Virus record (IMG/VR): IMGVR_UViG_3300040801_002079
Location: 248,001-312,000 of that record
Reading direction: 5' to 3' (one strand)
Length of the DNA: 64,000 nt
In this document: one piece after another, positions 1 to 64,000 of the stretch
How positions within the stretch are numbered: the stretch's first letter is position 1
Layout of the letters: the number at the start of each line of letters is the position of its first letter
Position numbers and translations under genes: made by a program
The notes under the pieces: generated by a model
What the model was told of the DNA's origin: nothing
What the model saw: only the letters and a program-made list of their open reading frames with translations
Database searches by the model: none

Positions 1-1414
1 CTTCTGGTGTAAGCTGTAAGTATTTGGTCTGTGCGAATCTAACAGAAAGTGAATCAATTCCTTCAGCATTGCCATAGTTGTTGAGTCTGTCAGAATCAAT
101 AGCAATCTCTCTATGATCAGAGAAGTTAGATGGGCTTGGCAATGCTATTCTGAATGAAGATGGGTCAACTACTATCTTCATATCCGCCAAGAATCGTTTA
201 AATTCACCATCAAGGGTTTCTTCTAGATGGGCTTGTAGCCTCTCGACATATTGGGAGAACTTGATTTCCTGCATATATGCAATGCCTACCCTGCCATCAT
301 TGCTTGGACTGCCGCCACCGTCTACCATATTGTTCATATAGGAATCTGGTATTCTCATTCCTCTCCATAGCTTGGAGAAGAAATATTGTAAATCATCAAG
401 TTGTCCAAGGCCCTGACCACCGGGAAGGGTTTCTACACGACCACCATTGCCATCTGCTGGAACAGAGAAGAAAAAGTCTTCTTGCATTGACTGTGGATCG
501 TAAATTGATTCAATCTGATCTTTACCACCACGCTGAGTTGGAATTTTCTTCTGGCGCATTTCATTTTTAACTTTACGCAAATGCGCTTCAATCTGGGTTC
601 CCCTCATCTTACCGGTGGGGATATAGAATACACGGCGTTCAGGAGCACGGGAAATTCTATAGATTAGAAGTGAATCTTCAAGTAGTTCCTTCTGTTTAAA
701 GGTTCGATATGCTGCCCTTAAAATAGACTCCCCAAATGGAGCCTCATTATTCATTTCATCAGACAGCGTGAATCTAACAACATCTTTATTATCAACAAAC
801 CCATAATCTCTGTTGTTTTTACTATTGTCACTATGGGGAGTTATATTAACAGGAAGTAAAAGTTGGTTACCATAGTTTGCAGTGGCATCATTGAAATTAA
901 GATTTATTTCCCATTTCTTAATATCATATATATCTTCAACACTTACTTCTGCTGCATTAACATGCTTGGGATGAACGTATATTAACTTTTTAAAAGCTCC
1001 GGAATTATTTCTAAGAAAGAAGCAATCGCCGTACTTAATAGTAGACCTTGCCACGCCAAACAATCGGCTGTTCCACTGCTGAACTCTACACCATGTTTTT
1101 AATGCGGATTTCAGTGTAACGATTTGCGAAGTTGACATCTTATAATGTTCATTATCAACATGTACATCTAATGGTAAATCTCTTTTACTCTTATTGCCTA
1201 CCATTTCCTCAGCAATAAGGTCTAATGCACGAGCAATATCTATATCAGCATCCATAGTGTCATATTCACTATATCGCTTAAGTCTGGTGTACGAACCTCT
1301 AACCAAACGGGTGTACCAGTTAATGCTGCCAAATCCAAGCATATCAGCATTGGATGTCATGTTGGCAGAGGCATATCCCGGAGTTATAATTTTATAGAAT
1401 TTTTTAACGCTCAT
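1..1414 (-). CDS. gp20: Portal vertex protein (T4 gp20-like), 3' end runs off the left edge; absent from the ORF track
   Basis: Manual translation from ATG at 1414: MSVKKFYKII...RYSEYDTMDADIDIARALDLIAEE...LEDSLLIYRISRAPERRVFYI...QEDFFF...VETLPGGQGLGQLDDLQYF...RIPDSY; these are gp20 portal motifs. Confidence 0.93.
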   Translation of the reverse strand, partial: MSVKKFYKIITPGYASANMTSNADMLGFGSINWYTRLVRGSYTRLKRYSEYDTMDADIDIARALDLIAEEMVGNKSKRDLPLDVHVDNEHYKMSTSQIVTLKSALKTWCRVQQWNSRLFGVARSTIKYGDCFFLRNNSGAFKKLIYVHPKHVNAAEVSVEDIYDIKKWEINLNFNDATANYGNQLLLPVNITPHSDNSKNNRDYGFVDNKDVVRFTLSDEMNNEAPFGESILRAAYRTFKQKELLEDSLLIYRISRAPERRVFYIPTGKMRGTQIEAHLRKVKNEMRQKKIPTQRGGKDQIESIYDPQSMQEDFFFSVPADGNGGRVETLPGGQGLGQLDDLQYFFSKLWRGMRIPDSYMNNMVDGGGSPSNDGRVGIAYMQEIKFSQYVERLQAHLEETLDGEFKRFLADMKIVVDPSSFRIALPSPSNFSDHREIAIDSDRLNNYGNAEGIDSLSVRFAQTKYLQLTPE

Positions 1415-1471
1415 TTAAATTTTCCATTAATATTCTTATTTATTGATAGTGGGGCATACTGTAACCATATA

Positions 1472-4447
1472 TTACCATCTTCCTGACATTATAGCGGTAG
1501 ATCGTAGAGAGTCAACCTCTGTGTACGCTGCTTCGTGTGACCGTTTTGCTGCGTCTCGGGCCTGCGCCAATATATCGCTTGCGGAATTTCGTTTTTCATT
1601 TTCAACACGGTCTTCGGCAATTTTATCCTTATTCATCTTCTGGTTTTCACGCTGGATGTCATTATTTTCTTCGAGTAGCTCTTCCACTGATTTACCAGAT
1701 TTGCCTTTGGTTTCATTAATTCTATTAGCTTCTTCCATTGCTTCGGCTTGCGCCTTTAACGCCTTTCCTGCACCATCCAATCCAAGTCTCTTATTAATCT
1801 CCTCGGTACTCATACCTTTAACTAGATGTCCCTGACCAACCTTATCAAGCTGTGCTTGTAAGCGATTTCGTCTAGCCTCATTGACCATTCGGATATTTTC
1901 AGCATCAAGTTCGTCTTGTGATGCCCTATCATCTCCCCATGGCTTAATAAAATCTATTGTTTTTCCTAATATATCTCCCGCACCAATAAACCAATCTTCA
2001 TCTTTCCACTTTTCATACATTGCAGTACCGGCTTGGGTTCCCAATTCCCATACCTGATAAGCCATTGCCGCAGCGCCAGCAACTTTAAGTAGATTTCCGC
2101 TGAAGGTTTTAAAACTCCCCGCTACACCGGATGTTGCATTGCGAATTCCAGTATCAAGCCCTTTTACTCCTACCTGTGCACCCGCAATAGTTTTATTAAA
2201 TGGATTCAATGAAAATGTCGAGAAGCGCCCTGTTACCTTAGTGAATGCCTTAGACAAAATACCGGCCTTAGCTGCCGTCTGACCTAGCCCCCCAACAGTT
2301 AATGCTTTCATTAATAGTGCATTTTGCAACATAGATGATGCCAAAGTGAAACCTGCTACGCCTATACCTGAAAAGGTCTGAACAAGAGAACTCTTAGTCA
2401 ACCCCTGAACAAATTCATTAATTTCTTTATACGCGAATTCGGTGCCCATACCGTATCCACCAGTCTGCTCATACCCCTCACTTTCCTTACCGGTCAATAA
2501 TTCGTTTGCCCCCGATAAAGTATCCATGGCTTGCTGTAACTGAGCATTAACAGTTCCTGATGTGATTTGATTCATTATTTCTTCTTTTGATATGCCCGTC
2601 TTATCTGCCAGATTATTCAAAGCTGCATTGACTTGCTCTGATCGATTTACATCAAACATCTCACCTGTAAATCCACCAAATAGTTGTAAAATTTCTTGGG
2701 CCTGAGCCTTTTCAGCTATTAGTCGGTTTGCTTCGGCTTCGTCCCCACGATCTTGTGCATTTTGAATCATCTGAGTATAACGCTCTTGGAACAAAGCAGG
2801 GCCTGCCTCCATTAGAGGGGCTATCGTCTCATTAAAAGTTTTCTTTTGTTCGGCAGTTAAATTGCTAGGATCAAATGCATATTTCTTTAATATTTCTTTT
2901 TGATCATCTGATAATTCAATGCCAAGAACCCTCTCATATTGTTCGGCTAGTTGTCCCGCACCCATCATGCTCTTATATTTTTCAACTATGGGTGCCCACT
3001 TTTTAGCATTTTCCATGTTCAAACGCTGCTGCATATTTTCGTTAGAAAGCCCCAAAATTTTATTCATCTTTATGCGACTTTTCATTTCATTAACTAGGAC
3101 TTTTTGAGTACTACTACCAAGCAATCTAAGATTATTTGCGAAACCCACAAACGCAGGGTCTTTTGACATATCGTTAAAGATTTCACCAAATTCTTGAATG
3201 GGAACATTGAGTGCGTTTGCAGCCTCCTTATAAAATCTCACCATTTCTTTTGTGTTCAAATCCGCAGCCATTCCCGTGAATTTTGCAGATTCTTTTATTC
3301 TCATACCAAAAGAAAACGCTTCGCCTCCTATTAATCCGAAAGCCTTGCCCGCATCAGCTATTTGGAGCATAGCCTCTTCGTTTGCAGCATCATATAGACT
3401 TCCATCCATGCTCATGGCTTCTTGTCTTAAGGTATCTCTATATCGCAACAACCCCTGAGATATTTCGTCCTGCGACATACCCATTCTAACTCCAGCCTCA
3501 TGGAAAGATTCTGAAATATTGGCCTGATAGCGGAACAAAATATCATCCATCATATTTTTAGCGCCATAAACACTAACACCAGCCATTGATTTCATTAATG
3601 TGCCCATCTTCATGGAATGCTGCTCAATGGTTCTCTGAATATTGGTTGTAACCATCTGGGTTGCTTCTGACATTACCTCCGCTGATCCCTCCATGGCAGA
3701 GGCGAGTTTACCCAATGCTTGCTGTTCTTTTGCGTATTGAGCCTTATCATCATCCGATGATTTATCAGTTACAACCGTAGGCCCTTTTGTGCGCATTTGC
3801 TTTAGAGTTTTTTGGGTTTCATCATCCAACAATCCCATTACATCAACGGCTCCAGCCGTTGCTTCCTGTAAATTAGTTATTTTGTTAAACAATTCACCGT
3901 ATTCAGCCGATGTTGACTTTGTATTATTTGCCAATTCATGGAGTTTTACATTATATTCTTCTAATAAATTAGTAGTGTCAGATAATTTGCTAAGATCGGT
4001 TCCGGGTTTTTCAATATACCCGATCATATGTTGAACCATTTTTCGATGTTCTTCTAACTGTTCATCCGCAAACTGGCGTGTATCCCCAACTATTTCCTCA
4101 AACCTATCTTTTTGTTTCTGAGAAAATGCTGCAAGGGGGTGAAATGCGGTATTAATAACCGAAGAAACCGACTCTCCCGCCTTTTTAAAAATGTTACGAT
4201 TTGCTCTTTCAAAACTCTCACTCATTTCCTTGACAGATCGATTTAATGCGGCAGCGGCTGGTATTTTACCTCCACCTTTTTGTAAGAGAGAATCATCACT
4301 AACAAGTTTACTTCCCCTACTGGGTGTATCAGCATAGGATGGTCCACCGGATTCGGTAGATAATTTGGCAGCTATATGTTTAGCTGCGGCTTCAGCAAAG
4401 TCTTTTCCGAATTTTTGAAATAATTGTTTAATTTCAGCGTCTAACAT
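1472..4447 (-). CDS. Probable tail tape measure protein (991 aa)
   Basis: Long helical Ala/Gly/Gln-rich protein with hydrophobic segments in the C-terminal third; late promoter upstream; no enzyme motifs. Confidence 0.6.
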   Translation of the reverse strand: MLDAEIKQLFQKFGKDFAEAAAKHIAAKLSTESGGPSYADTPSRGSKLVSDDSLLQKGGGKIPAAAALNRSVKEMSESFERANRNIFKKAGESVSSVINTAFHPLAAFSQKQKDRFEEIVGDTRQFADEQLEEHRKMVQHMIGYIEKPGTDLSKLSDTTNLLEEYNVKLHELANNTKSTSAEYGELFNKITNLQEATAGAVDVMGLLDDETQKTLKQMRTKGPTVVTDKSSDDDKAQYAKEQQALGKLASAMEGSAEVMSEATQMVTTNIQRTIEQHSMKMGTLMKSMAGVSVYGAKNMMDDILFRYQANISESFHEAGVRMGMSQDEISQGLLRYRDTLRQEAMSMDGSLYDAANEEAMLQIADAGKAFGLIGGEAFSFGMRIKESAKFTGMAADLNTKEMVRFYKEAANALNVPIQEFGEIFNDMSKDPAFVGFANNLRLLGSSTQKVLVNEMKSRIKMNKILGLSNENMQQRLNMENAKKWAPIVEKYKSMMGAGQLAEQYERVLGIELSDDQKEILKKYAFDPSNLTAEQKKTFNETIAPLMEAGPALFQERYTQMIQNAQDRGDEAEANRLIAEKAQAQEILQLFGGFTGEMFDVNRSEQVNAALNNLADKTGISKEEIMNQITSGTVNAQLQQAMDTLSGANELLTGKESEGYEQTGGYGMGTEFAYKEINEFVQGLTKSSLVQTFSGIGVAGFTLASSMLQNALLMKALTVGGLGQTAAKAGILSKAFTKVTGRFSTFSLNPFNKTIAGAQVGVKGLDTGIRNATSGVAGSFKTFSGNLLKVAGAAAMAYQVWELGTQAGTAMYEKWKDEDWFIGAGDILGKTIDFIKPWGDDRASQDELDAENIRMVNEARRNRLQAQLDKVGQGHLVKGMSTEEINKRLGLDGAGKALKAQAEAMEEANRINETKGKSGKSVEELLEENNDIQRENQKMNKDKIAEDRVENEKRNSASDILAQARDAAKRSHEAAYTEVDSLRSTAIMSGRW

Positions 4448-4540
4448 TTACAAAGAGTCTCCAGTATCAAATATTTATTAATTTTTCAACTTATTAATTT
4501 TACCCATACATATATACATATTCACCACATGAATAGGGGG

Positions 4541-4568
4541 TTGACATTTTGCAATTGATGTGTATAAT
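4541..4568 (+). promoter_or_regulatory. Host sigma70-type promoter for the late sigma factor gene
   Basis: TTGACA (4541-4546), 16-bp spacer, TATAAT (4563-4568); AAGGAG RBS before ATG 4628. Confidence 0.8.
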
Positions 4569-4627
4569 TGAACTATCTAATTTAACATTATCTAATAAAA
4601 CAATAATAAAAGGAGTGTTTATTAAAG

Positions 4628-5110
4628 ATGACTACAACTAAAAAGAAGAAAACTAAGAATTATTTGAATAATAAAGACATGCTGCATCAATGGAAACTAA
4701 GCTATGAAGCTGATGCAATGACAGATGTATTTGCCAACATGATCATGTTGCTTACCAAGAGATACTCATCCAAGGTTAGATTCAATGTTTGTGATACTTT
4801 CCGAGATGATATGGAATCATTTGCCCTGATGACCGTATCTAAAGTATGGAGAAGTTTTAATCCAGAGAAATCCAATAATCCATTCGCATATTTTACCCAA
4901 GTAATTAAGCGGGCATTTTATCAATATCAAAACATGGAACGCAGACAGCGTGATATTTCAAATGAACTATTAATAGAAGATGGTCAGTCCCCTTCCCATG
5001 CATACATGGTCGAATATGAATATCGGAATTTTGACCCGGACGATGCGGGTGGATCAATTAAAACCACGTATGGTGACGGATATTCTGAAGCTGATGAGAC
5101 CGAATCTTAA
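4628..5110 (+). CDS. gp55: Late-transcription sigma factor (T4 gp55-like)
   Basis: NYLNNKDML and FNPEKSNNPFAYFTQ motifs typical of gp55; matching NATAAATA promoters throughout the window. Confidence 0.9.
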   Translation: MTTTKKKKTKNYLNNKDMLHQWKLSYEADAMTDVFANMIMLLTKRYSSKVRFNVCDTFRDDMESFALMTVSKVWRSFNPEKSNNPFAYFTQVIKRAFYQYQNMERRQRDISNELLIEDGQSPSHAYMVEYEYRNFDPDDAGGSIKTTYGDGYSEADETES

Positions 5111-7308
5111 TTCATTGTAACCGTTGTTAGTCCACCCTTGAGGGTCGCCTTGAGGGTCTTATTAAACGATGACTTAATTTCATCACGATGAGTGATGACG
5201 TACATATTCAAATCCTCATCCTTGGCAATCTTTTTAATCATCTTGGATGCAAGTTTAATTCCAAGATTACTTAATCCGGTGTCAAGACATTCATCCAGAA
5301 TACAGAAATTAATTTTCTGATGACGAGCCTGTACAACATCTCTAAACGCAAAGGCAAGAGCAATATTAATTCTAGCCTTTTGTCCACCCGATAGATTGGA
5401 GAAACTGATGGGGTTATTAAACTGAGATATGGATATGGTCATGTCCTTTGTAAACTCAACCTTATGCAACATACCAATCGCGTCTAAATAATATCGCAAT
5501 TGTGTATTAAGAAGTGGTAGATTAATATTCAATAATTCTTGTCGTATATGACTATCCTTTCTGGTTAACAGCTTAAGTAAAAATTCCTGATGAGTTAATA
5601 GCTTCTTAAGTTCATCAATCTCATCATCTCTAGGCTCATCAATGTTTGCAAATGCTTTCTCAAGCCGTTCAACTGTTTCGGTGTGAGGATTAGGCTCTGC
5701 TGTTTTATCAGCCAGTGTTTTCTTAAGCTGATCAAGTCTAGACTGATCTGCATATAATGAATCCAGCGTTACCCCGTCCCTTTCCATCGAATCTGCTTCA
5801 GCATTCAGCACTCGTATATCCTCTTCCAATACATCAATTTCCTCTTGATGTTTTGTTAAATCAATTGTGGCATCCAGAGTGTACGGATTCTCTTGGCTTA
5901 TCAGCCTTTCGTAATCGGCTTGAGCGGCCTCAAATGCCCGCTTAGAATCTTCATATAATGATCTTGAATCAAAAATACAATCAACTGAATCAATATCCTT
6001 TAATAGTTTTTCATTATCATCATTAAGCTCAGTATTGGCATTTTCAATAGTCGTGTATTGTAACGCATATTGATTAAGCTCTGCTTCCTTCTCTTTAATT
6101 TTATCTTCATTCTCGTGATATGTCTGCTTACAGTATGGACATAATGCAGATTTTAACAATTTAACTTCCTCATTAAGGCCCTCAAGTGTCTCATAAATTT
6201 TAGATAATTCTGATTTATTGTCATTTATAGTTTTAACATTATTATCGTATTTTTCATTAAGCACATCCAGTTTATCCAATTGCTCAGATTGCTCGTTGAA
6301 ATCTATATCGTCATACTGCTTCAATAGGAGTTGTGACTTTTCTATATCGGACTTATGATCACTCTCCCATTTCTTTATATTAGTTTCAGTCTTTTTATAT
6401 TCGGCTAATTTAAACTTGAGCTTATCAATCTCCGCTTCCTTTTCAGATACCGCAGATCGGATAATGCCAATAGTTTTCTGATTCTTGATTTCCCCAGCAA
6501 AGTCTATTAATTCCAATTGCTTAATATCATCTTTGGCTTTCTTAATCTGTGCCGCATGGTCTTCATCCCACTTCTCAACCGAACCTTTTGCCAGTTCAAG
6601 CTGCTCAGCATAGCGCGATGTCTCTTCTTCTATTCGTTCATTAAGCTCAATTAATCGTGTGATGGAAGCCTTGGTTTCCTTTATCTTGGGTTTAAGATTA
6701 TTAGCCTTTTCCGTTAATTCTTTTTGTCCAAATATTTCTTCAAGAATTGATGTTTGGCTTGTTTTGTTTGTGCTTGTCGCTGGAAGGTTTAAGAACGGCT
6801 CAAAGCTTGCACTATAAACCACGATGCGTACAAAAATATCAAAAGGCATTCTAAGTATATCTTCAGCGATATACTCATCGACAGACCTTCCTGCGGGGGT
6901 TTTAATGTTATCAGGTTTGGTTAAATCCTTCACGTTTTCAGCGGATGAGAACCTAACCCCATTATTGCCCGAACCGCCAAGGTCTTTATTCTTACGCCAT
7001 CTTTCAACTTTGAAAAATGTTCCATTAACTTCAAAAATCACAGCAACATAAAGATTCTTCTTGTTTATGTTATTAATAATTTCATCCAGCTTCTTAAACT
7101 CAGAAACTGTCTTACCGTATAAAGCGAATGCTAAAGCGTTAAGGATGCTTGTTTTGCCTGCACCATTATTATCATGTTCACCATCGATAATAACATCAAG
7201 GTTTTCACCGATAATTAAGGTAGGTTCTTCTATCTCAAGAGGAATTACGGTCAAATTATCACCGTAAGACAGAAAGTTTCTTATATGTAATTCAATAAAG
7301 CGAATCAT
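5107..7308 (-). CDS. gp46: Recombination ATPase, gp46/Rad50/SbcC family
   Basis: Walker A NGAGKT, zinc hook CPYC, signature LSGGQ, Walker B ILDE, long coiled coil. Confidence 0.95.
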   Translation of the reverse strand: MIRFIELHIRNFLSYGDNLTVIPLEIEEPTLIIGENLDVIIDGEHDNNGAGKTSILNALAFALYGKTVSEFKKLDEIINNINKKNLYVAVIFEVNGTFFKVERWRKNKDLGGSGNNGVRFSSAENVKDLTKPDNIKTPAGRSVDEYIAEDILRMPFDIFVRIVVYSASFEPFLNLPATSTNKTSQTSILEEIFGQKELTEKANNLKPKIKETKASITRLIELNERIEEETSRYAEQLELAKGSVEKWDEDHAAQIKKAKDDIKQLELIDFAGEIKNQKTIGIIRSAVSEKEAEIDKLKFKLAEYKKTETNIKKWESDHKSDIEKSQLLLKQYDDIDFNEQSEQLDKLDVLNEKYDNNVKTINDNKSELSKIYETLEGLNEEVKLLKSALCPYCKQTYHENEDKIKEKEAELNQYALQYTTIENANTELNDDNEKLLKDIDSVDCIFDSRSLYEDSKRAFEAAQADYERLISQENPYTLDATIDLTKHQEEIDVLEEDIRVLNAEADSMERDGVTLDSLYADQSRLDQLKKTLADKTAEPNPHTETVERLEKAFANIDEPRDDEIDELKKLLTHQEFLLKLLTRKDSHIRQELLNINLPLLNTQLRYYLDAIGMLHKVEFTKDMTISISQFNNPISFSNLSGGQKARINIALAFAFRDVVQARHQKINFCILDECLDTGLSNLGIKLASKMIKKIAKDEDLNMYVITHRDEIKSSFNKTLKATLKGGLTTVTMN

Positions 7309-8333
7309 AATTTATCATACTCCGAGATAAGAAGATCATTTTCTATTTTATCGCTTTCAATGTTTTTTAACATTTTGCGAACCAGTGCGTTCGTGCTTTC
7401 ATTCTGAACATCTTCCTCAGTCAATTCACTATCAACAACCGTTACAGTCATAACTTCTTCTATAGTAAACTCTCTAAGTTGATGATCTGTAATCATTTTT
7501 TGCTTAAGTTCGCTATTTTCGCTAAAGGTTATATCGACATCTGCTACACATTTAACACGAGCATTATCTGAGAGAATATCGGGATTTTCATTTATTTCTG
7601 AAAGTTTTACTCGCATATATTTCGGACAATCTTCCCAATTAATATACTGAGTATCACCAGATTCATAATCATAAATTGCCATGCCACGATCATTATCGTT
7701 AGCGTCCCCAAAATCCATGGGGAAGGCGTTGCCAATATACGAAATGTTTTTAGAATGTTGTCGTTTATGAAAGTGTCCTGAAAATATTTTATCAGGAGCG
7801 GAGAATTTATCTGGATCAGGTCCCGATTCCTTTACAACGGTATCCCCTGTTAAAACAAATCCCTTAAACTCAAAATGCCCCATCCATATAGGAACATCGA
7901 AATACCCAGATAAGTCTGCATATTCATGCTCAAATAAAAACGGGGAGTACAATGTTGGAACGATAGTATCTTCACTGATAAGGGGTTCATCAACTAGCAC
8001 AAAATTTTCAAGGGATTTATATATGTATGAAGCAAATACCTCGCGGTTATCCCTGTAATACAAGTCATGGTTTCCAACAATAAAGTAAATGGGAATTCCG
8101 ACATCATTCAAAATAGATGCGCAATCCATGGCATATTTTGAAGTTAATGAATCGATAGCAGTTCTTTCTTCAAACCAGTCTCCGAGAAACACAATATGAT
8201 CAACATCATACTTAACGCACTGGTCTTTAAACCAGAGCGTGAAACTCTTACAATCTTCATTATGTATTTTACTATTATTTTTACGTCCAAAGTGGATGTC
8301 TGTGAACATTCCAGCACGTTTTAATTTTTGCAT
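7305..8333 (-). CDS. gp47: Recombination nuclease, gp47/Mre11/SbcD family
   Basis: Metallophosphoesterase motifs TDIHFG, GD, GNHD, GH, SGHFH; 4-bp overlap with gp46. Confidence 0.95.
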   Translation of the reverse strand: MQKLKRAGMFTDIHFGRKNNSKIHNEDCKSFTLWFKDQCVKYDVDHIVFLGDWFEERTAIDSLTSKYAMDCASILNDVGIPIYFIVGNHDLYYRDNREVFASYIYKSLENFVLVDEPLISEDTIVPTLYSPFLFEHEYADLSGYFDVPIWMGHFEFKGFVLTGDTVVKESGPDPDKFSAPDKIFSGHFHKRQHSKNISYIGNAFPMDFGDANDNDRGMAIYDYESGDTQYINWEDCPKYMRVKLSEINENPDILSDNARVKCVADVDITFSENSELKQKMITDHQLREFTIEEVMTVTVVDSELTEEDVQNESTNALVRKMLKNIESDKIENDLLISEYDKL

Positions 8334-8336
8334 AAA

Positions 8337-9980
8337 CTATTTAATCCATGTAAAGCTTTCCAACCACCATTTAGGTATAACGGTATTCTTTGTCTGGTTA
8401 TACAAGAATGTGAAGCTTTCGTCAAGTATGTATGTTATTCCCCAATCAGTGTGATCACGGCATACACGACCCGATCCCTGAATCATCTCCTTTAATGTCT
8501 GACGATTGTACCAATCCCTAGACATATCCATTCTGCGCTTAATCCATTCATCACCTAACGATGGAAATGGAACTTTGGCAAATATGGCAAACCTTCCCAG
8601 ATCATGCTTCAAGTCAAGCCCTTCGGTAATACTAGGGGATACCAGTACAGTCGGCTCTACTTCTGCACTCTCCATGTATGACTTAATAATGTCATCACGT
8701 TTGACAACCTGATCCTTATATGGGTTATGGTTCAATATCTTATGGCTATCGGTTGTTTGTAATTCTTCAATAATCCACTTTGAAAGTTTAAAGCTTCCGG
8801 TGTGTATAATGCCGGAATCACTCTTATGTTGATCAAGAATGCCCTTAATGGCATTAATCATATTGCGTCTGCCAGCATTTTTTTCGGGATCATCTCTATC
8901 CCATCCATAGCTCATACGGGCTGACGGCATATACATAACAGGTCTGCGATCAGGATCAAACTCTGATTTAAGCGATAGAAACGCCGCTTCATCTGGATTA
9001 ATCCGTAAGTCTCGACAGAATCCATCTTTATTTAAAATAGTGGAACTCATAAACAAAAACTTTTCGGCTTTCGGTTTAATTATCCCATGAAATGCCCTTC
9101 CACCAAATAACTCCTTTACCGTAAAATCTTTATCATTTTTAACCAATACGTAGTTATCCTCAATTTCTTCATTAGTACATAGAAGAACTTGATTGATATT
9201 GTCGGCATGTCGGGTATACCTGATGTAATTCTTAATGATTGCTTGATCATCAGCGGATAGTTTATCACTGGAAGCATAACTTTCAATTCGCTCTATTTCC
9301 CTTGAAAGAGACCCAATATAATGTTCCAGCTTAGGCCAATATGTCTCAGTCATCCATTGATGAGCTTGTGACATTGTTTTCGGTCTATATAGCTTGAGTT
9401 GGTTATTGCTGATTTTAGCGCAAGTTGTTTCAGAAATAGCGAAAGTGCTAAAATTAACCAGTTGCTGTTCGAGATTATGGCATTCGTCCATAACCATTAA
9501 CTTTCTACTAGGCATTCTTTTTTCTTCCAGATATGAAAAATAAAGAAGAGCCAGTGTGTAATTCAAAACCATATTAGGTGATGCATTAGCCCTACCAAAA
9601 GCAGCTTTGTAAGGACATGAACTACATGAGGGTTTAATAGATGAACCTACTTCACATGAGCAATCTTTTGGCTCACAACGATAGTTGCCCTTTCCGTACA
9701 TAGAAGCCAAAAGCTGTTTATCAAAAGAGGTTTCATACTGATTCTGAAGAATCTTTTGAGGTGTTAGAATGAATGAAGAACCCATCCCACTTTTGGATAA
9801 CCATGAACTTACCGTTAAACCAATAGGTGATTTACCACCACCCACAGGCATTTCAAGTAAAATGTATTTCTTTTCAGGAGGTAATTCTTGTATCCAATCA
9901 AACGTTTCTTGTTGGGAGATACGAGGACTGTATTTGGGCATTACCCTGTCCCATGATTTCATTATGTCGTTATCATTCAT
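8337..9980 (-). CDS. DinG/XPD-family SF2 helicase with probable Fe-S cluster
   Basis: Motif I EMPVGGGKS, DECH, EGLD, KVPFP, QGSGRVCR; Cys cluster C-x4-CxC-x9-CxxCPY. Confidence 0.88.
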   Translation of the reverse strand: MNDNDIMKSWDRVMPKYSPRISQQETFDWIQELPPEKKYILLEMPVGGGKSPIGLTVSSWLSKSGMGSSFILTPQKILQNQYETSFDKQLLASMYGKGNYRCEPKDCSCEVGSSIKPSCSSCPYKAAFGRANASPNMVLNYTLALLYFSYLEEKRMPSRKLMVMDECHNLEQQLVNFSTFAISETTCAKISNNQLKLYRPKTMSQAHQWMTETYWPKLEHYIGSLSREIERIESYASSDKLSADDQAIIKNYIRYTRHADNINQVLLCTNEEIEDNYVLVKNDKDFTVKELFGGRAFHGIIKPKAEKFLFMSSTILNKDGFCRDLRINPDEAAFLSLKSEFDPDRRPVMYMPSARMSYGWDRDDPEKNAGRRNMINAIKGILDQHKSDSGIIHTGSFKLSKWIIEELQTTDSHKILNHNPYKDQVVKRDDIIKSYMESAEVEPTVLVSPSITEGLDLKHDLGRFAIFAKVPFPSLGDEWIKRRMDMSRDWYNRQTLKEMIQGSGRVCRDHTDWGITYILDESFTFLYNQTKNTVIPKWWLESFTWIK

Positions 9981-10007
9981 TCATTTTTCCTTATTTCAGG
10001 TCATTTC

Positions 10008-10036
10008 ATTATACCACTTCTTTTCTCAGATAACAA
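10008..10036 (-). promoter_or_regulatory. Sigma70-type promoter for the helicase-gp47-gp46 operon
   Basis: Minus strand TTGTTA-17 bp-TATAAT with extended -10 (TGgTATAAT); AAGGA RBS before ATG 9980. Confidence 0.7.
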
Positions 10037-10592
10037 CCGCTGAAAGCGGGTTGTTGGTTCGAAGAACCGATTTTTCATTTCCATCTTAAAGGGACTCGTA
10101 CCTCGCCCTTTAAGATAATTATATGGGGTTTTATCGATTGAGTTACTTATATGAATTAATTATTTAAGCCCTTAGAGTTAATTATAAGGGGGTTTTACCC
10201 TATCTCCCTCCCCCATTTTTCGTAATTACATAATAATTACAAGAAAATTGATCCCAAAGCCAAACTTAGTGGTTTTAGTTCTATCCACCATCAGAACCGA
10301 AATGCACCTAGATTACAATCAGAACAAATCGACTTACCCCTTCTGGTAAACACAGAGGAATATGTTTTAATAGGTCAGGCTATATGATTCCAGTTTAATT
10401 CCGAAAACTATTGCAATCATGAACCCCTATATGGACCTTAAGTACCTTTTAGTGTATATCGCGTTTACAGATATACGGCCTCTTTCGACGTTCACGGATT
10501 AGCCGTGTCAGTGCAGCCCATTCAGAATTATCAAGTTGTAATGTAATCAGGTTAAAGTAAGTATCGTAGGTATTGTAAGTATCGTAACTATT
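10031..10592. other. Structured non-coding element (candidate replication origin or ncRNA)
   Basis: No credible ORF; about ten inverted repeats (e.g. 10083-10093/10106-10116, 10222-10228/10234-10240, 10454-10460/10470-10476), an AT-rich tract and 4x9-bp repeats. Confidence 0.55.
10557..10592. repeat. Four tandem imperfect 9-bp repeats
   Basis: GTAAGTATC GTAGGTATT GTAAGTATC GTAACTATT. Confidence 0.85.
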
Positions 10593-11339
10593 TTAATTAA
10601 GTAATGCTTCTTCTATTAATTCAAAATTATATTCTTTATCTTTAGCTAGTTTAACTATTATTTCATACATTATTTTTGCATCATTAATATCTTCAATTGG
10701 TTTAGGTATATTACTCATTGCGAATGCTTCTTCACATTCGTTGCGTAACACATTTACATACCAATCATCATGTAGGTTATCATTTTCCAATAATGAAAGC
10801 ATTATCTCATGCTTCTTAAACCTACCCCCTGAAGTTCCAGCACAATTTTTACAAGGAAGTTTTTTACCTTTAGTGTTAAATTGCTCTGGATAAGTAAGCT
10901 CACACGCTTTAACTTTCAGAGTTGATGGTGAAACTACCACACCATGATATTCGATGTCAAGCATTAATTTGGTTCTTAATAGTGTACTGAACGTAACAAG
11001 ATCAATAAGAGGACCAGCAGCGGATGAATAGCTATAACCCTCAATGCAGATTATGGTTTCCTCTGCATCATTATTCAGGTTTAAAGCAATGTCGCTAATG
11101 ATATGGTCAGTTATCTCATTATATAATTTAAGTTTTGCTAGTTCGCTTTGCGAATACGGTAAACTCGTATCAACACCATCAAAGAATTTATAATCAACAT
11201 ATTGATCCATGAGTTTGAACCATTTCTTCAAACTCCCAGTTTTCGTCTTTGCTAAAGCATTCGTAGTGTAAACGTAAAATCGACCATTTATACACACTGC
11301 CGTACATGACAGTGAGGGGTCTATCGTTATTATATTCAT
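10593..11339 (-). CDS. ruvC: RuvC-like Holliday junction resolvase
   Basis: IDPS (first Asp), IEGY (Glu), SPSTLK, K(K)HEIM, DINDA (final Asp). Confidence 0.8.
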   Translation of the reverse strand: MNIITIDPSLSCTAVCINGRFYVYTTNALAKTKTGSLKKWFKLMDQYVDYKFFDGVDTSLPYSQSELAKLKLYNEITDHIISDIALNLNNDAEETIICIEGYSYSSAAGPLIDLVTFSTLLRTKLMLDIEYHGVVVSPSTLKVKACELTYPEQFNTKGKKLPCKNCAGTSGGRFKKHEIMLSLLENDNLHDDWYVNVLRNECEEAFAMSNIPKPIEDINDAKIMYEIIVKLAKDKEYNFELIEEALLN

Positions 11340-11380
11340 AACCCAGTCACCTTATTGTGACCTTATTTATGAATAATTTT

Positions 11381-11758
11381 TCAGTAGTTAACTACTATAA
11401 CATTCAACCCATTATCTTTGGCATACTTAATCATGTGGGCAGTGCCACGAGATTTACCATCCCAGAATGCAATTAATGAATCGGCATAATCACCCATCTG
11501 CTCGTTGCGTATGGGTCCAGCGGCCTTTCCATGTTTATCCCATTCTGCTGGAAACAGCATTACACCAACATGATTTTCTTTAGCCCAGCGTTCACCTAAA
11601 CTATCGGCACCACGAGCACCACCTGATACAATCTCTATTTCATCAGCATGATTGCCATTCCATATAGCATTTCGAAAATTTTCTAATGTTTTTGATAGTT
11701 TCTCGTAGTCATTAAAGTCTCTGCCACCAGCAACTATTACTTTGTGAAAATTAAACAT
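11381..11758 (-). CDS. SLOG-family protein (DUF2493/YspA-like)
   Basis: VIVAGGRDF, SGGARGAD, AAGPIRNEQM, AFWDGKSRGT. Confidence 0.85.
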   Translation of the reverse strand: MFNFHKVIVAGGRDFNDYEKLSKTLENFRNAIWNGNHADEIEIVSGGARGADSLGERWAKENHVGVMLFPAEWDKHGKAAGPIRNEQMGDYADSLIAFWDGKSRGTAHMIKYAKDNGLNVIVVNY

Positions 11759-11767
11759 ATCCCTATT

Positions 11768-11998
11768 TTAATATATCGGGTTGGGTTTTTTCAACTCATT
11801 TTTTATATGTTCTGTTTGGAACTCGTTAACCAAGTCCTTTTCAAAGGGGGTCATTTCCATTAATTCAGCATATGGTATGGAACCCCTACCGAAGTAAGCC
11901 ATAGAGATGCAAGATTGAACGATTGCTCTAATCTCACCCCTCAACCTAGCAATTTCCTTATTAATTATTGTTTTGTCTTCTTGGTTGAGGGCACGGTA
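11768..11998 (-). CDS. gp51-like frame (76 codons), probably reached by -1 frameshift from the gp26-like gene
   Basis: Open -1 frame YRALNQEDKTIINKEIARLRGEIRAIVQSCISMAYFGRGSIPYAELMEMTPFEKDLVNEFQTEHIKNELKKPNPIY*; ELMEMTPFE resembles the gp51 motif; begins at a T7 run. Confidence 0.7.
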   Translation of the reverse strand, partial: YRALNQEDKTIINKEIARLRGEIRAIVQSCISMAYFGRGSIPYAELMEMTPFEKDLVNEFQTEHIKNELKKPNPIY

Positions 11999-12924
11999 AA
12001 AAAATGAATCGGATTTAACGGAATCTCCGTTTTACTCTCATATGAACACTTTTTACACTTAAACTCATATTCCTTGGATGTTCCCCAATCATTAGCAACT
12101 TGGATATATTCTTGCATCTCGTCAATGACTGGAGCCTCACATGCTAGCGCCCATTCACGAATATGCTCTTTATTTGTAACTCCATTAACCGATTTGATGA
12201 CAGACAACAGTGTGTCAATAATGAAATCAGCCATTTCCTCAGGAGTTTCAATTTTTGTCATATCGTACTGGAACAATGTTAACATTTCTTTAAATGTTGA
12301 AGGACGTAGCTCAATCTCTTCACCAGTGGCTACAGTAAATTTGTAGTCATCCAGATTTGGATCAAACGGCACAGTATCACGTAAGAACTTATTAAGGTTT
12401 ATTTGATAAGTTGGTTTAACATTTACAAGTTCTGTGTATGAAGATTCCTCACCTTCTCTTCTCTGATCAATGCGATGCTCATCGGTTGACGATTCTGGAA
12501 TTATTTCTTTATCATTTCCACACTTGGGGCAATTCCAGTAAATGTCCAACTCTGATCCGTAAGTTACCATTCTTAAGCAGACTAATAGGTAATCTACATC
12601 ATTGGATAACAAATCCATCGGTTTTTTAATTTGAGGCATACACCGCTGAAATACCTTTTCAATAGCTGAACCTTGAAATAGCATATCAGGTGAACGCATT
12701 GTAATCTCATCAACTGTTGTCATGGGATAAACTAATACTTCACCATTAACAACCTCCTCATCCAGTTCACCATTAGTATACGTAACACCTCCAGATGGAA
12801 GTCTAAATGTCTCCGGGGGCATCTTGTTGAAACGTGCCATTAATGGATTGGGTGGAGGAGCGTATGTTCTGGTAGCCTCTTCTGTTTCAGGCTTAACTTC
12901 GTTTACATGTTCGTTCATCATCAA
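11965..12924 (-). CDS. gp26: Baseplate hub assembly protein / tail chaperone (T4 gp26-like)
   Basis: LPSGG, PMTTVDE, DVDYLLVCLRMVTYG, two CxxC pairs, C-terminal FF. Confidence 0.8.
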   Translation of the reverse strand: MMMNEHVNEVKPETEEATRTYAPPPNPLMARFNKMPPETFRLPSGGVTYTNGELDEEVVNGEVLVYPMTTVDEITMRSPDMLFQGSAIEKVFQRCMPQIKKPMDLLSNDVDYLLVCLRMVTYGSELDIYWNCPKCGNDKEIIPESSTDEHRIDQRREGEESSYTELVNVKPTYQINLNKFLRDTVPFDPNLDDYKFTVATGEEIELRPSTFKEMLTLFQYDMTKIETPEEMADFIIDTLLSVIKSVNGVTNKEHIREWALACEAPVIDEMQEYIQVANDWGTSKEYEFKCKKCSYESKTEIPLNPIHFFTVPSTKKTKQ

Positions 12925-12949
12925 CCTCTAATAATTATCGTTGTATTCA

Positions 12950-13003
12950 TATTTATAAGTACAAAAAAATGGTGATTTTACCGTTAAGATATAATCATAA
13001 ATA
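12950..13003. promoter_or_regulatory. Back-to-back late promoters at the main strand switch
   Basis: Minus TATAAATA 12950-12957 (gp26-like) and plus CATAAATA 12996-13003 (baseplate cluster). Confidence 0.75.
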
Positions 13004-13045
13004 CATATACGCAATGATTTATATATTGTCAGGAGATAGATTATC

Positions 13046-13696
13046 ATGGGTATAATACGGGACGCTGCTTTTAATAGAGATGGTGGAATTATAGCGAATC
13101 AGCAACGATTTGTTCAGCAGCAACAAAGAGAGGACCATAGCTTGGGTGGTTCTCAAGAAGAAATTAGATTAATAGCCCGAGATGGTCAGGAAGGTCAACA
13201 CGGGGTAAGATTATTCGTCACACCCGAATTAAATGAAACACGTACTGTAAATTATCAAGAAATATCGGAAATGCGACAAGCCGGTGGAATATTGATCTAT
13301 ATTGGTACTCAGGCTAGGACTTATCAAATAACAGCCCGGATGGTCTCAAGATCACAAAGAGAGGCAGACTTAACATACAAATATACACACCTATTAAAAT
13401 CATGGACTGTCCCAAGAAAGGGCGGCGGAGTGTTTGACGATGAAAACGCACCCGAAGTTTTAAAACTATATGGTTATGGACAGGAGCGTCAAATAAGAGG
13501 GGTTCCTGTTGTTATAACATCGCTGAGCATTGATTTCCCGTCTGCTGTAACCTACGTAACAACTAGGGATGGAAAGGCCCATGTCCCCGTTATACAAACA
13601 TTCACAATATCATTGAAAGAAGCCAGAAGACCGGAAGAGTTACAGGATAATTTTGACCTCACTGCGTACAAACAGGGCACATTGAAAAATTGGTAA
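13046..13696 (+). CDS. Baseplate/tube initiator protein (gp48-like)
   Basis: First gene of the baseplate cluster; APEVLKLYGYG...GVPVVITSLSIDFP...ISLKE pattern of tube-fold initiators. Confidence 0.55.
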   Translation: MGIIRDAAFNRDGGIIANQQRFVQQQQREDHSLGGSQEEIRLIARDGQEGQHGVRLFVTPELNETRTVNYQEISEMRQAGGILIYIGTQARTYQITARMVSRSQREADLTYKYTHLLKSWTVPRKGGGVFDDENAPEVLKLYGYGQERQIRGVPVVITSLSIDFPSAVTYVTTRDGKAHVPVIQTFTISLKEARRPEELQDNFDLTAYKQGTLKNW

Positions 13697-13702
13697 ACGA
13701 TC

Positions 13703-14068
13703 ATGAGCATTAAAGAATATCCAAACAAATCATCAGCTTTAAAGCGTAAAAGCCGTTATGTTCAGGGCGGTACAACCGAATTAAAAAGAAAAAGATTGGG
13801 TTGGTGGGAAAGAGATATAGATATTCCCAAAGATGATATTACAGATATTGAATTAACAATAGGTGGCAAATATACTAATCGCCCCGATCTTGTGGCACAT
13901 GATTACTATAGAGATGCAACGTTAGCATGGATTGTGTTACAGTATAATGATATAGTTGACGTTAAGGATGAGTTTGTTACAGGCAAAACAATTACCATTC
14001 CATCAGCAGACAGAGTTTATTTTGAGATATTAACGAGTAGTGTCAAAGTTCAAGAATCGGTATTATAA
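13703..14068 (+). CDS. LysM-like baseplate wedge protein (gp53-like)
   Basis: RPDLVAHDYY...LAWIVLQYN...GKTITIP. Confidence 0.8.
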   Translation: MSIKEYPNKSSALKRKSRYVQGGTTELKRKRLGWWERDIDIPKDDITDIELTIGGKYTNRPDLVAHDYYRDATLAWIVLQYNDIVDVKDEFVTGKTITIPSADRVYFEILTSSVKVQESVL

Positions 14069-15904
14069 ATGTCAGAACCTAAAAACCCATTAGATCAATT
14101 TAGTACATATCAGGTACGCCACATCTTAGGAGCATATAAAAATACTCCTTCAGCGGAAAGTTATAATCTTGTAATAACTTCCGGTAAAAGTGGAACATCC
14201 ATAGCAGGGGGTGACGGTGTTGTTGTAGCTAATGAGTTTGTTGATAGCGTGTTTAGTGTGCCATCTGTAGTATGGAGATGGGGAAAGGTTGGAGAATATA
14301 GCGCAACCACCACTCATATGGATGGAGTTATAGAAATAGGTGATGCTACGGGAGGTAGGTTCCTTGACTGGTTTCGCACAAATGTTATAAAAACATTAGG
14401 CAAATCTACTGACCACTTAACGTTTGCTTTAAAAACTTATTTTATTGGGGTCAATCGAATAAATGAAACAAAGGATGTAATAACAGGTAATCCATTAATA
14501 TTCCATGTGCATCATATAAGGGATATCATGAATGTGAAAGGGGAGGGGACCCGAGTAAGACTTGATTTTAGTGCTGCATATAATGCAACAGGACAGAACC
14601 CAGCAGTCTGCAAGCCCTATCAGTTAACACTAACACACAAAAGCGGAAACCTAACCAATACTGACCCCGAAGAACCTAACGGTAGCTGCTCTATATCAGA
14701 CCGAGGATCGGAGGATGCTTCGTTTTTCGACCCCAGAAAAGAAAGACTTGATAAAAGTAAACCAATGAGGACACTAAAAGAGTTATTTGAAGCATTTGAA
14801 GCCGACCTTAATCAACAACCAGAAGCCCACAAAATGCAGGTTCAGAAATGGTTAAGTAAAATAAGAGATAATTATGTTCAAAAGATAACGCCACCCGAAC
14901 AAGAACGAGGTGAGAAATTACCCATTGAGTTCGAAGTGAAACTTGACCCCATATATTATGGATATAAGGTTGATAATAGAAACTTACCATTTGAGCAAAC
15001 AGAAGAACGCCCCGATGAAACCAAGGGGGTGACATCTGTACCATTTAGGCCCGGAGCACCACTAACAGAAATGATTGAAACTCTCATGAAGTATTCAATC
15101 AAAGTGGGTGAAGACGCAGCCTTGCCACAAAATGCAAAAACGTTCGCATCCAATATTAGCTATGTTGTAGATCGGGATGATAAAATCAAGATCAAGATCA
15201 AGATCAAACAAATAACAATACCCTACACCACTCAAGACTTTGGAGATACTGGACCAGACAAGGCATTAAAGCCATTAACATTTTCATTCAAATCTAGGAC
15301 CGGTGTCGATAATGATATAACATTTCTTAAAACTACAATATCAACTGATGCGGGAATTATACCCCTTGAAACCCCACAAACCGACAGTGCCAAAAAACCA
15401 TTAGTTATTTTTGGTAATAGAGAAACACAGACAGGGGAACGAATACCAACAAGCGCTCCGGGAGATAAATTCTTTGATTCAGGATTTAGTGGACTGCGTT
15501 TACCTATAATGCCATATTTAAATACTGGGTTGGAAAATGCAGAAGCGGCAAGTAACGTTGATATTATGAACTTTATAAAGCTAAACCAAAGAAGTGACCA
15601 TCAAATAGAAATAAGAGGAAATTCAAGCTTAATGTTTGATTTCCACCGATTACCCAGTGAAGCAGCGGAACTTGAAAATCCCGGAGAGGCCGAGTATTAT
15701 CAAATTCCAGAATCATATCCAATGTATCTGAAGATTGATATATTCTTAAGGGGAGATGCTGTTATTGGACTGGATAGAGACAGGGGCGTTCCTGAGCAAT
15801 ACTTTTATAAAAATCATTATGAAATTTCAGGAGTTATTAATAACTTAACAGACGGGGCATTTTATCAAACTATATTACTCAAGAAAACGGACGATATTAT
15901 ATAA
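14069..15904 (+). CDS. Probable baseplate hub protein (gp27-like)
   Basis: Between gp53-like and spike genes; N-terminal NPLDQFSTY, C-terminal IEIRGN and YEISGVINNLTDGAFYQTI. Confidence 0.55.
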   Translation: MSEPKNPLDQFSTYQVRHILGAYKNTPSAESYNLVITSGKSGTSIAGGDGVVVANEFVDSVFSVPSVVWRWGKVGEYSATTTHMDGVIEIGDATGGRFLDWFRTNVIKTLGKSTDHLTFALKTYFIGVNRINETKDVITGNPLIFHVHHIRDIMNVKGEGTRVRLDFSAAYNATGQNPAVCKPYQLTLTHKSGNLTNTDPEEPNGSCSISDRGSEDASFFDPRKERLDKSKPMRTLKELFEAFEADLNQQPEAHKMQVQKWLSKIRDNYVQKITPPEQERGEKLPIEFEVKLDPIYYGYKVDNRNLPFEQTEERPDETKGVTSVPFRPGAPLTEMIETLMKYSIKVGEDAALPQNAKTFASNISYVVDRDDKIKIKIKIKQITIPYTTQDFGDTGPDKALKPLTFSFKSRTGVDNDITFLKTTISTDAGIIPLETPQTDSAKKPLVIFGNRETQTGERIPTSAPGDKFFDSGFSGLRLPIMPYLNTGLENAEAASNVDIMNFIKLNQRSDHQIEIRGNSSLMFDFHRLPSEAAELENPGEAEYYQIPESYPMYLKIDIFLRGDAVIGLDRDRGVPEQYFYKNHYEISGVINNLTDGAFYQTILLKKTDDII

Positions 15905-17667
15905 TGGGCGCACTATCAAGAATCAGAGAAAAGTTAACACTTAATGGGGTGGGGGATAATCATACCACCGCTGGTTTCGGTATAACCATAGGCACGGTTG
16001 TTGATACGGATGATCCGCTACAGATGGGTCGGTTGAGGATTTACTGTCCTGATTTAAATGATGACCCTAAAAAGGTACAACATTTGCCATGGGCCGTTTA
16101 CGCCTCGCCTTTTGGAGGAAGCATTCGCAATGCATGTCATGCAAAGGGACACCCACACCCTGACATGGAAAATAAATCATCGGGTGTTACGCAATATGGT
16201 TTTTGGGCCATACCTGAAAAGGGTGCAAACGTATTGGTTACATGGATCAACGGCGATCCACGAAAGCGAGTTTGGTTGGGTTGCCTATATGAGCAGCAAG
16301 AAACGGGTGGACTATTTCATGGGGTGTATGATTGGGGAAGCGGAGACGGTAAACCCGATGGTCCGTTTTCAGCACCTGAACCAGACTTTGATGGTGATGA
16401 TACAAAAAATAAAATACAACCACTCTACGATAACCTAACTGAAGCATTTGATGGTGATAGAAAATCCGCCGAATGGAAGACTCGTGGAGCAGACTATGCT
16501 GGTGCAGTTAATGTTGATATCGATAAAAAGCACACCAATTCAGAACTTCAATCGGGTGAAGATGATTCATGGGTTAAAAGTAAGCTAGGAGCGGCAGGAT
16601 ATGATTGGACATCATTTAAAAACCTTGGATCATATTTAGCTTCAAAAGTTGTTGGGTTTATGTCACCCGGATTACACTCTATTTCATTTGATGATAGGCC
16701 CTTTAATTCTCGAATCAAATTGCGTACAACAGCAGGACATCAGATTATATTAGATGATACTAATGAACGCATATATGTTAATACATATGAGGGAAAATCA
16801 TGGATTGAATTGGATAGAAACGGCAACATTGATGTTTATTCCGATAAGCGCATATCAATGAGGGCTAAGAAAGACATTAACTTCTCGACGGATGAGTCAT
16901 TCAGAGTAAAGGCTAAGAAAGGAATATTCATGTATGCGGGAGATAAAGATGGGCAGACCCCGTTAGATTCAATCCCTCCCGATGGTCAAATTAGGTTCCA
17001 CTCAGAAAATGACACCCACTTTTTTACTGAAGGTGACTTCTTTCAAACAATTAATAAAAACTATGATTTCACACTGGATGGCAATTTCACAGGAGAGATT
17101 GGGGGTAAGTATAATCTACAGCTTAATACTAATACGTATAATGTATTAACGCCCAATAACAGTATAATGATTAATGGCTCGAAGATTGAATTTGATACAA
17201 TTAAACTTGTAATAGATGCCGGTAGCAAGATTCAATTACAAGGCGGGTCTTCAACCGTGCAGATTGCATCAGGTACAATTAAATTAGATGCTCCTAATAT
17301 AGGATTTAATGCGGCGGGTGGACATACGGTTACATCAATGGTGACAGGAATTAATGTAGCATTGGCTTGTTGCCCAACATCCCCCCTAATTCCAATTCCT
17401 CAAATTGTTTCCCCAGAGATGTTAAGTAACCCCAATGTTATCGTAGACGAAACTGAGATAGCTCCATGGACTAATAGAGTGCCCGATCATGAGCCGTGGC
17501 CTAGAGTTATGAAATTAGATGAAACGGTTAATAAGTCTGATGATGGGCATAAGAATAATGTTAGATGGAAAGACCAGTTTGATAATACATCCGATAAGGG
17601 TAGAAAAAATATTGGAATCATCGAAGGTGATGAAGAAACTACTCGCGGGGATTTTTGGAGAAGGTAA
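15904..17667 (+). CDS. Baseplate central spike (gp5/VgrG-like OB fold plus beta-helix)
   Basis: GTVVDTDDPLQMGRLRIYCP, PEKGANVLV, RTTAGHQIILDDT, beta-rich repeats, RVPDHEPW; no lysozyme motifs seen. Confidence 0.85.
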   Translation: MGALSRIREKLTLNGVGDNHTTAGFGITIGTVVDTDDPLQMGRLRIYCPDLNDDPKKVQHLPWAVYASPFGGSIRNACHAKGHPHPDMENKSSGVTQYGFWAIPEKGANVLVTWINGDPRKRVWLGCLYEQQETGGLFHGVYDWGSGDGKPDGPFSAPEPDFDGDDTKNKIQPLYDNLTEAFDGDRKSAEWKTRGADYAGAVNVDIDKKHTNSELQSGEDDSWVKSKLGAAGYDWTSFKNLGSYLASKVVGFMSPGLHSISFDDRPFNSRIKLRTTAGHQIILDDTNERIYVNTYEGKSWIELDRNGNIDVYSDKRISMRAKKDINFSTDESFRVKAKKGIFMYAGDKDGQTPLDSIPPDGQIRFHSENDTHFFTEGDFFQTINKNYDFTLDGNFTGEIGGKYNLQLNTNTYNVLTPNNSIMINGSKIEFDTIKLVIDAGSKIQLQGGSSTVQIASGTIKLDAPNIGFNAAGGHTVTSMVTGINVALACCPTSPLIPIPQIVSPEMLSNPNVIVDETEIAPWTNRVPDHEPWPRVMKLDETVNKSDDGHKNNVRWKDQFDNTSDKGRKNIGIIEGDEETTRGDFWRR

Positions 17668-17693
17668 TAAATATATACCAGAGGTTATTAATT

Positions 17694-18158
17694 ATGAAAA
17701 TTGAAGACATTTTAAATGAGGCTAGAAGTCGTGAAGAGGCATGGTGGATTGATGACGCACTGGAGTCTGCATGGGAAAATGATTACGTATTGTTTTACGA
17801 GGAAGTTCAGGGAATGGTGGAAGAACTTGCTGATATGTATCCCGATAATCCCAAAGCTAAGAAGGCACAGAATTATTTCATGAAACAATTCGCGGGCCTT
17901 GAAAATGCAAAAATAGCAGAGAATGAATATAATGAAAAGTTTATTCACTATGTTCTGGGGACCGATTATCGAAGTGGCGAAATGCCATTCTCTGAGGCGA
18001 TTAAGCGTTTAAGGGAATTTGAAAAATGGGTTGACGATGTTGATGTATATTATGAGCCTAGTGATATTGAGGATGCTGAATATGCTGAAGGACGATTTGA
18101 TTATAATGGACCCAATGACCCATATGCTGAAAGAGGCGTTAAACGATCTGACTTTTAA
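17694..18158 (+). CDS. Acidic hypothetical protein, probable head-internal protein
   Basis: Start moved to ATG 17694 (GAGG RBS, AATAAATA at 17666); N-terminus MKIEDILNE-A resembles a capsid-targeting/cleavage leader. Confidence 0.55.
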   Translation: MKIEDILNEARSREEAWWIDDALESAWENDYVLFYEEVQGMVEELADMYPDNPKAKKAQNYFMKQFAGLENAKIAENEYNEKFIHYVLGTDYRSGEMPFSEAIKRLREFEKWVDDVDVYYEPSDIEDAEYAEGRFDYNGPNDPYAERGVKRSDF

Positions 18159-18160
18159 TC

Positions 18161-18556
18161 ATGACTAAGAAGAACATATACAGAGGTATTTCCTTTATAC
18201 GGTATAAAGATAAAAAGACATTATCTTTATCAGATAAGGAACTGGTTAAACAAGATATACTTAACCACATTTATACGCGGATAAATGAGCGCATAATGAT
18301 GCCACGATTTGGGACACGAATATCTGATATGCCATTCGATCCACTGGATGATATCCTTTTAACATTCTTAGAAGATGATCTTTTAACTGTCATGGAATAT
18401 GATCCCCGCGTTGAGTTACAAAGAAGTGAAACATCGAACGGGATACAAATAACACCATTATATGATGAGAATATAGTGATAGCTACCGTACAGTTATTTT
18501 ATGTTGAGCTTGATTTGTCGGAATCAATTGATATTAGGCTAGATTTTAATACGTGA
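18161..18556 (+). CDS. gp25: Baseplate wedge protein gp25-like
   Basis: LVKQDILNHIYTRINERIMMPRFGT, YDPRV. Confidence 0.9.
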   Translation: MTKKNIYRGISFIRYKDKKTLSLSDKELVKQDILNHIYTRINERIMMPRFGTRISDMPFDPLDDILLTFLEDDLLTVMEYDPRVELQRSETSNGIQITPLYDENIVIATVQLFYVELDLSESIDIRLDFNT

Positions 18557-18599
18557 ATAAAGAAATAAATAGAAATATACGATTAGGGATTAAACTATT

Positions 18600-21512
18600 A
18601 TGCGAATTGTAAGTAGAGCGGAATCATGGGAAAGAGTATATGAGGCATTTGAGCAAGTAAATTTCTCTGCCTTTGATTTCGTAACGATCAAAGAATCCCT
18701 GATAGACTATTTGAAATTATACTTTGCGGAAGATTTTAATGATTGGATTGAATCTTCAGAACTCTTGCCCATCATTGAAGCATTTGCGTATGTGGGTGAA
18801 CTTCTAGCTTATCGTGTTGATCTTAATGCCCATGAAAATCTAATCACGGTTGCCCAAAGAAAAGAATCAATTTTACGCTTAGCAAAACTGCTGTCATATA
18901 ACGCATCACGAAATATACCATCCCGTGGATTAGTTAAGCTGACCACAATATCAACAACAGAGAGCGTTTTTGATTCAAACGGAACAAACTTAGCTAATGT
19001 TGACATTATATGGAATGATCCCAACAACCCAAACTGGAAAGAACAGTTTACATTAGTAATGAACCGAGTCTTACGGCAAGACTTTGGAACTGTTCTACCA
19101 TCAGATAGGGTTCAAGTCCAAGATGTATTATTTGAAGTCTATGAATTGAACAATAATCCAATTCAGAACAACACACTATCCTATAATATTAGCGTTTCCA
19201 ATGAAACATATCCCATGGAAATAGTGGCCTCCACGCTTAATTCATATGGGCCATTAGAAAAACGACCAGAAAAGGATATGCAATTATCGGTATTATATTT
19301 GTCGGATGGTCTAGGAGATTCATCAGATAATACGGGGTTCTTCTTTTTCACTAAACAGGGGTCCATGCAGCGAGTTTTAGCGGATTTTGATGGAGTTACC
19401 CCAAATCAAACATTCGATGTTAACACCATTAATACCAATGAAACGGACATATGGGTTAATAATATTGACCCAGATACTGAGGAAATATTGATCGATGACT
19501 CTGATATTCAGGCGACTGAGCGTGAAGGTGAATGGTATCCGGTTGATTTGGCTAGTGCACAAAATATCATCTTCAACACATCAGAAAACAGAAATAAGTA
19601 TGAAGTTGAAACACTTGATGACGATAAATTCCGTTTAATATTTGGAGATGGTAATTTTTCAAATATCCCATCGGGTAGATTTGAAATCTGGCACAGATCA
19701 TCCGCAAATAAATCACTATCTATACCTGAAAGTTCTATACAGAATATAGCAAATAACTTCACATATCTTGATAATAATAATAAAGAGCAAACACTATCTT
19801 TCAATGTAAGCCTATTATCCCCGATACAAAATTCTGCCCCATCGGAAGATATTGAACGCATAAGGCGAACTGCACCATCCGTATACTATACACAGGATAG
19901 AATGGTTAATGCGCAGGATTACAATGAATATATGCTTCAGGATAACTCAATACTGAAGCTACGAGGAATTAACCGCACATTTGCTGGTGACTCAAAATAC
20001 ATAACATGGCATGACCCAAGAGAATATTATGAAAATGTAAAACTATTCGGAAGTGATCTTGTGGTTTATTTTAACACGGTGGCAAATTCTTTTGATGTTG
20101 ATCAATCTGATTTACCACCAATCGACAATTCTTTAGACTCAGATGGAATTGTGAACGGGGAAGCAATGGAAGCCCTGATCTATAATTATATTCAGCCACT
20201 GCTAAGTACTGATTTATTCTTCACCACATTCGCAATAAACGGTGTTCATCCTCAAAACATTAGAAGAGAATTTACAGCCGATGAATTTTTAGCGATAAAA
20301 GAATCTCTGGCGCTGGTATCAGTTAACCCTCCAAATACAGTGTATATGGATTATAGTGAAGACTTGGATTTATGGTCAGTCTTTTCGTCAGAGCCTGTCT
20401 CATGGTGGATAGCGGCAGAGGCCGATAAGGATAATGGGTGGACCATACGATATAATGGGCAAAATATAATTGTTCACAGTGATGAAACCCGATTCTGGAT
20501 TTCAAATGATGAAGATAGGGTTATAACAACCGACACACTTAATACAAACCTTGACGAAATTATAGTTTTATCTGCAAACTTAAATTCAGATGGTGATATT
20601 TTAGGGTCGAATCGTCCGTTTAGTGTCATCCGTCAAGTGGTAATTGAACAAGGTGAATATATGGGGACTCAGAGTATTCACGATTTAGAGGTATTGCCAT
20701 CAGATGAAACATTTGACGGATTTCCTGATGATGTTGATTTAGCATATCTAATCGGAGATACAGATTATGTATACTTCAATAGAGAATCGGATGAATACCC
20801 ATGGGTGTTCCAACCGTATAGTATAGACACTGTTGCCGCTTTTGCCGAAGATCAGGCCAGTGGAGCGGGACTATGGAAAAGAGAGCGGGGCAGAGAAGAC
20901 CTAAACTTTTTATGGATGCATAGAACACCGCGCTATCATTTAATTGATCCAGCCCCTAGTAACATTATTGATATTTACATCATGTCCAGAGGATACTATT
21001 TGTCATTAAGGCAATGGTTGAATGGCTCCTTAGCTGAAGAACCCGAAGCCCCAACCCCATTTACACTAAGAGCAGATTATGGCTACATGCTTGAAAATAA
21101 AATGATATCCGATACTGTTGTGTTGCATCCCGGTAAGGTTAAGCCTATTATTGGACCACTTGCACACCCATCACTACAGGCAACTATAAAGGTAGTGCGC
21201 TCTCCAAATAGGAGTATTTCAGTTAATCAACTTAAGACTCGAATTGTAGATTTGGTTAAAGAGTTCTTCGATATTAATAAATGGGAATTTGGAGAAACAT
21301 TCTATTTTACTGAACTATCCGCGTTCATTCATTCTCGCTTACCCGTCGAGCTAGATTCTGTCGTATTTGTACCGGTAAATGATGCTAATGTTTTTGGTGA
21401 CCTTTATCAGGTGTTGGCAAAAGAAGATGAAATCATCCAACCAAATATAACAGTAGACGATGTTCAAATCATAGAATCCATCAATCCTCGAAGCATACAG
21501 CAAACCCTTTAA
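18600..21512 (+). CDS. gp6: Baseplate wedge protein gp6-like
   Basis: DFVTIKESL...DFNDWIESSE, AQRKESILRLAKLLSY, FGDG, EDIERIRRTAP...TQDRMVNAQDY. Confidence 0.88.
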   Translation: MRIVSRAESWERVYEAFEQVNFSAFDFVTIKESLIDYLKLYFAEDFNDWIESSELLPIIEAFAYVGELLAYRVDLNAHENLITVAQRKESILRLAKLLSYNASRNIPSRGLVKLTTISTTESVFDSNGTNLANVDIIWNDPNNPNWKEQFTLVMNRVLRQDFGTVLPSDRVQVQDVLFEVYELNNNPIQNNTLSYNISVSNETYPMEIVASTLNSYGPLEKRPEKDMQLSVLYLSDGLGDSSDNTGFFFFTKQGSMQRVLADFDGVTPNQTFDVNTINTNETDIWVNNIDPDTEEILIDDSDIQATEREGEWYPVDLASAQNIIFNTSENRNKYEVETLDDDKFRLIFGDGNFSNIPSGRFEIWHRSSANKSLSIPESSIQNIANNFTYLDNNNKEQTLSFNVSLLSPIQNSAPSEDIERIRRTAPSVYYTQDRMVNAQDYNEYMLQDNSILKLRGINRTFAGDSKYITWHDPREYYENVKLFGSDLVVYFNTVANSFDVDQSDLPPIDNSLDSDGIVNGEAMEALIYNYIQPLLSTDLFFTTFAINGVHPQNIRREFTADEFLAIKESLALVSVNPPNTVYMDYSEDLDLWSVFSSEPVSWWIAAEADKDNGWTIRYNGQNIIVHSDETRFWISNDEDRVITTDTLNTNLDEIIVLSANLNSDGDILGSNRPFSVIRQVVIEQGEYMGTQSIHDLEVLPSDETFDGFPDDVDLAYLIGDTDYVYFNRESDEYPWVFQPYSIDTVAAFAEDQASGAGLWKRERGREDLNFLWMHRTPRYHLIDPAPSNIIDIYIMSRGYYLSLRQWLNGSLAEEPEAPTPFTLRADYGYMLENKMISDTVVLHPGKVKPIIGPLAHPSLQATIKVVRSPNRSISVNQLKTRIVDLVKEFFDINKWEFGETFYFTELSAFIHSRLPVELDSVVFVPVNDANVFGDLYQVLAKEDEIIQPNITVDDVQIIESINPRSIQQTL

Positions 21513-21585
21513 AGTTGCGTTTTTCACTAACCGCAATTTTTAATAAATAATTTCATATTGGTATGTTAGCTTGTAGAGGAAATTC

Positions 21586-24500
21586 GTGAATAATTCGGAT
21601 TATAAAAAAAATAGGATAAACATTAATGAATTGCTACCGGACCTTATTTCAAATACTGAAATAAGTAAAAGTATTCAAGAAAATCTGTTTAATCGATTCC
21701 TATCTAAAGATGAATACCAGAGAGTTATAGGTGTTATAGGAACTCCCGACCCAAGAGACCCAACTTCATTTAGAATTCCAGAAAACAATGAATACCGAGA
21801 AAATTATCAGTTGCAGCCCGTTGCTCATGCAAAGGTTGGCTCAGTAGATTACCATTTGTCGTTTCATGATTTGATGAGACGATTGGAGTATTTGGGAGTA
21901 AATACTGAAAGATTTGATGAGTGGGGCAATTCGATGCAATTCAATTGGGTCCCACCAATTGACATTGATAAAATTATAAACTATCAAGATTATTTTTGGG
22001 TATCGGAAAATTTTGATGACGTACCACAATATATAACGGTTAAAAACTTGTGCACTTGGGCGCAAGCTCGTTCTATACAAGCAAAGAAGACTGTTATTTC
22101 TGTACAACAGCCCATTGACATCAACTCAATAAATGAAAATATAATCGAATTATCAGGAAATGTTGTTTCCAAGTATAGTCCGGGAGAACACTTAATAGTT
22201 TACAATAGTAATGAGAGTGAATATGTCGTTGTTACAATTAAAACCGTAGATTTTAATCTATCATCATCTAATACTGATATTATTGTTGACACTAGATTAT
22301 CATCTGATCTCAATACCGCAGCAAGAATCGAATTTCCCATAATTGGAGTTATATCCGCAGAAAAATCAATAATTTTAGAGGGGGATTTGACAAATATTTT
22401 CGCTCCGGAATATATATTCTCTTTAACTAAGTCTATTGGGACGGTAACAACATACCATACGGTTTCAAGCGCATCATATGATACACTGCAAAATCAAACA
22501 ACAGTTGTACTGAAAGAAAACCTTGAAGCCTTAAACTGGAAATATGCTTCAACCTTGCCTCAAATCTTAATGAATGATGAGGAGGCTAGAAGCAGATGTA
22601 ATGAAAATTATACTAGCACCTTGTTTACACAATGGAAAGACGAATACATTGGAAGGCTAATATGGTCACCTAATAAATTAATTATTCAATCTTCTGGATC
22701 GGGACGAACAGAGCTAGGGGAAGATTCTTTTTATGAAGAGAGTTTACTACTTGTAACGTCCGGGGTTAAGAGAGGGGATGTATTAAATATATTAGAAGGT
22801 AAAAGTGAAGGCCAGCATGAAATCATAAGCGTTAATCAAAATCCGGTAACGGGGAGCGTATTGGGGGTTGATCCAAGCGCATTCTTCTTTACAGAATATA
22901 ATGTATCATATCAGATTTATAGGGAACAAACCACGGCTCTAATAACACGATCCGAAGATGATGTACCATCATCTCCAGAAATATATGACCTATGGATAAA
23001 TTCAGATGATGGTAATTTATATCAGTGGACTGGAAGCACATGGAGATTGGTTGCAAACAACATTGATGTACTTGTCGCTTCTTTATATGGCAGACACCTA
23101 CTTGACTTCAATGAAGATGATGCGTGGGCCAAAGAAAATAAATGGATTCACAAAACACAGCTTAGTACATTTGAATCTGCCACACGAGCGCAAATTCCAA
23201 TAATTGAATACGAACCATATATTAAAAAATCAACAACGTCATATTCTAGCAAGGAATGGAAATATAGGGTTGATTCAACTAACGAATACTTTGAAACTGA
23301 TGCGTCACCCAGAATGTTTGAAATTCAGGACATTCGCATAACAGAGAGTGGTAATGAATTTTCATTCATGACGGATACAAAAATATTACTTCATGAAAAA
23401 TTTGGCAACTTGGTTGACGATATTCAAATTGGTGAAAGGATAGAATTTAATGACTTTTCAGAAAACATCAGCACAAAAATTGTTAAAGATGTTGAATTTT
23501 ATAGAGTGTTTCCGAAGTCCAGACACCAAACGGTAATAACATTAACAACCCCCGTAAATGATCCATTTGATCTACCTGTAGGGGCACACATTGGTCCACA
23601 GGAAACATCACTGGGTGATCCTTGGATTGGTATAGATGAAGGGCACTGGCTATTTGAAGGAGTTGTTAATATTCAGGCATCAAGTATTGAGCCTGAGCCA
23701 AACCCAATGCTTAACGAACTATTTGAAAGTAAGTATGTTCCGAAACAAACCGGCGCACGAACGCTTGATATACAATCATTAGATTTTGAAGACATTGAAT
23801 CATTAGAAGTTATAGAAGCACTGGAAACTATAGTACAGGGTGCATACAACTATGAAACAAATATTGGACCTGTATGGCAAACATTTTCTCTCCCGGATAG
23901 TATACAAATAACCGCTCCAAGGTTCGTATTTGACCCCACACTTCATACATTAGCACTATATGAAGATTATCAAGAGGGTGACATGCGTGTATACATAAAT
24001 GGTGTCAGACAGTATGGCAACTTCTTTGATATTAGATCAGAAATATATCCAGATTTTGTTGGTGGCATTCAGTTTGATGATGATACGGTTATTACTAACC
24101 TAGATGTTATACGAATTGAACTGGGCGAATATGCTAAGTATGAAATAGGAAAAAGGGCGGTCACTATTCCAACTGAAGCGGGACTAGAGCCATACAATTT
24201 AGTAGATGTTCGGGCAATGGAGCAAATAAAAACTGATACAAATCAGTACATTTATTTTAACGTTTACGATGTTGACACTCAGCCGAAAATATTTGCTAAT
24301 ACTATATTCAAGTATAATGAATCCGATGAATATTCCGTAAGCCCATATATTCTGGAGCGTGTTGTTGCCGATCCAGCCACCAAAACCTATGAATTTGTTA
24401 ACGAATTGTTCAACCATGAAACAGAAGAACTATATTGTTATTATGACGCAAAGTATGTTGGTAACGAACTTCAAAATCTATGGAAGAGAGGATTAAATAA

Positions 24501-27500
24501 CGAACAGTACGTACCTAAAAAAATAGATAACACTGATTACTGGAAGCTTCCAAATCAGATGTACTATAACCCACAGCATAGAAATAGAAGAGTTGTATCT
24601 TTTCAGGATGTATATAGACATTTTAGAAGTATAGCCCAGTCCCAAACCACTCCCGGAATATATTCAAATGTAACAAACCTATTTCATCTTGATGATAGGG
24701 TCAATTTCGGCTTGGGTGGAACAATAAAAGAACATAATGATAATTTTGATATCTTGATATCAACCATCTTTTTAAACAATGTAAATCCTATAAAACTCTA
24801 TCAGTTTGCGCATGATCAATATCGTTTAAACTTTAAATGGTTGGAAGAAAAATTTATCGATAGTTTTGAAATGCTAGTAAGTGATACTCAGTCCAACACG
24901 ACTGATACACTATCCGCCACTATTTCAGAATATTTAATAGATGCATTTGAAACGAATGATAAACTATCTCAATGGTTTGGGGATAGCTCCACATATAATG
25001 AAGCAACTGATACTGGAATAAAAAACTGGATTGCAACAACTCCATATTTTGGAATGAATTATCTGTACATGCCGTACATGAATATTGATGAAAGATATGG
25101 AATTTATGAATTGTTCCATCATGATGGTCACCGTAGACAAATAGAGTTATCAGCTTCACTGAAGGAGCAATTAAATAAACGTCTATTGGCTCTAGATATA
25201 GCGTCAGAACAAGTAGTTAATAATGATCTTGATCCATTTCCCTTCAGCATAGAGGGTCGTGCTGTAAAACGCGGAGATTATCTGGTTAGGACTGTCCTAC
25301 AGGATAAAACTCGTAAAGTATACAGAAGAAACTACAATAACGTATGGGAAGAATTTCCATATGAAAAGATATTAGCAGAAACATATCTGGATGTCGAGAA
25401 AAGGCTTTATGATAACTGCCCATCATATGATGAGCTTGTTTTCGATTTTTCAACGGTTGAGAATGACGTTGAATATTCTTCCACGCTTGAAAAGCAATTC
25501 GTTAAATACGGCAATTCCAGAGGTATAGATTATCTATACGCCAACGAAATATTTTACACTGGGACTGACCCATTCACTTGGAATTATTATTATACCCCAA
25601 TACCGTCACATCCCGTGACAGGAATAGAAAGTTCAGATGTTGCGGGTAGCTGGCAAGCATTATATGAGAAAGTTTATAATACCCCATACCCACACCTTGA
25701 ACCATGGAAATTGCAAGGATATAGGGATTTGCCGGATTGGTGGCTAAATCGTTATAAGGTAACAGATGGTACCAGAAGATGGTCATCCGAAATGTGGGAT
25801 AATGTTCTAGCTGGAAGAGTTCCCACTGGACGAACCCTTCCTGACGGTGAAATATCGGCTGGCGCAAGAAATGAAGTAAATTCTTATGATTACGTATCTG
25901 TAAATATCGACAATTTTCCAACACATGATGGATACGATTCGGATGAATTGCTTCCACCATATTGGAATTCCAGCAATTCCGAACTAAGTACAGTTAGGTC
26001 ATTATATGATCCAGATGCTAATGATTTCATACAATCACCCGATCTGGACTTTGATTGGGGACAAAATGGAACACAAGAATGGAAATGGAGTGCATCCGCT
26101 CAAAGAATTTATGATGAGTTAATAACAGCATTTAAATTGCAGCCATTAAAATTCACAGCAAGAACATACGGAATAGAAAAGGCTGAGATAAATTGCCTTC
26201 AAATTGATTCCTTAACAAAGTCTCCATACGCCGTTAGAAAAACTCTATTTCATGGAGATATAGACCCAGACACTAATAGTGTGATTACAATTAATGGTGC
26301 TGGGCAATGGTATTCACACTACAACAGAAGCCATAATTTTGATGGCGAATCATCAGAATATAGAACACTATGGAAAGATTGGGATATCCCCCTATCATAT
26401 GAATTTAATGCATTCATTGATACGCCCAGCTTCAGAATAGAAAATGCAAATTTCGACATAACAACCAAAGATTATAGCGTGGAAGTTAAAAAGACTCACG
26501 GTATAGATTTAAAATCAATCTTTGGGCTAAGGGCAAGAATATTATCAGTTCCTTCTAAGTATGCAAAGAACCGCGATTATGGTTTAGGGTGGACCGCAGA
26601 GTTCTTTAACACATCCCCTGATAATAATGATATAAATGTTTATGGAACAGAAAACTATGACTATAGGGTAAAATCGGATAATGAGACCCTGCGCTTATTT
26701 AGTTACCCAATATCTGGAGCAGATGTATCCAGACAAAGAGGTCTACAAGTAGCGAATTATAATCAACAAGCACTATTAAGCGACGAGACACTATATCCAT
26801 CAACCGTAACTCCATTTTTTGCTGACATTTTAATTGATGGAATAAAGCAAATTGAATTGGTTGTGCGTGGCACAGAAGTTAAAACTATATCGGATTTGCT
26901 GGATTCTCTTAATTTACAGCTTGGAACCAACGCTACTGCCACACTTGAACAGGGTAACATTTATATAAGAAGTGATACTACCGGGGCAAGTTCTTCCATT
27001 GAAATAACAGATAGAGGATTGTTTACAACATCACATCAATCATATAGTTCTTTACAGCCGCCAACAACAGAGCCTTTAGAATTTAATCGTGTATTTACAA
27101 TTAAAGGAAACTACACATCGGTATTTCCTGAAAAGAGCGAAGTTGTAATAACAGATTCTACTAATTATAACGGAACATATACCGTGTTTGGAACATTTTA
27201 TGATGTGCCAAATAATGAAACACATATTCACGTAGATGAATTTGTAACAATACCAGATACCACAGTTGATGGATTTATAGAACCTGCCGATGCACTAACT
27301 TTACCGGAAGAGTGGGTGACTGGAACAGAATTATTCTTAAATGGAAACTCCGATGCGCCTCCACCATTAGATAATACACTACCGTATTACATCATTCGAT
27401 TAAGCGATAGAGAATTTAAATTGGCTGAAACTGAAGTTCTAGCATATAAGGGGACAGCAATATCCGGAATCTCCGACAGTTTTATAAACACCATGATAGG

Positions 27501-30500
27501 CAGGCTACAGCGCACATTCCGAGCATTGAGCGGTCAAACGATTGATACGGTATGGCGGAGACACTATCCAGATAAACGAGTTGTCGAGTCTCACCCCAAT
27601 CTAGTCAGTATATCCGGCATACAAAACATGATTGATTTTGTAACGGGATATGAAGATTACTTATATGATCGCGGATTTGTATGTAAAAATCCAGATGGGG
27701 ATAATTATGACCTATCTACTGGAAGAACTAATGATTGGCAGTTTGAATTAGAGAAATTTATATCTAACCTTTATAGGCTAAGAAGTAGAAGACAAGAAGA
27801 GCCATTGGAATATAAAGTATCAGTTAATAGTGTGGACAATAACATAACACTATTGGATGGTGCATACTCAAGTTGGCAGAATGGTACGCGGGTTGTAATT
27901 GTGGAAGGAGATGATGAGGCCCAATTACCCCAACCATTTGATTCAACACTATCGAACGCATTCCCCTATTACATTATACGAAGCGCTCATGATAATATTT
28001 TCCAGTTAGCCTATACCCATTATGATGCAATGAGGGGCAATGCCATTGATATCATAGATGATGGAGTGGGGGATATAAGGCTTAAAGTCTTTAAGAGATT
28101 GACAAATGCTCCAGAATTAGAAATAAACCCACTAAAATCATCAATATGGGTTAAAAATGATCAGGGTGTTATGAATGATGTATTTCATGGCACAAACCTT
28201 GATGTTGTCACATCACAAGCTGTATTTGATAACAATAAAAGGGAAATGAACAGCAATGAAATAATTGTATTCAGACAGGATCATGAAAATAAAATAACAA
28301 TAACAAATGAATTACGCAATTATACAATAGATGCTAAGGTTCCCATCAACAAATATATGGCGGGAATGAATTTATATTATGATGGATATGAGCATATCAT
28401 AACATTTGAAGAATATTCAACCGACGACTCTTTGATATACGATCCATTCTTGGGCGTATCAACACTTAACTTCAGAATCGAATTTAACCGACAGAATGAT
28501 ACTACCTTTAGGCCAAATGTTGGTGGATACACATTACTTGATAATGAATTATTGCAAAATCTAGAGTCCTCTGTAAATGACGTTAGAATGATGTACGACA
28601 CACATAAGACACTGGAAACTAAGCAGTTAACAGAATATGTTCGCAAATCATTAGGATTCGATGAAAAGGATTATATGAATGACATTTCATTAAATCCTAA
28701 AACACAGTTCCTATTTTATAAAGGAATGATTCAGAATAAGGGTACAAATTTTGCCGTAGATGCATTCACAAATCAAACGCTATTTGAAACTGCCGAAATC
28801 GATGAATTCTGGGCGTATAAGCTTGGAGAATTTGGTGGAGCAAGAGAGCTTAGTTATCCTGAAATGATACTAACCCCCGATGATGTTGTTCGCAGAGAAC
28901 TAAGATTGGAGTTCTTATTGCCGGATGAAGGAAGTCTACATTCGTCATTTGTTCCGGTTAGAATAACTGATCCGGAAAGATGGTGGGACCAGCCAGATCA
29001 ACTACAAACAATAAAACCATATGACGGATTCTGGTTCAATATTGATGTTCTTGAGCAAATCGGAAATTCGGAATACAACATAGAATACATTAATGGTAAT
29101 TACATCTTAGATTTGGGTAAGATTGTTAACTCTGTAATTTTGACACATTACAATCCCGAAAGTGAACTCGTTGAACAACTGCAAGAGAATTTACATTTCG
29201 TCTATATGAGTAATAGGGCGATAAAGTTCATAAGAGATGCGGATGATGTTCCCGTTGCAGATTTGCCCCCAGACTCTGCGTTAAAATATCAAGACCTAAC
29301 TGTTAATGTGGTAACATATCACTATGATGCCATAAACCCAGCTAAAGTTATTGACAGAGACTATGACCTTGGTAATTATGATGATACGGGAATTGATGCT
29401 AAGGCCGCAAAAGTTATAACGGAAGTGCCGGTTTGGAATCCAGCCTTTGGACAATATTCACATATTGTAGATTTTGTTACTAATATAAAGAGTAGCGAAG
29501 ACCAAGCAAACTATACCAATTATCCAGACGGCACTTCCCCCGATTTAACACCATGGCTATTTGACATGGTTGGTACCGTATGGATGGACAATAGTATAGA
29601 GCATTATGTTCCATATTATGACAAAACTGCCATGCCTAATTTCGATAAAAGAATCTTCTTATGGGGCACATTGGCTGAATGGGGCGATATAGCACTATAT
29701 GAGTGGTCACAATCACTACTTCCACCAGAAGAATGGGACGGAGACGGTTCCCCTAGAACACTAATCTATAAAAATGATGCAGCAGACCCTGTAAATGATG
29801 ATCCCATTTGGGTTGAAAATCCAGACCCCGATGTGCATGAAGATTATATTGCAGGCTTGGTTACTCCAACCAATAGCACATCCTTAACTGGTGAAATAGA
29901 GGCATATATAAATGGTGAATATGATCAAACCCTAACTATAAACACCCCGGATGATTTTGTAACATATGCTCTAACTTTGCCGCAAGAGGTTCATGTTCAT
30001 TTGATGCATCGGGGGTATGTCCCAACAGAGGATGATCTAAGTGATAATCTATATAAGTATGATACGCCATACTGCAAAGAGACTAGGTATAATTCGGATA
30101 GTAATGAACCATATGATGTATATTATTTCTGGGTAAGAAACCGTGAAACAAAGAGAGAATTTCAGAATGGCAGCGTAACAGTAGTTGAAGCGGAAAAGAT
30201 ATCTAAGAATATGGATTCGCCGTATATGATTATTGAGGGATTGCGTAGCAATGAATTTGGTTATGGAATAATTTACGGCGCAACATTTGATCCATTTGAA
30301 TATGATGTTCCAAATAGATATACTCACGCAATAATAAAAGGACTAAGAGGAACTGTTAAGGGACATTCTCGCTATACGTTAAGGTTCACACGAGACTTTA
30401 ACTTGAGAGATGAGATAGATGATGATCTAAATCTAAAAAATGTCCACGAGGAATGGAAGTTATTTAGAGAAAAGCAGTTTTCCAAGATTGATATCGATTT

Positions 30501-31800
30501 ATGGGAAAAAATAATCGAATCTATGATAAATCATCCTGTATCTAATAAGGTTGTGGATGTGGATACAACAATTCCTACGCTCAATAGAATTCTATATGAT
30601 GACCTTTATCAAAAAGATACAAAATATGGATTAGGAACTGAACAGGTATTAACTGACGGCGAACTTGCCATACAGACGGTCACATCCATTCTGGATGATC
30701 CAGATAGGGAATTTATCGGCATAAACATCGATGAGTTTAGGCAGAATAATGGGTTTACAACGCAAACGGATATTGTAAACTCAATGTATGAAATTTATAA
30801 TTCATTCTCTGTTGTTGATGTCAATTATATATTTTTCCAAGTTTTACTAGATGCATTCAGCCTTAAGAAGGAATTTAAAGACATATTTAAAACCTCTTGG
30901 GTTGCATTGCAAATTACTCAAAATATTACGTCACCTGAGAATATTGAACTTGATATTGTTGAAGTTGAAGAAGGCGGGGATTGTTCGCTACCCATAAGTA
31001 ATATACCAGATGAAGAGATTTCACCACCTCTCCCATCCGCATCAATGACCCCGACTCCAACGGTTACGCCAACCATGACTCCAACGGTTACGCCCACAAC
31101 TACCGTTACCCCAACCGTTACCCCGACAAATACGGTTACACCAACAAATACTGTAACTCCAACTGTTACTGTTACACCAACACTAAGTGCTACAGTTACG
31201 CCTACTGTAACAGTCACTCCGACAAATACTGTAACTCCAACACAAACTGCTACGGTTACGCCAACTCCAACACAAACTGCTGCGGTTACCCCAACAGTGA
31301 CCCCAACAGTGACTCCCACAATAACCCCAACGGTTACACCGACTCAAACTGTTACACCTACGGTAACGGCTACGCAAACTGTTACACCAACCGTTACACC
31401 AACAAATACGGTTACACCAACTCAAACAGTGACTCCGACTCAGACTGTAACTCCAACAAACACGGTTACACCTACGGTTACACCAACACAAACTGTTACC
31501 CCGACAAATACGGTTACACCTACGGTAACGGCTACGCAAACAGTGACTCCGACCCAAACCGTTACACCTACTGTTACACCGACAAATACGGTTACACCAA
31601 CTCAAACCGTTACACCTACTATTACACCGACTCAAACAGTATCCCCAACGGTTACACCAACTCAAACCGTTACACCTACTGTTACACCGACAAATACGGT
31701 TACACCAACTCAAACCGTTACACCTACTGTTACACCGACAAATACGGTTACACCAACTCAAACCGTTACACCTACAATAACACCTACCCAATCTGGATAA
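21586..31800 (+). CDS. Giant virion structural protein (baseplate wedge gp7-like, 3404 aa) with a C-terminal Thr/Pro mucin-like tail
   Basis: Follows gp6; own late promoter; YQLQP, IDIDKIINYQDYFW, PHLEPW, YKGMIQNKGT, IFKTSW motifs of large jumbo-phage wedge proteins. Confidence 0.7.
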   Translation: MNNSDYKKNRININELLPDLISNTEISKSIQENLFNRFLSKDEYQRVIGVIGTPDPRDPTSFRIPENNEYRENYQLQPVAHAKVGSVDYHLSFHDLMRRLEYLGVNTERFDEWGNSMQFNWVPPIDIDKIINYQDYFWVSENFDDVPQYITVKNLCTWAQARSIQAKKTVISVQQPIDINSINENIIELSGNVVSKYSPGEHLIVYNSNESEYVVVTIKTVDFNLSSSNTDIIVDTRLSSDLNTAARIEFPIIGVISAEKSIILEGDLTNIFAPEYIFSLTKSIGTVTTYHTVSSASYDTLQNQTTVVLKENLEALNWKYASTLPQILMNDEEARSRCNENYTSTLFTQWKDEYIGRLIWSPNKLIIQSSGSGRTELGEDSFYEESLLLVTSGVKRGDVLNILEGKSEGQHEIISVNQNPVTGSVLGVDPSAFFFTEYNVSYQIYREQTTALITRSEDDVPSSPEIYDLWINSDDGNLYQWTGSTWRLVANNIDVLVASLYGRHLLDFNEDDAWAKENKWIHKTQLSTFESATRAQIPIIEYEPYIKKSTTSYSSKEWKYRVDSTNEYFETDASPRMFEIQDIRITESGNEFSFMTDTKILLHEKFGNLVDDIQIGERIEFNDFSENISTKIVKDVEFYRVFPKSRHQTVITLTTPVNDPFDLPVGAHIGPQETSLGDPWIGIDEGHWLFEGVVNIQASSIEPEPNPMLNELFESKYVPKQTGARTLDIQSLDFEDIESLEVIEALETIVQGAYNYETNIGPVWQTFSLPDSIQITAPRFVFDPTLHTLALYEDYQEGDMRVYINGVRQYGNFFDIRSEIYPDFVGGIQFDDDTVITNLDVIRIELGEYAKYEIGKRAVTIPTEAGLEPYNLVDVRAMEQIKTDTNQYIYFNVYDVDTQPKIFANTIFKYNESDEYSVSPYILERVVADPATKTYEFVNELFNHETEELYCYYDAKYVGNELQNLWKRGLNNEQYVPKKIDNTDYWKLPNQMYYNPQHRNRRVVSFQDVYRHFRSIAQSQTTPGIYSNVTNLFHLDDRVNFGLGGTIKEHNDNFDILISTIFLNNVNPIKLYQFAHDQYRLNFKWLEEKFIDSFEMLVSDTQSNTTDTLSATISEYLIDAFETNDKLSQWFGDSSTYNEATDTGIKNWIATTPYFGMNYLYMPYMNIDERYGIYELFHHDGHRRQIELSASLKEQLNKRLLALDIASEQVVNNDLDPFPFSIEGRAVKRGDYLVRTVLQDKTRKVYRRNYNNVWEEFPYEKILAETYLDVEKRLYDNCPSYDELVFDFSTVENDVEYSSTLEKQFVKYGNSRGIDYLYANEIFYTGTDPFTWNYYYTPIPSHPVTGIESSDVAGSWQALYEKVYNTPYPHLEPWKLQGYRDLPDWWLNRYKVTDGTRRWSSEMWDNVLAGRVPTGRTLPDGEISAGARNEVNSYDYVSVNIDNFPTHDGYDSDELLPPYWNSSNSELSTVRSLYDPDANDFIQSPDLDFDWGQNGTQEWKWSASAQRIYDELITAFKLQPLKFTARTYGIEKAEINCLQIDSLTKSPYAVRKTLFHGDIDPDTNSVITINGAGQWYSHYNRSHNFDGESSEYRTLWKDWDIPLSYEFNAFIDTPSFRIENANFDITTKDYSVEVKKTHGIDLKSIFGLRARILSVPSKYAKNRDYGLGWTAEFFNTSPDNNDINVYGTENYDYRVKSDNETLRLFSYPISGADVSRQRGLQVANYNQQALLSDETLYPSTVTPFFADILIDGIKQIELVVRGTEVKTISDLLDSLNLQLGTNATATLEQGNIYIRSDTTGASSSIEITDRGLFTTSHQSYSSLQPPTTEPLEFNRVFTIKGNYTSVFPEKSEVVITDSTNYNGTYTVFGTFYDVPNNETHIHVDEFVTIPDTTVDGFIEPADALTLPEEWVTGTELFLNGNSDAPPPLDNTLPYYIIRLSDREFKLAETEVLAYKGTAISGISDSFINTMIGRLQRTFRALSGQTIDTVWRRHYPDKRVVESHPNLVSISGIQNMIDFVTGYEDYLYDRGFVCKNPDGDNYDLSTGRTNDWQFELEKFISNLYRLRSRRQEEPLEYKVSVNSVDNNITLLDGAYSSWQNGTRVVIVEGDDEAQLPQPFDSTLSNAFPYYIIRSAHDNIFQLAYTHYDAMRGNAIDIIDDGVGDIRLKVFKRLTNAPELEINPLKSSIWVKNDQGVMNDVFHGTNLDVVTSQAVFDNNKREMNSNEIIVFRQDHENKITITNELRNYTIDAKVPINKYMAGMNLYYDGYEHIITFEEYSTDDSLIYDPFLGVSTLNFRIEFNRQNDTTFRPNVGGYTLLDNELLQNLESSVNDVRMMYDTHKTLETKQLTEYVRKSLGFDEKDYMNDISLNPKTQFLFYKGMIQNKGTNFAVDAFTNQTLFETAEIDEFWAYKLGEFGGARELSYPEMILTPDDVVRRELRLEFLLPDEGSLHSSFVPVRITDPERWWDQPDQLQTIKPYDGFWFNIDVLEQIGNSEYNIEYINGNYILDLGKIVNSVILTHYNPESELVEQLQENLHFVYMSNRAIKFIRDADDVPVADLPPDSALKYQDLTVNVVTYHYDAINPAKVIDRDYDLGNYDDTGIDAKAAKVITEVPVWNPAFGQYSHIVDFVTNIKSSEDQANYTNYPDGTSPDLTPWLFDMVGTVWMDNSIEHYVPYYDKTAMPNFDKRIFLWGTLAEWGDIALYEWSQSLLPPEEWDGDGSPRTLIYKNDAADPVNDDPIWVENPDPDVHEDYIAGLVTPTNSTSLTGEIEAYINGEYDQTLTINTPDDFVTYALTLPQEVHVHLMHRGYVPTEDDLSDNLYKYDTPYCKETRYNSDSNEPYDVYYFWVRNRETKREFQNGSVTVVEAEKISKNMDSPYMIIEGLRSNEFGYGIIYGATFDPFEYDVPNRYTHAIIKGLRGTVKGHSRYTLRFTRDFNLRDEIDDDLNLKNVHEEWKLFREKQFSKIDIDLWEKIIESMINHPVSNKVVDVDTTIPTLNRILYDDLYQKDTKYGLGTEQVLTDGELAIQTVTSILDDPDREFIGINIDEFRQNNGFTTQTDIVNSMYEIYNSFSVVDVNYIFFQVLLDAFSLKKEFKDIFKTSWVALQITQNITSPENIELDIVEVEEGGDCSLPISNIPDEEISPPLPSASMTPTPTVTPTMTPTVTPTTTVTPTVTPTNTVTPTNTVTPTVTVTPTLSATVTPTVTVTPTNTVTPTQTATVTPTPTQTAAVTPTVTPTVTPTITPTVTPTQTVTPTVTATQTVTPTVTPTNTVTPTQTVTPTQTVTPTNTVTPTVTPTQTVTPTNTVTPTVTATQTVTPTQTVTPTVTPTNTVTPTQTVTPTITPTQTVSPTVTPTQTVTPTVTPTNTVTPTQTVTPTVTPTNTVTPTQTVTPTITPTQSG
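31045..31797 (+). repeat. Coding tandem repeat (VTPT/VTPTQT/VTPTNT)n, about 250 codons
   Basis: Almost only T, P, V, Q, N, A; near-identical 48-bp units at 31573, 31681 and 31729. Confidence 0.97.
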
Positions 31801-31824
31801 TAAATACACATGAGGTAAGGTATA

Positions 31825-32610
31825 ATGTCTGACACATATTTAAATGAACATTTTAGGGACTTTTATCACGGAGATTACTTTTATAATTATGTCCTACAAT
31901 TCATGGCTATTTTTTCCGGCTTGCAAGTTTCTATAGGTAAAAGTGATTTTGACACCGAACAAGAAACCATATATGTTCCTATACGATATGGAACATCCGA
32001 TAAAACAGTTGAGTGGATAGTTTCTAGTCAAACTGACAATAAACCATTAAGACTGCCTGTTATGGCTGCAAAAATAGAAGCAGTTGAATTAGCACCAGAA
32101 TTAAGAAAGGGGATGCATCAGGAAGCTGCCAATACACACTTGCCCCGAGGGGCATCATTGCCGGATGGGATGAAAGTTATTCGACAAAAGCAGCCAAATC
32201 CATGTAGAATAACATTCAATTTATCAGTCTTTAGTAGCAACAATAAAAATCGGTTTGAAATAATGGAACAAATTCTTAGACTTTTTGATCCAGATATTCA
32301 GATATACACTTCAGACGATTTCAAAGATCATTATAAAATAAGTAAAGTCGAACTAACCAATATATCAATGGAAGAGGAGTATCCCATGGGCACCTCAAAC
32401 CCATTAATTATCGACAATTACCAGTTTATGACAGTGGCATACATTAGAGCACCCATTGACCTCAAAGAATCATTTGTTAAGTCAATTAGACTAAGATTGG
32501 ATGCAATCTCAAGTTTACCAGTATCGGATGCTGTGGTAGAATTAAATAACTTCGGTAATACTGGAGATATTTTATTTGATGTTGATGATATGGACATACC
32601 AAAAAATTAA
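31825..32610 (+). CDS. gp15: Tail terminator / sheath stabiliser (gp15-like)
   Basis: VPIRYG, LRLPVMA, P.P..ITFNLSVF, IMEQILRLFDP; precedes sheath. Confidence 0.8.
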   Translation: MSDTYLNEHFRDFYHGDYFYNYVLQFMAIFSGLQVSIGKSDFDTEQETIYVPIRYGTSDKTVEWIVSSQTDNKPLRLPVMAAKIEAVELAPELRKGMHQEAANTHLPRGASLPDGMKVIRQKQPNPCRITFNLSVFSSNNKNRFEIMEQILRLFDPDIQIYTSDDFKDHYKISKVELTNISMEEEYPMGTSNPLIIDNYQFMTVAYIRAPIDLKESFVKSIRLRLDAISSLPVSDAVVELNNFGNTGDILFDVDDMDIPKN

Positions 32611-32646
32611 TGATAAATAGTGTTATATTGCTAGGAGATTATTAAA

Positions 32647-32874
32647 ATGAGTGATCCAAAAGACTACTTAAGAAAAATGATAGACCACACTATTGATGGG
32701 GATATGGAAAGTGCTGAACAGGCATTCAAAGATTACTTAGTTCCCAAAACTAAAGAAGTAATGGGGATGGGGGCACCGGAGGCTCCAGTAGAAGAACCTG
32801 CACCTGAAGAGCCAGTAGCGGAAGAGCCAGTAGCGGAAGAACCTCCACCTGAAGAACCGCAACCAACTGAATAA
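32647..32874 (+). CDS. Small prohead core protein (gp67-like) with EEP repeats
   Basis: MIDHTIDGDMESAEQAFKDYL resembles gp67 N-terminus; acidic tail encoded by five 15-bp repeats (32791-32865). Confidence 0.5.
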   Translation: MSDPKDYLRKMIDHTIDGDMESAEQAFKDYLVPKTKEVMGMGAPEAPVEEPAPEEPVAEEPVAEEPPPEEPQPTE

Positions 32875-32908
32875 ATAAAGTTTTACACTCCCCTCTTTTG
32901 AGTGTATC

Positions 32909-32933
32909 GGGGGCAGCACTGCCCCCTTTTTTT
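32909..32933 (+). terminator. Rho-independent terminator
   Basis: GGGGGCAG-CA-CTGCCCCC followed by T7. Confidence 0.85.
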
Positions 32934-32963
32934 ACGAAAAACTAAAATATTAATTACACACTT

Positions 32964-32971
32964 CATAAATA
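32964..32971 (+). promoter_or_regulatory. Late promoter for tail sheath
   Basis: CATAAATA about 50 nt before ATG 33021. Confidence 0.75.
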
Positions 32972-33020
32972 GTTACTGAACATATAACTTAATTTTAGGT
33001 ATCTAAAGGAGTGATTAATT

Positions 33021-35168
33021 ATGCCTAGTTTAATAAGCCCTAATGTATCAGTTACGATCATTGATGAGAGCTTTTATATTCCCGGAAGAGCTACTACGGT
33101 TCCTCTTATCTTCATCGCAACTGCTGACAATAAAATGCAATCAGATGGTATTACACCAGCCATTGGTACATATGAATATGGTGTAGTAAGAGAAGTGACT
33201 TCTATTCGCCAGAGTGCTGAGCTTTACGGCGTACCTATATTCAAAGAAAGTGCAAGTGGTGAACCCCATCACGGCGATGCAAGAAATGAATATGGTCTTG
33301 ACGCTCTAAACAAATTCTTGGAAATCGGTAACCGAGCATATGTTGTTCGTGCAAATGTAAATTTGGATGATGATTATGACAGCGTTAAAGCTCTATGGAA
33401 CGGCAAAGTCACCGATTCAGCCGATTACCTAAACCAATTGGTTGGCGATTACATTGAAGAATACAATGTTGAAAATGGATTAATCCCTGCTGATTCAAAC
33501 TATAAAGAAACAGTAACTGCTACAGAGTTAAAGACTCTTGTTACCACAGCGTTTGAAGATACTTTAAATTCATATTCTTTCAGTAGCCGTGAATTTGAAG
33601 AAGGATTCATTCAGGATCACACAATTGATCACCCCGGATATCAGGAAGTACTTTTTGATACAGACCGAGGTTATTTGCAGAACACAGACGTTACGGGTGT
33701 AGAAAATGATAGCACTCTTTACGGAGCAGATGTTGAAGTTGTTTCGGGAGCAGGTACAGTTGTTTACAACCTATATTTCCAAGGCTCAACGATTCAAACA
33801 TTTGGCGCACTTTTAACCCAAATGAATTCAGTATTTGGAACTGAGGCTGTTGCTGAGCTAATTGCTGGCAACATTAGAGTAACCAGCACTCTAGACGGAG
33901 TTACATCATCAGTAGAAATTCTAGCTGATGGACCAAGTGGTTATCTGCCCCTATTTTCAAATCTAAGCCTATTTAAGCAGATCGATGATCCAGTTGCAGG
34001 CAAGGGCGTTAGTCCACTTATTGTCTACAATGATGCATATGACACCGCTGTTGGAACATATGACGGCATGGATGCACTAATAGATTCTTGGGTTTCCGGC
34101 TCACTCGTAGCAGACGAGTTCACTCCAGCCGAAGCTGAAGGTTTAGCTATTGCAGCAGCCTCTGATTATGACAATACTAAAGAGTTCAAAGATTACACCA
34201 CTCTGGGCGCTAATGATGCAGCAAGAAGAGCAGAAATTGTTGAAAGGCTACAGGAAGTCATTAATGACCCATATACTGGAGTCCGAGGTGAAAACTTTGA
34301 ATACAATATTGCAATGGCTCCCGGATACTTTGAAACTACGGATGAGCTTGTAAGATTGTCTCAAGATTTATACGAAGAAGTCTTTGTAATTGCCGATACA
34401 CCGTTTGATAAGCCACCAATTGGTCCGAACAGTATCGCAGTGTGGGCAGCAACCCCAGCAAAGACAAGTTCATATCATGTTGCATACTACTATGCACACG
34501 GTATATCTTCAAACTTGGATGGAGAAGACATTATGACATCAGCAGCATCAACCGCACTACGTGTTTATGCGTACAACGACCTAGTTGGTGAAATGTGGTT
34601 CGCTCCTGCTGGTACTACTCGTGGTACATGTCCTCACCTAACAAGTGTTGGTTATGTCAGTGGAGCACTAGGTGGGCCAACCACTTGGGTGGAGGATCAT
34701 CTTGATGATGGTTCCCGTGATTCACTATACGAAGAGCCTAAGAACATCAATCCAATTGCTTATAAGGCGGGAAGAGGAATCTTGGTTCTTGGACAGAAAA
34801 CTACATCACCCAATACATCAGCTTTGGATCGTGTTAACGTATCCCGCTTGGTTAAGTTTATCAAGAGAGAGTTAAGAAAAACACTGTTCCAGTACCTATT
34901 TGAACCAAATGATAGGTTTACCAGAGCAAATGTTAAGGCTACGACAGATAGCTTCCTAGTAAGCCTGATTGATCGTAGAGGATTGTATGATTTCGCCACT
35001 GTGTGTGATGAAACAAATAACACTCCTGACCGTATTGACAGAAATGAGCTATGGATTGACGTAGCTATCAAGCCTGTCAAGGCAGTTGAGTTCATTTATG
35101 TTCCAATCCGCGTAGTTGCTACCGGTGCAGACATTGGTGGAAGACAGGAATCCGGATTTGACGTATAA
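33021..35168 (+). CDS. gp18: Contractile tail sheath protein
   Basis: LISPNVSVTIIDES, WFAPAG..RG, INPI, GQKT, SALDRVNVSRL, LFEPND, CDETNNTPDRIDRNEL, KPVKAVEFIY. Confidence 0.97.
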   Translation: MPSLISPNVSVTIIDESFYIPGRATTVPLIFIATADNKMQSDGITPAIGTYEYGVVREVTSIRQSAELYGVPIFKESASGEPHHGDARNEYGLDALNKFLEIGNRAYVVRANVNLDDDYDSVKALWNGKVTDSADYLNQLVGDYIEEYNVENGLIPADSNYKETVTATELKTLVTTAFEDTLNSYSFSSREFEEGFIQDHTIDHPGYQEVLFDTDRGYLQNTDVTGVENDSTLYGADVEVVSGAGTVVYNLYFQGSTIQTFGALLTQMNSVFGTEAVAELIAGNIRVTSTLDGVTSSVEILADGPSGYLPLFSNLSLFKQIDDPVAGKGVSPLIVYNDAYDTAVGTYDGMDALIDSWVSGSLVADEFTPAEAEGLAIAAASDYDNTKEFKDYTTLGANDAARRAEIVERLQEVINDPYTGVRGENFEYNIAMAPGYFETTDELVRLSQDLYEEVFVIADTPFDKPPIGPNSIAVWAATPAKTSSYHVAYYYAHGISSNLDGEDIMTSAASTALRVYAYNDLVGEMWFAPAGTTRGTCPHLTSVGYVSGALGGPTTWVEDHLDDGSRDSLYEEPKNINPIAYKAGRGILVLGQKTTSPNTSALDRVNVSRLVKFIKRELRKTLFQYLFEPNDRFTRANVKATTDSFLVSLIDRRGLYDFATVCDETNNTPDRIDRNELWIDVAIKPVKAVEFIYVPIRVVATGADIGGRQESGFDV

Positions 35169-35182
35169 TCAAATCCACATGT

Positions 35183-35215
35183 AAAAAGAAAGCCCCGATT
35201 TTTCGGGGCTTTTTT
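35183..35215. terminator. Bidirectional rho-independent terminator
   Basis: A-tract, AAAGCCCCGA-TTTT-TCGGGGCTTT, T-tract, between convergent genes. Confidence 0.9.
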
Positions 35216-35238
35216 ATAACCTAAATATTATTTTTTAA

Positions 35239-35958
35239 TTAGAGTTTAATAACGTATTCGTAATAATTCTCTAGCCTGTCATCAAATTTCTTTTTATATT
35301 CCTTTTCAAACCGAGTTAAATCAACATCTATAGCTTCGGCTGCAATCTTTTTAAACTTCTTAAAGGTGCTTCCAAAATACTCATCCTTTAACTTATCTAA
35401 GCTGCGAACAAGAATCTGCTTCCTACCTTCATCTGCGGTATTTTCAATTTTCTCTTTGATATCAGCAGACACATCCTTATATTCTTGAATTCTGCGCTTC
35501 ATTGCTTCAATTACAATATTATACAGTTTTTCGAAGTTTTTATCATTATTGATTTCTTTGGCAGATTCGTATTCAGTTTTAAACTCAACCTCATCATTTT
35601 TATAGTTATCAATGAAGCTAACTAATTCATTTTTAATTTTATTATATACTTTCTTGCTGGCAATGAAATCATCAATATCTAAACGATCCGGGTAAGTTGA
35701 TGTGGAAACAACAATGGTGTGACCATCTTTTTGTGTATTCTTGGCGAGACGGACAAACTCTTTATCAGAATTCAATATGGTCATATACAGTTTTGTATAA
35801 GGTGATCGCTTAACCATTATTCCGATATTAAAATCTAAGCGAGAGTCGCTATAATCGATATGCGATTCATCCGCATTATTAATAACCTGATGAAGAACGA
35901 TATCTGCCTCATTCTGCGAATTGTTAATTTTTTCTATTAGAAATTCCCTAAAATTCAT
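35239..35958 (-). CDS. Hypothetical charged protein, probable head-internal protein
   Basis: GGAG RBS, minus-strand GATAAATA at 36028-36035; leader MNFREFLIE resembles T4 capsid-targeting sequence. Confidence 0.6.
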   Translation of the reverse strand: MNFREFLIEKINNSQNEADIVLHQVINNADESHIDYSDSRLDFNIGIMVKRSPYTKLYMTILNSDKEFVRLAKNTQKDGHTIVVSTSTYPDRLDIDDFIASKKVYNKIKNELVSFIDNYKNDEVEFKTEYESAKEINNDKNFEKLYNIVIEAMKRRIQEYKDVSADIKEKIENTADEGRKQILVRSLDKLKDEYFGSTFKKFKKIAAEAIDVDLTRFEKEYKKKFDDRLENYYEYVIKL

Positions 35959-35999
35959 AGTGTACTCCAGCTAAAAATTTAAAAATATTTTTCATTACC

Positions 36000-36007
36000 T
36001 ATAAATA
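36000..36007 (+). promoter_or_regulatory. Late promoter for tail tube
   Basis: TATAAATA, T4 late consensus. Confidence 0.8.
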
Positions 36008-36051
36008 TATGTAACGATTTACTACTGTATTTATCTTAAGGAGTTTTTACA

Positions 36052-36624
36052 ATGGGATTAATTAGCGATTTAGGTGTAGAAGGCGGTGGAATTCACCACC
36101 CACAACACAAAAACAGATGGGCATTAAACTTTCTTGGTCTGCCCGGAGATGCACACGAGCTAAGGTTACAGGCTATTACCGCTGATCGACCTAAATTAGA
36201 ATTTGAAAAGATTCAGCTTGACAGATATAATACACGAGCATACATTGCTGGTAAATATAACTGGCAAACAATCTCTGTGACATTTGAAGCAGACTTGGGT
36301 GGTCTTGTTGTTAGAGCTATTCAGGCTCAGTTAGAGCGTCAGCAGAGCATTATTGGTCCCGGCGCAGCCCCAAGGCTACCAGCAGCCCCTTATGGCGATA
36401 TTTACAAATTTGGTATTCATCTAGATATGCTTGATGGTGAATCATTAGTTCCTATGGAGCGTTGGTTCATTGAAGGATGCTATTTTGAAAACGTTGATTG
36501 GGGCGATTTGGATTATGCGGCAAGCGAAACAGTTAAAGTTGTTACTACAATCAGCTACGACCACGCAAGACAGTTAATTCAGTCTACATACCCATACTCC
36601 AAGGCAACAGGTGGCGCAGCTTAA
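36052..36624 (+). CDS. gp19: Tail tube protein
   Basis: P..KNRW...RPKLEFE...YIAGKYNWQTISVTF...W.IEGC....WGDLDYA...ISYD. Confidence 0.92.
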   Translation: MGLISDLGVEGGGIHHPQHKNRWALNFLGLPGDAHELRLQAITADRPKLEFEKIQLDRYNTRAYIAGKYNWQTISVTFEADLGGLVVRAIQAQLERQQSIIGPGAAPRLPAAPYGDIYKFGIHLDMLDGESLVPMERWFIEGCYFENVDWGDLDYAASETVKVVTTISYDHARQLIQSTYPYSKATGGAA

Positions 36625-36649
36625 TACTCCCGCCTAAAATTGGTATCAG

Positions 36650-36680
36650 AAAATGGCTTCTTAACGGAAGCCATTTTTTT
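36650..36680 (+). terminator. Rho-independent terminator after tail tube
   Basis: AAAATGGCTTC-TTAACG-GAAGCCATTTT plus further Ts. Confidence 0.88.
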
Positions 36681-36692
36681 ATAAATACTTTT

Positions 36693-37238
36693 ATGGCAAA
36701 TTTCATTAAAAGGGCGCAGACCGTACAAGAAGTGGGACTTAAGGATAATTCCAGTATAACCCGTGTGGATATGTATGTTCAGCAATTAAATTCAAAAAAT
36801 TCCAGTAAGGTAATGGAACTTTCTAGAGGTGATTTTGAAAAAAACACTGTAGAAGATAACGCCGCCTTTTTTACATCCGAAGATACAAACCCCCTAATCT
36901 CCGGGCTTAAAGCCTTAGATAGAGCATCGATGGTTATAGTAGGAAAACGGGCATGTAGCACATTTGCATTTTCTGATGATATGGTATGCTCAACTCCATA
37001 CTTTATTAAAAAGGCTGATCTTTCTGAGGCAAAAGATATAATTCTAAGAAACCTAAGTATGCGAGAGCCAGTATTAGCAGGAGTTCCAAAAAAACGACCC
37101 CTCGCTATAGCCTTTGATGAATTAGCAATGCGTATAACAAAAGATGTTAGATCAGGAAATTCAGTCTTTGATAAGTACATCGATGAAGTCATAATGAAAG
37201 GAACTGAAGCAATGAAGGAATGGATTTACAATGGCTAG
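36693..37238 (+). CDS. Hypothetical protein (181 aa)
   Basis: ORF in late cluster, TATAAATA directly upstream, overlaps next gene. Confidence 0.6.
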   Translation: MANFIKRAQTVQEVGLKDNSSITRVDMYVQQLNSKNSSKVMELSRGDFEKNTVEDNAAFFTSEDTNPLISGLKALDRASMVIVGKRACSTFAFSDDMVCSTPYFIKKADLSEAKDIILRNLSMREPVLAGVPKKRPLAIAFDELAMRITKDVRSGNSVFDKYIDEVIMKGTEAMKEWIYNG

Positions 37239-38190
37239 CCGTGAGTCCAGATTTGGAGTAGCTCTCTTTGGTGAGCATAGGCAAATATCAGATGATTTTG
37301 CAGGTATAGATGCTCCAAAGTTAAAATTTAACTTCACAATGAGTATAACATATTCTGATATGTTTTCAGCATATGGCGGAGATGATGATCCATATGAAAT
37401 AACATTCGCCATAAAACAAATAACCCGCCCAGCACCAAACGTCATATATGAAGATGTAAACTTTTATAATTTTATGACAAAGGTTGCAACGAGGGTAGAT
37501 TTTGGTGTCGTGACGGTAACACTATTTGATGATAGGACAAATAAAGCCCATGATTTATTTCAAAAATACATGGAAAGTATAAGTCCTGTGACAAATATAA
37601 CAAAAGAGTCGGCACCCGTTTTACAAAACTATGGACAATCAACCACAGCATTATTGGGTCCAATGGGAGATAATGGTGAGCATGGGCCTATCCATAATAT
37701 AAGGGTTAATCATTTAATTGATCACAATGGATCAAAAGTTATATATGATTTTTTAAATCCCAAAATACAGAATGTTGTATTAGATGAACTTGATATGACA
37801 CAATCTGATGTCAACACTGTTACGTTCACGTTCATTTATGATAGCTATAATGTAACAACAGAGCGGACATCATCTAATGGTTCAACGGAGTCTGTTGAAT
37901 ATTCCGAGGATAGATTATTAAACGGACCCGGAGGAGCAGTGGGTGGATTAGCTTCAAATTCTCCAATACCACTGGAAGATTTACCAAATGAAGGCATGAC
38001 ACAAACTGTATCGATAAGCGAACTGCCCAATACCCCAACATTATTACAACAGATCAGGGATCAAATAAACATAGATGGTATACCATCACAAGTGTTGGTC
38101 GAGCAATTACAGAAGATGGGCGTGGATACTGGAGGATTAGCTGGATCAGCCATAAGGTCCGTAATTAGACAAATAATAGGGAGCGGCTAA
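37231..38190 (+). CDS. Tail tube-like protein (gp19/gp54 paralogue)
   Basis: PKLKFNF, KQITRP, VNFYN, VTVTLFDD, NPKI...DELDM...TFTFIYD. Confidence 0.75.
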   Translation: MASRESRFGVALFGEHRQISDDFAGIDAPKLKFNFTMSITYSDMFSAYGGDDDPYEITFAIKQITRPAPNVIYEDVNFYNFMTKVATRVDFGVVTVTLFDDRTNKAHDLFQKYMESISPVTNITKESAPVLQNYGQSTTALLGPMGDNGEHGPIHNIRVNHLIDHNGSKVIYDFLNPKIQNVVLDELDMTQSDVNTVTFTFIYDSYNVTTERTSSNGSTESVEYSEDRLLNGPGGAVGGLASNSPIPLEDLPNEGMTQTVSISELPNTPTLLQQIRDQINIDGIPSQVLVEQLQKMGVDTGGLAGSAIRSVIRQIIGSG

Positions 38191-38651
38191 TGGGATGGAA
38201 ACAAAAATTATATGAACTTAACAATCCCCAGAAATATATTGGCGATCCTCGCAAGCTAGTCTACAAGTCCTCATGGGAAGAAGAAGCCTTTAAGGTGTGT
38301 GATAATAACCCTAATGTTATAGAATGGGGATACGAAATAGTTGATATACCATACGCTGTTCCGGGGAAAACCAATCCTAATGTTAAAAGAATAAAAAAGT
38401 ATTTTCCAGACCTTTATGTGGTATCAAAAACCTCTGATAATAAAATTAGAAAACAGATGATTGAGATTAAACCCGATAAACAAACAAAGCCGGGAAGATC
38501 AAGAAATCCAAAAACTCGTCTTTATGAAGAGTATGTGTTCACCATAAATCAATTAAAATGGGCCGCAGCAGAAGAATGGTGTAAAGCCCGTGGTATAGAA
38601 TTTGTAGTTGTGACTGAAAAATCGTTATTCGGAAATAGAAGTAAAAGATAA
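38190..38651 (+). CDS. gp4: Head completion nuclease (gp4-like, TnsA/PD-(D/E)xK fold)
   Basis: NPQKYIGD, YKSSWE, CDNNPNVIEWGYE, YFPD, IEIKP, KWAAA, F.VVTE. Confidence 0.92.
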   Translation: MGWKQKLYELNNPQKYIGDPRKLVYKSSWEEEAFKVCDNNPNVIEWGYEIVDIPYAVPGKTNPNVKRIKKYFPDLYVVSKTSDNKIRKQMIEIKPDKQTKPGRSRNPKTRLYEEYVFTINQLKWAAAEEWCKARGIEFVVVTEKSLFGNRSKR

Positions 38652-38659
38652 GTTTTTGT

Positions 38660-38667
38660 TATAAATA
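38660..38667 (+). promoter_or_regulatory. Late promoter
   Basis: TATAAATA upstream of ATG 38698. Confidence 0.78.
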
Positions 38668-38697
38668 GTTAAAGAACCATTATTATGGAGTTTTTAC

Positions 38698-40431
38698 ATG
38701 AAACACAAAGTTAATGAAACCGCAGCCGCTGGGTCAGTGGGTGCACATGCAATCGCCGTTGCACCATCTCGCGTGGGAGCGACTAAAAAGAGAGACTTTA
38801 AAAGCTTCCTAGTCAGCTTTTATGATGGACTTGGAAATAAACTGCGTATGCATCCCGTAAACCTTTATAAGCTAGAACCAAACAAAAAGGTTAAGGTTGT
38901 TTCATCTGTTAATGAAAACTTCAATTTAGACAGCGTATTAGCTCAACTCAGTAATTTTGAAAATAAAACCAATGCTACCGAAGAGGATGTAGTTTCATAC
39001 GGTGTTGAAGATGATAAGGGCAACCTAATGAAGGTTACCATTCTCAATACACAAGCAGAAGATTTCGAGGCGTACATATCCGCATATTTGTCAGAATTAA
39101 AAAACTTTGAAAATAGTGGCGTAGATTTAGAGGACATTTCACTCGCGGAACTTTTATATAAACTAAAAGACCTTTTCGATATAAGAGATGTTGAATTCCC
39201 CAACATTCCGGAAGATGTAGTATATAATGCGGATGAAGTCAGCGATAGTGTTGAAGATTTACAGCAAGCTGATGAATTCGGTGACGAAGACATGGGTGAG
39301 TTTGGTGACGAAGAATTTGGCGACGAAGATATGGGCGAATTCGGTGACGAGGGGTTTGACGAAGGCGAATTCGAAGGGGAAGATTTTGGTGACGAAGAGT
39401 TAGGTGACGAAGAATTTGGAGAAGAAGGCTTTGAAGATGATGAATCCGTAGAAGACTTTGAAGAGTTCGAAGATGAATCCGATACTCAGTCATTACTCAA
39501 TAGCATTATTGATATGCTAAAAACTCAGGCTGAAGAGCAAAAGGCACGTTATGAGGCTGATGCTGAAAGGTATAGAGCGGATCAGGCAGAATTTTCAGCT
39601 AGAGCGGCGGAAGCAAAGCTAGCAGATGCGGAAGAAATGATTGCAATGCAGGCAGAGAAGGATAAGCAGAAACAGCAAGAGAAGGAAGCTAAGAAACATG
39701 CTGATCTTGCCACTTATCGTTACAAGAGAAGCAGGGGCATGTTGGATGACGCTAATCCCACATTTGAAGGATTCGATGATGATAGCTTATTAATGGACGC
39801 AGTACTTAATGAGGAAGATATTGTAATTGATCCATCATTACTACGGCGTGAATATATGGTTGAACGCAGGAAGATAATGGATGCCATTAATAATGCAGAA
39901 AATGATGAAGAAAAGAAGGCCCTACAAAAGCAGCTTCAGCTTCTTCCTCGTAAGTATATGATAAAACGTCAAGAGGCCGAAGCAAGGGGAGAGCAGAAGG
40001 ACGCTCAGAGATTAGATAATAACAGGGAAGAAGAAGAGCAGAACAATCAAAATCGCCCACAAGACCCACGAGCGCAACAGCAACAGGCGCAAAGTGGTCA
40101 GTATATGGAAAGCTCTGAGTACATCATCGAAACAATATCAGAAGAAGAATATGAAAAGCTGGAAGAGGGTGCCAAACGTCAGTTCAAGCGTTACGGGAAT
40201 AAGTTTGTAAGAAAATTCCGTTGTTATGGTGGACCAAAAGATGGACGTATGGTATCTAAAGCGGCTGATTGTGGAATCAGGAAAGACCCGTTTAAGGTTC
40301 GTCAGGGCAAAAGAAGTGCCAGAAGAAAGAAGGGGCAGCGTGTTCGTAAGACCAGATTAACTAAAAGAAAGGCTCCTTCACAGAGAGTAACCCGTATGAA
40401 TAAAATATTACGAGGGGACAAGAAGGGATAA
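38698..40431 (+). CDS. Probable prohead core/internal protein with acidic repeat and basic C-terminus (577 aa)
   Basis: Late promoter at 38660; several (V/L)NE and LEE sites; (DEEFG)n tract; coiled coil; Arg/Lys-rich C-terminal domain. Confidence 0.55.
   Translation: MKHKVNETAAAGSVGAHAIAVAPSRVGATKKRDFKSFLVSFYDGLGNKLRMHPVNLYKLEPNKKVKVVSSVNENFNLDSVLAQLSNFENKTNATEEDVVSYGVEDDKGNLMKVTILNTQAEDFEAYISAYLSELKNFENSGVDLEDISLAELLYKLKDLFDIRDVEFPNIPEDVVYNADEVSDSVEDLQQADEFGDEDMGEFGDEEFGDEDMGEFGDEGFDEGEFEGEDFGDEELGDEEFGEEGFEDDESVEDFEEFEDESDTQSLLNSIIDMLKTQAEEQKARYEADAERYRADQAEFSARAAEAKLADAEEMIAMQAEKDKQKQQEKEAKKHADLATYRYKRSRGMLDDANPTFEGFDDDSLLMDAVLNEEDIVIDPSLLRREYMVERRKIMDAINNAENDEEKKALQKQLQLLPRKYMIKRQEAEARGEQKDAQRLDNNREEEEQNNQNRPQDPRAQQQQAQSGQYMESSEYIIETISEEEYEKLEEGAKRQFKRYGNKFVRKFRCYGGPKDGRMVSKAADCGIRKDPFKVRQGKRSARRKKGQRVRKTRLTKRKAPSQRVTRMNKILRGDKKG
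39271..39480 (+). repeat. Coding acidic pentapeptide repeats (GDEEF/GDEDM)
   Basis: Degenerate 15-bp units such as GGTGACGAAGAATTT. Confidence 0.85.
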
Positions 40432-40433
40432 GC

Positions 40434-40967
40434 ATGACAACATTTTCATCTATAAATGAACTTGAGGAATGGTTAAAAGAATCTGAACTTGACATTAAAG
40501 ATGTTGAGGTCAGGAGAATCATAAAAGAAGAAAATGAGCTAACCTCAGTTACCAGTGATACCATTACCATAACATCGACAGATAATGCTAACCAGACATG
40601 GGTGGCATCGGACAATATTAGTACATCAGTTTCAGTTCCTTCCGTATTTTCAACGGAAGATATAAAGGTTGAGGTTAAATCGTTATCTGAGCAACCCGCA
40701 TATAAAATTATGCCATTATCCGAAGGCGCTGATTCCGATAGTGAAAATGTATGGTTTGTTGATGATTATGAGTCGGTGGAAGGTGCATGTTCGACAAGTA
40801 AGATTCTATATAAGGGATCAACTCTACTCATGAATGTCTGCGAATCAGAGGGTGTATCCAAGGTTTCACTGATTTTAGAAATAGATGGAGAAATCAAACG
40901 AGTTCCATTTAAGCTTGAAAAGGCTTGCCAATCATGTGAGGATCATGATATGATTATTTCCTTATAA
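40434..40967 (+). CDS. Hypothetical protein (177 aa)
   Basis: ORF tightly packed in operon; no recognisable motif. Confidence 0.6.
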   Translation: MTTFSSINELEEWLKESELDIKDVEVRRIIKEENELTSVTSDTITITSTDNANQTWVASDNISTSVSVPSVFSTEDIKVEVKSLSEQPAYKIMPLSEGADSDSENVWFVDDYESVEGACSTSKILYKGSTLLMNVCESEGVSKVSLILEIDGEIKRVPFKLEKACQSCEDHDMIISL

Positions 40968-40978
40968 GGGAAATTATC

Positions 40979-41593
40979 ATGAAAAATCCGTTCTTAATCT
41001 TTGAGAATTTTATATCTCCACTTCAGTGTGAAGATATAATTATAGGCAATAACAACACCTTTCCTAATCTTGATAAACACAATAAGGTGCAGCCACTCTA
41101 TTCTCGCAATGGGCTGGCTGAGACGCGAATATTACCTCAAGTTAAAGCAGAAGTTATTCCACGAGTTGAAGAATATTACGATGTGGAGGTTAAAGGCATT
41201 ACCCCGTTTATGATGGAATGGTATGCCGCAGGATACGAAGGAACCAATAAACCTCGTTGCGAAAACTCCATATATCTAAATGGAAAATGGCAAAGATCAA
41301 ACAATAATGATTTTACTGCCGTTATTTTCTTAAACGATTATAATGATGAAACTCCATTTGATGATGAGTATGAAGTTTTTGGTGGACAATTAGAGTTTAT
41401 AACACACGGATTTAGCTTCAACCCCCAACGTGGAACATTGATTATATTCCCCGGTGCCCCTAATTTCATAAACAATACAGCAGAAGTTAAGGCAGGAGAA
41501 TTAACCCAAATACGATTCCATATTGCAACCCACGAACTTTTTGTGTATGATATGGAAAAATTCAAAGGCAACTTTGAAACATGGTTTAAATAA
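40979..41593 (+). CDS. 2OG-Fe(II) oxygenase-fold protein (P4H-like), metal ligands apparently lost
   Basis: FENFISP..C, FTAVIFLND, GGQLEF, PQRGTLIIFP; HxD position reads RCE and distal His reads N. Confidence 0.75.
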   Translation: MKNPFLIFENFISPLQCEDIIIGNNNTFPNLDKHNKVQPLYSRNGLAETRILPQVKAEVIPRVEEYYDVEVKGITPFMMEWYAAGYEGTNKPRCENSIYLNGKWQRSNNNDFTAVIFLNDYNDETPFDDEYEVFGGQLEFITHGFSFNPQRGTLIIFPGAPNFINNTAEVKAGELTQIRFHIATHELFVYDMEKFKGNFETWFK

Positions 41594-41604
41594 AGGAGAT
41601 TAAA

Positions 41605-41886
41605 ATGACCGATTTACTAGACACTGATTTTGTTCCATCCGATCCAGCAATTCGCAAACAGGTTCGAGACGCGATCTTTGAAGCTGCGGGATTGAAGCAG
41701 ATACAGAAGGATAAGGGTGACCAGATTAAAGACATCGTTGATATGCTTTATGATGATCACGGCATTCCAAAGAAGACCTCGCGTAAGGCAATCATGATTG
41801 CGTTCAAGGACAACTATCAGGAAACTACCGTTGAAAATAGTATGCTTGAAGTTTTCGTTGAAAATGTAGGAATTGTTAATAACTAA
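41605..41886 (+). CDS. dsDNA-binding protein (T4 DsbA-like)
   Basis: Small helical protein, DAIFEA...IKDIVD.L.DDHGIPKK..RKAI..AFK pattern. Confidence 0.6.
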   Translation: MTDLLDTDFVPSDPAIRKQVRDAIFEAAGLKQIQKDKGDQIKDIVDMLYDDHGIPKKTSRKAIMIAFKDNYQETTVENSMLEVFVENVGIVNN

Positions 41887-44505
41887 ATGTATATCTCATC
41901 GATGCTTTCTCCAGACTACACTAGTGTTGTAGTCTGGGAACGCAATGGCAATAAAAGAGAAAGAAAGACTTACGATCTTGACCTGTCCTTTTATATTCCA
42001 CATGAGGATGGGACGGATGAGGACATCTATGGCAATAAGCTTAAGAAGTTAACATTCGATACATTACGAGATTACAACAATGCTCGTAAAATGTATAAGG
42101 ATCGCGGTAAACAACTCTACGAGTCCGACATTTCTGTAGAGCAAAAGGTAATGTCCAAGCACTATTACGGTGCTGAAATGGGACCACTCAATATTACATT
42201 TTTTGATATTGAGGTCGATTATTGCAAAGATAGGGGGTTCTCCAGTGTGGAGCACCCCTACGCTCCCATTAGCTCTATAGCGTTATATCATTTACATACG
42301 CATAAGCGTGTCATTTTTGCTGTGCCCCCGCAATACAGTCCGTATGAGCCAACGGAAAAAGAATACACCATTGATGATATTAGTGAAAACGTTACATCAA
42401 AGGCTAAAATTGTTATATGTAAAAGCGAAAGAGAATTACTAGACGCATTTTTGCGTGAAATTCAAGACACTGATTTGATTTCGGGATGGAACTCTGATTA
42501 TTTCGATATTCCATATACGTATAAAAGAATTAGAGATGTTCTGGGTAAACGAAGTTTACCCCGCATGTGTTTCCCCGATAGTAAGTCTCCCACGATACGA
42601 CCCGTTGAGCGAGAAGTTACACAAGGATTCAAAGTCACGGAAGAGGTTGTTCGCCTATTCGGAAGAACCACGGTTGACTACAAATTAATATATGAAAAAT
42701 TTGAGCGTGAGAATAAAGCATCTTACGCATTGGCCTATATTGCGGAAGAAGAATTCCCCGATATGCGCAAACTGGAATACGAAGGATCACTATACGATCT
42801 TTATAGATCAGACTTTAGTTATTACCTAGAGTACAACATGATTGATACTGAGATTCTAGTAGAGTTAGAGGAAAAGAAAAAGTATATAGCGCTTACATTG
42901 CAGTCATCTCATATGGCTACAGGACAGGTGGCTCAAATCTATGGAACTATTAAGCTAGCAGAACTTGCTATTATCAATTATTGTCATTATGAATTGAACA
43001 AGCGAGTGCCAGATTCAAAGAACCACGATTACTTCTCTAAGTATGGCGGAGCCTTCGTACTGGACTGCCAAAGAGGGGAACATAAAATGGTGGGGTCAGT
43101 TGACGTTGAATCTCTGTATCCAACGGGTATCATGAGCGTCAATGCTAGTCCCGAAACCATCATAGGACAATTTGAAGATAATGAACTAGCATATGCTGCG
43201 ATAGCTGATGCAACCGGAGAAGAGTTATCGTTTGCATATGAAAACGGAGATGTTGCTGTAAAAACAACGGAAGAGTGGAGGCAACTCTTTAAGGATAAGA
43301 ATTATACACTGAGTGGATATGGAACCGTATTTGATCAGAATAATAAGGGTGTAATTCCCGCTGTTCTTGAATCATGGTTTGCAGAACGGCGACAGTATAA
43401 AGGTGAGCTTGCAAAATATAAAGATGAGCTTGAAGCGTTAGATAAAAGCGATCCAAAATATAATGAAGTTAAAGAGAAAACGGAATTTTATGATAGGTTA
43501 CAGTATATTAAAAAAATTCAGCTTAACTCACTATATGGATGCATGGGTAACAAATTTTTCAAATTCTTTGATATACGCTTAGCCGAAACAACAACCAAAA
43601 CAGGACGAGAAATCCTGATCCATATGGCGAAGCATATTGGAGAAACCCTTGATGGTGAGTATACATTCCCCACGGATTCTGTTGTATATGGCGATACCGA
43701 TAGCTGCTATTTTAAAACACACACTGATAACATAAATGATGCTAAACGAGTGTGTACGTACATTGAAAACTCTATTAATAAGAGTTTCCCTGTATTCATG
43801 AAAGAACGTTTCTTCTGTGACGATCAAAGAGCAAGCAGGGCAAGAGTTGAAAGTGAAATCATTTCTGATATTGGAATTTTTGTAAGTAAGAAGATATACT
43901 TACTACATCTGGTTCACAGTGATGGACAGGATGTTGACAAAATGAAGATTATGGGTCATGCTGTAAAGAAGACAAATATTACAAAGACCGTTAAAACTCA
44001 TTTAACTGAAATTTTAGAAAGTTATTTTAAAACTCATGATTGGGCTAAGTTTAATAAGGATATTGTCAAGTTTAAAAAGTTCTTAGAACACGATGCATCA
44101 ATTGAAGATATTGGGTTGCCCGGAAAGGTTAATAAGGTTGAACCTTATACAGAACAGTTCAACGCTGATCCAAACGCCCGCTTGCCCGGAAGACAGAGTG
44201 CTGCAATTTTTTGGAATATATGTCTGGATAAGTATGAAGATTTAGAATCACCAAAAATAACAAGCCAGATGGCAGTGCGAACATATTACTTAGATATGGA
44301 ATTTGGTAGATTTGGAAGTATCGCAGTTCCATCAGATTTGGTTACCATACCAGACTGGTTTAAGGAAAATTTTGTTCCAATTATTGATGTAGACAAACAG
44401 ATTAATAGGTTGGTTGATAAAACTCTTACCAATATATGCGAAGCTGTAGGAAAATTGGTTCCCACTGACAAGGCTGTATTGGCAGATGAACTATTGGTAT
44501 ATTAG
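41887..44505 (+). CDS. gp43: Family B DNA polymerase
   Basis: Exo FDIE, GWNSDYFDIPY, YNMID; pol DVESLYP, KIQLNSLYG, YGDTDS; uninterrupted. Confidence 0.97.
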   Translation: MYISSMLSPDYTSVVVWERNGNKRERKTYDLDLSFYIPHEDGTDEDIYGNKLKKLTFDTLRDYNNARKMYKDRGKQLYESDISVEQKVMSKHYYGAEMGPLNITFFDIEVDYCKDRGFSSVEHPYAPISSIALYHLHTHKRVIFAVPPQYSPYEPTEKEYTIDDISENVTSKAKIVICKSERELLDAFLREIQDTDLISGWNSDYFDIPYTYKRIRDVLGKRSLPRMCFPDSKSPTIRPVEREVTQGFKVTEEVVRLFGRTTVDYKLIYEKFERENKASYALAYIAEEEFPDMRKLEYEGSLYDLYRSDFSYYLEYNMIDTEILVELEEKKKYIALTLQSSHMATGQVAQIYGTIKLAELAIINYCHYELNKRVPDSKNHDYFSKYGGAFVLDCQRGEHKMVGSVDVESLYPTGIMSVNASPETIIGQFEDNELAYAAIADATGEELSFAYENGDVAVKTTEEWRQLFKDKNYTLSGYGTVFDQNNKGVIPAVLESWFAERRQYKGELAKYKDELEALDKSDPKYNEVKEKTEFYDRLQYIKKIQLNSLYGCMGNKFFKFFDIRLAETTTKTGREILIHMAKHIGETLDGEYTFPTDSVVYGDTDSCYFKTHTDNINDAKRVCTYIENSINKSFPVFMKERFFCDDQRASRARVESEIISDIGIFVSKKIYLLHLVHSDGQDVDKMKIMGHAVKKTNITKTVKTHLTEILESYFKTHDWAKFNKDIVKFKKFLEHDASIEDIGLPGKVNKVEPYTEQFNADPNARLPGRQSAAIFWNICLDKYEDLESPKITSQMAVRTYYLDMEFGRFGSIAVPSDLVTIPDWFKENFVPIIDVDKQINRLVDKTLTNICEAVGKLVPTDKAVLADELLVY

Positions 44506-44507
44506 AT

Positions 44508-45245
44508 ATGATTAAATTATCAGAAAAAACATTAAAGATTATTAATGACATTATAGATGTTGGGCAACTATTCAACATCGGTGTCTTCATTCTTGATAAG
44601 AATGGCATTAGAGCTAAAGCAGAAGAATCTTACATATTCTTAATGAAGCATCAACCACTTGATTTTTTGGAATTCGATTCTCTATGTATTAGTCGAGTTT
44701 CGGATTTTAAAACACGAATAAAGTTCATGGAAAGCACCAGTGGAAAGAGTGGGTTTGATATTTTCGCGGCAGAAACTAAGACCCTTGATTCTGGTGACAA
44801 TATTGTATTAAAGCTACGACTAATTTCTGATAGAACGAGTGTCGAAATAACGGGAGACAACGGAGCCAAGCACCAGCTTCCGAAACAGGTGAATGATGAA
44901 GATATGGTATCCTTTACTCTCAGTCATGATAGTATTGAAGTTCTCAGTAAATTACCCCGAGCAATTCAGAATAAAAATAAGGCTCTAAATATTAAAATGG
45001 TTAATGGGATTGTTGTCGCATCGTCACGCGATGTTCACCGTGATTACGTACAGCACATTATATCTGAATCTCCTGAATTTATGGGAGATTCAGAACCATT
45101 CGACTTCACATACAACTTAACTAATATTGTTCCAATGATCAGAGGCAGAATGAGTCTGGATGTAACATTAACCAAACGGGGAGTTATGCGTACAACATTA
45201 AATGATATTGATGTCGCTATATTCCCTGAAAAAATTGCAGACTAA
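44508..45245 (+). CDS. Probable sliding clamp (gp45/PCNA-like)
   Basis: 245 aa, directly after polymerase, starts MIKLSEKTLKII like gp45, alternating beta/alpha pattern. Confidence 0.55.
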   Translation: MIKLSEKTLKIINDIIDVGQLFNIGVFILDKNGIRAKAEESYIFLMKHQPLDFLEFDSLCISRVSDFKTRIKFMESTSGKSGFDIFAAETKTLDSGDNIVLKLRLISDRTSVEITGDNGAKHQLPKQVNDEDMVSFTLSHDSIEVLSKLPRAIQNKNKALNIKMVNGIVVASSRDVHRDYVQHIISESPEFMGDSEPFDFTYNLTNIVPMIRGRMSLDVTLTKRGVMRTTLNDIDVAIFPEKIAD

Positions 45246-45254
45246 GGAGACGGT

Positions 45255-45635
45255 ATGTTTAAATCAACCGAAAATAAGTTAAAAGAGTTACTTGCTGATT
45301 ATAAATCCACTTTGTTAGAAGATGCTGAATTTATGTCAAAACTTGGAAAGGCTGTTGAAACTGCTAGAGCAGTTGAAGTTTCCAAGATGCGTGAGCGTAA
45401 GCTCGAAGAGTTTACAGAAAAAGAGCTTGAAATGGAAAACTCAGCGGAACCATGGTGTGATATGATGGTGATAGGCGTTGATGATACGCGAGGAGTTGCC
45501 ATAAGAACCGGATGGAACACAGCCTTCATAAAATATCTAAAAGAAAATGGGTTTACCGGGGAAGATGAAGAGGCAATTGTGCAGCACTGGATCGGAAGGC
45601 TGGGTATAGAAACCATGCTGGACGATTATGACTAA
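45255..45635 (+). CDS. Hypothetical protein (126 aa)
   Basis: AAGGAG RBS; EPW...WNTAFIKYLKENGFTG.DEEAIVQHW. Confidence 0.7.
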   Translation: MFKSTENKLKELLADYKSTLLEDAEFMSKLGKAVETARAVEVSKMRERKLEEFTEKELEMENSAEPWCDMMVIGVDDTRGVAIRTGWNTAFIKYLKENGFTGEDEEAIVQHWIGRLGIETMLDDYD

Positions 45636-46653
45636 ACTGAAAAACCTAATAATTGATGGTAATGCAGTCCTCTATAAGTATTTTTTTGGATACAAAAAAT
45701 ACGACATAGATGACATTATTGCTGTCGCCCATGTAAACACTCTATACAAAATACAATATTTGGCAAACCGATATAAGGTTGACAACATTGTTGTAGTATT
45801 TGATTGTTTTAATAAGGGATGGAGAAAGGTATATACTAGTAATTTAAATCCCGAAAAGGTAACACATAGACCTTATAAAGCGGGCAGAAGAGAAAATCTC
45901 TCTCCGAGCGACGAAAAGAAATTAAAAGAGTTTGATGCAAGCATCCACAGATATGTGGATTTCTTTAAAACTCAAACTTCTGTGCTATGCTTGCAAGGCA
46001 ATTCACTAGAGGGTGATGATTTAATTGCGGGATATGTACGCCGCTTTCCCAATGATGATCACATTATCTACAGTTCTGATAAAGACTTTATGCAGCTAAT
46101 CAACAGCATTACTGGAACAGTAACTCTTGTTGAAAGTCAGAATGACACTGAGCGTAGTTTAGAAGACTGGAATAATGATCCTGAGTTGTTTCTTTTTGAA
46201 AAATGTTTCAGGGGGGAACCAAGGGGCGGGGATAATGTGCAAAACGCTTATCCCCGGCTTCTCAAGAAAAAAATATTCGCGGCTTATGAGGATGATTATT
46301 TAAAAAATAATATTTTTAACAACACATTTGTTGTAACTGAACTAGATGATGATGATAATGTTATTGAGTATAATTATAGAACCGGAGATTTATTTAAAGA
46401 AAATAAATTATTAATGGGTTTGAATCATCAACCTGATTACATCAAGGGATTAATTGATGTGACGATAGATGAAGGAATAAAGGATATTGGTAAATTCAAT
46501 TATGTTCAGTTTTTAAGATTTTGTAAACAGCATGGCATGGATGCAGCGATAAAAGAAAAGGAAAAATTTATCGATGTTCTATCAAGACCTTATCGATTAT
46601 CATCGTCTGGGTCATTATCCGGTGCAGCATCCCCCCAGAAGCCCTCAGATTGA
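45628..46653 (+). CDS. rnh: RNase H / 5'-3' flap exonuclease (T4 rnh-like)
   Basis: IIDGN, VVFD, WRK, YKAGR, EGDDLIA, SSDKDFMQL, GE..GDNV. Confidence 0.9.
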   Translation: MTKLKNLIIDGNAVLYKYFFGYKKYDIDDIIAVAHVNTLYKIQYLANRYKVDNIVVVFDCFNKGWRKVYTSNLNPEKVTHRPYKAGRRENLSPSDEKKLKEFDASIHRYVDFFKTQTSVLCLQGNSLEGDDLIAGYVRRFPNDDHIIYSSDKDFMQLINSITGTVTLVESQNDTERSLEDWNNDPELFLFEKCFRGEPRGGDNVQNAYPRLLKKKIFAAYEDDYLKNNIFNNTFVVTELDDDDNVIEYNYRTGDLFKENKLLMGLNHQPDYIKGLIDVTIDEGIKDIGKFNYVQFLRFCKQHGMDAAIKEKEKFIDVLSRPYRLSSSGSLSGAASPQKPSD

Positions 46654-47198
46654 TTCTGAGCGGGCTGGGGACCATACGGCGCATCATCTTCCGTTTGATA
46701 TGGTCCATACGGTCTGTGAGGCGTAGGTGGCGCATACGGCTTATGTGGAGTGTATGGATTATGTGGCTTGTGGGGGTTATATGGATTATGCGGCGTATTG
46801 GGCTGAATTCCCGGAGTAGGGAATGGATTGTCAGGATGGGTAACATCATACGGCAAACCTCTTTCCCATTTTCTTCCCGTTGCAACATATAGTCCAAAAA
46901 TGCCAGTAGACAATCCTATAATGGTTGTTACAAATGTAGATTGAGCCGCCGTGGGACCGCCAACAATATCAATCACTGAACATGCCATTACTTTGGCTTC
47001 TTCTAGACTGAGGCCCCGTTCCATGAGCACACCAAGCACTCCTGCATCACATTGTTCGTTGATATAGGTGGGAATCGACTTGTACCATAGATACAAATTG
47101 AAAACTAATGTTGCATACAGAATTAGTATAACTCTTGGTATTATTCTCCAAGCATCTACGCTTTCTGCGATGACTAGCGAGATACGTCTAAAATCCAT
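46590..47198 (-). CDS. Two-TM membrane protein with Pro/His/Tyr-repeat tail
   Basis: DAWRIIPRVILILYATLVFNLYLWY and PTAAQSTFVTTIIGLSTGIFGLYV hydrophobic segments; start placed at ATG 47198 because the promoter lies at 47207-47214. Confidence 0.7.
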   Translation of the reverse strand: MDFRRISLVIAESVDAWRIIPRVILILYATLVFNLYLWYKSIPTYINEQCDAGVLGVLMERGLSLEEAKVMACSVIDIVGGPTAAQSTFVTTIIGLSTGIFGLYVATGRKWERGLPYDVTHPDNPFPTPGIQPNTPHNPYNPHKPHNPYTPHKPYAPPTPHRPYGPYQTEDDAPYGPQPAQNQSEGFWGDAAPDNDPDDDNR

Positions 47199-47200
47199 AG

Positions 47201-47214
47201 TATAAATATTTATA
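47201..47214. promoter_or_regulatory. Overlapping divergent late promoters
   Basis: Perfect palindrome TATAAATATTTATA gives TATAAATA on both strands between divergent genes. Confidence 0.8.
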
Positions 47215-47230
47215 TAAAAAGGCAATTATT

Positions 47231-47947
47231 ATGGCACGACCAAGAAAAAGCTTACCCTTTGAAAAAGCAAGGGAAATTGTGAGAGCGGAAAGAATTGAGT
47301 CCGTGGCACAATATAAAAAATGGCATGACCTTAATAAACCTGCGGGATTACCCCGAAGGCCAGATCGTGCATACCATAGAGATTTTATTTCATGGAATGA
47401 TTTTCTTGGAAATGATAACCCCTTTCCTATTGTCAGAAGGACGTTCAGACCCTTTAATGAGGCACGAGCTTTCGCCCAGTCGTTAAATATATCTACACGT
47501 AAGCAATGGTTTGATATGTGCGATTCTGGGGAAAAGCCAGATGATATACCCCGAAGACCGGATTTATATTATAGAAACACACACGAATGGATTTCATGGG
47601 GCAACTTTTTGGGTGTTACAATAACATCCAGAGCGGAAACCGTAGTTAAAACTAACACAATATTCTTTATAATTTATAACCCTAAAGCGGAAAAGGATTA
47701 CTTTAGATGCGGAATAACAAATGGCGGTGCAAGTTCACTCAATGATTACCTTAGAAAAATTAATGGGCGCACAGTTTGTGCGTACTTTGTTCCAGATACG
47801 TTTAAACCAGATTCGTTCTTAGGTGATTTTAATATAGAAGAGCATTATGAATATAAGGGATACTACAGAATACCAAGCAATGAATTGACACAAGTTATGG
47901 CAAAATTATCAATTAAGTATCATAGGGTTGGTTCTCGAACAGCTTAA
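47231..47947 (+). CDS. Protein with two integrase-repeat-like units and possible GIY-YIG-like C-terminus
   Basis: Repeat F..AR......I.S..Q...W....KP..(L/I)PRRPD..Y....ISW..FLG twice; then FFIIY...RCGIT. Confidence 0.6.
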   Translation: MARPRKSLPFEKAREIVRAERIESVAQYKKWHDLNKPAGLPRRPDRAYHRDFISWNDFLGNDNPFPIVRRTFRPFNEARAFAQSLNISTRKQWFDMCDSGEKPDDIPRRPDLYYRNTHEWISWGNFLGVTITSRAETVVKTNTIFFIIYNPKAEKDYFRCGITNGGASSLNDYLRKINGRTVCAYFVPDTFKPDSFLGDFNIEEHYEYKGYYRIPSNELTQVMAKLSIKYHRVGSRTA

Positions 47948-48341
47948 AGCATTCTTTAACGATGGGAACATGTAATGTTCTACCACTTTCTAAGTATTCT
48001 TCCAATGTCATCCATTTAGTCTCTCCAGTTTCAAAGCACGGATCATCATAATCGGAATCGCTCATTGTTGACACTTCTGCGATGTAAATGTGATGGGTGG
48101 ACAGAAACTTACCGCATTTCTTAACCCACTTAATATTCTGCTCCTTTAAACCCAGTTCCTCATTTGCCTCACGCACCGCAGCCTGAAAAGGGTTTTCACC
48201 GGGATCAACTCTACCTTTTGCAATCTGAAAAACTTTACCCCCATATTTCTCATCTGATGGCATCATAAACATCATATGAACCTGATCATCATCAGACCTG
48301 AAAAATGGTATAAGTCCTGCTCTTTCCTGTTTTTTACTCAT
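47913..48341 (-). CDS. Nudix hydrolase
   Basis: Nudix box GRVDPGENPFQAAVREANEELGL. Confidence 0.93.
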   Translation of the reverse strand: MSKKQERAGLIPFFRSDDDQVHMMFMMPSDEKYGGKVFQIAKGRVDPGENPFQAAVREANEELGLKEQNIKWVKKCGKFLSTHHIYIAEVSTMSDSDYDDPCFETGETKWMTLEEYLESGRTLHVPIVKECFKLFENQPYDT

Positions 48342-48363
48342 AGTGACACATCATTTTTTTGAA

Positions 48364-48371
48364 TATAAATA
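48364..48371 (+). promoter_or_regulatory. Late promoter ahead of the 48412-55623 gene run
   Basis: TATAAATA; an opposing AATAAATA at 48388-48395 would serve the Nudix gene. Confidence 0.7.
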
Positions 48372-48411
48372 TATTACAAGATAACAATATTTATTAAACA
48401 AGGAGTTTGTT

Positions 48412-48777
48412 ATGGAAACGAGATTTATTAAGAAGCTTGACTTAAATCGAAACGGAGTTGGCATTGAAGTCACGGTTGTTAACGCAATTGATGTGGGAAC
48501 AGACGAGGATGGCAAAACACAGTATGAAATCTGGTTCATTAAAAATGATGAACTTGATCCAATCGACAAGCAGCGTTTGCTTGAAGTGTTGCAGAAGAGT
48601 GCTCGTGTTAATGATTTTCAGCCTCTCTACGAGACCTTAGCTGACGTAACGTTAGGAAACGGTCAAAATGCGTTGGATTATTTCCATCAGTATGTTAAGG
48701 TTCTATATCCTAGTGGTGTCATTCAGCGTCCGAAGCTGGGTAGAACTGCTATGACAAATAGACCTAACTTTGTATAA
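48412..48777 (+). CDS. Hypothetical protein (121 aa)
   Basis: AAGGAG RBS; LDPIDKQRL...TLGNGQNALDYFHQYVKV. Confidence 0.75.
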   Translation: METRFIKKLDLNRNGVGIEVTVVNAIDVGTDEDGKTQYEIWFIKNDELDPIDKQRLLEVLQKSARVNDFQPLYETLADVTLGNGQNALDYFHQYVKVLYPSGVIQRPKLGRTAMTNRPNFV

Positions 48778-48835
48778 AAATCCTAGCTAGGCTCACCCCT
48801 AGCTAGGTAGTATTTCAAATAATAAGGAGAAAGAT

Positions 48836-50209
48836 ATGGAAAACACCATATTCGTGCAAATTGCAAGTTACAAAGACCCCGAACTAATACCCACCTTAAA
48901 TGATTTAATTGAAAACGCGAAATATCCTGAGAATATCCATGTAGGAATCTCATGGCAACATGATGATAATGAGTCCCTAGAAGATTTCATGGACGCAGGA
49001 TTTGATGTACTGGGCTTCAAAGAGGACTTTTCTGACATTGAAGATTATCAGAAGATTACAGCGTTTGTTAATATGTCCAAGGGTGGAACCAAGCTCTCTG
49101 TTTTAGATATTGATTATATGAATACTAACGGGGCTTGCTGGGCAAGACATAAAATTCAGCAAATGTATTCCGGTGAAAAGTATACTTTGCAGCTTGATTC
49201 ACATCATCGCTTTGTAGAAGGTTGGGATGAATTGGCTGTAAATATGCTTGAGAGTCTACGTTCTGATGAATGTCCCAAGCCTTTATTGACCGCATATATA
49301 CCATCTTTTGATCCTGAAAATGATCCAGCATCAAGAATTCATGTACCATGGAAAATGGATTTTGATAGATTCATTCCAGAAGGTGCTGTATTTTTCAGAC
49401 CATCATCCATAGATGATTGGGAAGAAAGAGATCGGCCCATGCCTGCACGTTTTTTCTCCGCGCACTTTACATTTGCTGACGGGAAGTTTGCTGAAGAGGT
49501 CCAGCATGATCCCAATTATTTTTTCCATGGAGAGGAAATATCATTAGCTGTAAGGGCGTTTACGCATGGGTACGATCTCTTTCATCCTCATCGTGTTATT
49601 GCATGGCATGAGTACACCCGAAAGGGACGAACCAAAGTATGGGATGATCACACTACCCCTGAAAAAAATAAGGGTAAAGTCGAGCTTGACTGGGTTGAGA
49701 GAAACAATCTATGCCATAAGCGAAACCGAATATTGTTTGGAATGGATGGAGAAGACCCGAATCAAATTGATTTTGGAAAGTATGGTTTCGGCAATGTTAG
49801 AACTTTACGAGAGTATGAAGAATATGCTGGTATCAGTTTTGAACACAGAGGAGTCCAGCAGGAAACTCTTGATAAAATGGAACCACCGAACAATCTTCCG
49901 TATGAAACAGAAGAAGAATGGAAAGACACATTCTGTCGATCAAATGACGTAAGAATTTTATTCCACCGAGATGAATTGGGTGAGATAAAGGATGATTACG
50001 ATTTCTTCTATGTCGGCGCACACGATGAAGACTATGACGAAATTTATCGGGAAGATTTAACTGAGGCCAAAATCAAGCAATACCTGCAAAACGAATGGTT
50101 TGATTTTAGACTAATATTTTTAGCAAATCGTATACCTAAAACTTTCACTGTTTGGCCTCACAGCAAATCTGATGGATGGGGTGAACGTATTGTAAAAGAT
50201 GTGGAGTAA
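48836..50209 (+). CDS. GT60-family (Gnt1/Gnt2-like) polypeptide N-acetylglucosaminyltransferase
   Basis: IFVQIASYKDPEL, GACWARH, LQLDSHHRF..GWD, FHGEEISLAVRAFTHGYDLFHP, WHEY.R: GT60/PF11397 motifs. Confidence 0.85.
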   Translation: MENTIFVQIASYKDPELIPTLNDLIENAKYPENIHVGISWQHDDNESLEDFMDAGFDVLGFKEDFSDIEDYQKITAFVNMSKGGTKLSVLDIDYMNTNGACWARHKIQQMYSGEKYTLQLDSHHRFVEGWDELAVNMLESLRSDECPKPLLTAYIPSFDPENDPASRIHVPWKMDFDRFIPEGAVFFRPSSIDDWEERDRPMPARFFSAHFTFADGKFAEEVQHDPNYFFHGEEISLAVRAFTHGYDLFHPHRVIAWHEYTRKGRTKVWDDHTTPEKNKGKVELDWVERNNLCHKRNRILFGMDGEDPNQIDFGKYGFGNVRTLREYEEYAGISFEHRGVQQETLDKMEPPNNLPYETEEEWKDTFCRSNDVRILFHRDELGEIKDDYDFFYVGAHDEDYDEIYREDLTEAKIKQYLQNEWFDFRLIFLANRIPKTFTVWPHSKSDGWGERIVKDVE

Positions 50210-50212
50210 ATT

Positions 50213-52525
50213 ATGTCTGACGGTATTATTTTATCAGCATATGGCTCCCATAATGCTACAATCTCCATGTACCACAACGGTGAATACCACGTTGTAGAAT
50301 TAGAGCGGTGGTTAAATAAGAAGAACTCCGGGTTAGCAGGGTATCTTCCAGCAAAGTATCCACAAAAGGTATTTGATGATGTTATGGAATACCTGTTCGA
50401 AAGAGCAGGTACCCGTAAAGTCGATCTTTTCCTATCCAATTATTTCACTAAGATTGATTTCACTGGATACGATATAAAGGAATTCAGAAGATTTGATCAT
50501 CACCAGTCTCACGCCGCTGGAGCATATTATCAGTCTGATTTTGAAAAGTCTTTAATTTTCACCTATGATGGTGGAGGAAACGGATCATTCTTTAACGTAT
50601 ATATTTCTGAAAGTAGAGATACCGGCCCAAAATTGATTGATAGGTTCGATCTTGATCTGGGCTTCCCTTACATGGTTCTAGCCGACCACTTATCTGATAT
50701 CAGAAAAGAACCTCTAAACATTGGAAATTTGGTTTATGCTGGAAAGTTAATGGGGCTTTGTGCTTATGGTACCGTTCGAGATGAATGGATGCCCCACTTC
50801 ATGAATTTCTATAAAAGGTTCCGGTATGGCGGAGATGCATTTAAGGGCGGTGCTGAAGTGCGAATTTCAGCAACAAACGAACTGTTCAGTGCAATAGGTG
50901 TTAATGATGTTGATTTCGAACTGGAAACCACGCGGTTTGACGGCGAATTTTCATGGGATATTGCGGCAACGTCACAGGCAGCGTTCGAGGAAGTATTCCT
51001 TGAATTAGCAATGCCTTACATTAACAAGTATAGCCCGGAAGAATATCCCATATGCCTTTCAGGTGGATGCGCTCTTAATGTTCTACTCAATGCCCGATTA
51101 TTAAAGATGGTGGGTAAAAACAATATTTTTGTGCCACCAAATACAAATGATTGCGGCATAGCCGTTGGTGGATTGCTAGATTACATAAAGCCGCGTGAAG
51201 TTGTGGATTTGACGTATTCTGGATTGCCCATAATGGACGAAAGAGAGTACACTGCACTAATAGAAGATAATCCTGTAAAGGCTATAGATGAAATCACCTT
51301 AGATGACTTATCAACCCTACTAGCTGAGAATTATATTGTAGGAGTGGTCAGGGGAAATTCTGAGCATGGTCCTAGAGCGCTGGGTAATCGTAGTATATTG
51401 TGTAATCCAGTGGGTGACATGAAGGATGTCCTTAATAAGAAGGTGAAAGACCGTGAATGGTATCGCCCATTTGCCCCACTGGTAAGATATGAGGATGTAT
51501 CCACATATTTTGATTTCGATTCAGAAAGTCGCCACATGACGTTTGTTGCAGATGTTAGGGATACTGAGAAGTTTCCTGCCATCACGCACGTTGACGGCAC
51601 CGGACGGTTGCAGACAGTTACCCGCGAACAAAATGAGTTCATATATGATTTAATAACACAGTTTAAAGAAAAGGCTGGGCATGGTGTTATTCTCAATACA
51701 TCCTTTAATGTTAACGGTAAACCAATTCTTACCAGACTAAGTGATGCCTTTAAGATTTTAATGGATACCGAATTGGATTGTGTATATTATGATGGAAAAA
51801 TAATTTTCAAAAGTAATAGAGAAAATGAATTTAATAATCTTTTAAGGTATGAGCCGGTGTCCATGGATCACACAAACTTCACCGTGTATGTTGACGCTTT
51901 TACAAACAGTGAAGATGAATTCAAAGCACTTCTGCCAAAGTTGGATGAGCTTCAGATGCGCTATAAAAAATTAATGATAGTTCTTAATGAACGTCATATG
52001 CATTTATTTACAGTTAAATCAGATGCCACTATAATACCCAGAGGGCAGAGGCAAATGTTTTATAGGGACATGATTGGTGGCGCAGGCTTTCCAAATAAAG
52101 AAGTTGATTTCATTAAGCCTCTGTGGTTTAAGGACATAATTGAAAACAACGCTTTGCAGTCAGATTATCACATTGTTGTCGATTTAACCTTTGAAAAATC
52201 CTTTGAAAATTTCAAAGAGTTTATGACTAAATATATGGGCGAAGCAGATGTCGCAAATAGTATCATTACTGACACTGAAGACTTTTCAACAATAACAGTG
52301 AAAGAGTTCTTATCTAAGCGCAGTAATTACGTAGAAACCAATGATAGATATCCTAGATTCGGGTTATATGCCGGATATTCAGAACTAATGTCTTGGTTTT
52401 TAAGAACATACGAAGGAAACCTACGCTACCATATGCTAAATGGGCGAGGAGAATCCAGTAGAGACTATTTAGCGATTCAATATTTAGAAAACGAAGGTAA
52501 ATTTTTAATTTTGGAACAACAATGA
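50213..52525 (+). CDS. O-carbamoyltransferase (CmcH/NodU family) with extra C-terminal domain
   Basis: SHNA, ELER, HHQSHAA, DGGG, GKLMGL, SGGCALNV, NDCG, EHGPRALGNRS, REWYRPFAP, HVDGTGRLQTV, LNTSFN. Confidence 0.93.
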   Translation: MSDGIILSAYGSHNATISMYHNGEYHVVELERWLNKKNSGLAGYLPAKYPQKVFDDVMEYLFERAGTRKVDLFLSNYFTKIDFTGYDIKEFRRFDHHQSHAAGAYYQSDFEKSLIFTYDGGGNGSFFNVYISESRDTGPKLIDRFDLDLGFPYMVLADHLSDIRKEPLNIGNLVYAGKLMGLCAYGTVRDEWMPHFMNFYKRFRYGGDAFKGGAEVRISATNELFSAIGVNDVDFELETTRFDGEFSWDIAATSQAAFEEVFLELAMPYINKYSPEEYPICLSGGCALNVLLNARLLKMVGKNNIFVPPNTNDCGIAVGGLLDYIKPREVVDLTYSGLPIMDEREYTALIEDNPVKAIDEITLDDLSTLLAENYIVGVVRGNSEHGPRALGNRSILCNPVGDMKDVLNKKVKDREWYRPFAPLVRYEDVSTYFDFDSESRHMTFVADVRDTEKFPAITHVDGTGRLQTVTREQNEFIYDLITQFKEKAGHGVILNTSFNVNGKPILTRLSDAFKILMDTELDCVYYDGKIIFKSNRENEFNNLLRYEPVSMDHTNFTVYVDAFTNSEDEFKALLPKLDELQMRYKKLMIVLNERHMHLFTVKSDATIIPRGQRQMFYRDMIGGAGFPNKEVDFIKPLWFKDIIENNALQSDYHIVVDLTFEKSFENFKEFMTKYMGEADVANSIITDTEDFSTITVKEFLSKRSNYVETNDRYPRFGLYAGYSELMSWFLRTYEGNLRYHMLNGRGESSRDYLAIQYLENEGKFLILEQQ

Positions 52526-53415
52526 GTGCACATTTTGTAACTTGCATATATAATGGATTAAATCAAAGTGAACTGTGTGGCAGGCTAAATCGTGAACGCC
52601 CGTATAAGTATTCACTTTCAACCATAGCAAAAACCAATAATAAGATTATATGTTATACTTCCCCGGATGAACTGAGTGGAATGCGATCAGATTTTCCAAG
52701 GGAGCGGTTTCCTAATATCGAATTACTCCCATGGAGCCTATATGCAATGACATTCCATAAGCGGGTAAATTCTGTACGCAACAAGGACGCACATATATAC
52801 AGGGAGTCCCCAGACTGGAGAGATCGCTGTGTTGAAATTATGTGGGGCAAATTCTTATTCATAAAAGATTCAATTGTAAACAATCAAGAATCTGAATATG
52901 TATACTGGATTGATGCGGGCATTTCACATCCGGGAATAATTCATAGCAGGTTTAACCCACACTATGATCATAATATTGGGTTTGTTCGGGATTTGGATAA
53001 ATCAACCTACCCCACCACATTTAAAAACGACTTGATATTTGACGAACAGTTTATGGATAGCCTGATTAACTATACGGGTCCCGATAAGATATTGAACGTT
53101 GCTGCAAAGGGGCCACAGCATCCCAGATTAAGCTACGATAATAAATTCATTGGTTCAGTTATAGGTGGAATCTTTGGTGGTCACAGGGATTTAATGGAAA
53201 AATATTGCAATGAGGTTACAGCGCAGTTTGAAGAATATCTTTATAATAAGGAACAACTGTGCAAAGAAGAGCAGATTATGACCGAGATACTTTCAGAAGG
53301 AACTCTACCAATTAAGACATTCATATTTGATACATGGTACCATCCTGACTGGGAAGATCGATATAATGAGTCTCAGGTTAGTTTTTGCGACTTCTTTGAT
53401 GAGATTAGAAAATGA
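52522..53415 (+). CDS. HtrL/YibB-like glycosyltransferase
   Basis: HFVTCIY, IMWGKFLF, YVYWIDAG, IGGIFGG, KEEQIMT. Confidence 0.7.
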   Translation: MSAHFVTCIYNGLNQSELCGRLNRERPYKYSLSTIAKTNNKIICYTSPDELSGMRSDFPRERFPNIELLPWSLYAMTFHKRVNSVRNKDAHIYRESPDWRDRCVEIMWGKFLFIKDSIVNNQESEYVYWIDAGISHPGIIHSRFNPHYDHNIGFVRDLDKSTYPTTFKNDLIFDEQFMDSLINYTGPDKILNVAAKGPQHPRLSYDNKFIGSVIGGIFGGHRDLMEKYCNEVTAQFEEYLYNKEQLCKEEQIMTEILSEGTLPIKTFIFDTWYHPDWEDRYNESQVSFCDFFDEIRK

Positions 53416-55067
53416 AAAATCAACTAACATTAGTTACAGCATTATTTGACTTGGGCAGAGAGCATCTACCCGAGGGGTTCAGTAGGGGGTTTGATCATTA
53501 TCTGGAATGTTTTGAAAAGCTCTTACAGGTCGATTACCCGATGGTTATATTTGTTGATAAGGAATTAAATGATTGGGTAAATGAACGTAGACAGGGTAAA
53601 CAAACACATATTGTAAATAAATCAAGAGAAGATTTAGAGTCATTTCCTTTTTACACTGAAGTTCAAGAAATAAGAACAAGCCAAGACTGGATCAACAGGG
53701 CTGGGTGGATTCCAGATAGCCCGCAAGCTAAGCTCCCATTATATAATCCCGTTGTAATGAGTAAGCAGTTCTTTATGAATGATGCAACACTTATGAATAT
53801 TTTTAATACGAAATATTTCATGTGGATCGATGCTGGCATATCGAATACCATAGGTGATCCAAAGGGATACATTGATGAAGAATTTGGTGATAAGATATCC
53901 AAAGTATTCAGTAACAACAAGATGCATTATCTTTGCTTCCCCTATGAGCCTGCTGCTGAAGTTCATGGATTTGAAAAAGACGCAATGTTTCGCTATGCGG
54001 GACAGGAAACAAAACATGTAGCAAGAGGCGGTATATTCGGTGGCAGCATAGATGCTATTAACATAATAAACGAATCATATTATGCTGAGTTGTCAGAGAC
54101 TATACGATCAGGGTATATGGGAACAGAGGAGAGTATATTCACGATTCTCACATACAAGCACAAGCATCTATGCACTTGTCATATGATTGAGTCTGATGGA
54201 CTCGTGTATAGATTTTTGGAAAAGATAAAGAACATGAAAAAGGATTCATATAACTCATTATTGGCAGTATATGTATTAACCTTTAATTTACCTAAACAAT
54301 TTGCATTATGGGCTGAAAAATTTGAGAAGAACTTAGAAAATAATCTTAGGGATGAAACAGTACGCTATGTAATAAACAACTCCACTGACCCTAGCGTGGA
54401 AGCCGAATACAGCGAACTGTTTAAAAAGTATGGGTTTGAAGAACTTAAGTTTGATAATATTGGGATATGTGGAGCTAGACAGGTAGCAGCAGAACATTTC
54501 GAAGAAAATAATCACAAGTATATGATTTTCTTTGAAGATGATATGTTACTATGTGGATCAGAGGATGAAGGAAAATATTGTAAAAATGGATTCAGAAAAT
54601 ATTTTCCAGATATTATTAGCAAATCTATGTCGATAATGGAAAGTGAATCATTGGACTATTTCAAGCTTTGCTTCTCAGAATTTTACGGTGATAACCATGA
54701 TAACTGGGCATGGTACAATGTCCCACAGGAAAAAAAGGACAAGTGGTTTTTAACAAATAAAAACTCAAGTGACCCAAAGAAGGTTAGAATTCATTACACC
54801 AGTGCATTTAGAGGGGTACCATATGCTGTGGGCGAGTACCACTATTGCAATTGGCCCCTGCTATTTAACAGAGAAGGCAACAGAAAGATATTTCTGGATA
54901 CCAAGTTTGAACATAAGTTTGAACAAACATGGATGAGTTTTGTAATGGAACTTATTGTGGATAAAAAAATTAAACCCGGATGTTTGTTGGGCAGTGCCAT
55001 AACACATCATAGGGAGTTTCACTATAGTAAAGAAATTAGGCGAGAAAATGAACACTACACCAATTAA
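53412..55067 (+). CDS. HtrL/YibB-like glycosyltransferase fused to a GT-A (GT2-like) domain
   Basis: TLVTALFDLGR, YNPVVMSK.F, YFMWIDAG, RGGIFGG, GTEESIF; second half NIGICGAR, FFEDDM. Confidence 0.78.
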   Translation: MKNQLTLVTALFDLGREHLPEGFSRGFDHYLECFEKLLQVDYPMVIFVDKELNDWVNERRQGKQTHIVNKSREDLESFPFYTEVQEIRTSQDWINRAGWIPDSPQAKLPLYNPVVMSKQFFMNDATLMNIFNTKYFMWIDAGISNTIGDPKGYIDEEFGDKISKVFSNNKMHYLCFPYEPAAEVHGFEKDAMFRYAGQETKHVARGGIFGGSIDAINIINESYYAELSETIRSGYMGTEESIFTILTYKHKHLCTCHMIESDGLVYRFLEKIKNMKKDSYNSLLAVYVLTFNLPKQFALWAEKFEKNLENNLRDETVRYVINNSTDPSVEAEYSELFKKYGFEELKFDNIGICGARQVAAEHFEENNHKYMIFFEDDMLLCGSEDEGKYCKNGFRKYFPDIISKSMSIMESESLDYFKLCFSEFYGDNHDNWAWYNVPQEKKDKWFLTNKNSSDPKKVRIHYTSAFRGVPYAVGEYHYCNWPLLFNREGNRKIFLDTKFEHKFEQTWMSFVMELIVDKKIKPGCLLGSAITHHREFHYSKEIRRENEHYTN

Positions 55068-55623
55068 AAAGTATTTTATTATCAGTCTTCCCCGGACGGG
55101 AACAAAAAGCTTATGTAACATGGCTCACACGCTTGGGTTTAAATTTAAGCATGTTCCATCAGTTACGCTGCCTCGCCTACTCAATGAAAACGAAATACAG
55201 GTATTTGCTGATACGCCAATATTTACCCCCTCAACATTCACCGAACTTTGCAATAATGAAAATCATTATTTTATCTACATAAAGCGAGACATGGAAAGCT
55301 GGGTTGATTCTCTGGAGCGGGTTAATTTACATAATAACTATATGGCTCTCCATACAGGAAAAGTGCCAGAGAATTGTATGAACAAAATGGACCGGGAATG
55401 TCTAGAAGAGCTATTTAATAATCAAGATTATTCCACTGAGCTAGCTAAAGAGCGGTACAGATGGCACTATAATAAAGTGACTCACATTATTCCAGAGGAC
55501 AGGCTTCTTGTGTATAGCTTCGATATGGGATGGGAACCTCTAGCTGCGTTCATGGAAAAAGAGCCTCCCGTGGCAGATGTGCCACAAATCAACAAAAACA
55601 CAATGTTTGATCCTATTGTTTAG
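55048..55623 (+). CDS. Sulfotransferase-family P-loop protein
   Basis: SLPRTGTKSL (5'-PSB loop), DTP, RD.ESWVDS (3'-PB), PEDRLLV, GWEPL..F. Confidence 0.8.
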   Translation: MNTTPIKKYFIISLPRTGTKSLCNMAHTLGFKFKHVPSVTLPRLLNENEIQVFADTPIFTPSTFTELCNNENHYFIYIKRDMESWVDSLERVNLHNNYMALHTGKVPENCMNKMDRECLEELFNNQDYSTELAKERYRWHYNKVTHIIPEDRLLVYSFDMGWEPLAAFMEKEPPVADVPQINKNTMFDPIV

Positions 55624-56792
55624 ATTACACTAACATCAGAATCTGATGTGTTGCAAACAGATATAGTAAGTGTGTAAGTGATACTGATAGCCACATCCTT
55701 TGCTTTAGGAATTGGAGTAAAGATGATATGTGTCAGCAAACGCTCCCTTTCATTTTCGGGTATAATAGGATCATTTGCAACACCGGCAACCTGACCTGTT
55801 ATACTAGATACATTGCAATTCGCACAAACCCCATCAGTAACAATGTTACCAAAGTCGGCAGGAGCGCTGTCATTACATCCTATAACTACGGAAGAATTCG
55901 CGCCAGTGTCTTTACTCTGGAATGTGAGTAGCCCGTAAGATTGCTTACCAATAATGGTTGGATATGTCCCCCCGGAGTTATCTGTAATGAATACATATAC
56001 AAATTCATTAATGGGGTCTCCTCCTGAAAGCCAACTGCCGGTATTAATGCCTTCACAAATATCACCATAGGTAATCTGTCCTGTCGGTCCAGTGCCCGCA
56101 GATGGCGTTAAAAGTGTTGCACTATAAGACAAGCCATCTACTGTTAAATCTATCGTTAGGGTTGAGTTCAGGGGCACGGAAGATACATCGGAAGCCACCT
56201 TATCATTCACAAATATACTAGCATACCCCGGAGAAGAAACAGCGGGTAAGCCGGGACTATAAAGCCCAATTTCATCAAATGTGAAATCTTCGTCCCCTGT
56301 TGGTGAAAGAATGGACAAATCCTGACCATTCGGTTCATTTTCATTCAGAAATACCTTTATAACAACGTTCGATTTAATACCTGCTTCCTGAGAAGTTACT
56401 CCCGCTCCAATCGGATCAGATAGGGGATCACTTCCACCCCCGGTTCTAACAGTATTGGGTCCAGCAGAGCCTGTATCGATGCCTAAATCGGTATTAGCTT
56501 CATCCACTACCTCAGAATAGGTTTCATTATATAGACGAGACTCCCATCCATCTATTCTGCCATCGTTTGGGGGGTTAAAGATTAAATTATCACCAACATC
56601 TTTAAAGGTTCCACCGTTGCCGAAAGCCATTCGGTGAATGATTGAGTTTGGCTCATTAGCTAAAGCTCGTGCCAAAATTCGTGACATATTTTGTGGGTGT
56701 ATCGCGTTTGACTTATCAACGAGAACTTTATTATTGGTTTCATCACGAATAAGAACATTCGTTTCTATTTGTACATTCATACCGTCTTTCAT
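55620..56792 (-). CDS. Virion structural protein (baseplate/tail-collar-like)
   Basis: NAIHPQNMS..LA.AL, MAFGNGG, FDEIGLYS, LLTHIIF.PI.K; two TATAAATA upstream (56811, 56827). Confidence 0.65.
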   Translation of the reverse strand: MKDGMNVQIETNVLIRDETNNKVLVDKSNAIHPQNMSRILARALANEPNSIIHRMAFGNGGTFKDVGDNLIFNPPNDGRIDGWESRLYNETYSEVVDEANTDLGIDTGSAGPNTVRTGGGSDPLSDPIGAGVTSQEAGIKSNVVIKVFLNENEPNGQDLSILSPTGDEDFTFDEIGLYSPGLPAVSSPGYASIFVNDKVASDVSSVPLNSTLTIDLTVDGLSYSATLLTPSAGTGPTGQITYGDICEGINTGSWLSGGDPINEFVYVFITDNSGGTYPTIIGKQSYGLLTFQSKDTGANSSVVIGCNDSAPADFGNIVTDGVCANCNVSSITGQVAGVANDPIIPENERERLLTHIIFTPIPKAKDVAISITYTLTISVCNTSDSDVSVI

Positions 56793-56897
56793 TAAAGGCT
56801 CCTGAAATAATATTTATACCTAACTGTATTTATATAAAAAGATGCAGTGCGTAAATTCAGCTATAAATATATAAAAGAGTAATTTAAGGAGACTTTT

Positions 56898-57047
56898 ATG
56901 TTTTTTTCATTTATGCTAGGCGCATTAGTTATGTTGGTTTTTGGTGTATTCGCACCCAATACATTTACCAAAATGACCGGAATGGTTCGTTCACTTTGGG
57001 ATAAAGTTAAAGAAGAAGAACAAACGGACGATTTCTCGGGAAAATAG
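56898..57047 (+). CDS. 49-aa single-TM membrane protein (below ORF-track cutoff)
   Basis: TATAAATA 56862, TAAGGAGA RBS, MFFSFMLGALVMLVFGVFAPNTFTKMTGMVRSLWDKVKEEEQTDDFSGK*. Confidence 0.8.
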   Translation: MFFSFMLGALVMLVFGVFAPNTFTKMTGMVRSLWDKVKEEEQTDDFSGK

Positions 57048-57128
57048 AACGGGGCAATGATTTGCTTGCGGGGCTGTGTCCCGACAACGAAGATGAGTGT
57101 ATTGAGCGCTTAAAGCAACATTGCCCCG
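57038..57128 (+). other. Candidate -1 ribosomal frameshift signal
   Basis: G GGA AAA in frame just before TAG; 5 nt later stem CGGGGCAATG (57050-57059) / CATTGCCCCG (57119-57128). Confidence 0.72.
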
Positions 57129-57232
57129 ATTTAGATGAAAAATGTCTTGCAAGTTTATCCCAGATGGACTACTATCTTGTGGGAAGGGAAAACTATAATT
57201 TAACCCCTGAACAAACAGATAACAAGTCTTAA
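57044..57232 (+). CDS. -1 frame extension (62 codons) of the 49-aa membrane protein
   Basis: IERGNDLLAGLCPDNEDECIERLKQHCPDLDEKCLASLSQMDYYLVGRENYNLTPEQTDNKS*; fills the gap to the thyA RBS; no own RBS/start. Confidence 0.62.
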   Translation: MERGNDLLAGLCPDNEDECIERLKQHCPDLDEKCLASLSQMDYYLVGRENYNLTPEQTDNKS

Positions 57233-57245
57233 CTGGGAGAAAACT

Positions 57246-58112
57246 ATGACAATAAACCCGTTTGATGCTGAGTATCACCGACTCGGCAATAAAATCTTAT
57301 CAGATGGATTCTGGAAAGAAAATAAAAGAACCGGCACTAAATGTTTAACACTTCACGGCGAATCATGCACCTATGACCTTTCTACTGGATTTTTTCCAGC
57401 GCTAACCACAAAAAAATTATTCTTTAATGCCATGATTGGTGAATTATTGGGATTCATTCGTGCAGTTGATAATGCGGCTGACTTTAGGGCACTTGGGTGT
57501 CCCTTTTGGGATGCTAATGCTAATGAAACAGAGGCATGGCTCAATAACCCCAATAGAAAGGGAGAAGATGATCTAGGTCGAATCTACGGCGTTCAAGGCA
57601 GACATTGGATAAACCGACATGGCGAAGAGATAGATCAACTAAAACAGATCATCGATAAGCTCTCAATTGGTATAGATGATAGAAGATTAATTATGAATTA
57701 TTGGAATCCGGGAGAAATAAATGAACAGGCATTGCCCCCGTGCCACGATTTTTACCAATTCCATTTAAGGGGTACAACATTAGACCTATCTATGTATCAA
57801 AGATCAAACGATGTACCACTTGGTACACCAATGAATATAGCTAGCTCATCTTTGCTATTAATGTTGGTCGCCAGAATAACGGGCCATTTTCCCGGAAAGT
57901 TCACTCATATGATGGGGGATGTTCATATCTATGATAATCAAGTGGATTTATTTAAAGAGCAGATGTCTCGCGCACCATATTTTCCACCTAAGATGTGGAT
58001 AAGCCAAGATATAAAGTCATTGGAAGACTTGGAAACATGGGTGACATTTAATGATTTTACAATTGAGGAATACGAGCATCACCCAGTTATAAAGTTCCCG
58101 TTTGCTGCTTAA
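57246..58112 (+). CDS. thyA: Thymidylate synthase
   Basis: RTGT, LTTKK, DLGRIYGVQ, RRL, ALPPCH, YQRSND..LG.P.NIAS (dUMP-specifying Asn), GDVHIY.N. Confidence 0.96.
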   Translation: MTINPFDAEYHRLGNKILSDGFWKENKRTGTKCLTLHGESCTYDLSTGFFPALTTKKLFFNAMIGELLGFIRAVDNAADFRALGCPFWDANANETEAWLNNPNRKGEDDLGRIYGVQGRHWINRHGEEIDQLKQIIDKLSIGIDDRRLIMNYWNPGEINEQALPPCHDFYQFHLRGTTLDLSMYQRSNDVPLGTPMNIASSSLLLMLVARITGHFPGKFTHMMGDVHIYDNQVDLFKEQMSRAPYFPPKMWISQDIKSLEDLETWVTFNDFTIEEYEHHPVIKFPFAA

Positions 58113-58912
58113 GCCGTTATAGGTGGTGGCTCAAAATTAAAAGCAAATGCATGTAATGATTTTGCTGTATCGAAATGGACCGTAGCCTCATTTTCAGTTA
58201 TGTAATCAATTCCTGTTGGGGTTATTAATGTAGGCGGGCTAGTGGATGGATCGATACAATATATTACACAAAACTGAGTGCCAAGATTGTGTGGAATTGA
58301 ATGTGACACACTCTTAGTGTAATTTGTGTAAGTGTAATGTGTTTTCTTTGAAACAAGGTTATCGTTATTATCAAAGAAAACCATATTACCTCTTGTGGTG
58401 TCGGTAATATCAAATCCATTAAGGTTGTCAAATGTTAAATTAAATGTGCTACCCTCAAGAATTTGCTCAATATCAAACAATAATAGATCACCAGATAGAT
58501 ATCCAATAACGGACATATCATTAGCATTGGAGAAATTTGACATATCTATATCGGATAATTTGATGCTGGAAACATTAGCCACAATGTTTGCTAACTGATC
58601 AACAACATCAAATAAGCTATCATTTCCAGTTAGCCCACTTATTCCGGGAAGGTCATTAAATGGTACAGGATTAAAGGTTAAATCTTCGTTTAGCCAATTG
58701 GACCCCAGAGATGCTTTTAGGTTGGGGTCTTCTGAAACAGTGGTATTAAGGGCGACAAGCTTTTCACCGTCATTAAATCTTAAAACCTTATCGCTTATAC
58801 TAAATGTAAACTCGCCCGCATTCTCCGCATTAAATGAGGGGGCAGATGGGATTGAATCAATCACCAAGTTTACAATTTTACCGCCTTCTAATTTTACACC
58901 ACCAATTCTCAT
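58109..58912 (-). CDS. Probable tail fibre-associated structural protein
   Basis: TATAAATA at 58937-58944; C-terminal HSIPHNLG motif common in fibre proteins. Confidence 0.5.
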   Translation of the reverse strand: MRIGGVKLEGGKIVNLVIDSIPSAPSFNAENAGEFTFSISDKVLRFNDGEKLVALNTTVSEDPNLKASLGSNWLNEDLTFNPVPFNDLPGISGLTGNDSLFDVVDQLANIVANVSSIKLSDIDMSNFSNANDMSVIGYLSGDLLLFDIEQILEGSTFNLTFDNLNGFDITDTTRGNMVFFDNNDNLVSKKTHYTYTNYTKSVSHSIPHNLGTQFCVIYCIDPSTSPPTLITPTGIDYITENEATVHFDTAKSLHAFAFNFEPPPITA

Positions 58913-58945
58913 TTAAAAATTCCTCTTTAATATGTATATTTATAC

Positions 58946-61900
58946 TTATCGCGGAGCTAAACCGGTAATTGTTATGGTATCAATACCGTAATCGTTATTC
59001 CATATTGTTCCCGTGGTTCCCAACGTAACCTTTATTCTTACGCGAGTATTAACATGGTTAGCAGAACTCAAATCAACATTTCTGTAAGACCATATTTGTG
59101 CTCCGCCTGTGACAACCTTATCCGGATCGGACGGACCACCAAATTCTGGGCCAACATCAACCCATCCAGCGCCACCCTCATTTAGTTGAACCTGACAGGT
59201 TGCATTGTTATCATTACCGCGTTGGTTGGTATAGAACTCAATATAAAAATCACTGTATTGTGTGCTGTCCAGTGTTGTATTAAATTCCATAAAGAATTCA
59301 TCACCGCCCACTGTGGGGCTTGATGATTCTGTGTATACATATCCTTCTGGGCTTCCACCCTGACCCGATGTTGGCCCCACACCACTTGAAGCCGTATCGT
59401 TACTATCCCATTTCCACCGCCTATTTGCTCCTCCCGGAGTTGCTGTTGTTCCAAGTGGGTCTGTCCATGTAAATTCGGTAACATCACCCGTAGTCGATGA
59501 TGGGAATGAATATGGTCCATATACATCCTCAACTGGTGGACCAACAAGGGAATCATAATTTGTAATAGTTAATTCATCGTGATCACTGTTAACTATATGG
59601 AAAATTGGCGTAACTTTGGAATCGTAATCCGTTATTGTAATGGTATCATGATCTGATAAAATATCCACCGGATCAGCAGGAGTTCTATACAACATTATGG
59701 TATTACACTCATCAGCCAAGGCTGGTCCACTCCAATCATAATCCATACCAAATGTTGAATCATCATGGTTCCATCCACCCAATTGCGCCAAATGAATAAT
59801 TTTATAATATTGAGGAATATTAACTTGGCTAGTTGAATATTGATAATTTCTATCATATGTTTCATTTAGGGCTTTATCATGATACACCACTTCTGTAATA
59901 TAACCATTCAATAGTCCTCCATTAGGATCGGTTCCGATATATTTTAACCTAAAGTCGGCCTCTGGCTCCCCTGATGACGGATTAAGTGCAAATCGGAAAG
60001 ACGTATACCCGCTAGTTACATATTTGTTCCTATCAGCATCCACGCCATCTATGAATAGCGATATTATTCCATCTCCTTCATGCATGACCGTAATATTGAA
60101 CCACCTATAATATCCCATCGTTATATCAATGCCCGGAGATGTAAAATTGGTGTAAGTAATATCATTAGTTTCAAACTTGGTTCTTATTCCAAATGTTACA
60201 TCCTGTCCTATGCCATCACCTTCTGCATACACCTCAAATTCATCTCCACCATCTCCAAATTCGGAACTAAAGATTGGATGCTTCATACTTAGATCAAAAG
60301 TATTGGGACGTAGGTAGACCATTGCACTAAGTGTGAACTCTTCTGTTATTGTTCTGGTTATGGGATTAGTTAGAGTTATACTTCCGTTGGACCCAAAGCA
60401 CCCGAGCGATCCAACTTTGTGGAATCCAAAGTCGAGACTATGCTTAGGCTTGCTTGTACCAGCAGCGATTAAATCATTTGACCCGATTTGATCTGAAATT
60501 ACATCATCGCTATCCATTCTCCAGTAATGCGTGGGATTATCATACTTAACTAAGTATGGGTAATCATATTCTCTGGAAGATACAGTTGTATCCCATCCGG
60601 TAAACCCAGTCGGCGGGGTATATTTGAACTCAGCAGCGTTTGTTCTGAATATAGTTCTAGTCTGTCGTGGGCCAACTCCTGTCCCACTATACTCACCTGT
60701 AACGATGTAAATGTAATCTGACATGTCAAGCGCTGAAACGTCCGTTAATGTGAATAATGGATCAGTTCCAGTGGAAGGATCACCCTGTATCCAGTTTCCA
60801 TTTATTGAAATCCACATGCCTCTATTATCAATATCAACAGCTATTCCAAGTGTTCCAGTAAGCGGGGCATCAGATGTTGGGGTTGATATGCCATTAGTAT
60901 ACAACTCCCCTCTGGAATCATACATGTAATGAAATTCTGATTCTCCCAAATAGGTTAATGAGTTTTCAACAGCCAGCAGTCCATATGGAAGTGTATAGTC
61001 TACATAAGATACACCAACCCGGAATCCCGGAGTTTCCACATCACTCTTAGCTATATTAAAGAACAACTCAGCGTAATGTTTCCCACTATTATGTCCTATA
61101 TGGGATGAATATTCATAATCTGGGGTCGTACTAACTTGTGCAAGCATTGCTTGTCGCGCATATCCTCTAAAATCATTGGGTGTAAAGTAATGAGTGTACG
61201 GACTTTGGGTATACACTGGAGTAGCGTAAGCCTGATTAATGTCGGTTACCCAATTTGCATAGCGTGGAGATTTGAATGTGTATTCGGGCTGCGATCCGGG
61301 AAGACCACAATCAAATCGATATAACATATGGGCATCAAAGTTGTAGCCCTCATCAAAATCCATACTATATTTTGGAACATCATCTTCAATAAACCCAGAC
61401 CCAATTGTAAAGATGTATCTACCATCATCCGAAAGAACAAAGTTTGCACCAAACAGATCAGACATGTAACTTTGTATAGGCTCTATATATTTAATAAATT
61501 TATATTCTTGATCAGTATCATCCCAATCAAAAATATCTAGTTTACCGTGGGTTCCGCTTTGCGTGAAATTCTGAAACATCTGAGATGTTACTATCCTATT
61601 TCCATCCCTCGACATCGCCACAAACGTATCATCACTTTCGTCTACATCAAATTCCAGAACTGGATGACTTATCCTGATCCGCTGTACGAATTCCCAATTT
61701 CCCGGAGTTGTTTCTTTAAACACAATTGCACCAGATGCAAAGTATGAGAATGTATCATCCCTAATAGTTTGTCTTGATGCATAATTGAGTACTATAGTTG
61801 ATCCATCTGATGATGCGCCACAATACGAAGTATTATTCCATGGGGTTTTTCCTATATATGTACCATTTGAGGTTTTATATGCGCCAAAATCATCATATAT

Positions 61901-64000
61901 GGTGCTCTTTAATAGCTCCGGATGAGTTAAATCAAGAGAACCTTCATATTCCCATGTCGTGTTACCCACATTATATTTCCAAACTCTTGGAGCTTGCACC
62001 TCAACATTATCATGCATATTGAAAGTTCCGCTTGTCATTATTATGCGAGACCCATCGGGGACAACATAAAAATGTTGCTCAACCGATTCAGTTGCATAAG
62101 ATGACATAGCATCTTCTACAACAAGCGCCTCATCTAGATTCCAAACACTTCCATTTTGACGGAATATTTCATTATCTGCGACTACAACTGAGCCGTCATC
62201 GGAACATGTGATGCCCCTAGCTCTACGATTGCTTGGCTTAACACTAAGCTCCATCTCATCAATTTTTAAATATGTGCCATCAAGCTGATCTTCATATACA
62301 TGGATTTTATGTGGCAGGGGAGAGAAAGTGGTTCCCAAGCTTTCGTATGTGAAAATATATTGACCATTATTTGACATAACTATAGGGCTTGACCCTAATG
62401 TATCGCCATAAAAATAGGTGGTCCAATTATCAGACACATCCTTTTTCATTACCAACAATTTTTCATACGAGTTTTCGTTTACATATGCAGCATATACTGA
62501 TCCCTCAGATGATATAGCAAACTCATCCCCATCAACCATGAAAGTTTGCCCTATATTTTGATCGCCCTCTGTAGACCACGGGGTTTGTACATCTAGTTGG
62601 AACATAATTCCTGAATAATAATTTGATGCTGTATATCCACCAGCCCCGTATATTTTTGTACCACTACTATTCCACGCAGATGGATTTATCCGAGAATATA
62701 ATTCTATGGCATCAGAAGCTTGTGATATCGTATCTATCTCCCACGGGGTTGATAGCGTGTATTGCATTACAATTCCACCTTCAGCCTCTCTAATGGTAAA
62801 TAATTTTGTACCATCCGGCGAGAAGCTTAGAGAGCTAAAATCGTCTGAAGTGTTTATATACTCTCCAAGGGTCCCACTAACATATGATTTTGAATCATAC
62901 GATATAGTCGATAGCTCCCACGGAGTGCTGAGGGTGTATTGATAAATTGTGTCATTTCCAATTCCCGCATAGTATAATTTTGTACCATCCGGCTTAATAT
63001 AAAATCCACCTGAACCAGAGCTTTGGGCTGTAAAATCATAAGTTACTGAATTGTACGTTGCTGTTCTTAAATCCCATGGTGTTGTAAGATCGTATTCATA
63101 TATATCAGCAGCAGTATCAAGTAAGTACATTTTATCGCCTGACGCACTTAACGAAATGTTAATAGCCGATCCACCTTCGGTGAAGAAGAAGCAACCATCA
63201 GTTAAAAACATGGTGCTAACATCACCCGGAGTTGTCAAATCCCCCTGAAGCAATGTATTTCGGGCATTATTATAGTAAACGGATGAGTCATATCCATCGT
63301 ATGTTACATATATTTTACTTTCATCAGATGATACCCCTGCAAAATCTTTAACTGTTAAAGATGATACAGTAGAGCTTGTGCTATCTAATGATATACCATT
63401 TATATCCCATGCGGGAGATATATTGTATTTAAGTAAACTATTTCCCTCAAATGTGTACAGTGTATCTCCGCTAGAGTTAATATCAAGGCCAAGATATGGA
63501 GTATTTCCTGATAAATTTGTATAGTTTCCTGTAAATGTTAATGTTCTAATGTCTCCCGGAGTCCCTGCTTCATATTGAAAAACTGCGCCCGAATCTCCTG
63601 ATATGAAAAAGCGGCTTTGATCATCATTCCAGTAAAATCCATTCAAATCATCTTCAAATGCTGAATGATCAAATACCTCAGCGCCCAAATCAAATGAGTC
63701 AAAAGACCATGCAGAACTTATATCATATTGTAATCCCCGATTAGAACCACCAAAGTAGTAACAATTTGATCCATCGGGGCTAAAATGAATAACTAGTGGG
63801 TAAATTGGGTTATCAGCAGAATAATCATATAGATCGGAATCTAATGTAGCTCCAGTTAAATCCCAAGGAGTTGGCAATGTATAACTGCGGAAATAATATC
63901 CATTGGTAGATTCTGCTAGATATAATTTAGTACCATCAGGTTTAAAGTAAAAAGAAGTGCTAAGCGCCGAGCTTATCGCTGAAACGTCAAGTGATACACT
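58946..64000 (-). CDS. Large multi-domain adhesin / tail fibre, 5' end beyond the right edge
   Basis: Frame stays open from 63877 to 64000 (SVSLDVSAISS...FKPDGTKLY...); propeller repeats F.PDGTKLY/Y.LSTPWD, SPRY-like, LamG-like and MAM-like segments. Confidence 0.8.
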   Translation of the reverse strand, partial: SVSLDVSAISSALSTSFYFKPDGTKLYLAESTNGYYFRSYTLPTPWDLTGATLDSDLYDYSADNPIYPLVIHFSPDGSNCYYFGGSNRGLQYDISSAWSFDSFDLGAEVFDHSAFEDDLNGFYWNDDQSRFFISGDSGAVFQYEAGTPGDIRTLTFTGNYTNLSGNTPYLGLDINSSGDTLYTFEGNSLLKYNISPAWDINGISLDSTSSTVSSLTVKDFAGVSSDESKIYVTYDGYDSSVYYNNARNTLLQGDLTTPGDVSTMFLTDGCFFFTEGGSAINISLSASGDKMYLLDTAADIYEYDLTTPWDLRTATYNSVTYDFTAQSSGSGGFYIKPDGTKLYYAGIGNDTIYQYTLSTPWELSTISYDSKSYVSGTLGEYINTSDDFSSLSFSPDGTKLFTIREAEGGIVMQYTLSTPWEIDTISQASDAIELYSRINPSAWNSSGTKIYGAGGYTASNYYSGIMFQLDVQTPWSTEGDQNIGQTFMVDGDEFAISSEGSVYAAYVNENSYEKLLVMKKDVSDNWTTYFYGDTLGSSPIVMSNNGQYIFTYESLGTTFSPLPHKIHVYEDQLDGTYLKIDEMELSVKPSNRRARGITCSDDGSVVVADNEIFRQNGSVWNLDEALVVEDAMSSYATESVEQHFYVVPDGSRIIMTSGTFNMHDNVEVQAPRVWKYNVGNTTWEYEGSLDLTHPELLKSTIYDDFGAYKTSNGTYIGKTPWNNTSYCGASSDGSTIVLNYASRQTIRDDTFSYFASGAIVFKETTPGNWEFVQRIRISHPVLEFDVDESDDTFVAMSRDGNRIVTSQMFQNFTQSGTHGKLDIFDWDDTDQEYKFIKYIEPIQSYMSDLFGANFVLSDDGRYIFTIGSGFIEDDVPKYSMDFDEGYNFDAHMLYRFDCGLPGSQPEYTFKSPRYANWVTDINQAYATPVYTQSPYTHYFTPNDFRGYARQAMLAQVSTTPDYEYSSHIGHNSGKHYAELFFNIAKSDVETPGFRVGVSYVDYTLPYGLLAVENSLTYLGESEFHYMYDSRGELYTNGISTPTSDAPLTGTLGIAVDIDNRGMWISINGNWIQGDPSTGTDPLFTLTDVSALDMSDYIYIVTGEYSGTGVGPRQTRTIFRTNAAEFKYTPPTGFTGWDTTVSSREYDYPYLVKYDNPTHYWRMDSDDVISDQIGSNDLIAAGTSKPKHSLDFGFHKVGSLGCFGSNGSITLTNPITRTITEEFTLSAMVYLRPNTFDLSMKHPIFSSEFGDGGDEFEVYAEGDGIGQDVTFGIRTKFETNDITYTNFTSPGIDITMGYYRWFNITVMHEGDGIISLFIDGVDADRNKYVTSGYTSFRFALNPSSGEPEADFRLKYIGTDPNGGLLNGYITEVVYHDKALNETYDRNYQYSTSQVNIPQYYKIIHLAQLGGWNHDDSTFGMDYDWSGPALADECNTIMLYRTPADPVDILSDHDTITITDYDSKVTPIFHIVNSDHDELTITNYDSLVGPPVEDVYGPYSFPSSTTGDVTEFTWTDPLGTTATPGGANRRWKWDSNDTASSGVGPTSGQGGSPEGYVYTESSSPTVGGDEFFMEFNTTLDSTQYSDFYIEFYTNQRGNDNNATCQVQLNEGGAGWVDVGPEFGGPSDPDKVVTGGAQIWSYRNVDLSSANHVNTRVRIKVTLGTTGTIWNNDYGIDTITITGLAPR

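What the first reader, a model, noticed from the sequence alone, without database searches (positions are those of the whole stretch)
10031..10510. Dense multi-hairpin non-coding element between ruvC and the DinG-like helicase: origin or unknown ncRNA
Seen: the only long intergenic region (9981-10592) in a densely coding window. Hairpins include AACAACCGCT-GAA-AGCGG(G)TTGTT (10032-10055), GGTTC-GAA-GAACC (10056-10068), an 11-bp stem 10083-10116, 10169-10190, 10222-10240, 10340-10358, 10384-10420, 10454-10476 and 10493-10507, plus an AT-rich tract near 10141-10167. Established: C-GAA-G triloops are unusually stable as DNA hairpins. Inference: the top-strand GAA triloops, AT tract, tandem repeats, neighbouring recombination genes and nearby strand switch (~12.98 kb) favour a replication origin; a structured RNA co-transcribed with ruvC that partners RuvC or DinG is a less likely but more novel option.
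Basis: partly seen in the sequence, partly recalled or inferred. Interest (0 to 1): 0.65.

Follow-up and report, generated by a model that had tools for sequence, protein, structure and literature searches.

The report
New large structured jumbo-phage RNA
The hairpin-rich gap between a jumbo phage's RuvC-like and DinG-like helicase genes is most likely a gene for an intricately folded non-coding RNA of about 0.5 kb. It is kept in about 22 related phages through compensatory base-pair changes, matches no known RNA family, and its job is unknown.

Summary
The hairpins are real. The window is part of a 316.8-kb jumbo phage, and both flanking genes lie on the minus strand. The 612-nt gap has no ORF and no Rfam match.

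The same element sits directly upstream of the orthologous helicase, in the same orientation, in 22 distinct phage or metagenome loci.

- **Covariation:** on a 21-sequence alignment of the 5' domain, 45 pairs are 91% paired against 64% when shuffled. 39 pairs show compensatory changes.
- **Strand:** two invariant G-U pairs and 100 G-U cells place the structure on the minus strand, so it is RNA.
- **Architecture:** three-way junction, T-loop-like hairpin, hairpin array, two H-type pseudoknots, an invariant G run, an A-rich spacer, and a terminal hairpin capped by tandem G-A pairs.
- **Own transcription unit:** several members carry a near-consensus sigma-70 promoter in front, a terminator behind, and a separate helicase promoter.

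The origin reading is poorly supported. The genome-wide GC-skew minimum lies 2.2 kb away at the divergent gene switch, with no inflection at the element.

Verdict: a new orphan class of large structured phage RNA. Its function is unknown, and no transcript data exist.

The parts
10593..11339 (-). Upstream gene: RuvC-like Holliday-junction resolvase (248 aa).
   Evidence: PHROG 159, E = 1.3e-9. No Pfam hit.
10557..10587 (-). Two copies of a 12-nt direct repeat between the RuvC stop codon and the RNA. This may be the promoter or leader region. The 5' end of the RNA is not defined.
   Evidence: Read directly from the sequence. Only weak sigma-70-like matches are found here, 9 of 12 at 10619->10590 and at 10555->10527.
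10542..10548 (-). P1 5' strand. It pairs with 10311-10317 and is specific to the WIN/L109/L008/L002 subgroup. It closes the whole 5' half of the RNA.
   Evidence: A 7-nt complementary pair is invariant on both sides in the four closest members.
10364..10524 (-). 5' domain.
- P2 (10515-10521 with 10431-10437) closes a three-way junction with PA (10487-10514) and P3 (10440-10484).
- PB (10370-10430) stacks directly after P2. It carries a conserved UGA bulge (10375-10377) and an apical hairpin with a T-loop-like loop (10392-10409).
- The domain ends in a conserved UAAAAC box (10364-10369).
   Evidence: Covariance model R1 finds it full-length in 21 loci, E = 4e-42 to 2e-6. On alignment A16, 45 pairs are 91.4% paired against 63.7% in shuffles, and 39 pairs show compensatory change. 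A MAFFT alignment that was not fitted to the structure shows the same covariation.
10300..10360 (-). Hairpin array: P6 (10337-10360), P7 (10317-10334) and P8 (10300-10309). This part is much longer and more variable in other members.
   Evidence: A stable hairpin with a different sequence forms at the P6 position in almost every member.
10268..10298 (-). Pseudoknot 1, H-type. Stem 1 is a hairpin, and five loop bases pair with the five bases that follow the hairpin (stem 2).
   Evidence: Stem 2 is 86% paired and all 5 pairs covary. Stem 1 sequences differ between members but stay complementary.
10222..10265 (-). Conserved GUUUGG box (10260-10265), short hairpin P10 with a conserved CAAUUU loop (10241-10255), and variable hairpin P11 (10222-10240).
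   Evidence: Alignments A6 and A15. P10 itself is weakly supported, 63% paired.
10204..10220 (-). 3' strand of pseudoknot 2 (AAAAAU, 10215-10220), which pairs with the P10 loop. It runs directly into the invariant G run (10204-10214).
   Evidence: Key pair is A-U in 11 members and G-C in 4, including L109, L014, L020 and L017. The G run is the most conserved stretch of the family. No partner for it is supported.
10117..10203 (-). A-rich spacer with no conserved sequence.
   Evidence: Family-wide composition is A 44%, U 30%, C 13%, G 13%, against A 31% in the core.
10083..10116 (-). Terminal hairpin: a long covarying stem capped by a CGAG...CGAG motif (tandem G-A pairs around a 3-4-nt loop). 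It probably stabilises the 3' end or acts as a terminator.
   Evidence: The same cap sits on different stems in about 15 of 21 members.
10032..10068 (-). Two further hairpins (10056-10068 and 10032-10055). The second is terminator-like on the minus strand.
   Evidence: Terminator scan finds 4 sites against 0.6 expected in shuffles.
10008..10036 (-). The helicase gene's own promoter: TTGTTA, 17-nt spacer, TG, TATAAT. Its -35 hexamer overlaps the last hairpin.
   Evidence: Best sigma-70 match in the region, 10 of 12 with an extended -10. Equivalent promoters are seen in L034 and in XacN1, Xoo-sp13 and RAS14.
8337..9980 (-). Downstream gene: DinG/XPD-like helicase (547 aa) with four invariant cysteines.
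   Evidence: Pfam Helicase_C_2 at 3.5e-18, plus ResIII and DEAD. PHROG 2488 at 5e-100. Invariant cysteines are listed.

Best explanation
The gap holds a gene for a structured non-coding RNA of about 450-520 nt. It is read from the minus strand, in the same direction as the flanking genes, and is the founding member of a previously undescribed RNA family. The family is confined to a clade of XacN1-related, T4-like jumbo phages.

Shown:
- The element is conserved at one fixed locus.
- Its helices are maintained by compensatory changes.
- The structure is strand-specific.

Inferred architecture:
- A three-way junction (P2, PA, P3).
- A stacked long hairpin with a T-loop-like tip.
- A variable hairpin array.
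- Two H-type pseudoknots.
- An invariant G run that emerges from the second pseudoknot with no supported partner.
- An A-rich spacer.
- A terminal hairpin capped by tandem G-A pairs.

Inferred from promoters and terminators:
- It is transcribed as its own unit by host sigma-70 polymerase, so early in infection.
- It ends at the 3' hairpins.
- The helicase then has a promoter of its own.

Inferred function:
- The RNA works as a folded molecule in trans, as a protein-binding scaffold or catalytic RNA.
- The exposed G run and the G-A cap would be its contact surfaces.
- It probably serves the replication and recombination module in which it is embedded.

I put about 0.85 on 'conserved structured RNA gene' and only about 0.4 on the trans-acting role.
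For: - **Locus and family:** the window is part of a 316.8-kb phage record with terminal repeats. Iterated nhmmer and covariance model R1 find the element in 22 distinct loci. It is always on the helicase strand and directly upstream of the orthologous helicase. This includes two loci found by an RNA motif alone, whose downstream ORFs are 48% and 44% identical to the window's helicase.
- **Covariation:** alignment A16 is 91.4% paired against 63.7% in shuffles (0 of 500 shuffles as high). 39 of 45 pairs show compensatory change. The covariation score is 0.706, against 0.225 for shuffles and 0.06-0.12 for slid controls. MAFFT alignments not fitted to the structure show the same helices.
- **Strand:** P2 holds an invariant G-U and an invariant U-G pair. 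There are 100 G-U cells in all. Pairing is 91.4% on this strand against 81.7% on the complement.
- **Pseudoknots:**
- **Single-sequence fold:** the minimum-energy fold of the minus strand reproduces the covariation-derived helices, and the plus strand does not.
- **Own transcription unit:** L034 has a promoter matching 11 of 12 positions, a terminator with a T run, and a separate helicase promoter. Promoters matching at least 10 of 12 lie 17-62 nt upstream in 9 of 21 members.
- **No alternative identity:** no ORF. No Rfam family at E up to 10. No tRNA or tmRNA here.
- **Copy number:** single copy in the genome.
Against: - No transcript evidence exists. All eight runs holding this DNA are DNA metagenomes.
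- Folding energy of the single sequence is not significantly better than shuffles.
- The A16 alignment was fitted to the structure by the covariance model, which inflates the pairing counts somewhat.
- The 5' end in the window's copy is undefined and its own promoter matches are weak, 9 of 12.
- The family is small, and every member comes from an uncultured phage.
- Complete related phages lack it.
- Nothing tested bears directly on function.
Confidence: 0.8

Rival explanations
1. Replication origin served by a structured primer RNA. The transcript's G run would form a persistent RNA-DNA hybrid with the template C run. The AT-rich stretch behind it would unwind, as at ColE1 RNA II, mitochondrial CSB II or the T4 oriF/oriG R-loops. 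The neighbouring DinG-like helicase would load on or resolve the R-loop.
For: - The invariant G run is followed by a 74% A+T stretch of about 90 nt.
- The locus lies inside the recombination and replication module.
- The genome-wide GC-skew minimum is only 2.2 kb away.
- Member-specific short direct repeats occur in 5 members.
- From established knowledge, not tested here: T4 oriF lies beside uvsY and uvsW, UvsW unwinds origin R-loops, and DinG-family helicases unwind R-loops.
Against: - There is no skew inflection at the element. The minimum coincides with the divergent gene switch, so transcription direction explains it.
- Repeats are absent from the window's copy and from most members.
- The spacer RNA is A-rich and G-poor, which disfavours R-loop extension.
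- A conserved, specially capped hairpin lies behind the spacer, and canonical terminators follow. Both argue for a released transcript.
- About ten covarying helices are far more structure than any known origin transcript needs.
Confidence: 0.15
2. A cis-acting leader of the helicase-gp47-gp46 operon. The folded RNA would modify the transcribing polymerase or sense a signal, and so control read-through of the hairpin terminators, as with HK022 put RNA, EAR or riboswitch attenuators.
For: - The RNA always lies immediately upstream of the helicase and in the same direction.
- One to three hairpins lie between the RNA and the gene.
Against: - A separate promoter for the helicase lies after or over the terminators in the window, in L034 and in XacN1-type phages.
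- L034 has a full terminator with a T run.
- The size and complexity far exceed known antiterminator RNAs.
- Gene order in this module is conserved anyway, so adjacency is weak evidence.
Confidence: 0.08
3. Not an RNA gene at all. It would be single-stranded-DNA hairpins (a packaging, nicking or lagging-strand signal), or a decayed remnant of a coding gene, intron or mobile element.
For: - There are many hairpins, some with stable triloops.
- L002 shows a local duplication of the gene's 3' end.
Against: - A remnant would not maintain 39 compensatory pairs across about 50% sequence divergence.
- No ORF appears under either genetic code tried.
- No group I, group II or other intron model matches.
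- The flanking genes are intact and complete.
- The G-U pattern fixes the folded strand as the one that is transcribed with the genes. A single-stranded-DNA role for that same strand cannot be formally excluded.
Confidence: 0.04

Closest known systems
Large 'ornate' orphan RNAs of bacteria and phages (GOLLD, ROOL, OLE, HEARO, raiA)
   Same: - Several hundred nucleotides long.
- Many covarying helices with pseudoknots.
- Phage-borne, as GOLLD and ROOL often are.
- Recognised by comparative analysis, with no function assigned at discovery.
   Different: - There is no sequence or structure match to any of them (Rfam scans).
- It has a different architecture.
- It is restricted to one clade of jumbo phages and to one fixed locus.
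- It carries a G run and a G-A-capped 3' hairpin.
- Whether it oligomerises as GOLLD and ROOL do is unknown.
ColE1 RNA II, mitochondrial CSB II and T4 oriF/oriG origin transcripts
   Same: - A promoter-driven transcript of about 0.5 kb (ColE1).
- A G-rich element followed by AT-rich DNA.
- A position beside recombination and helicase genes (T4 oriF).
   Different: - Much more conserved structure.
- A conserved capped hairpin and terminators after the AT-rich part.
- No skew inflection at the element.
- No antisense regulator identified.
- Hybrid formation is untested.
tmRNA
   Same: It is rich in H-type pseudoknots, contains a T-loop-like hairpin, and is encoded by tRNA-rich jumbo phages.
   Different: - ARAGORN finds no tmRNA here.
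- The phage has a canonical tmRNA elsewhere, at genome 164015-164365.
- There is no acceptor stem with CCA and no conserved tag reading frame.
Processive antiterminator RNAs (HK022 put, EAR)
   Same: It lies downstream of an early-type promoter and upstream of a long operon, with terminators in between.
   Different: - It is five to seven times larger.
- The downstream gene has its own promoter.
- There is no Rfam match.

Membership tests
Any of the 4227 Rfam 15 families, including group I and II introns, RNase P, tmRNA, 6S, SRP, T-box, GOLLD, ROOL, OLE, HEARO and raiA | A covariance-model match at or near the family's gathering score. | tested here: not met
   - No match at gathering score in the whole window.
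- At E up to 10 on 9900-10700, only three chance hits of 14-21 bits against gathering scores of 40-60.
- Nothing in the element of 12 relatives' loci.
tmRNA | A tRNA-like domain plus a tag reading frame, as detected by ARAGORN. | tested here: not met
   ARAGORN finds none in the window. It finds a canonical tmRNA elsewhere in the same genome.
Protein-coding gene missed by the ORF scan | An open frame conserved in relatives, under table 11 or a stop-recoded code. | tested here: not met
   The longest ORF is 33 aa under table 11 and 42 aa with TAG read as Q. Indels between relatives are not in multiples of three, and conservation follows helices.
Replication origin | An inflection of cumulative GC skew at the element. 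| tested here: not met
   The global minimum is at genome 260792, which is window 12792. The curve falls monotonically through 10000-10600.
Replication origin | Iterons or repeated initiator sites conserved across members. | tested here: not met
   Repeats are significant in only 5 of 21 members, with different motifs, and not in the window's copy.
Replication origin | An AT-rich unwinding element. | tested here: met
   The spacer of about 90 nt after the G run is 74% A+T across the family. This is weak evidence in a genome that is 61% A+T.
ColE1 RNA II-type primer RNA | A persistent RNA-DNA hybrid nucleated by a G-rich RNA segment, with RNase H processing. | not testable with these tools
   A G run is present. 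Hybrid formation and cleavage need experiments.
Independent ncRNA gene | Its own promoter and terminator flanking the conserved structure. | tested here: inconclusive
   This is clear in L034, L026, L044, L119 and others. In the window's copy the promoter matches are only 9 of 12 and the terminator is atypical. No transcript data exist.
Structured RNA (generic) | Compensatory base changes that preserve helices, beyond the controls. | tested here: met
   (0 of 500 shuffles reach the observed values, and slid controls are about six-fold lower). on alignments not fitted to the structure. for the pseudoknots.

The most novel reading that the evidence does not exclude
The RNA is a new functional class, in one of two forms. 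It could be a large phage ribozyme or the RNA core of a ribonucleoprotein that acts with the phage's recombination and replication proteins. Or it could be a structured primer RNA whose G run seeds an origin R-loop that the adjacent DinG-like helicase handles. In either form it would be the first RNA-centred machine described for the DNA metabolism of T4-like jumbo phages. Unrelated-looking counterparts that also carry a G run sit at the same locus in the cultivable phages XacN1, Xoo-sp13 and RAS14.
Probability: 0.25. Interest if true: 0.85.

Novelty: categorically new. Interest (0 to 1): 0.68.

Why it matters
Only about a dozen classes of bacterial or phage non-coding RNAs longer than 300 nt with complex conserved folds are known. 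Most of those whose function has been worked out are ribozymes or cores of ribonucleoproteins. A new one is therefore a direct lead to new RNA biochemistry. This one has about twelve helices, two pseudoknots and an invariant exposed G run, and it sits in the replication and recombination module of jumbo phages.

It also shows that the 'empty' gap before the DinG-like helicase in this phage clade, including the cultivable Xanthomonas and Stenotrophomonas phages, is not empty. That gives experimentalists a defined target for transcript mapping, probing, cryo-EM and deletion.

Tried and rejected
- **Known RNA families:** Rfam at gathering score and at E up to 10 on the window and 12 relatives gave nothing. 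ARAGORN gave nothing here.
- **Coding:** no ORF under table 11 or with TAG read as Q.
- **DNA similarity to deposited phages:** none for the gap.
- **G-run pairing with the pyrimidine tract after P10:** this helix was predicted by RNAalifold on three sequences. It has no covariation support, 67.1% paired against 67.2% shuffled, and slid controls are equal.
- **Other partners for the G run:** the best duplex partner differs from member to member. No antisense target for it exists in the phage genome.
- **Iterons:** not general.
- **Homology with the XacN1-type and L021-type elements at the same locus:** not detectable with nhmmer or with model R3 with filters off.
- **Extra copies:** none in the phage's own genome, and none in two complete related phages.
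- **Model R2 for the 3' half:** it aligned distant members poorly, so a MAFFT alignment was used for the pseudoknots instead.
- **The ORF between the RuvC-like gene and the RNA in most relatives:** no Pfam or PHROG function, and absent from this phage, so not an obligatory partner.
- **RNA-seq:** no RNA run holds the sequence.
- **Literature:** searches found no description of this RNA.
- **Not needed and not run:** the large protein searches and structure prediction.

Full report
**Setting.** The window is bases 248001-312000 of a 316,801-bp virus record with direct terminal repeats. It comes from a microbial-mat metagenome. Gene content is that of a T4-like jumbo myovirus: baseplate hub and wedge genes, a gp55-like late sigma factor, and an SbcCD/gp46-gp47-like pair. 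The genome also carries 43 tRNAs and a tmRNA.

The finding lies between two minus-strand genes. One is a RuvC-like resolvase at 10593-11339 (PHROG 159). The other is a DinG/XPD-like helicase at 8337-9980 (Pfam Helicase_C_2, PHROG 2488). Anything transcribed with its neighbours is therefore read from the minus strand.

**Observation.**
- The 612-nt gap is the longest non-coding stretch in the window.
- It has no ORF of 34 aa or more.
- It has no long ORF with TAG read through. I tried that code only because the genome carries a tRNA with anticodon CUA.
- Folding energy alone is unremarkable. For the whole gap, z = -1.97 on the minus strand and -1.02 on the plus strand. For the 5' domain, z = -1.22 and -0.19.
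- Rfam gives nothing, either at gathering score or at E up to 10. ARAGORN gives nothing.

**Relatives.** A first relative (L002, helicase 60% identical) had the same gene order and a gap of about 800 nt. That gap aligned to the window's minus strand in blocks, and the differences between the two were visibly compensatory.

I then widened the search in three ways:
- A helicase profile search of viral contigs returned 45 loci.
- An RNA-motif scan returned 58 stretches.
- A helicase profile search of metagenome contigs returned 54 loci.

Iterated nhmmer and a covariance model then identified the element in 22 distinct loci. In every case it lies on the helicase strand, directly upstream of the helicase. 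The two loci found by the RNA motif alone (L091, L106) also have the orthologous helicase next to the element. The element is single-copy in the window's genome.

**Structure.** RNAalifold on MAFFT alignments that knew nothing of the structure already showed helices with many double changes and no broken pairs. For helix PB the pair counts were GC 10 / AU 4 / UA 2, UA 11 / CG 5, and GC 10 / AU 6.

I wrote a structure for the 5' domain and built model R1 from the four closest sequences. I then realigned 21 members to it. On that alignment:
- 45 pairs are 91.4% paired, against 63.7% in shuffles (0 of 500 as high).
- 39 pairs show changes on both sides.
- The covariation score is 0.706, against 0.225 for shuffles and 0.06-0.12 when partners are slid by 1-3 columns.

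One caveat applies. The alignment was fitted to the structure, which favours it. The unfitted alignments agree, however.

P2 is the key helix. It pairs the conserved GGCU box with the conserved GGUC box. It varies at three positions in a compensatory way, including C-G to U-A in the L026 group. It also contains a G-U and a U-G pair that are invariant in all 21 sequences.

In all there are 100 G-U cells. Read on the opposite strand, pairing drops to 81.7%. The folded strand is therefore the minus strand, as expected for an RNA transcribed with the flanking genes.

Downstream of the 5' domain come these elements:
- **Hairpins P6-P8.** Their sequences differ in every member but still fold.
- **Pseudoknot 1.** It is H-type, its second stem is 86% paired, and all five pairs covary.
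- **A GUUUGG box.**
- **Pseudoknot 2.** A small hairpin's loop pairs with the AAAAAU that precedes the G run. The diagnostic pair is A-U in 11 members and G-C in 4.
- **The G run.** It is the most conserved part of the family and has no supported partner.
- **An A-rich spacer with no conserved sequence**.
- **A long terminal hairpin.** Its stem covaries and its tip carries a CGAG...CGAG tandem G-A motif in about 15 of 21 members.

**Transcription unit.** In L034 a promoter matching 11 of 12 consensus positions lies 20 nt before the 5' domain. A terminator with a T run follows the RNA, and a second promoter serves the helicase. Nine of 21 members have a promoter matching at least 10 of 12, located 17-62 nt upstream.

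In the window the helicase promoter is clear: TTGTTA, 17-nt spacer, TG, TATAAT, at 10036-10008. The RNA's own promoter is weak or not of the sigma-70 type. The subgroup-specific helix P1 (10542-10548 with 10311-10317) implies a start upstream of 10548. In this phage the RNA could therefore also be cut from the RuvC transcript.

**Origin hypothesis.** Cumulative G-C for the whole genome has its minimum at genome 260792, which is window 12792. The A-T minimum is at window 12954. Both lie in the divergent intergenic region, and the curve runs straight through 10000-10600. Short repeats in the spacer are significant in 5 of 21 members, with different motifs, and not in the window.

The G run followed by AT-rich DNA and the DinG-like neighbour keep an R-loop primer model alive as a minority reading. 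Three observations fit a released, folded RNA better: the strand-specific covariation, the capped hairpin behind the spacer, and the terminators.

**Comparison with known RNAs.** It is not tmRNA, because the phage has one elsewhere. It is not RNase P, an intron, a T-box or any ornate RNA in Rfam. Searches of the literature found no description of it. The nearest kind is the set of large orphan RNAs such as GOLLD and ROOL, but there is no homology to them.

Related phages without this RNA keep a long non-coding gap at the same place:
- XacN1, Xoo-sp13 and RAS14 share a conserved element of about 560 nt with 25 compensatory pairs. Its G6 run pairs with an upstream C6 run.
- L021 and L112 share a third type, which also ends in a G run.
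- Neither type is detectably homologous to the window's RNA.

**Verdict.** The origin reading is poorly supported. The structured-RNA reading is strongly supported at the level of comparative evidence. No transcript has been observed and the function is unknown.

Noticed in passing
L004:2240-2800 (-), L005:2300-2850 (-), L006:2420-3010 (+): The cultivable relatives XacN1, Xoo-sp13 and RAS14 have a different conserved element of about 560 nt at the same locus. It lies upstream of the helicase, after an extra ORF. It shows 25 compensatory pairs among the three sequences, and a 13-bp long-range helix pairs its G6 run with an upstream C6 run. Homology to the window's RNA is not detectable.
   Followed up: partly
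L021:2919-3470 and L112:2200-2830: A third type of conserved non-coding element lies before the helicase. It also ends in a G7 run followed by AU-rich sequence.
   Followed up: no
Family members L010, L020, L014, L017, L012, L009, L019, L026, L034 and L106, between P7 and P8: A CAGCC-type box is complementary to the GGCUG of the P2 5' strand and changes together with it in the L026 group. It cannot form at the same time as P2, so alternative conformers are possible. The window's subgroup has helix P1 at that position instead.
   Followed up: partly
Spacer after the G run in L008, L011, L106, L119 and L110: Member-specific short direct repeats of 6-8 nt, in 3-5 copies, are significant against shuffles. 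They are absent from the window's copy.
   Followed up: yes
window 12792-12954 (genome 260792-260954): The genome-wide minima of cumulative G-C and A-T skew fall at the divergent intergenic region 12925-13045. The maxima are near genome 168-170 kb. Gene orientation follows the skew.
   Followed up: partly
genome 140922-140999 and 164015-164365 (outside the window): The phage encodes 43 tRNAs, including one with anticodon CUA (an amber-suppressor type). It also encodes a tmRNA with the tag ANDSIYDQALAA.
   Followed up: no
window 21586-31800 (+): A single open reading frame of 3404 aa.
   Followed up: no
window 4628-5110 (+): A gp55-like late sigma factor gene sits alone on the plus strand inside the minus-strand helicase-gp47-gp46 gene block.
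   Followed up: no
window 11381-11758 (-): A YspA/SLOG-domain gene (Pfam YAcAr, E = 4.5e-19) lies between the baseplate-hub gene and the RuvC-like gene.
   Followed up: no
L002:682-800: The 3' end of the RuvC-like gene is duplicated in non-coding form just upstream of the RNA.
   Followed up: no
L011:1422-2735, L019:1730-2830, L004:2863-3918 (-) and others: An ORF of 330-470 aa with no Pfam or PHROG function lies between the RuvC-like gene and the RNA in most relatives. It is absent from the window's phage.
   Followed up: partly

Follow-up and report, generated by a model that had tools for sequence, protein, structure and literature searches.

Evidence for a conserved -1 frameshift by which one gene of a jumbo T4-like phage appears to encode both gp26-like and gp51-like baseplate-hub assembly proteins

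Introduction

In the tail assembly chaperone genes of phages lambda (G/GT), P2 (E/E+E') and Mu, a -1 slip near the 3' end of a tail-assembly gene gives a short and a long protein that share the N-terminus and both act in assembly (Xu, Hendrix and Duda 2004). The T4-like superfamily has been the notable exception to the rule that long-tailed phages make a short and a long assembly chaperone in this manner. In T4, gp26 and gp51 are listed as hub assembly chaperones, and gp51 is required for assembly but is not present in the particle (PMC3004832). These proteins, which are encoded by divergent paralogous genes rather than by neighbors in one direction, both belong to Pfam family PF12322, gp51 having an extra C-terminal tail of about 48 aa (phrog_634 / PF28602). 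In cyanophages and KVP40, gp51 has been described as a truncated stand-alone gene of about 20% of the gp51 length (Sullivan et al. 2010, PMC3037559; KVP40 annotation note).

The locus described here was analyzed in a window of 64,000 nucleotides (positions 248,001 to 312,000 of IMG/VR record IMGVR_UViG_3300040801_002079) from a 317-kb jumbo myovirus that has T4-like core genes but is not a close relative of T4. A sequence-only reading of the window had proposed that a gp26-like and a gp51-like frame are joined by a -1 frameshift on a run of seven T's, that the products are the equivalents of lambda G and GT, and that transcriptional slippage was also possible. The sequence details of that reading were confirmed and its interpretation was supported by comparative evidence, with the qualifications noted below.

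Results

Organization of the locus

The features identified, all of which are on the minus strand, were as follows.

11965..12924 (-): gp26-like ORF, the zero-frame short product of 319 aa, with the listed start TTG at 12924, alternative ATG starts at 12921 and 12918 and stop TAA at 11965-11967
11998..12004 (-): slippery heptamer T_TTT_TTT, read in the zero frame as CAT TTT TTT, in which both the P-site and A-site codons are Phe
11992..11997 (-): six-nucleotide spacer (ACCGUG) between the heptamer and the downstream helix
11938..11991 (-): candidate stimulatory stem-loop with 5' arm CCCUCAACC (11991-11983), a 36-nt loop that contains the zero-frame stop and 3' arm GGUUGAGGG (11946-11938)
11768..11998 (-): -1 frame extension of 76 codons (11998-11771) plus TAA (11770-11768), the gp51-like C-terminal tail of the predicted 385-aa long product
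11786..11869 (-): stretch inside the extension that matches phrog_634, "baseplate hub assembly catalyst" (the short gp51 of cyanophages)
12950..12957 (-): TATAAATA, a match to the T4-type late-promoter motif 26 nt upstream of the ORF start

Ten sense codons follow the second TTT before the zero-frame stop. In the -1 frame, the next codon is TAC (11998-11996) and the frame remains open to 11768, giving a predicted long product of 309 + 76 = 385 aa, for which the predicted tryptic peptide across the junction is TEIPLNPIHFFYR. The first ATG in the extension is at codon 33, corresponding to the 44-aa version noted in the sequence-only reading, and a TTG-started ORF of 58 aa (11768..11944) is also present. 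The late-promoter motif is a lead only, since 11 matches were noted in the window against 10 expected; a gp55-like late sigma factor is encoded at 4628-5110.

The possibility that the apparent frameshift reflects a homopolymer sequencing error, or a pseudogene derived from a single 385-aa gene, was raised by the low depth of this metagenome assembly (about 4x). However, the T7 length was reproduced without indels in three run-level assemblies of the source sample and the same one-base offset was present in 88 independent genomes, including carefully sequenced isolates, which makes this explanation highly improbable.

Conservation of the slippery heptamer and the -1 frame

A search for related loci with the single protein gave none, whereas a search with an alignment identified 80 in IMG/VR. 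An in-phase X_XXY_YYZ heptamer and an open -1 frame were present in the window and nine named jumbo phages, in 80 of 80 IMG/VR loci and in S-PM2, P-SSM2, Syn9 and KVP40. All 88 non-identical relatives examined carried the heptamer, as T_TTT_TTY in 83 and A_AAT_TTT in 5, together with a -1 extension of 57-96 aa, although the body proteins were only 23-40% identical. The codon before the two Phe codons ended in T in 83 of 83 loci (8 different codons and 7 amino acids; expected share 0.53) and the first Phe codon was TTT in 83 of 83 (TTT share elsewhere in the same ORFs, 0.66). The FF motif is itself conserved as protein, including in T4 gp26, and part of the T run is therefore explained by coding. 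Nevertheless, the run was never disrupted synonymously in relatives that keep the overlapping frame.

Transcriptional slippage, in which RNA polymerase adds one U in the T run, would yield the same protein, so that comparative data on the products do not discriminate, and T6-T9 runs are present. However, most runs are only T6 and five loci have T5 within A_AAT_TTT, which are probably shorter than the runs of about 8-9 or more usually needed for efficient slippage of bacterial RNA polymerase. Moreover, the conserved features, namely the codon phase of the heptamer, a candidate stimulatory helix 4-9 nt downstream and, in cyanophages, an SD-like element about 9 nt upstream, are ribosomal signals. 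Transcriptional slippage is thus unlikely to be the main route.

Downstream helices

The MFE fold contained a 9-bp helix that begins 6 nt after the heptamer (z = -2.1 to -3.2), and the same 6-nt spacer was seen in Xoo-sp13 and XacN1. Across 76 loci, helices starting 4-9 nt after the heptamer had a mean score of 18.4 compared with 12.2 at control anchors in the same ORFs, and 59% exceeded the control 95th percentile, while the arm sequences differed widely. In the clade that includes the window, 75% of cells paired, a value reached by 0 of 500 shuffles, although the register slipped by 1 nt in some members. No single consensus structure was found for all clades, as the 3' arm occurs at different distances and registers, and classical covariation support was accordingly modest. 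SD-like GGAGGG or AAGAGG was noted about 9 nt upstream of the heptamer in cyanophages and KVP40 but no SD-like element was present upstream in the window.

Relationship of the two products to gp26 and gp51

The short product matched PF12322 (T4_baseplate; E 9e-13; 48.8 bits against a curated cut-off of 24.5) and phrog_150 "baseplate hub" (E 1.4e-14), covering profile positions 12-233 of 282, the same span covered by T4 gp26. It was the only PF12322 match in the 316,801-bp genome. The predicted long product aligned with gp51 over 216 columns (P 2e-8), through the junction to the C-terminus, whereas the short product alone gave P 3e-5 over 86 columns.

Evidence from the extension alone required profiles. 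The extension had no Pfam or PHROG hit at E <= 0.1, tblastn identified only two Stenotrophomonas phages, and an HMM of the extension was weak against single gp51 sequences (at most 13 bits) and was then rebuilt from window and IMG/VR rows only. The profile-profile match to the C-terminus of T4-type gp51 was moderate (P 1.3e-5, probability 81%). The match to phrog_634 (E 0.045), although weak on its own, was the only one in the whole genome and lies exactly where predicted. In an alignment of 74 extensions, conservation started right after the slip site. A search of the protein library with the profile gave 808 hits, and about 20 cluster representatives of 319-351 aa carried the extension in frame. 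These natural single-frame proteins aligned without a gap to the predicted trans-frame products across the junction. No PDB sequence relative was found, and an AF2 model of a gp51 (pLDDT 91) had no PDB match at E <= 0.001.

In a complex prediction, the extension docked on the body with a score of 0.61 against a best control of 0.30, a mark reached by 58 of 80 solved complexes and 2 of 110 mismatched pairs. The runs shared at least 70% of contacts and the partner pLDDT was at least 77. The predicted contacts joined the conserved body motif at residues 67-82 with the conserved extension motif at residues 46-54.

Independent translation of the downstream frame

The docking prediction is equally compatible with a non-covalent partner, that is, a free gp51-like peptide of about 58-75 aa translated from an internal start or by termination-reinitiation coupling. 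The downstream frame is annotated in this way in Xoo-sp13, XacN1, RAS14, Serratia BF, E. coli A4, Syn9 and KVP40. An ATG lies in the -1 frame about 20 codons into the extension in Xoo-sp13 and XacN1, 2-3 codons after the heptamer in P-SSM2 and S-PM2, and within an overlapping TAATG in KVP40, and a separately initiated small protein cannot be excluded in these phages. In the window, the TTG at 11944, with a weak AAGGA 10 nt upstream, could start the 58-aa protein.

In contrast, the PA5oct extension contains no ATG, GTG or TTG, the first start in RsoM2USA is at extension codon 48, and Syn9 "gp51" is annotated as a 47-aa stub starting from an internal ATG. Only 9 of 83 loci had an ATG in the first 5 codons and 42 of 83 had none in the first 30. 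Independent initiation of the whole extension is thus impossible in many relatives. In addition, conserved residues begin immediately after the heptamer, upstream of any start, and the candidate starts lie inside the predicted helix. Independent translation also does not explain the invariant synonymous T's or the occurrence of an in-frame long paralogue in lineages without an open overlapping frame, and is considered unlikely.

One gene with a slip site or two genes

The window genome, the three cyanophages and KVP40 each have one PF12322 gene. In contrast, contigs that encode in-frame long forms have a second, short PF12322 gene just upstream, and T4 has genes 26 and 51. The T run was disrupted, or the -1 frame closed at once, exactly where two separate genes exist. 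Thus, T4 gp26 ends 3 codons after its FF motif, which is coded TTC TTT and provides no slippery run. In a tree, T4 gp26 and T4-type gp51 were sisters (98/93) inside a clade with the frameshift-type KVP40 and cyanophage genes, while the other two-gene lineage was in the jumbo clade, indicating that the two-gene state arose at least twice.

Discussion

These findings, although obtained without protein or RNA evidence (no RNA-seq run was found to hold this phage), are best explained, with a high degree of confidence, by a conserved programmed -1 ribosomal frameshift. On this interpretation, in which slipping on the ribosome, its efficiency, the role of the helix and the biochemical function of the two forms are inferred, most ribosomes stop at 11965, giving the 319-aa counterpart of T4 gp26, while a fraction slip back one base when the two tRNA-Phe occupy UUU UUU within U_UUU_UUU, probably helped by the helix that begins 6 nt downstream, and read 76 further codons to give the 385-aa protein, the extra helical tail of which corresponds to that of T4 gp51. 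One gene would therefore supply both hub-assembly chaperones in a ratio set by the slip frequency. The long form is likely the minor one, which fits the reported requirement for gp51 in assembly without its presence in the virion (PMC3004832). No published report of this frameshift was found, although subscription journals were not covered.

The frameshift offers a simple explanation for the presence in T4 of two paralogous hub chaperones of unknown mechanism, and for the apparent stub of gp51 in cyanophages and KVP40. It also corrects the annotation of a core gene in hundreds of phage genomes, in many of which the extension is unannotated, truncated or called a hypothetical protein, and the occurrence of frameshift and duplicated genes provides a natural experiment for asking why a fixed ratio of the two forms matters. 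More tentatively, gp26/gp51 may be the functional counterpart of G/GT in T4-type phages, an unrelated family that arrived at the same short/long design, with the two forms acting on the hub and tape-measure complex in a fixed ratio. In this view, which is possible but not established, the frameshift is the ancestral state of the whole T4-like superfamily (cyanophages, schizo-T4 phages, Rak2/PA5oct-type jumbo phages) and was replaced at least twice, independently, by gene duplication into a short and an in-frame long gene, once on the line leading to T4.

The sequence-only reading of the gene as a G/GT analogue is correct as a description of the expression logic, at the sequence level only, and of the inferred chaperone role, but the proteins are not homologous to G/GT in sequence or fold. 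No TAC family was found among the Pfam or PHROG hits, and the body is a zinc-ribbon-containing PF12322 protein of about 300 aa, much larger than gpG. Nor does the gene of the window lie between a tube gene and a tape-measure gene, its neighbors being a SLOG-domain gene and a RuvC-like gene downstream and a divergent baseplate operon upstream. In KVP40, a tube-like gene precedes the gene and an unassigned 656-aa ORF follows it. No gp29 (tape measure) homologue was detected in this genome, the cyanophages or KVP40, and the ORFs after the short gp51 of KVP40 and Syn9 gave only a weak TMP hint (E 0.003), so that tube-chaperone-TMP synteny remains a lead.

The E. coli dnaX frameshift appears to combine a heptamer with a downstream hairpin, which in the present phage is only a candidate, and, as in the cyanophage and KVP40 versions, an SD-like element about 9-10 nt upstream. 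However, the shifted frame of dnaX seems to stop almost at once, giving a shorter protein, whereas here the shift adds a 76-aa domain.

The arrangement in cyanophages and KVP40 is the same as that in the window. Thus, their short gp51 (phrog_634, E 1e-22 to 1e-32) overlaps the 3' end of the only PF12322 gene in the -1 frame, with T_TTT_TTC one codon before the stop, although no frameshift was proposed in the papers that could be searched and the extension in the window is only distantly similar. Compared with the T4 proteins, to which identity is low and detectable only with profiles, the short product ends, like gp26, just after the FF motif, and the long product matches gp51 over its full length, including the tail. 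The gene also lies next to, and divergent from, a baseplate operon, as does gene 26 of T4. Where T4 uses two divergently transcribed paralogous genes, however, the present phage has one gene and a predicted frameshift.

Organization of the gp26-like locus

Given the sequence of the window, the elements of the putative frameshift locus were located on the minus strand, as follows.

11965-12924, minus strand: ORF of 319 aa, the predicted short product
11998-12004, minus strand: run of seven T's, read in the zero frame as CAT TTT TTT ACC
11965-11967, minus strand: TAA ending the zero frame, ten sense codons after the run
11768-11770, minus strand: TAA ending the -1 frame
11944, minus strand: TTG that would start a 58-aa version of the extension
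12950-12957, minus strand: TATAAATA, the T4 late-promoter consensus, 26 nt upstream of the gp26-like start

The ORF matched Pfam PF12322 'T4_baseplate' above the curated cut-off as well as phrog_150 'baseplate hub', which is the family of T4 gp26. Read one base back from the last T of the run, the -1 frame was open for 76 codons, and the two predicted products are 319 aa and 309+76 = 385 aa. The first ATG of the extension was found at its codon 33, giving a version of 44 aa. In agreement with these results, the statements of the sequence-only reading, which had described the T7 run ten codons before the gp26-like stop, the 76-codon -1 frame, the 44-aa ATG-started version and predicted products of 319 and about 385 aa, were all correct. 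The T7 run appeared without indels in three separate assemblies of the source sample, a microbial mat. The number of late-promoter motifs in the window was equal to the chance expectation.

The window lies in a complete virus record of 316,801 bp with terminal repeats, and the neighbors are T4-like core genes. These include, on the plus strand, a divergent operon with gp53-like, gp5-like, gp25-like and gp6-like baseplate genes, together with gp46/47-like nuclease subunits, a helicase and a gp55-like late sigma factor. Other ORFs noted in the same region were the following.

13046-13696, plus strand: first gene of the divergent baseplate operon (216 aa), matching only the C-terminal part of a 'virion structural protein' family (phrog_12050)
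14069-15904, plus strand: ORF of 611 aa without a family hit
21586-31800, plus strand: single ORF of 3404 aa directly after the gp6-like baseplate wedge gene
11381-11758, minus strand: 125-aa SLOG/YAcAr-domain protein (PF10686, E 4.5e-19; phrog_289) immediately downstream of the extension

The first two of these occupy roughly the positions that genes 51, 27 and 28 hold in T4. DNA of the SLOG/YAcAr-domain gene was 68-76% identical to genes in unrelated podoviruses and siphoviruses of Salmonella, Vibrio and Cellulophaga, which suggests a mobile gene. The nearest isolates, as judged from the gp26-like protein, were jumbo myoviruses, including Xoo-sp13, XacN1, RsoM2USA, RAS14, Atu_ph07, PA5oct, CBB and the Rak2 and 121Q groups, at 23-38% identity.

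Conservation of the heptamer and the -1 frame

In nine named jumbo phages, the gp26-like ORF ended with FF plus 1-11 codons and carried T_TTT_TTY with the first T at a third codon position, while the -1 frame was open for 71-82 codons. An alignment query of IMG/VR returned 591 relatives, and each of the best 80, which were analyzed further, contained an in-phase X_XXY_YYZ heptamer and a -1 frame of 76-96 codons. Five of these had only A_AAT_TTT; in these loci the zero frame reads N-F-S but the predicted shifted product restores N-F-F. Over 83 non-identical loci with the T heptamer, the preceding codon ended in T every time (8 different codons, 7 amino acids; expected share 0.53) and the first Phe codon was always TTT (share 0.66 elsewhere in the same genes). 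Sequencing error as the source of the apparent frameshift is excluded by the number of independent genomes. Transcriptional slippage, which would give the same protein, is disfavored by the short runs, mostly T6 with T5 in five loci, and by the conservation of phase and flanking signals.

Independent initiation of the extension was not generally possible. The PA5oct extension contained no ATG, GTG or TTG at all, and the first start codon in RsoM2USA was at extension codon 48. Only 9 of 83 loci had an ATG within the first five codons and 42 of 83 had none in the first thirty, whereas conserved residues started directly after the slip site. Where an ATG was present (Xoo-sp13, XacN1, P-SSM2 and KVP40), it was located inside the predicted helix. 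Separate initiation may add a free small protein in some phages but cannot explain the family-wide pattern. In public records the extension is mis-annotated or missing. 'gp51' of Syn9 (NC_008296; positions 1749-1892 of the extracted locus) is a 47-aa stub from an internal ATG, while RsoM2USA (2274-2522) and PA5oct (2358-2579) have no feature at all over the conserved -1 frame.

Relationship of the predicted products to T4 gp26 and gp51

In T4, gene 26 is followed by gene 25 and gene 51 is transcribed divergently, and the two are therefore not neighbors in one direction. Both T4 proteins hit PF12322 (E 9e-64 and 4e-52), and gp51 has about 48 extra C-terminal residues. On phrog_150, gp26 covered profile positions 14-235, gp51 covered 13-280 and the short ORF of the window covered 12-233. 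T4 gp26 ends three codons after its own FF, which is coded TTC TTT, so that it has no slippery run.

The extension was linked to the gp51 tail by several comparisons. An alignment of predicted long products matched a gp51 family alignment over 216 columns, straight through the junction to the gp51 C-terminus (P 2e-8), whereas the short products alone matched over 86 columns (P 3e-5). The extension alone matched the last 37 columns of gp51 (P 1.3e-5, probability 81%), and the only match to phrog_634 ('hub assembly catalyst') in the whole genome, at 11786-11869, was located inside the extension (E 0.045). An AlphaFold model of a T4-type gp51 was confident (pLDDT 91) and showed the tail as helices 196-249. 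In a complex prediction, the extension of the window was placed on the gp26-like body with a score of 0.61 against a best control of 0.30, a mark that was reached by 58 of 80 solved complexes and 2 of 110 mismatched pairs; the runs shared at least 70% of contacts and the partner pLDDT was at least 77. The predicted contacts joined the most conserved body motif (residues 67-82) to the most conserved extension motif (residues 46-54), which supports one folding unit but cannot tell a fusion from a bound partner.

Single-frame long forms and two-gene genomes

A profile of the extension found 808 proteins in 1.84 billion, most of which were stand-alone ORF calls of 58-98 aa. About twenty representatives, however, were 319-351 aa and carried the extension in frame at the C-terminus. 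These aligned without a gap to the predicted trans-frame products (LDPxxFF/RxRLL against LDxxxxF/RxKLI, with the slash at the junction), which pins the shift to the heptamer. Two contigs encoding such long forms each had a second, short PF12322 gene immediately upstream. These short genes, which ended in SFFND and NFLSST, kept a relic in-phase T_TTT_TTC or T_TTT_TTA near their stop (positions 1650-1710 of L107 and 2740-2790 of L108, the loci of the two-gene lineage), but the -1 frame closed after one or two codons, an arrangement that looks like the fossil of a former slip site. In contrast, the genome studied here, the three cyanophages and KVP40 each hold a single PF12322 gene. Thus, a genome has either one gene with an open overlapping frame or a short gene plus an in-frame long gene.

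In a maximum-likelihood tree, T4 gp26 and T4-type gp51 were sisters (support 98/93) within a clade that also held frameshift-type KVP40 and cyanophage genes, while the other two-gene lineage was located inside the jumbo clade. The two-gene state therefore arose at least twice, although the direction of change, with the frameshift first, is a parsimony inference from an unrooted tree.

Short gp51 of cyanophages and KVP40

Sullivan et al. 2010 noted that gp51 of cyanophages and KVP40 is about 20% of the normal length and lacks the first ~200 residues (PMC3037559), and the KVP40 record says the same. In S-PM2, P-SSM2, Syn9 and KVP40, this short gp51 (phrog_634, E 1e-22 to 1e-32) overlapped the 3' end of the single PF12322 gene in the -1 frame, with T_TTT_TTC one codon before the stop. 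Three of the four had a hairpin starting 4-10 nt downstream (z about -3.3), and all four had an SD-like element about 9 nt upstream. In P-SSM2, S-PM2 and KVP40 this element, GGAGGG or AAGAGG, is coded by the conserved L-E/R-G residues and is positioned as in E. coli dnaX; the window and the jumbo clade lack it. The 'truncated gp51' is most simply the frameshift tail of the gp26-like gene.

Predicted RNA structure

In the window, a predicted helix of 9 bp started 6 nt after the heptamer and was formed by two arms.

11991-11983, minus strand: 5' arm, CCCUCAACC
11946-11938, minus strand: 3' arm, GGUUGAGGG

Xoo-sp13 and XacN1 had an 11-bp helix at the same place. Over 76 loci, the best helix with a 5' arm starting 4-9 nt after the heptamer scored a mean of 18.4, compared with 12.2 for 1,630 control anchors in the same ORFs; 59% exceeded the control 95th percentile, and the arm sequences were very different from one another. 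The 3' arm was found at different distances in different clades and its register slipped by one base within the clade of the window. Covariation on a single structure was therefore modest, with 75% of cells paired, a level reached by 0 of 500 shuffles, and 4 pairs showing double changes. The helix is regarded as probable rather than proven.

Proposed mechanism and comparison with known systems

The best reading of these findings is tandem -1 slippage of two tRNA-Phe on U_UUU_UUY, and recoding that yields a gp51-like long product is considered highly likely, although slipping on the ribosome is inferred. T4 gp26 and gp51 are listed as hub assembly chaperones, and gp51 is reported as needed for assembly but absent from the particle (PMC3004832), which would fit a low-abundance long form.

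The sequence-only reading had inferred that gp26 and gp51 are the G/GT equivalent in this phage. The locus appears to work like lambda G/GT and P2 E/E+E' but is not a member of that family. No TAC family hits and no PDB sequence or fold relative were found, and no tube or tape-measure flank was present in this window. No gp29 homologue could be found in this genome, in the cyanophages or in KVP40. In KVP40, a tube-like gene precedes the gp26-like gene and an unassigned 656-aa ORF (143-2113, minus strand, of the extracted locus) follows the short gp51, while in Syn9 the ORF that follows (gp14) is 1111 aa with weak phrog_167 tape-measure and endolysin-family hits. These large ORFs may be the unrecognized tape measure, which would give a tube-chaperone-TMP gene order as in lambda, but this synteny is a lead only. 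No description of a frameshift in gp26/gp51 was found in full-text literature searches, which did not cover subscription journals, and what appears to be new is the setting rather than the principle. The arrangement is the familiar frameshift design, in an unrelated chaperone family, in the one large group of long-tailed phages thought to lack it.

What the first reader, a model, noticed from the sequence alone, without database searches (positions are those of the whole stretch)
31045..31800. Mucin-like Thr/Pro/Val tail ends the 3404-aa baseplate protein
Seen: about 250 C-terminal residues of VTPT, VTPTQT and VTPTNT units, roughly half Thr, running to the stop with no domain after it, so it is not a linker. 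Near-identical 48-bp units near the 3' end point to recent slippage expansion, while 5' units have diverged codons. Inference: an extended, length-variable, surface-exposed glycan acceptor and probable substrate of the GT60 operon.
Basis: partly seen in the sequence, partly recalled or inferred. Interest (0 to 1): 0.75.

Follow-up and report, generated by a model that had tools for sequence, protein, structure and literature searches.

The report
Mucin-like Thr-Pro tail on phage protein
A giant tail-module protein of an uncultured 317-kb phage ends in a real, length-variable 251-residue Thr/Pro/Val repeat, one of about 18 such stretches in the genome, and phages carrying these stretches almost always also carry a GT60-type sugar transferase, which suggests (but does not prove) a phage-encoded mucin-like glycosylation system.

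Summary
Window 31045-31797 encodes 251 residues (49% Thr, 18% Pro, 17% Val) built of VTPT, NTVTPT and QTVTPT units. They run to a TAA TAA stop at the end of a 3404-aa ORF that lies between gp6-like and gp15/sheath genes of a 316.8-kb metagenomic jumbo phage.

The 3' third holds perfect 48-bp units. A second, independent assembly is identical except that it lacks exactly one unit.

The tail is not unique. The genome has about 18 xTPT stretches, and 8 of them run to a stop. Orthologues carry short Pro/Thr linkers at the same site, tethering lectin-like domains (Laminin_G_3, TIG), or a stub, or nothing.

The GT60 link holds up in comparisons:
- The relative without GT60 (RsoM2USA) has no xTPT anywhere.
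- Of 76 viral contigs chosen only for encoding TPTVTPTVTPT, 26 carry PF11397, including 6 of the 7 near-complete ones.
- None of 41 control contigs carries it.
- Virions of the cultured relative XacN1 contain Schiff-positive glycoproteins.

Glycosylation of this tail, its surface exposure and its baseplate position remain inferences. I rate it a new variant of a known kind, with moderately high interest.

The parts
21586..31800 (+). 3404-aa virion protein of the tail/baseplate module (conserved core aa 1-~3120, acidic/Cys junction, then the tail)
   Evidence: Single ORF. It lies between the gp6-like gene (18600-21512, phrog_10646, 1e-288) and the gp15-like gene (31825-32610, PF16724) and sheath gene (33021-35168). 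It matches phrog_10938 'virion structural protein' at 1.5e-57. Orthologues are XacN1 ORF325, Xoo-sp13_296, a RAS14 protein and RsoM2USA ORF361. ORF361 was found in purified virions (PMC8504454).
31045..31797 (+). 251-aa Thr/Pro/Val tandem-repeat tail (122 Thr) that runs to the stop and ends in ...ITPTQSG
31555..31775 (+). Recently amplified 3' part of the tail: 108-bp unit x1.9 (91%) containing a 48-bp unit x2.7 (100%, 31648-31775)
31648..31695 (+). The one 48-bp unit (16 aa, TVTPTQTVTPTVTPTN in the reading frame) that is absent from the second assembly, L009; the deletion can equally be placed at any register within the perfect repeat
   Evidence: Global alignment of window 31000-34083 with L009 shows this as the only difference. 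The ORF is 16 aa shorter in L009.
48836..50209 (+). GT60-family glycosyltransferase (PF11397 'GlcNAc'), 457 aa, with D121-S122-H123 conserved
   Evidence: PF11397 at 1e-78, 265.7 bits against a cut-off of 21, profile positions 1-351 of 352. DSH and 81 other positions are invariant in 62 homologues.
50213..52525 (+). NodU-like carbamoyltransferase, 770 aa, cassette member
   Evidence: Carbam_trans_C at 1.4e-56 and Carbam_trans_N at 7.7e-28. NodU model at 1.2e-46, below the equivalog cut-off. It lies next to GT60 in 31 of 73 loci.
52522..53415 (+). 297-aa protein of unknown family, cassette member
   Evidence: No Pfam or NCBIfam match. Co-oriented downstream of GT60 in 32 of 73 loci.
53412..55067 (+). 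HtrL/YibB-like protein, 551 aa; the most constant partner of GT60
   Evidence: PF09612 at 1e-17 and TIGR02192 at 1.9e-25. Co-oriented downstream of GT60 in 60 of 73 loci.
55048..55623 (+). Sulfotransferase-domain protein, 191 aa; variable cassette member
   Evidence: PF17784 at 1.4e-25. Present in 8 of 73 GT60 loci.

Best explanation
The tail is a genuine, translated Pro/Thr-type tandem-repeat module at the C-terminus of a very large virion protein of the tail/baseplate module of an uncultured T4-like jumbo phage.

Shown:
- It belongs to a family of xTPT modules used throughout this phage and its clade. Most are flexible tethers between a conserved virion-proximal part and variable lectin- or adhesin-like distal domains. 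Some are free C-terminal tails.
- Its 3' end grows and shrinks by whole 48-bp units. Its 5' part is conserved as peptide while the codons drift.

Inferred mechanism:
- In the infected cell's cytoplasm the phage's GT60 enzyme transfers a HexNAc, probably GlcNAc from UDP-GlcNAc, to the Thr residues of xTPT stretches.
- The HtrL/YibB-like, NodU-like carbamoyltransferase and sulfotransferase partners extend or decorate that sugar.
- This would stiffen the 251-residue tail (122 Thr) into an extended, protease-resistant, mucin-like bristle. From a rise of 0.25-0.31 nm per residue I calculate a length of roughly 60-80 nm.
- The bristle would project from the periphery of the baseplate, where it could make weak, multivalent first contacts with host or mat polysaccharide, or shield the particle.

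The free tail most likely arose from a linker that lost, or never gained, a distal domain and then expanded.
For: Reality and coding:
- One open frame, with codon use like the core and 38 VTPT units written by 22 different 12-mers. Best-matching windows differ by 269 synonymous against 110 non-synonymous codons.
- Unitigs from 3-4 public microbial-mat runs match about 90% of the tail with no differences.
- A second assembly is identical apart from one unit.

Family of modules:
- Own genome: 18-21 stretches, 8 running to the stop, 5 ending in TPT[Q/V]SG.
- XacN1 has 23 stretches, RAS14 18, Xoo-sp13 21 and RsoM2USA 0.

Exposed, modular C-terminus in the orthologues:
- none (RsoM2USA, L010, L400);
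- a stub (RAS14);
- linker plus domain (XacN1, Xoo-sp13; L013 with an AbfB-like hit; L402 with Laminin_G_3);
- linker, Laminin_G_3 and a free 80-aa tail (L401);
- linker, TIG and a repeat of about 230 aa (L403).

GT60 link:
- PF11397 is present in the own genome, XacN1, Xoo-sp13 and RAS14, and absent from RsoM2USA.
- Only 4 of 50,697 cultured-phage records have it, all in this clade.
- 26 of 76 contigs picked by a TPTVTPTVTPT DNA pattern carry it. 23.2 would be expected if every such phage had one copy, given the completeness estimates. 6 of 7 near-complete contigs have it.
- The controls gave 0 of 41 and 0 of 15 (Fisher 3e-6 and 9e-5).
- The hits span genome sizes of 39-315 kb and at least three GT60 score classes.
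- The enzyme looks intact, with an invariant DSH motif.

Literature:
- GT60 enzymes make GlcNAc-alpha-O-Thr on Thr-rich mucins of T. cruzi (PMC9472816).
- XacN1 virions have at least 2 Schiff-positive bands, and its authors proposed that the phage GTs are responsible (PMC5852040).
- Extensive virion glycosylation is known in mycobacteriophages (Freeman 2023, cited in PMC12582341).
Against: - No glycan has been shown on any xTPT protein. The XacN1 glycoprotein bands were not identified.
- The GT60 cassette sits 17 kb away among replication and nucleotide-metabolism genes (DNA polymerase, 5'-3' exonuclease, NUDIX, ThyA), not in the structural module.
- The co-occurrence could partly reflect shared ancestry.
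- One complete 44.6-kb provirus and one 76%-complete 233-kb contig have xTPT but no GT60.
- One GT60-bearing relative (L400/G099) has no tail on this protein.
- Complex prediction of GT60 with a 32-aa tail peptide gave no answer.
- The position in the baseplate and exposure of the C-terminus are inferred from synteny and from domain types in orthologues.
- The copy number of the 48-bp unit is not confirmed by spanning reads.
Confidence: 0.6

Rival explanations
1. The tail is an unglycosylated Pro/Thr spacer or entropic bristle. It would be the remnant of a linker whose distal binding domain was lost, now drifting in length by slippage with little or no function. GT60 would act on something else.
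For: Orthologues have Pro/Thr linkers followed by domains at this very site. Across 80 environmental loci, free tails are a small minority (9 of 173 classifiable stretches), while internal linkers dominate (153). Pro-rich segments are extended even without sugar (established knowledge).
Against: The tail is 2.5-5 times longer than the orthologous linkers. It is maintained as peptide over many synonymous changes. It shares a conserved end, TPT[Q/V]SG, with four other proteins of the genome whose codons differ. Free tails recur in relatives, for example L401 and two XacN1 ORFs. The near-universal pairing with GT60 would have no explanation.
Confidence: 0.2
2. The GT60 cassette modifies a non-protein target (phage DNA bases, or host envelope glycans), and its co-occurrence with xTPT proteins is only a shared clade marker.
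For: The cassette lies among DNA polymerase B, 5'-3' exonuclease, NUDIX and thymidylate-synthase genes. Its most constant partner is HtrL/YibB-like, a family named from an LPS-core locus. Phage glycosyltransferases often modify DNA (PMC5852040).
Against: Characterised GT60 members are polypeptide GlcNAc-transferases (PMC9472816). The co-occurrence holds across contigs of 39 to 315 kb and across divergent GT60 subgroups, while 0 of 41 controls carry the gene. XacN1 virions do contain glycoproteins.
Confidence: 0.12
3. The length, or even the existence, of the tail is an assembly artefact of a low-complexity repeat in a low-coverage metagenome.
For: Coverage in the public runs is only about 4-5x. 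No contig spans the tail, and unitigs break inside the repeat. The two assemblies disagree by one unit, which an assembler could produce by collapsing the repeat.
Against: Two assemblies agree on every other base of the tail and its flanks. Unitigs from several runs match 30914-31573 and 31650-31775 with no differences. The collapsed 78-nt unitig has 2-4 times the flanking depth, as expected for 2-3 or more copies. No 31-mer of the tail occurs elsewhere in the genome. The frame is kept throughout, and relatives carry the same kind of sequence.
Confidence: 0.04

Closest known systems
Mucin-type PTS / VNTR domains glycosylated by GT60 polypeptide alpha-GlcNAc-transferases (T. cruzi mucins; Dictyostelium)
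   Same: Thr/Pro-rich tandem repeats and length polymorphism by whole units. A GT60 (PF11397) enzyme is encoded alongside. The T. cruzi gp72 Thr/Pro domain even contains VTPTPTVTPT (PMC3630849). GT60 makes GlcNAc-alpha-O-Thr there (PMC9472816).
   Different: Those are eukaryotic secretory-pathway systems on membrane-anchored proteins. Here a phage would act in a bacterial cytoplasm on virion proteins. The partner enzymes (NodU-like carbamoyltransferase, HtrL/YibB-like protein, sulfotransferase) differ. No glycan has been shown.
Pro-Thr ('PT box') linkers of bacterial cellulases and xylanases, e.g. Cellulomonas fimi CenA/Cex (from my own knowledge)
   Same: Same composition and the same presumed extended, flexible, often O-glycosylated, protease-resistant conformation. 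In orthologues and in most other xTPT proteins of this clade the stretch does link two folded domains.
   Different: Classic PT boxes are 20-40 residues long and always internal. This one is 251 residues long and terminal, with a V/N/Q-TPT periodicity and a conserved QSG end.
Virion glycosylation in mycobacteriophages (Freeman et al. 2023, cited in PMC12582341; details from my own knowledge) and in chlorovirus PBCV-1 Vp54
   Same: Virus-encoded glycosyltransferases would modify structural proteins in the cytoplasm before assembly. In the mycobacteriophages the acceptor sites lie in C-terminal extensions.
   Different: The glycosyltransferase families differ, the acceptor segments are short, and the targets are capsid and tail-tube proteins rather than a giant tail-module protein. 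There is no tandem-repeat mucin-like domain.
XacN1 ORF325 / Xoo-sp13_296 / RAS14 and RsoM2USA ORF361 orthologues
   Same: The core is 27-40% identical over the last 660-730 residues before the tail. It occupies the same place after gp6, and the junction motif is the same (...KTSWVALQI(S/T)QN...C). The same GT60 cassette is present, except in RsoM2USA.
   Different: They end with short Pro/Thr or Pro/Ser linkers plus Cys-repeat and globular domains (XacN1, Xoo-sp13), with a stub of about 45 aa plus 16 aa (RAS14), or with nothing (RsoM2USA). None has a long free tail.

Membership tests
Mucin-like (PTS) tandem-repeat domain | Very high Thr/Ser plus Pro content over a long stretch | tested here: met
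   T 48.6%, S 1.2% and P 18.3% over 251 aa, against T 7.4% and P 4.7% in the core.
Mucin-like (PTS) tandem-repeat domain | Tandem repeats with a variable number of units between individuals | tested here: met
   Tandem Repeats Finder arrays. Two assemblies differ by exactly one 48-bp unit. Only two alleles are known, and assembler collapse is not excluded.
Mucin-like (PTS) tandem-repeat domain | Dense O-glycosylation of the Thr/Ser residues | not testable with these tools
   Indirect only: GT60 co-occurrence and Schiff-positive bands in XacN1 virions (PMC5852040).
CAZy GT60 / Pfam PF11397 (for the enzyme at 48836-50209) | Full-length match to the family profile above the curated cut-off | tested here: met
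   265.7 bits against a cut-off of 21, E 1e-78, profile positions 1-351 of 352. The six-frame search of the genome agrees.
CAZy GT60 / Pfam PF11397 (for the enzyme at 48836-50209) | GT-A metal-binding DxD/DxH motif retained | tested here: met
   D121-S122-H123 is invariant in 62 distinct phage homologues. Reading it as the catalytic motif rests on general knowledge of GT-A enzymes, not on an alignment to a characterised GT60.
CAZy GT60 / Pfam PF11397 (for the enzyme at 48836-50209) | UDP-GlcNAc:polypeptide (Thr or Hyp) transferase activity | not testable with these tools
   No prolyl hydroxylase (PF13640) is found in the own genome or in 4 relatives, which favours Thr over Hyp as the acceptor. 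Complex prediction gave no answer.
Inter-domain Pro/Thr linker | Connects two folded domains | tested here: not met
   Nothing follows the repeat in this gene: QSG, then TAA TAA, and the next gene starts 25 nt later. The feature is met in orthologues L013, L401-L403, XacN1 and Xoo-sp13.
T4-type baseplate protein (gp7/gp10-like) | Profile or structural similarity to a known baseplate protein | tested here: not met
   No Pfam family and only the generic phrog_10938 'virion structural protein'. No PDB sequence relative in three pieces. The Atlas gave no lead. The AF2 model was too poor to search.
T4-type baseplate protein (gp7/gp10-like) | Encoded within the baseplate/tail gene block and present in virions | tested here: met
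   Gene order is gp53-like, gp5-like, gp25, gp6, this ORF, gp15, sheath. The orthologue RsoM2USA ORF361 was identified in purified virions (PMC8504454).

The most novel reading that the evidence does not exclude
Phage-encoded GT60 cassettes and xTPT modules together form a widespread, undescribed mucin-type O-glycosylation system of bacteriophages. Glycosylated Pro/Thr tethers would replace classical fibre shafts to display binding domains; XacN1 shows no fibres by electron microscopy. Free tails such as this one would form a glycan brush on the baseplate whose length is tuned by repeat slippage.
Probability: 0.4. Interest if true: 0.8.

Novelty: new variant of a known kind. Interest (0 to 1): 0.62.

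Why it matters
If the GT60 cassette does glycosylate xTPT stretches, a whole class of environmental phages would build mucin-like glycoproteins with their own enzymes inside bacteria. This class includes cultured Xanthomonas and Stenotrophomonas jumbo phages.

That would:
- extend virion glycosylation, so far worked out mainly in mycobacteriophages and chloroviruses, to Gram-negative jumbo phages;
- give GT60 a bacterial-virus branch with a predictable acceptor motif;
- explain why these phages lack visible tail fibres;
- offer a simple, genetically encoded acceptor tag (VTPT)n plus enzyme pair for cytoplasmic O-glycosylation.

It is directly testable in XacN1 or RAS14, which can be grown.

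Tried and rejected
- Megablast of the whole gene against 50,697 phage records found nothing. tblastn was needed.
- PDB sequence searches with three pieces of the protein gave only chance hits.
- An ESM Atlas look-alike search with the first 1100 aa gave no usable lead (one search was a size slip).
- AF2 of the last 600 core residues, with 7 aligned orthologues, gave mean pLDDT 50 and pTM 0.33. That is too poor, so no fold search was run.
- Complex prediction of GT60 with a 32-aa tail peptide gave 'no answer'. It counts neither for nor against.
- Public reads: only Logan contigs at about 4-5x were available and none spans the tail, so copy number could not be settled.
- A search for further alleles through the unique 5' and 3' junctions found nothing in metagenome contigs. 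In viral contigs it found only the known second assembly.
- A thymidylate-synthase-anchored baseline set gave only 2 loci. I replaced it with a reversed-pattern control.
- I considered hydroxyproline as the acceptor, as in Skp1-type GT60 enzymes. No PF13640 prolyl hydroxylase is present in the own genome or 4 relatives.
- I considered recent gene conversion among the tails of the genome and rejected it. No 31-mers are shared and DNA identity is 64-75%.
- Distant blastn of the tail against cultured phages hit only Xoo-sp13, in a gene annotated 'mucin-16-like protein'.
Full report
**What the window is.** The window is bases 248001-312000 of a 316,801-bp IMG/VR virus record with direct terminal repeats and 39% G+C. 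Public runs that hold it are microbial-mat metagenomes. Around the finding lies a T4-like tail module:
- a gp53-like gene (13703) and a gp5-like OB-fold spike gene (15904-17667);
- gp25 (18161) and a gp6-like wedge gene (18600-21512; phrog_10646, 1e-288);
- the 3404-aa ORF (21586-31800);
- a gp15-like sheath stabiliser (31825) and the sheath gene (33021-35168).

The nearest cultured relatives are the jumbo phages XacN1, Xoo-sp13, RAS14/CM1 and, more distantly, RsoM2USA. They are 27-40% identical over the last 660-730 core residues.

**The observation.** It is correct as written. Residues 3154-3404 (nt 31045-31797) are 48.6% Thr, 18.3% Pro and 17.1% Val. They parse into VTPT (x10), NTVTPT (x9), QTVTPT (x9) and variants, and end ...ITPTQSG followed by TAA TAA.

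Tandem Repeats Finder gives a perfect 48-bp unit x2.7 at 31648-31775, inside a 108-bp unit x1.9 at 91%. The 5' arrays are 67-82% alike. My window scan shows best in-frame identities of 0.69-0.92 up to about 31540 and 0.94-1.00 after that.

The 38 VTPT peptides use 22 different 12-mers. Thr, Pro and Val codon use resembles the core. Best-matching windows differ by 269 synonymous against 110 non-synonymous codons. So the peptide is old and kept as a peptide; only the 3' third is recent amplification.

**Is it an artefact, and does its length vary?**
- A second IMG/VR contig from another sample (L009) is 99.96% identical over 5.5 kb upstream.
- Over window 31000-34083 it is identical except for one clean 48-bp gap at 31648-31695. 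That is one unit, 16 residues.
- Unitigs of three to four public runs match 30914-31573 and 31650-31775 without a difference. They break inside the repeat at 4-5x depth.
- The collapsed 78-nt unitig has 2-4 times the flanking depth, as expected for two or more copies. No 31-mer of the tail occurs elsewhere in the genome.
- No record spans the tail and no further alleles were found.

The tail is therefore real. One-unit polymorphism is likely, but assembler collapse is not excluded.

**The tail is one of a family.**
- Stop-to-stop scanning of the genome finds 18-21 ORFs with xTPT stretches of 20-257 residues. Eight of them run to the stop.
- Five proteins end in TPT[Q/V]SG with different codons and unrelated downstream DNA.
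- Some bearers carry DUF285 (BspA-type repeats) or PKD domains.
- A set of four adjacent paralogues has a conserved N-terminal domain of about 200 aa, then an xTPT linker, then a variable C-terminal part. The same family is found in XacN1, Xoo-sp13 and RAS14.
- Across 80 environmental loci chosen by a TPTVTPTVTPT DNA pattern, 153 of 220 stretches are internal linkers, 11 are followed by a short end, 9 are free tails and 47 are cut by the locus end. Lengths reach 4031 residues.

**What sits at this site in orthologues.** All share the end of the core (...KTSWVALQI(S/T)QN...C). After it:

| Orthologue | C-terminal appendage |
|---|---|
| RsoM2USA, L010, L400 | nothing |
| RAS14 | ~45 aa of Pro/Thr/Ser, then 16 aa |
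| XacN1, Xoo-sp13 | short linkers, Cys-containing repeat(s), ~120-aa domain |
| L013 | ~100-aa linker plus domain with an AbfB-type hit (PF09206, 1e-6) |
| L401 | linker, Laminin_G_3, free 80-aa xTPT tail |
| L402 | linker, Laminin_G_3, linker, further domain |
| L403 | linker, TIG, ~230-aa (SVSESVTPTPTP)n repeat, 15 aa |

This is the pattern of an exposed, exchangeable distal end. 'Not a linker' is thus true of this gene only. The module is linker-type, here free and two to five times longer than the orthologous linkers.

**The GT60 cassette.** Window 48836-50209 matches PF11397 over its whole length (1e-78). Downstream and co-oriented lie a NodU-like carbamoyltransferase, a 297-aa unknown, an HtrL/YibB-like protein and a sulfotransferase-domain protein.

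In 73 IMG/VR loci with a GT60 homologue (45-74% identity), the partners occur at these rates:

| Partner of GT60 | Loci (of 73) |
|---|---|
| HtrL/YibB-like | 60 |
| 297-aa protein | 32 |
| Carbamoyltransferase | 31 |
| Sulfotransferase | 8 |

D121-S122-H123 is invariant in 62 homologues. No prolyl hydroxylase domain is present.

**Test of the link.**
1. *Among relatives.* The own genome, XacN1, Xoo-sp13 and RAS14 have GT60 and 18-23 periodic xTPT stretches each. RsoM2USA has neither.
2. *Among cultured phages.* Only those four of the 50,697 cultured records have GT60. The tail's only distant DNA match is a Xoo-sp13 gene annotated 'mucin-16-like'.
3. *Reverse test.*
   - Of 76 IMG/VR contigs picked solely for an exact TPTVTPTVTPT-coding pattern, 26 carry PF11397, including 6 of the 7 that are at least 90% complete.
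   - Summing the CheckV completeness estimates predicts 23.2 hits if every such phage had one copy.
   - Of 41 contigs picked by the reversed pattern, none has it (0 of 15 complete).
   - Fisher p = 3e-6 for all contigs and 9e-5 for the complete ones.
   - The positives range from 39 to 315 kb and fall into at least three score classes of GT60, so more than one lineage is involved. Phylogenetic independence was not formally tested.
4. *Exceptions.* A complete 44.6-kb provirus and a 76%-complete 233-kb contig have xTPT but no GT60.

**Literature.**
- GT60 enzymes of T. cruzi make GlcNAc-alpha-1-O-Thr on mucins (PMC9472816).
- T. cruzi gp72 has a heavily glycosylated VTPT-type domain (PMC3630849).
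- XacN1 virions show at least two Schiff-positive bands. Its authors suggested that the phage's two glycosyltransferases are responsible, and saw no tail fibres (PMC5852040).
- RsoM2USA ORF361, the orthologue of the 3404-aa protein, is in purified virions (PMC8504454).
- Virion glycosylation is established in mycobacteriophages (cited in PMC12582341; the paper itself is not held).
- No held paper links GT60 or PF11397 with phages.

**Verdict.**
- *Shown:* the tail, its composition, its repeat gradient, one-unit variation between two assemblies, its membership of a genome-wide and clade-wide xTPT module family, the modular nature of this C-terminus, an intact GT60 cassette, and a strong GT60-xTPT co-occurrence.
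- *Inferred:* Thr O-glycosylation by the cassette, the extended bristle form, the peripheral baseplate position, and a role in adhesion or shielding.

I put about 0.6 on the glycosylated-tail explanation, 0.2 on an unglycosylated spacer, 0.12 on a non-protein target for the cassette, and 0.04 on artefact.

Noticed in passing
window 31780-31800; own genome G000:C1 9182-10693(-), 16573-17196(+), 5868-6782(-), 131436-136112(-): Five proteins end in the same peptide, TPT[Q/V]SG-stop. Their codons differ (TCTGGA, TCGGGA, TCAGGA, TCAGGG) and the DNA after the stop is unrelated. This is a conserved C-terminal cap of unknown role.
   Followed up: partly
G000:C1 166958-168544(+); L403 (end of orthologue); L003 14300-14346: Some Pro/Thr stretches are followed by a short hydrophobic end of only about 15 aa..GLKTLFIDWT..DVSTIFITWEN..LWNVLIFPSN. 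It could be a docking strand.
   Followed up: no
G000:C1 172086-178896(-) (L018 5583-12393): Four adjacent paralogues share a conserved N-terminal domain of about 200 aa, then an xTPT linker, then a variable C-terminal part. The same family has 5-6 copies in XacN1, Xoo-sp13 and RAS14, but RsoM2USA gives only one weak hit. They are candidate tethered receptor-binding proteins in phages that show no fibres by EM.
   Followed up: partly
L225, L188, L209, L226 (IMG/VR contigs): Environmental phage contigs encode uninterrupted xTPT/NTPT stretches of about 2,900 to over 4,000 residues in single ORFs. These are far longer than the tail studied here.
   Followed up: no
window 41887-58112: The GT60 cassette is embedded in a replication and nucleotide-metabolism block, not in the structural module. 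The block holds DNA polymerase B (41887-44505), a 5'-3' exonuclease (45628-46653), NUDIX (47913-48341, minus strand) and thymidylate synthase (57246-58112).
   Followed up: partly
window 38190-38651: A TnsA-like endonuclease N-terminal domain ORF (PF08722, 1.2e-20) sits inside the tail-gene block, downstream of the sheath gene.
   Followed up: no
window 32806-32840: A perfect 15-bp tandem repeat (GAAGAGCCAGTAGCG x2.3) lies in the gap between the gp15-like gene and the sheath gene.
   Followed up: no
G000:C1 140922-140999 and 207176-240266: The genome carries 43 tRNA genes, most of them in one cluster. They include 2 tRNA-Thr, 3 tRNA-Pro and 2 tRNA-Val, plus one tRNA with a CUA anticodon (called 'Pyl' by ARAGORN), a possible amber suppressor.
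   Followed up: no
L001 14200-14500 (XacN1 ORF325 C-terminus); L002 14230-14330: Between the Pro/Thr linkers, the XacN1 and Xoo-sp13 orthologues carry one or two short Cys-flanked acidic repeats (CG.G.DDR..ED.EGRITEDG.CR). No Pfam search covered these repeats (the queries start further downstream).
   Followed up: no
L003 14359-17415 (RAS14, gene after the orthologue): The next gene in RAS14 encodes a 1018-aa protein full of S/T-x-D-G-x-x-W motifs that look like BNR/Asp-box repeats. There is no Pfam hit at 0.01. It may be a separately encoded distal module.
   Followed up: partly

Follow-up and report, generated by a model that had tools for sequence, protein, structure and literature searches.

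The window analysed here, a stretch of 64,000 nucleotides corresponding to positions 248,001 to 312,000 of IMG/VR record IMGVR_UViG_3300040801_002079, is part of a 317-kb contig that is distantly related to XacN1-like jumbo myoviruses. It contains five adjacent, co-directional genes (48836-55623, + strand, ORF1 to ORF5 below), separated by a 3-nt gap, two 4-nt overlaps and a 20-nt overlap, which encode glycosyltransferases and enzymes of the carbamoyltransferase and sulfotransferase types. The features considered are the following.

21586-31800, + strand: 3404-aa baseplate-associated giant protein, encoded just after the baseplate wedge gene; homologues elsewhere are annotated as virion structural proteins.
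31045-31797, + strand: C-terminal (V-T-P-T-x-T)n tail of the giant protein, candidate glycan acceptor and the only strong T/P-rich stretch in the window.
48364-48371, + strand: TATAAATA, a T4-type late-promoter-like motif upstream of the 121-aa ORF, its function not being shown.
48412-48777, + strand: conserved 121-aa ORF of unknown function.
48782-48807, no strand assigned: perfect 10-bp-stem hairpin between the 121-aa ORF and GT60, possibly an attenuator or RNA-processing site.
48836-50209, + strand (ORF1): GT60-family glycosyltransferase, predicted soluble, the proposed initiating enzyme.
50213-52525, + strand (ORF2): O-carbamoyltransferase of the NodU/CmcH/TobZ type (residues ~1-532), followed by an unassigned C-terminal extension of ~240 aa.
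52522-53415, + strand (ORF3): single-domain HtrL/YibB-like GT-A glycosyltransferase.
53412-55067, + strand (ORF4): dual GT-A glycosyltransferase, with an HtrL-like N-domain and a C-domain carrying an EDD motif.
55048-55623, + strand (ORF5): PAPS-type sulfotransferase (PF17784).
55620-56792, - strand: 390-aa late gene with two TATAAATA motifs upstream, probably encoding a tail or baseplate structural protein, a neighbour of the cassette and not a component of it.

The sequence-only reading of this locus, namely five packed genes of these enzyme classes downstream of a late promoter-like motif, is confirmed, and all its enzyme assignments are right. In the profile searches that it had proposed as a check, ORF1 matches PF11397 (GT60) with an E-value of 1e-78 and 265.7 bits against a cut-off of 21, residues 4-336 covering profile positions 1-351 of 352. 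The D-x-H metal/nucleotide-sugar motif of the GT27/GT60 GT-A fold is present as D121-S122-H123, which is invariant in 43 phage homologues. ORF2 matches Carbam_trans_N (PF02543, E 8e-28, 98 bits) and Carbam_trans_C (PF16861, E 1e-56, 191 bits), that is a Kae1-like N-domain and a YrdC-like C-domain, with PDB hits to TobZ, GdmN and NovN at E 1e-38 to 1e-42 and invariant H96, H97 and H100 of the H-H-x-x-H motif. It belongs to the same superfamily as NodU but is not a NodU orthologue, as it scores 159.7 bits against an equivalog cut-off of 1000 (NF041651). ORF5 matches Sulfotransfer_4 (E 1e-25, 90.8 bits against 22.8), and residues S13, P15, R16, T17, G18 and T19 of its 5'-phosphosulfate-binding P-loop (S-x-P-R-T-G-T) are invariant in 10 homologues.

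The claim that HtrL occurs twice, once fused to a GT-A domain, is also correct. Residues 4-146 of the 551-aa ORF4 protein match HtrL_YibB (PF09612, E 1e-17, 65.1 bits against 24.1), although ORF4 falls below the TIGR02192 equivalog cut-off (90 against 265). The 297-aa ORF3 protein has no Pfam hit, but it is homologous to the HtrL-like N-domain of ORF4 (hhalign probability 99%, E 7e-18). The AlphaFold model of ORF4 (pLDDT 92.7) shows two tandem GT-A domains, each with an acidic nucleotide-sugar motif: D140, in WIDAG, E375 and D377 are invariant, and D376 is at least 90% conserved. Foldseek relates the model to the bifunctional or dual GT-A enzymes LH3, K4CP, COLGALT1 and WbbM (E 1e-10 to 3e-7), but whole-chain TM scores are low (0.2-0.3), so that domain packing differs; whether ORF4 has two distinct transferase activities, or a polymerase activity, was not assayed. 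None of the five proteins has a predicted TM segment.

The total count of the TATAAATA 8-mer in the window is at chance level (11 found, 10 expected), but all 11 copies lie in intergenic gaps, nearly all directly 5' of an ORF on the same strand, including three ahead of tail genes at 36000, 36680 and 38660. The copy at 48364-48371 precedes the 121-aa ORF and not GT60 itself. That this motif drives all five genes is only inferred: the hairpin, which may uncouple the cassette from the late promoter, and an extra ORF intervene, and the motif is found upstream in only 8 of 21 related loci. The 121-aa ORF, which has no Pfam, PHROG or NCBIfam hit, always lies between the NUDIX gene and GT60 in the jumbo clade (28 loci).

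The cassette is not unique to this phage: it is widespread and modular, and also present in bacteria. GT60 and an ORF4-like enzyme, the constant partner of GT60, co-occur in nearly all of 74 viral loci and form a conserved core, with a variable set of extending and decorating enzymes between them, including elsewhere GT34-like, GT10-like and GT1 enzymes and FkbM- or CmcI-type methyltransferases. XacN1-like jumbo myoviruses carry the same cassette in synteny, and in XacN1 and RAS14 it lies four genes from the giant protein.

The VTPT repeat, proposed by the sequence-only reading as an obvious acceptor, is real. It forms the C-terminal 250-254 aa of the 3404-aa protein (48% Thr, 18% Pro, 38 VTPT units). 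An association of GT60 operons with T/P-rich repeats had been put forward in advance as the test of this proposal, its absence counting against it, and we found the association in both directions and in independent lineages. Among 52 dereplicated GT60 loci, 25 have a T/P-rich ORF within 10 kb, 13 of them directly adjacent (within 500 bp), against 0 of 54 GT60-less control loci covering 908 kb (p = 4e-10). Conversely, 9 of 81 loci picked by a TPTx repeat pattern carry GT60 or ORF4, against 0 of 90 loci picked by a collagen, (Gly-Pro-x)5, pattern, both sets totalling 786 kb (p = 9e-4). These results are associations only, the controls are not phylogenetically matched and Pro/Thr linkers are common in general. 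Moreover, 27 of the 52 GT60 loci show no T/P-rich ORF within 10 kb, and in the RNR-linked marine lineage only 2 of 26 GT60 loci do.

Within the giant-protein family, a T/P tail is present in the window, XacN1, Xoo-sp13, RAS14 and locus L482, which lies on the same contig as the GT60 locus L018. Another member, L481, also has a tail, no information being available on its cassette. The tail is absent in RsoM2USA, whose genome has neither GT60 nor ORF4, and in seven uncultured relatives (L483-L489), where no cassette is seen within the flanks. An independent echo is found in cells: in about 26 Burkholderiales genomes, GT60 sits inside a T6SS cluster next to a VgrG spike with a (TP)n or other Pro+Ser/Thr tail, and in other phyla T/P-rich ORFs lie directly upstream of GT60.

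The best reading is a cytoplasmic protein O-glycosylation cassette, which we consider somewhat more likely than not. The interpretation given by the sequence-only reading is partly supported. What our analysis establishes is the identity of the five genes, with a GT60 enzyme, three further GT-A domains, an O-carbamoyltransferase and a sulfotransferase, all predicted soluble, the existence of the GT60-ORF4 core, and its statistical and physical link to genes for proteins with long Thr/Pro repeats; the acceptor, the sugar and the decoration chemistry are inferred, no chemistry being available for this phage or any relative. In this view, GT60 would, late in infection, put a HexNAc, most likely alpha-GlcNAc from host UDP-GlcNAc, on Thr of the roughly 250-aa VTPT tail, as known GT60 enzymes are polypeptide alpha-GlcNAc transferases acting on Thr/Ser of mucin-type domains or on Hyp of Skp1 (PMC8724618); transfer by the phage enzyme was not measured here. 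ORF3 and ORF4 would then extend the glycan by up to three sugars, or by a repeating unit, and the carbamoyltransferase and sulfotransferase would cap its hydroxyls. The result would be a stiff, charged glycan brush at the baseplate periphery, whose role could be adhesion to host polysaccharide, protease or antibody shielding, or spacing, without our data choosing between them. It has to be kept in mind that the proposed acceptor is 17 kb from the cassette in the window. In agreement with this view, virions of XacN1 contain at least two periodate-Schiff (PAS)-positive proteins (PMC5852040), and the idea that these glycosyltransferases modify virion proteins was already raised for XacN1; as the bands were not identified and nothing is known for this uncultured phage, this observation does not settle whether a glycan is bound to a virion protein here.

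Although it cannot be excluded that the enzymes modify another protein target, such as capsid, sheath, the 390-aa neighbour or host proteins, the VTPT tail being merely an unmodified linker, this seems unlikely. This possibility is compatible with the unidentified XacN1 bands, with the many GT60 loci lacking a nearby T/P-rich ORF, and with mycobacteriophages, in which it is the major capsid protein that carries glycans (Freeman et al. 2023, as cited in PMC11256854). The 390-aa protein is tightly linked to the cassette in 22 jumbo-clade loci, but it persists next to the giant protein in relatives without the cassette, so that this linkage is ancestral synteny. The tail/cassette presence-absence pattern and the direct adjacency of T/P-rich ORFs point rather to the repeats.

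The cassette could alternatively build a decorated glycan on a hydroxylated pyrimidine of phage DNA, as in the T-even, RB69 and 5mYOX systems, to evade restriction. In the window it lies between DNA polymerase/exonuclease/NUDIX genes and thyA, and in a second phage lineage among RNR, DnaB, UvsX and polymerase genes, that is where DNA-modifying glycosyltransferases are usually found, phage DNA GT-A enzymes typically neighbouring ThyS or 5mYOX and replication genes. The ORF4 C-domain also has a weak PHROG hit to a T4-type HMC glucosyltransferase (E 1e-5), and poly-glycosylated DNA bases exist (PMC13326640). However, a source of hydroxylated pyrimidine, either a ThyA homologue with N177D, L143D/E or D169N, or a 5mYOX with a C5-methyltransferase, was not found in the 64 kb of the 317-kb genome that were examined. 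The local thyA is, as the sequence-only reading had noted for Asn, a canonical thymidylate synthase, with the catalytic Cys146, Leu143, Asp169 and Asn177 equivalents and a TS-type C-terminus (criteria from PMC13326640); no 5mYOX, TET or C5-methyltransferase was seen near the cassette, and the 2OG-oxygenase-like ORF lacks a metal triad. DNA of XacN1, which has the same cassette, is cut by BssHII, NaeI and SpeI (PMC5852040), an indirect indication that leaves the state of the DNA of this phage undecided. Furthermore, GT60 homologues sit in bacterial chromosomes, including T6SS clusters, where DNA hypermodification is not expected, and this hypothesis does not explain the link to T/P-repeat ORFs. 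Taken with the association and the PAS-positive virion proteins, these results favour protein glycosylation, and DNA modification is considered unlikely, only 64 kb of the 317-kb genome having been examined.

A third alternative, also unlikely, is the remodelling of host LPS, capsule or another lipid- or sugar-linked glycan, for superinfection exclusion or lysis timing, or the synthesis of a Nod-factor-like oligosaccharide. The HtrL/YibB family comes from LPS core loci (NCBIfam 'protein YibB'), NodU-type carbamoylation and sulfation are classic oligosaccharide decorations, the variable middle of the cassette resembles O-antigen cluster diversity, and the dual GT-A fold resembles the K4CP chondroitin polymerase and WbbM. 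Nevertheless, the cassette contains no undecaprenyl-phosphate priming transferase, flippase, polymerase or ABC exporter and no protein with a predicted TM segment, and the position of an initiating enzyme is taken by GT60, whose characterised members act on polypeptides. Neither the T/P-repeat association nor the tail/cassette presence-absence pattern is explained by this hypothesis.

A broader possibility, which is not excluded but remains doubtful, is that GT60-initiated cassettes are a widespread, unrecognised prokaryotic and viral counterpart of mucin-type O-glycosylation, working in the cytoplasm and building variable, methylated, carbamoylated or sulfated glycan brushes on Pro/Thr(Ser) repeat tails. 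Preferred targets would include tip and baseplate proteins of contractile injection machines, namely the jumbo-phage giant baseplate protein and the T6SS VgrG spike, and this would be the first sulfated and carbamoylated protein glycan known on a phage particle. Phage-encoded glycosylation of the phage's own virion has been demonstrated only in mycobacteriophages, where it affects antibody recognition. If the cassette works as proposed, it would extend self-glycosylation to Gram-negative jumbo phages and give Pro/Thr linkers in phage and T6SS proteins a concrete chemistry. It would also place the GT60 family, known experimentally only from protists, in bacteria and their viruses, which bears on the origin of eukaryotic cytoplasmic and mucin-type glycosylation, and provide a tunable, modular enzyme set (GT, methyl, carbamoyl, sulfate) for decorating repeat peptides.

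Compared with phage DNA glycosylation (T4 alpha/beta-GT, RB69/DLP3 arabinosyl-5hoC, 5mYOX-linked GTs), the cassette likewise places phage-encoded GT-A enzymes near thyA and replication genes, but the GT families differ and no modified-base synthase is seen in the 64 kb examined, thyA being canonical. With the Nod-factor enzymes NodU (carbamoyl) and NodH (sulfate), and with TobZ, GdmN and NovN, it shares the carbamoyltransferase fold and motifs and the logic of decorating a GlcNAc-containing glycan with carbamoyl and sulfate, the substrate being unknown here and a relationship of the PF17784 sulfotransferase to NodH not having been examined. As in mycobacteriophage Che8 and relatives (Freeman et al. 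2023, cited in PMC11256854) and in the capsid glycosylation of chlorovirus PBCV-1, a parallel drawn by the XacN1 authors themselves, virus-encoded glycosyltransferases would modify the virus's own structural proteins in the host cytoplasm, but the GT families differ, the proposed target is a repeat tail on a baseplate protein and not the capsid or tail tube, and the cassette is modular, with carbamoyl and sulfate tailoring, and also found in bacterial genomes.

The eukaryotic GT60 polypeptide alpha-GlcNAc transferases (Dictyostelium GntB/modB enzyme, T. cruzi OGNT) and the Skp1 pathway share with the phage enzyme the Pfam/CAZy family and a D-x-H motif; like Gnt1, the phage enzyme is soluble, with no membrane anchor. 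The acceptors, only proposed in the phage, are Thr/Pro-rich repeats, the T. cruzi gp72 domain having very similar sequence, and an initiating GT60 is followed by a two-domain glycosyltransferase, as Gnt1 is by the bifunctional PgtA. The phage setting differs in being prokaryotic and viral, with no Golgi and no evident prolyl hydroxylase, in its partner enzymes, which are HtrL-like GT-A domains and not GT2/GT74, and in its added carbamoyl and sulfate decorating enzymes, and its donor and acceptor are untested. Finally, the cassette of the XacN1-like jumbo phages (XacN1 ORF334-ORF330, Xoo-sp13 gp304-300, RAS14, CM1) is orthologous and syntenic, with 63-67% identity for GT60, 46-48% for the carbamoyltransferase, 31-33% for ORF3 and 50-53% for ORF4. 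The window differs from it by adding a sulfotransferase, by lacking the 246-aa ORF331 homologue, by the 17 kb, instead of four genes, that separate the cassette from the giant protein, and by a far longer T/P tail, of about 250 aa against about 20-60 aa.

The five genes recognised by the sequence-only reading are present, and its observation is thus confirmed. The features of the cassette and of its upstream region are as follows.

48364: TATAAATA, a motif preceding a conserved 121-aa ORF
48782-48807: perfect hairpin with a 10-bp stem, between the 121-aa ORF and GT60
48836-55623 (+): five ORFs, separated by a 3-nt gap, two 4-nt overlaps and a 20-nt overlap
51800-52522 (+): C-terminal extension, of roughly 240 aa, of the carbamoyltransferase

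ORF1 (457 aa) matches PF11397, the GT60 'GlcNAc' transferase family, end to end (E 1e-78), and its D-S-H motif is invariant in 43 homologues. ORF2 (770 aa) carries both carbamoyltransferase domains, resembles TobZ, GdmN and NovN (E about 1e-40) and has an invariant H-H-x-x-H, but scores far below the NodU equivalog cut-off. Its last 240 aa gave no Pfam hit at E < 10 and no PDB profile hit, and are left unassigned; this poorly conserved extension is present only in the jumbo clade, other phage homologues being of about 520-550 aa. ORF3 (297 aa) has no Pfam hit but is homologous to the N-domain of ORF4 (hhalign probability 99%). ORF4 (551 aa) has an HtrL/YibB N-domain and, in a confident AlphaFold model (pLDDT 92.7), shows two tandem GT-A domains, the best structural matches being the dual-GT-A enzymes LH3, K4CP chondroitin polymerase, COLGALT1 and WbbM. 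D140, E375 and D377 of ORF4 are invariant, and D376 is at least 90% conserved. A sequence search of GT60 and of the ORF4 profile against PDB gave, in contrast, nothing useful. Finally, ORF5 (191 aa) is a PF17784 sulfotransferase with an invariant PAPS P-loop, and none of the five proteins has a membrane segment.

The 8-mer TATAAATA occurs in the window at a frequency equal to the chance expectation. All 11 copies (12950, 36000, 36680, 38660, 47201, 47207, 48364, 56811, 56827, 56862 and 58937) are nevertheless intergenic, and nearly all lie directly 5' of an ORF, including tail genes; the copy at 56862 (+) lies about 380 nt ahead of thyA. T4-type late promoters are therefore plausible in this XacN1-like jumbo phage. 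However, the motif lies within 800 bp upstream of GT60 in only 8 of 21 jumbo-clade loci, and late timing of the cassette is thus retained as a tentative proposal. The hairpin separating the 121-aa ORF from GT60 is built from the palindrome-containing arm CCTAGCTAGG and is followed by a weak T-run only, so that its role (terminator, attenuator or processing site) is unclear.

The window is part of IMGVR_UViG_3300040801_002079, a 316.8-kb contig, and encodes T4-like tail, baseplate and replication genes. Its closest cultured relatives are the XacN1-like jumbo myoviruses, with DNA polymerases that are 41-43% identical. XacN1, Xoo-sp13, CM1 and RAS14 carry the same cassette in the same place, after polymerase, exonuclease and NUDIX, but lack the sulfotransferase and have one extra small gene. 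More than 7000 metagenomic homologues of GT60 were found; a tree including the eukaryotic Gnt1 and pp-GlcNAcT enzymes was not built. In 74 viral loci, GT60 is almost always accompanied by an ORF4-like dual GT, whereas the carbamoyltransferase, ORF3 and the sulfotransferase come and go. Two related jumbo-phage contigs each carry two sulfotransferase paralogues in the cassette, one before and one after the ORF4 homologue (15328-15906 and 17553-18122 in contig L009; 15228-15797 and 17388-17981 in contig L012). In other loci, the space between GT60 and ORF4 holds GT34-like, GT10-like and GT1 enzymes and FkbM- or CmcI-type O-methyltransferases. This is the pattern of a glycan-building cassette with a fixed initiator, a fixed partner and variable tailoring.

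To get insights into the target of the cassette, we considered the VTPT repeat that the sequence-only reading had named as acceptor.

31045-31797: VTPT repeat, the last 250-254 aa of a 3404-aa protein encoded right after the baseplate wedge gene

This repeat is real, and it is the only strong T/P-rich stretch in the window. In the same phage assembled from a second sample (L478), the T/P tail is of 235 aa instead of 251 aa while the flanking 400 aa are 100% identical, so that the repeat varies in length between samples. The co-occurrence of GT60 operons with T/P-rich repeats, which the same reading had put forward as a way to probe its proposal, was then examined in four ways.

In the forward direction, after dereplication, 25 of 52 GT60 lineages have an ORF with at least 60% Thr+Pro over 40 aa within 10 kb, and 13 have one within 500 bp of the cassette. 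Among loci anchored on a ribonucleotide reductase, 0 of 54 GT60-less loci (908 kb) have one (Fisher p = 4e-10). In the reverse direction, of 81 viral loci picked only by a (Thr-Pro-Thr-x)4 DNA pattern, 9 have GT60 and/or ORF4 within their short flanks, as compared with none of 90 loci picked by a (Gly-Pro-x)5 pattern and of the same total length (p = 9e-4). These tests, like the two that follow, are correlative; the controls are not phylogenetically matched, about half of the GT60 loci show no repeat within 10 kb, and 10-kb flanks rather than whole IMG/VR and GTDB genomes were surveyed, without phylogeny-corrected statistics. When the T/P-rich neighbour proteins were annotated, only one PA14 domain and one protease-like domain turned up, and phrog_15511 matches the repeat itself; their location in the virion is therefore unproven. 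T/P-rich proteins of relatives (L008, L009, L023 and L040) also occupy a position corresponding to that of a different protein of the window.

58946-63877 (-): 1643-aa protein with no Pfam or PHROG hit

Its N-terminal roughly 470 aa resemble repeated segments in Roseobacter, Lentibacter and Synechococcus phage proteins.

The third comparison was made within the giant-protein family. As a single-sequence search for relatives of the giant protein found only the same phage, a 3-sequence profile was needed. The conserved C-terminal motif is followed by a T/P(S) segment in the window, XacN1, Xoo-sp13, RAS14 and two uncultured relatives, one of which is on the same contig as a GT60 locus. In seven more distant uncultured relatives, which show no cassette in their flanks, the protein stops 4-14 aa after the motif. 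It also stops there in Ralstonia phage RsoM2USA, whose whole genome has neither GT60 nor ORF4.

Fourth, GT60 homologues are common in bacteria (364 loci). In about 26 Burkholderiales genomes (among loci L279-L328), the gene is embedded at a fixed position in a T6SS cluster, and the adjacent VgrG spike ends in a hypervariable Pro+Ser/Thr repeat tail, of the (TP)n, (PSEEP)n or (PDET)n type, with up to about 50 TP units. In one of these loci, L286, GT60 lies at 9974-11377, Rhs at 11282-14704 (-), VgrG at 15078-17567 (-) and TssM at 17637-21290 (-). Literature searches on GT60 in phages and on VgrG with glycosyltransferases found no prior description of these arrangements. In Gemmatimonadota, Vicinamibacterales, Opitutaceae and Saprospiraceae, a T/P-rich ORF lies directly upstream of GT60 followed by ORF4. 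In one Vicinamibacterales genome (L352), this T/P-rich protein (8442-9989, +) starts with a twin-arginine (Tat)-like signal, which hints at glycosylation in the cytoplasm before export of a folded protein.

These results can be set beside published ones. At least two periodate-Schiff-positive virion proteins have been reported in XacN1, and it has been proposed that the GTs of the phage, including the GT60 orthologue, make them (PMC5852040). GT60 enzymes studied so far are polypeptide alpha-GlcNAc transferases, acting on Thr/Ser of mucin-type domains or on Hyp of Skp1, and in the Skp1 pathway a bifunctional two-domain GT follows (PMC8724618). A T. cruzi glycoprotein carries a very similar PTVTPT domain (PMC3630849). 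We also tested whether a Hyp-type route could apply here.

40979-41593 (+): 204-aa ORF, conserved upstream of the DNA polymerase in 27 jumbo-clade loci

This ORF hits a 2OG-Fe(II) oxygenase PHROG (E 8e-7) and, only weakly, PF13640, but it has no conserved HxD...H triad in 21 homologues. It is thus a degenerate or repurposed double-stranded beta-helix, and the link to a prolyl hydroxylase is rejected.

DNA glycosylation is the main alternative, because the cassette lies among replication genes in two lineages and because phage DNA GT-A enzymes are typically found next to ThyS or 5mYOX. Several results go against it. The adjacent thyA has canonical residues at all the positions that distinguish hydroxymethyl- and hydroxy-pyrimidine synthases, and such an activity is rejected on four diagnostic residues and the C-terminus; the remaining roughly 250 kb of the contig were not scanned for 5mYOX, C5-methyltransferase or ThyA paralogues. 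Moreover, the oxygenase-like ORF lacks a metal triad, XacN1 DNA is restriction-sensitive and the family sits in bacterial chromosomes. The synthesis of an envelope glycan would fit the HtrL ancestry, but the cassette lacks any lipid-carrier priming or export gene, and this possibility does not explain the association with the repeats. Although it cannot be excluded that another protein is the target, the 390-aa neighbour of the cassette is not retained as a component or an acceptor: its fold is uninformative, with a weak similarity to FliD D2-D3 and otherwise to uncharacterised phage proteins, and it persists in relatives without the cassette. It is treated as a structural neighbour.

Our results are best accounted for by protein O-glycosylation of T/P repeats, which we consider somewhat more likely than not. 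The interpretation offered by the sequence-only reading is thus supported in part, and is now backed by comparative evidence that could not be drawn from the sequence alone. While the enzyme genes and their association with the repeats rest on the analyses presented here, the initiating sugar, the site, the chain and the decorations are inferred; co-folding of enzyme and peptide was not carried out. Phages that glycosylate their own particles are already known, and this had been anticipated for the present clade by the authors of the XacN1 study. What would distinguish the present system from these is a cassette initiated by GT60, tailored by carbamoyl and sulfate groups, tied to Pro/Thr tails and shared with T6SS loci.
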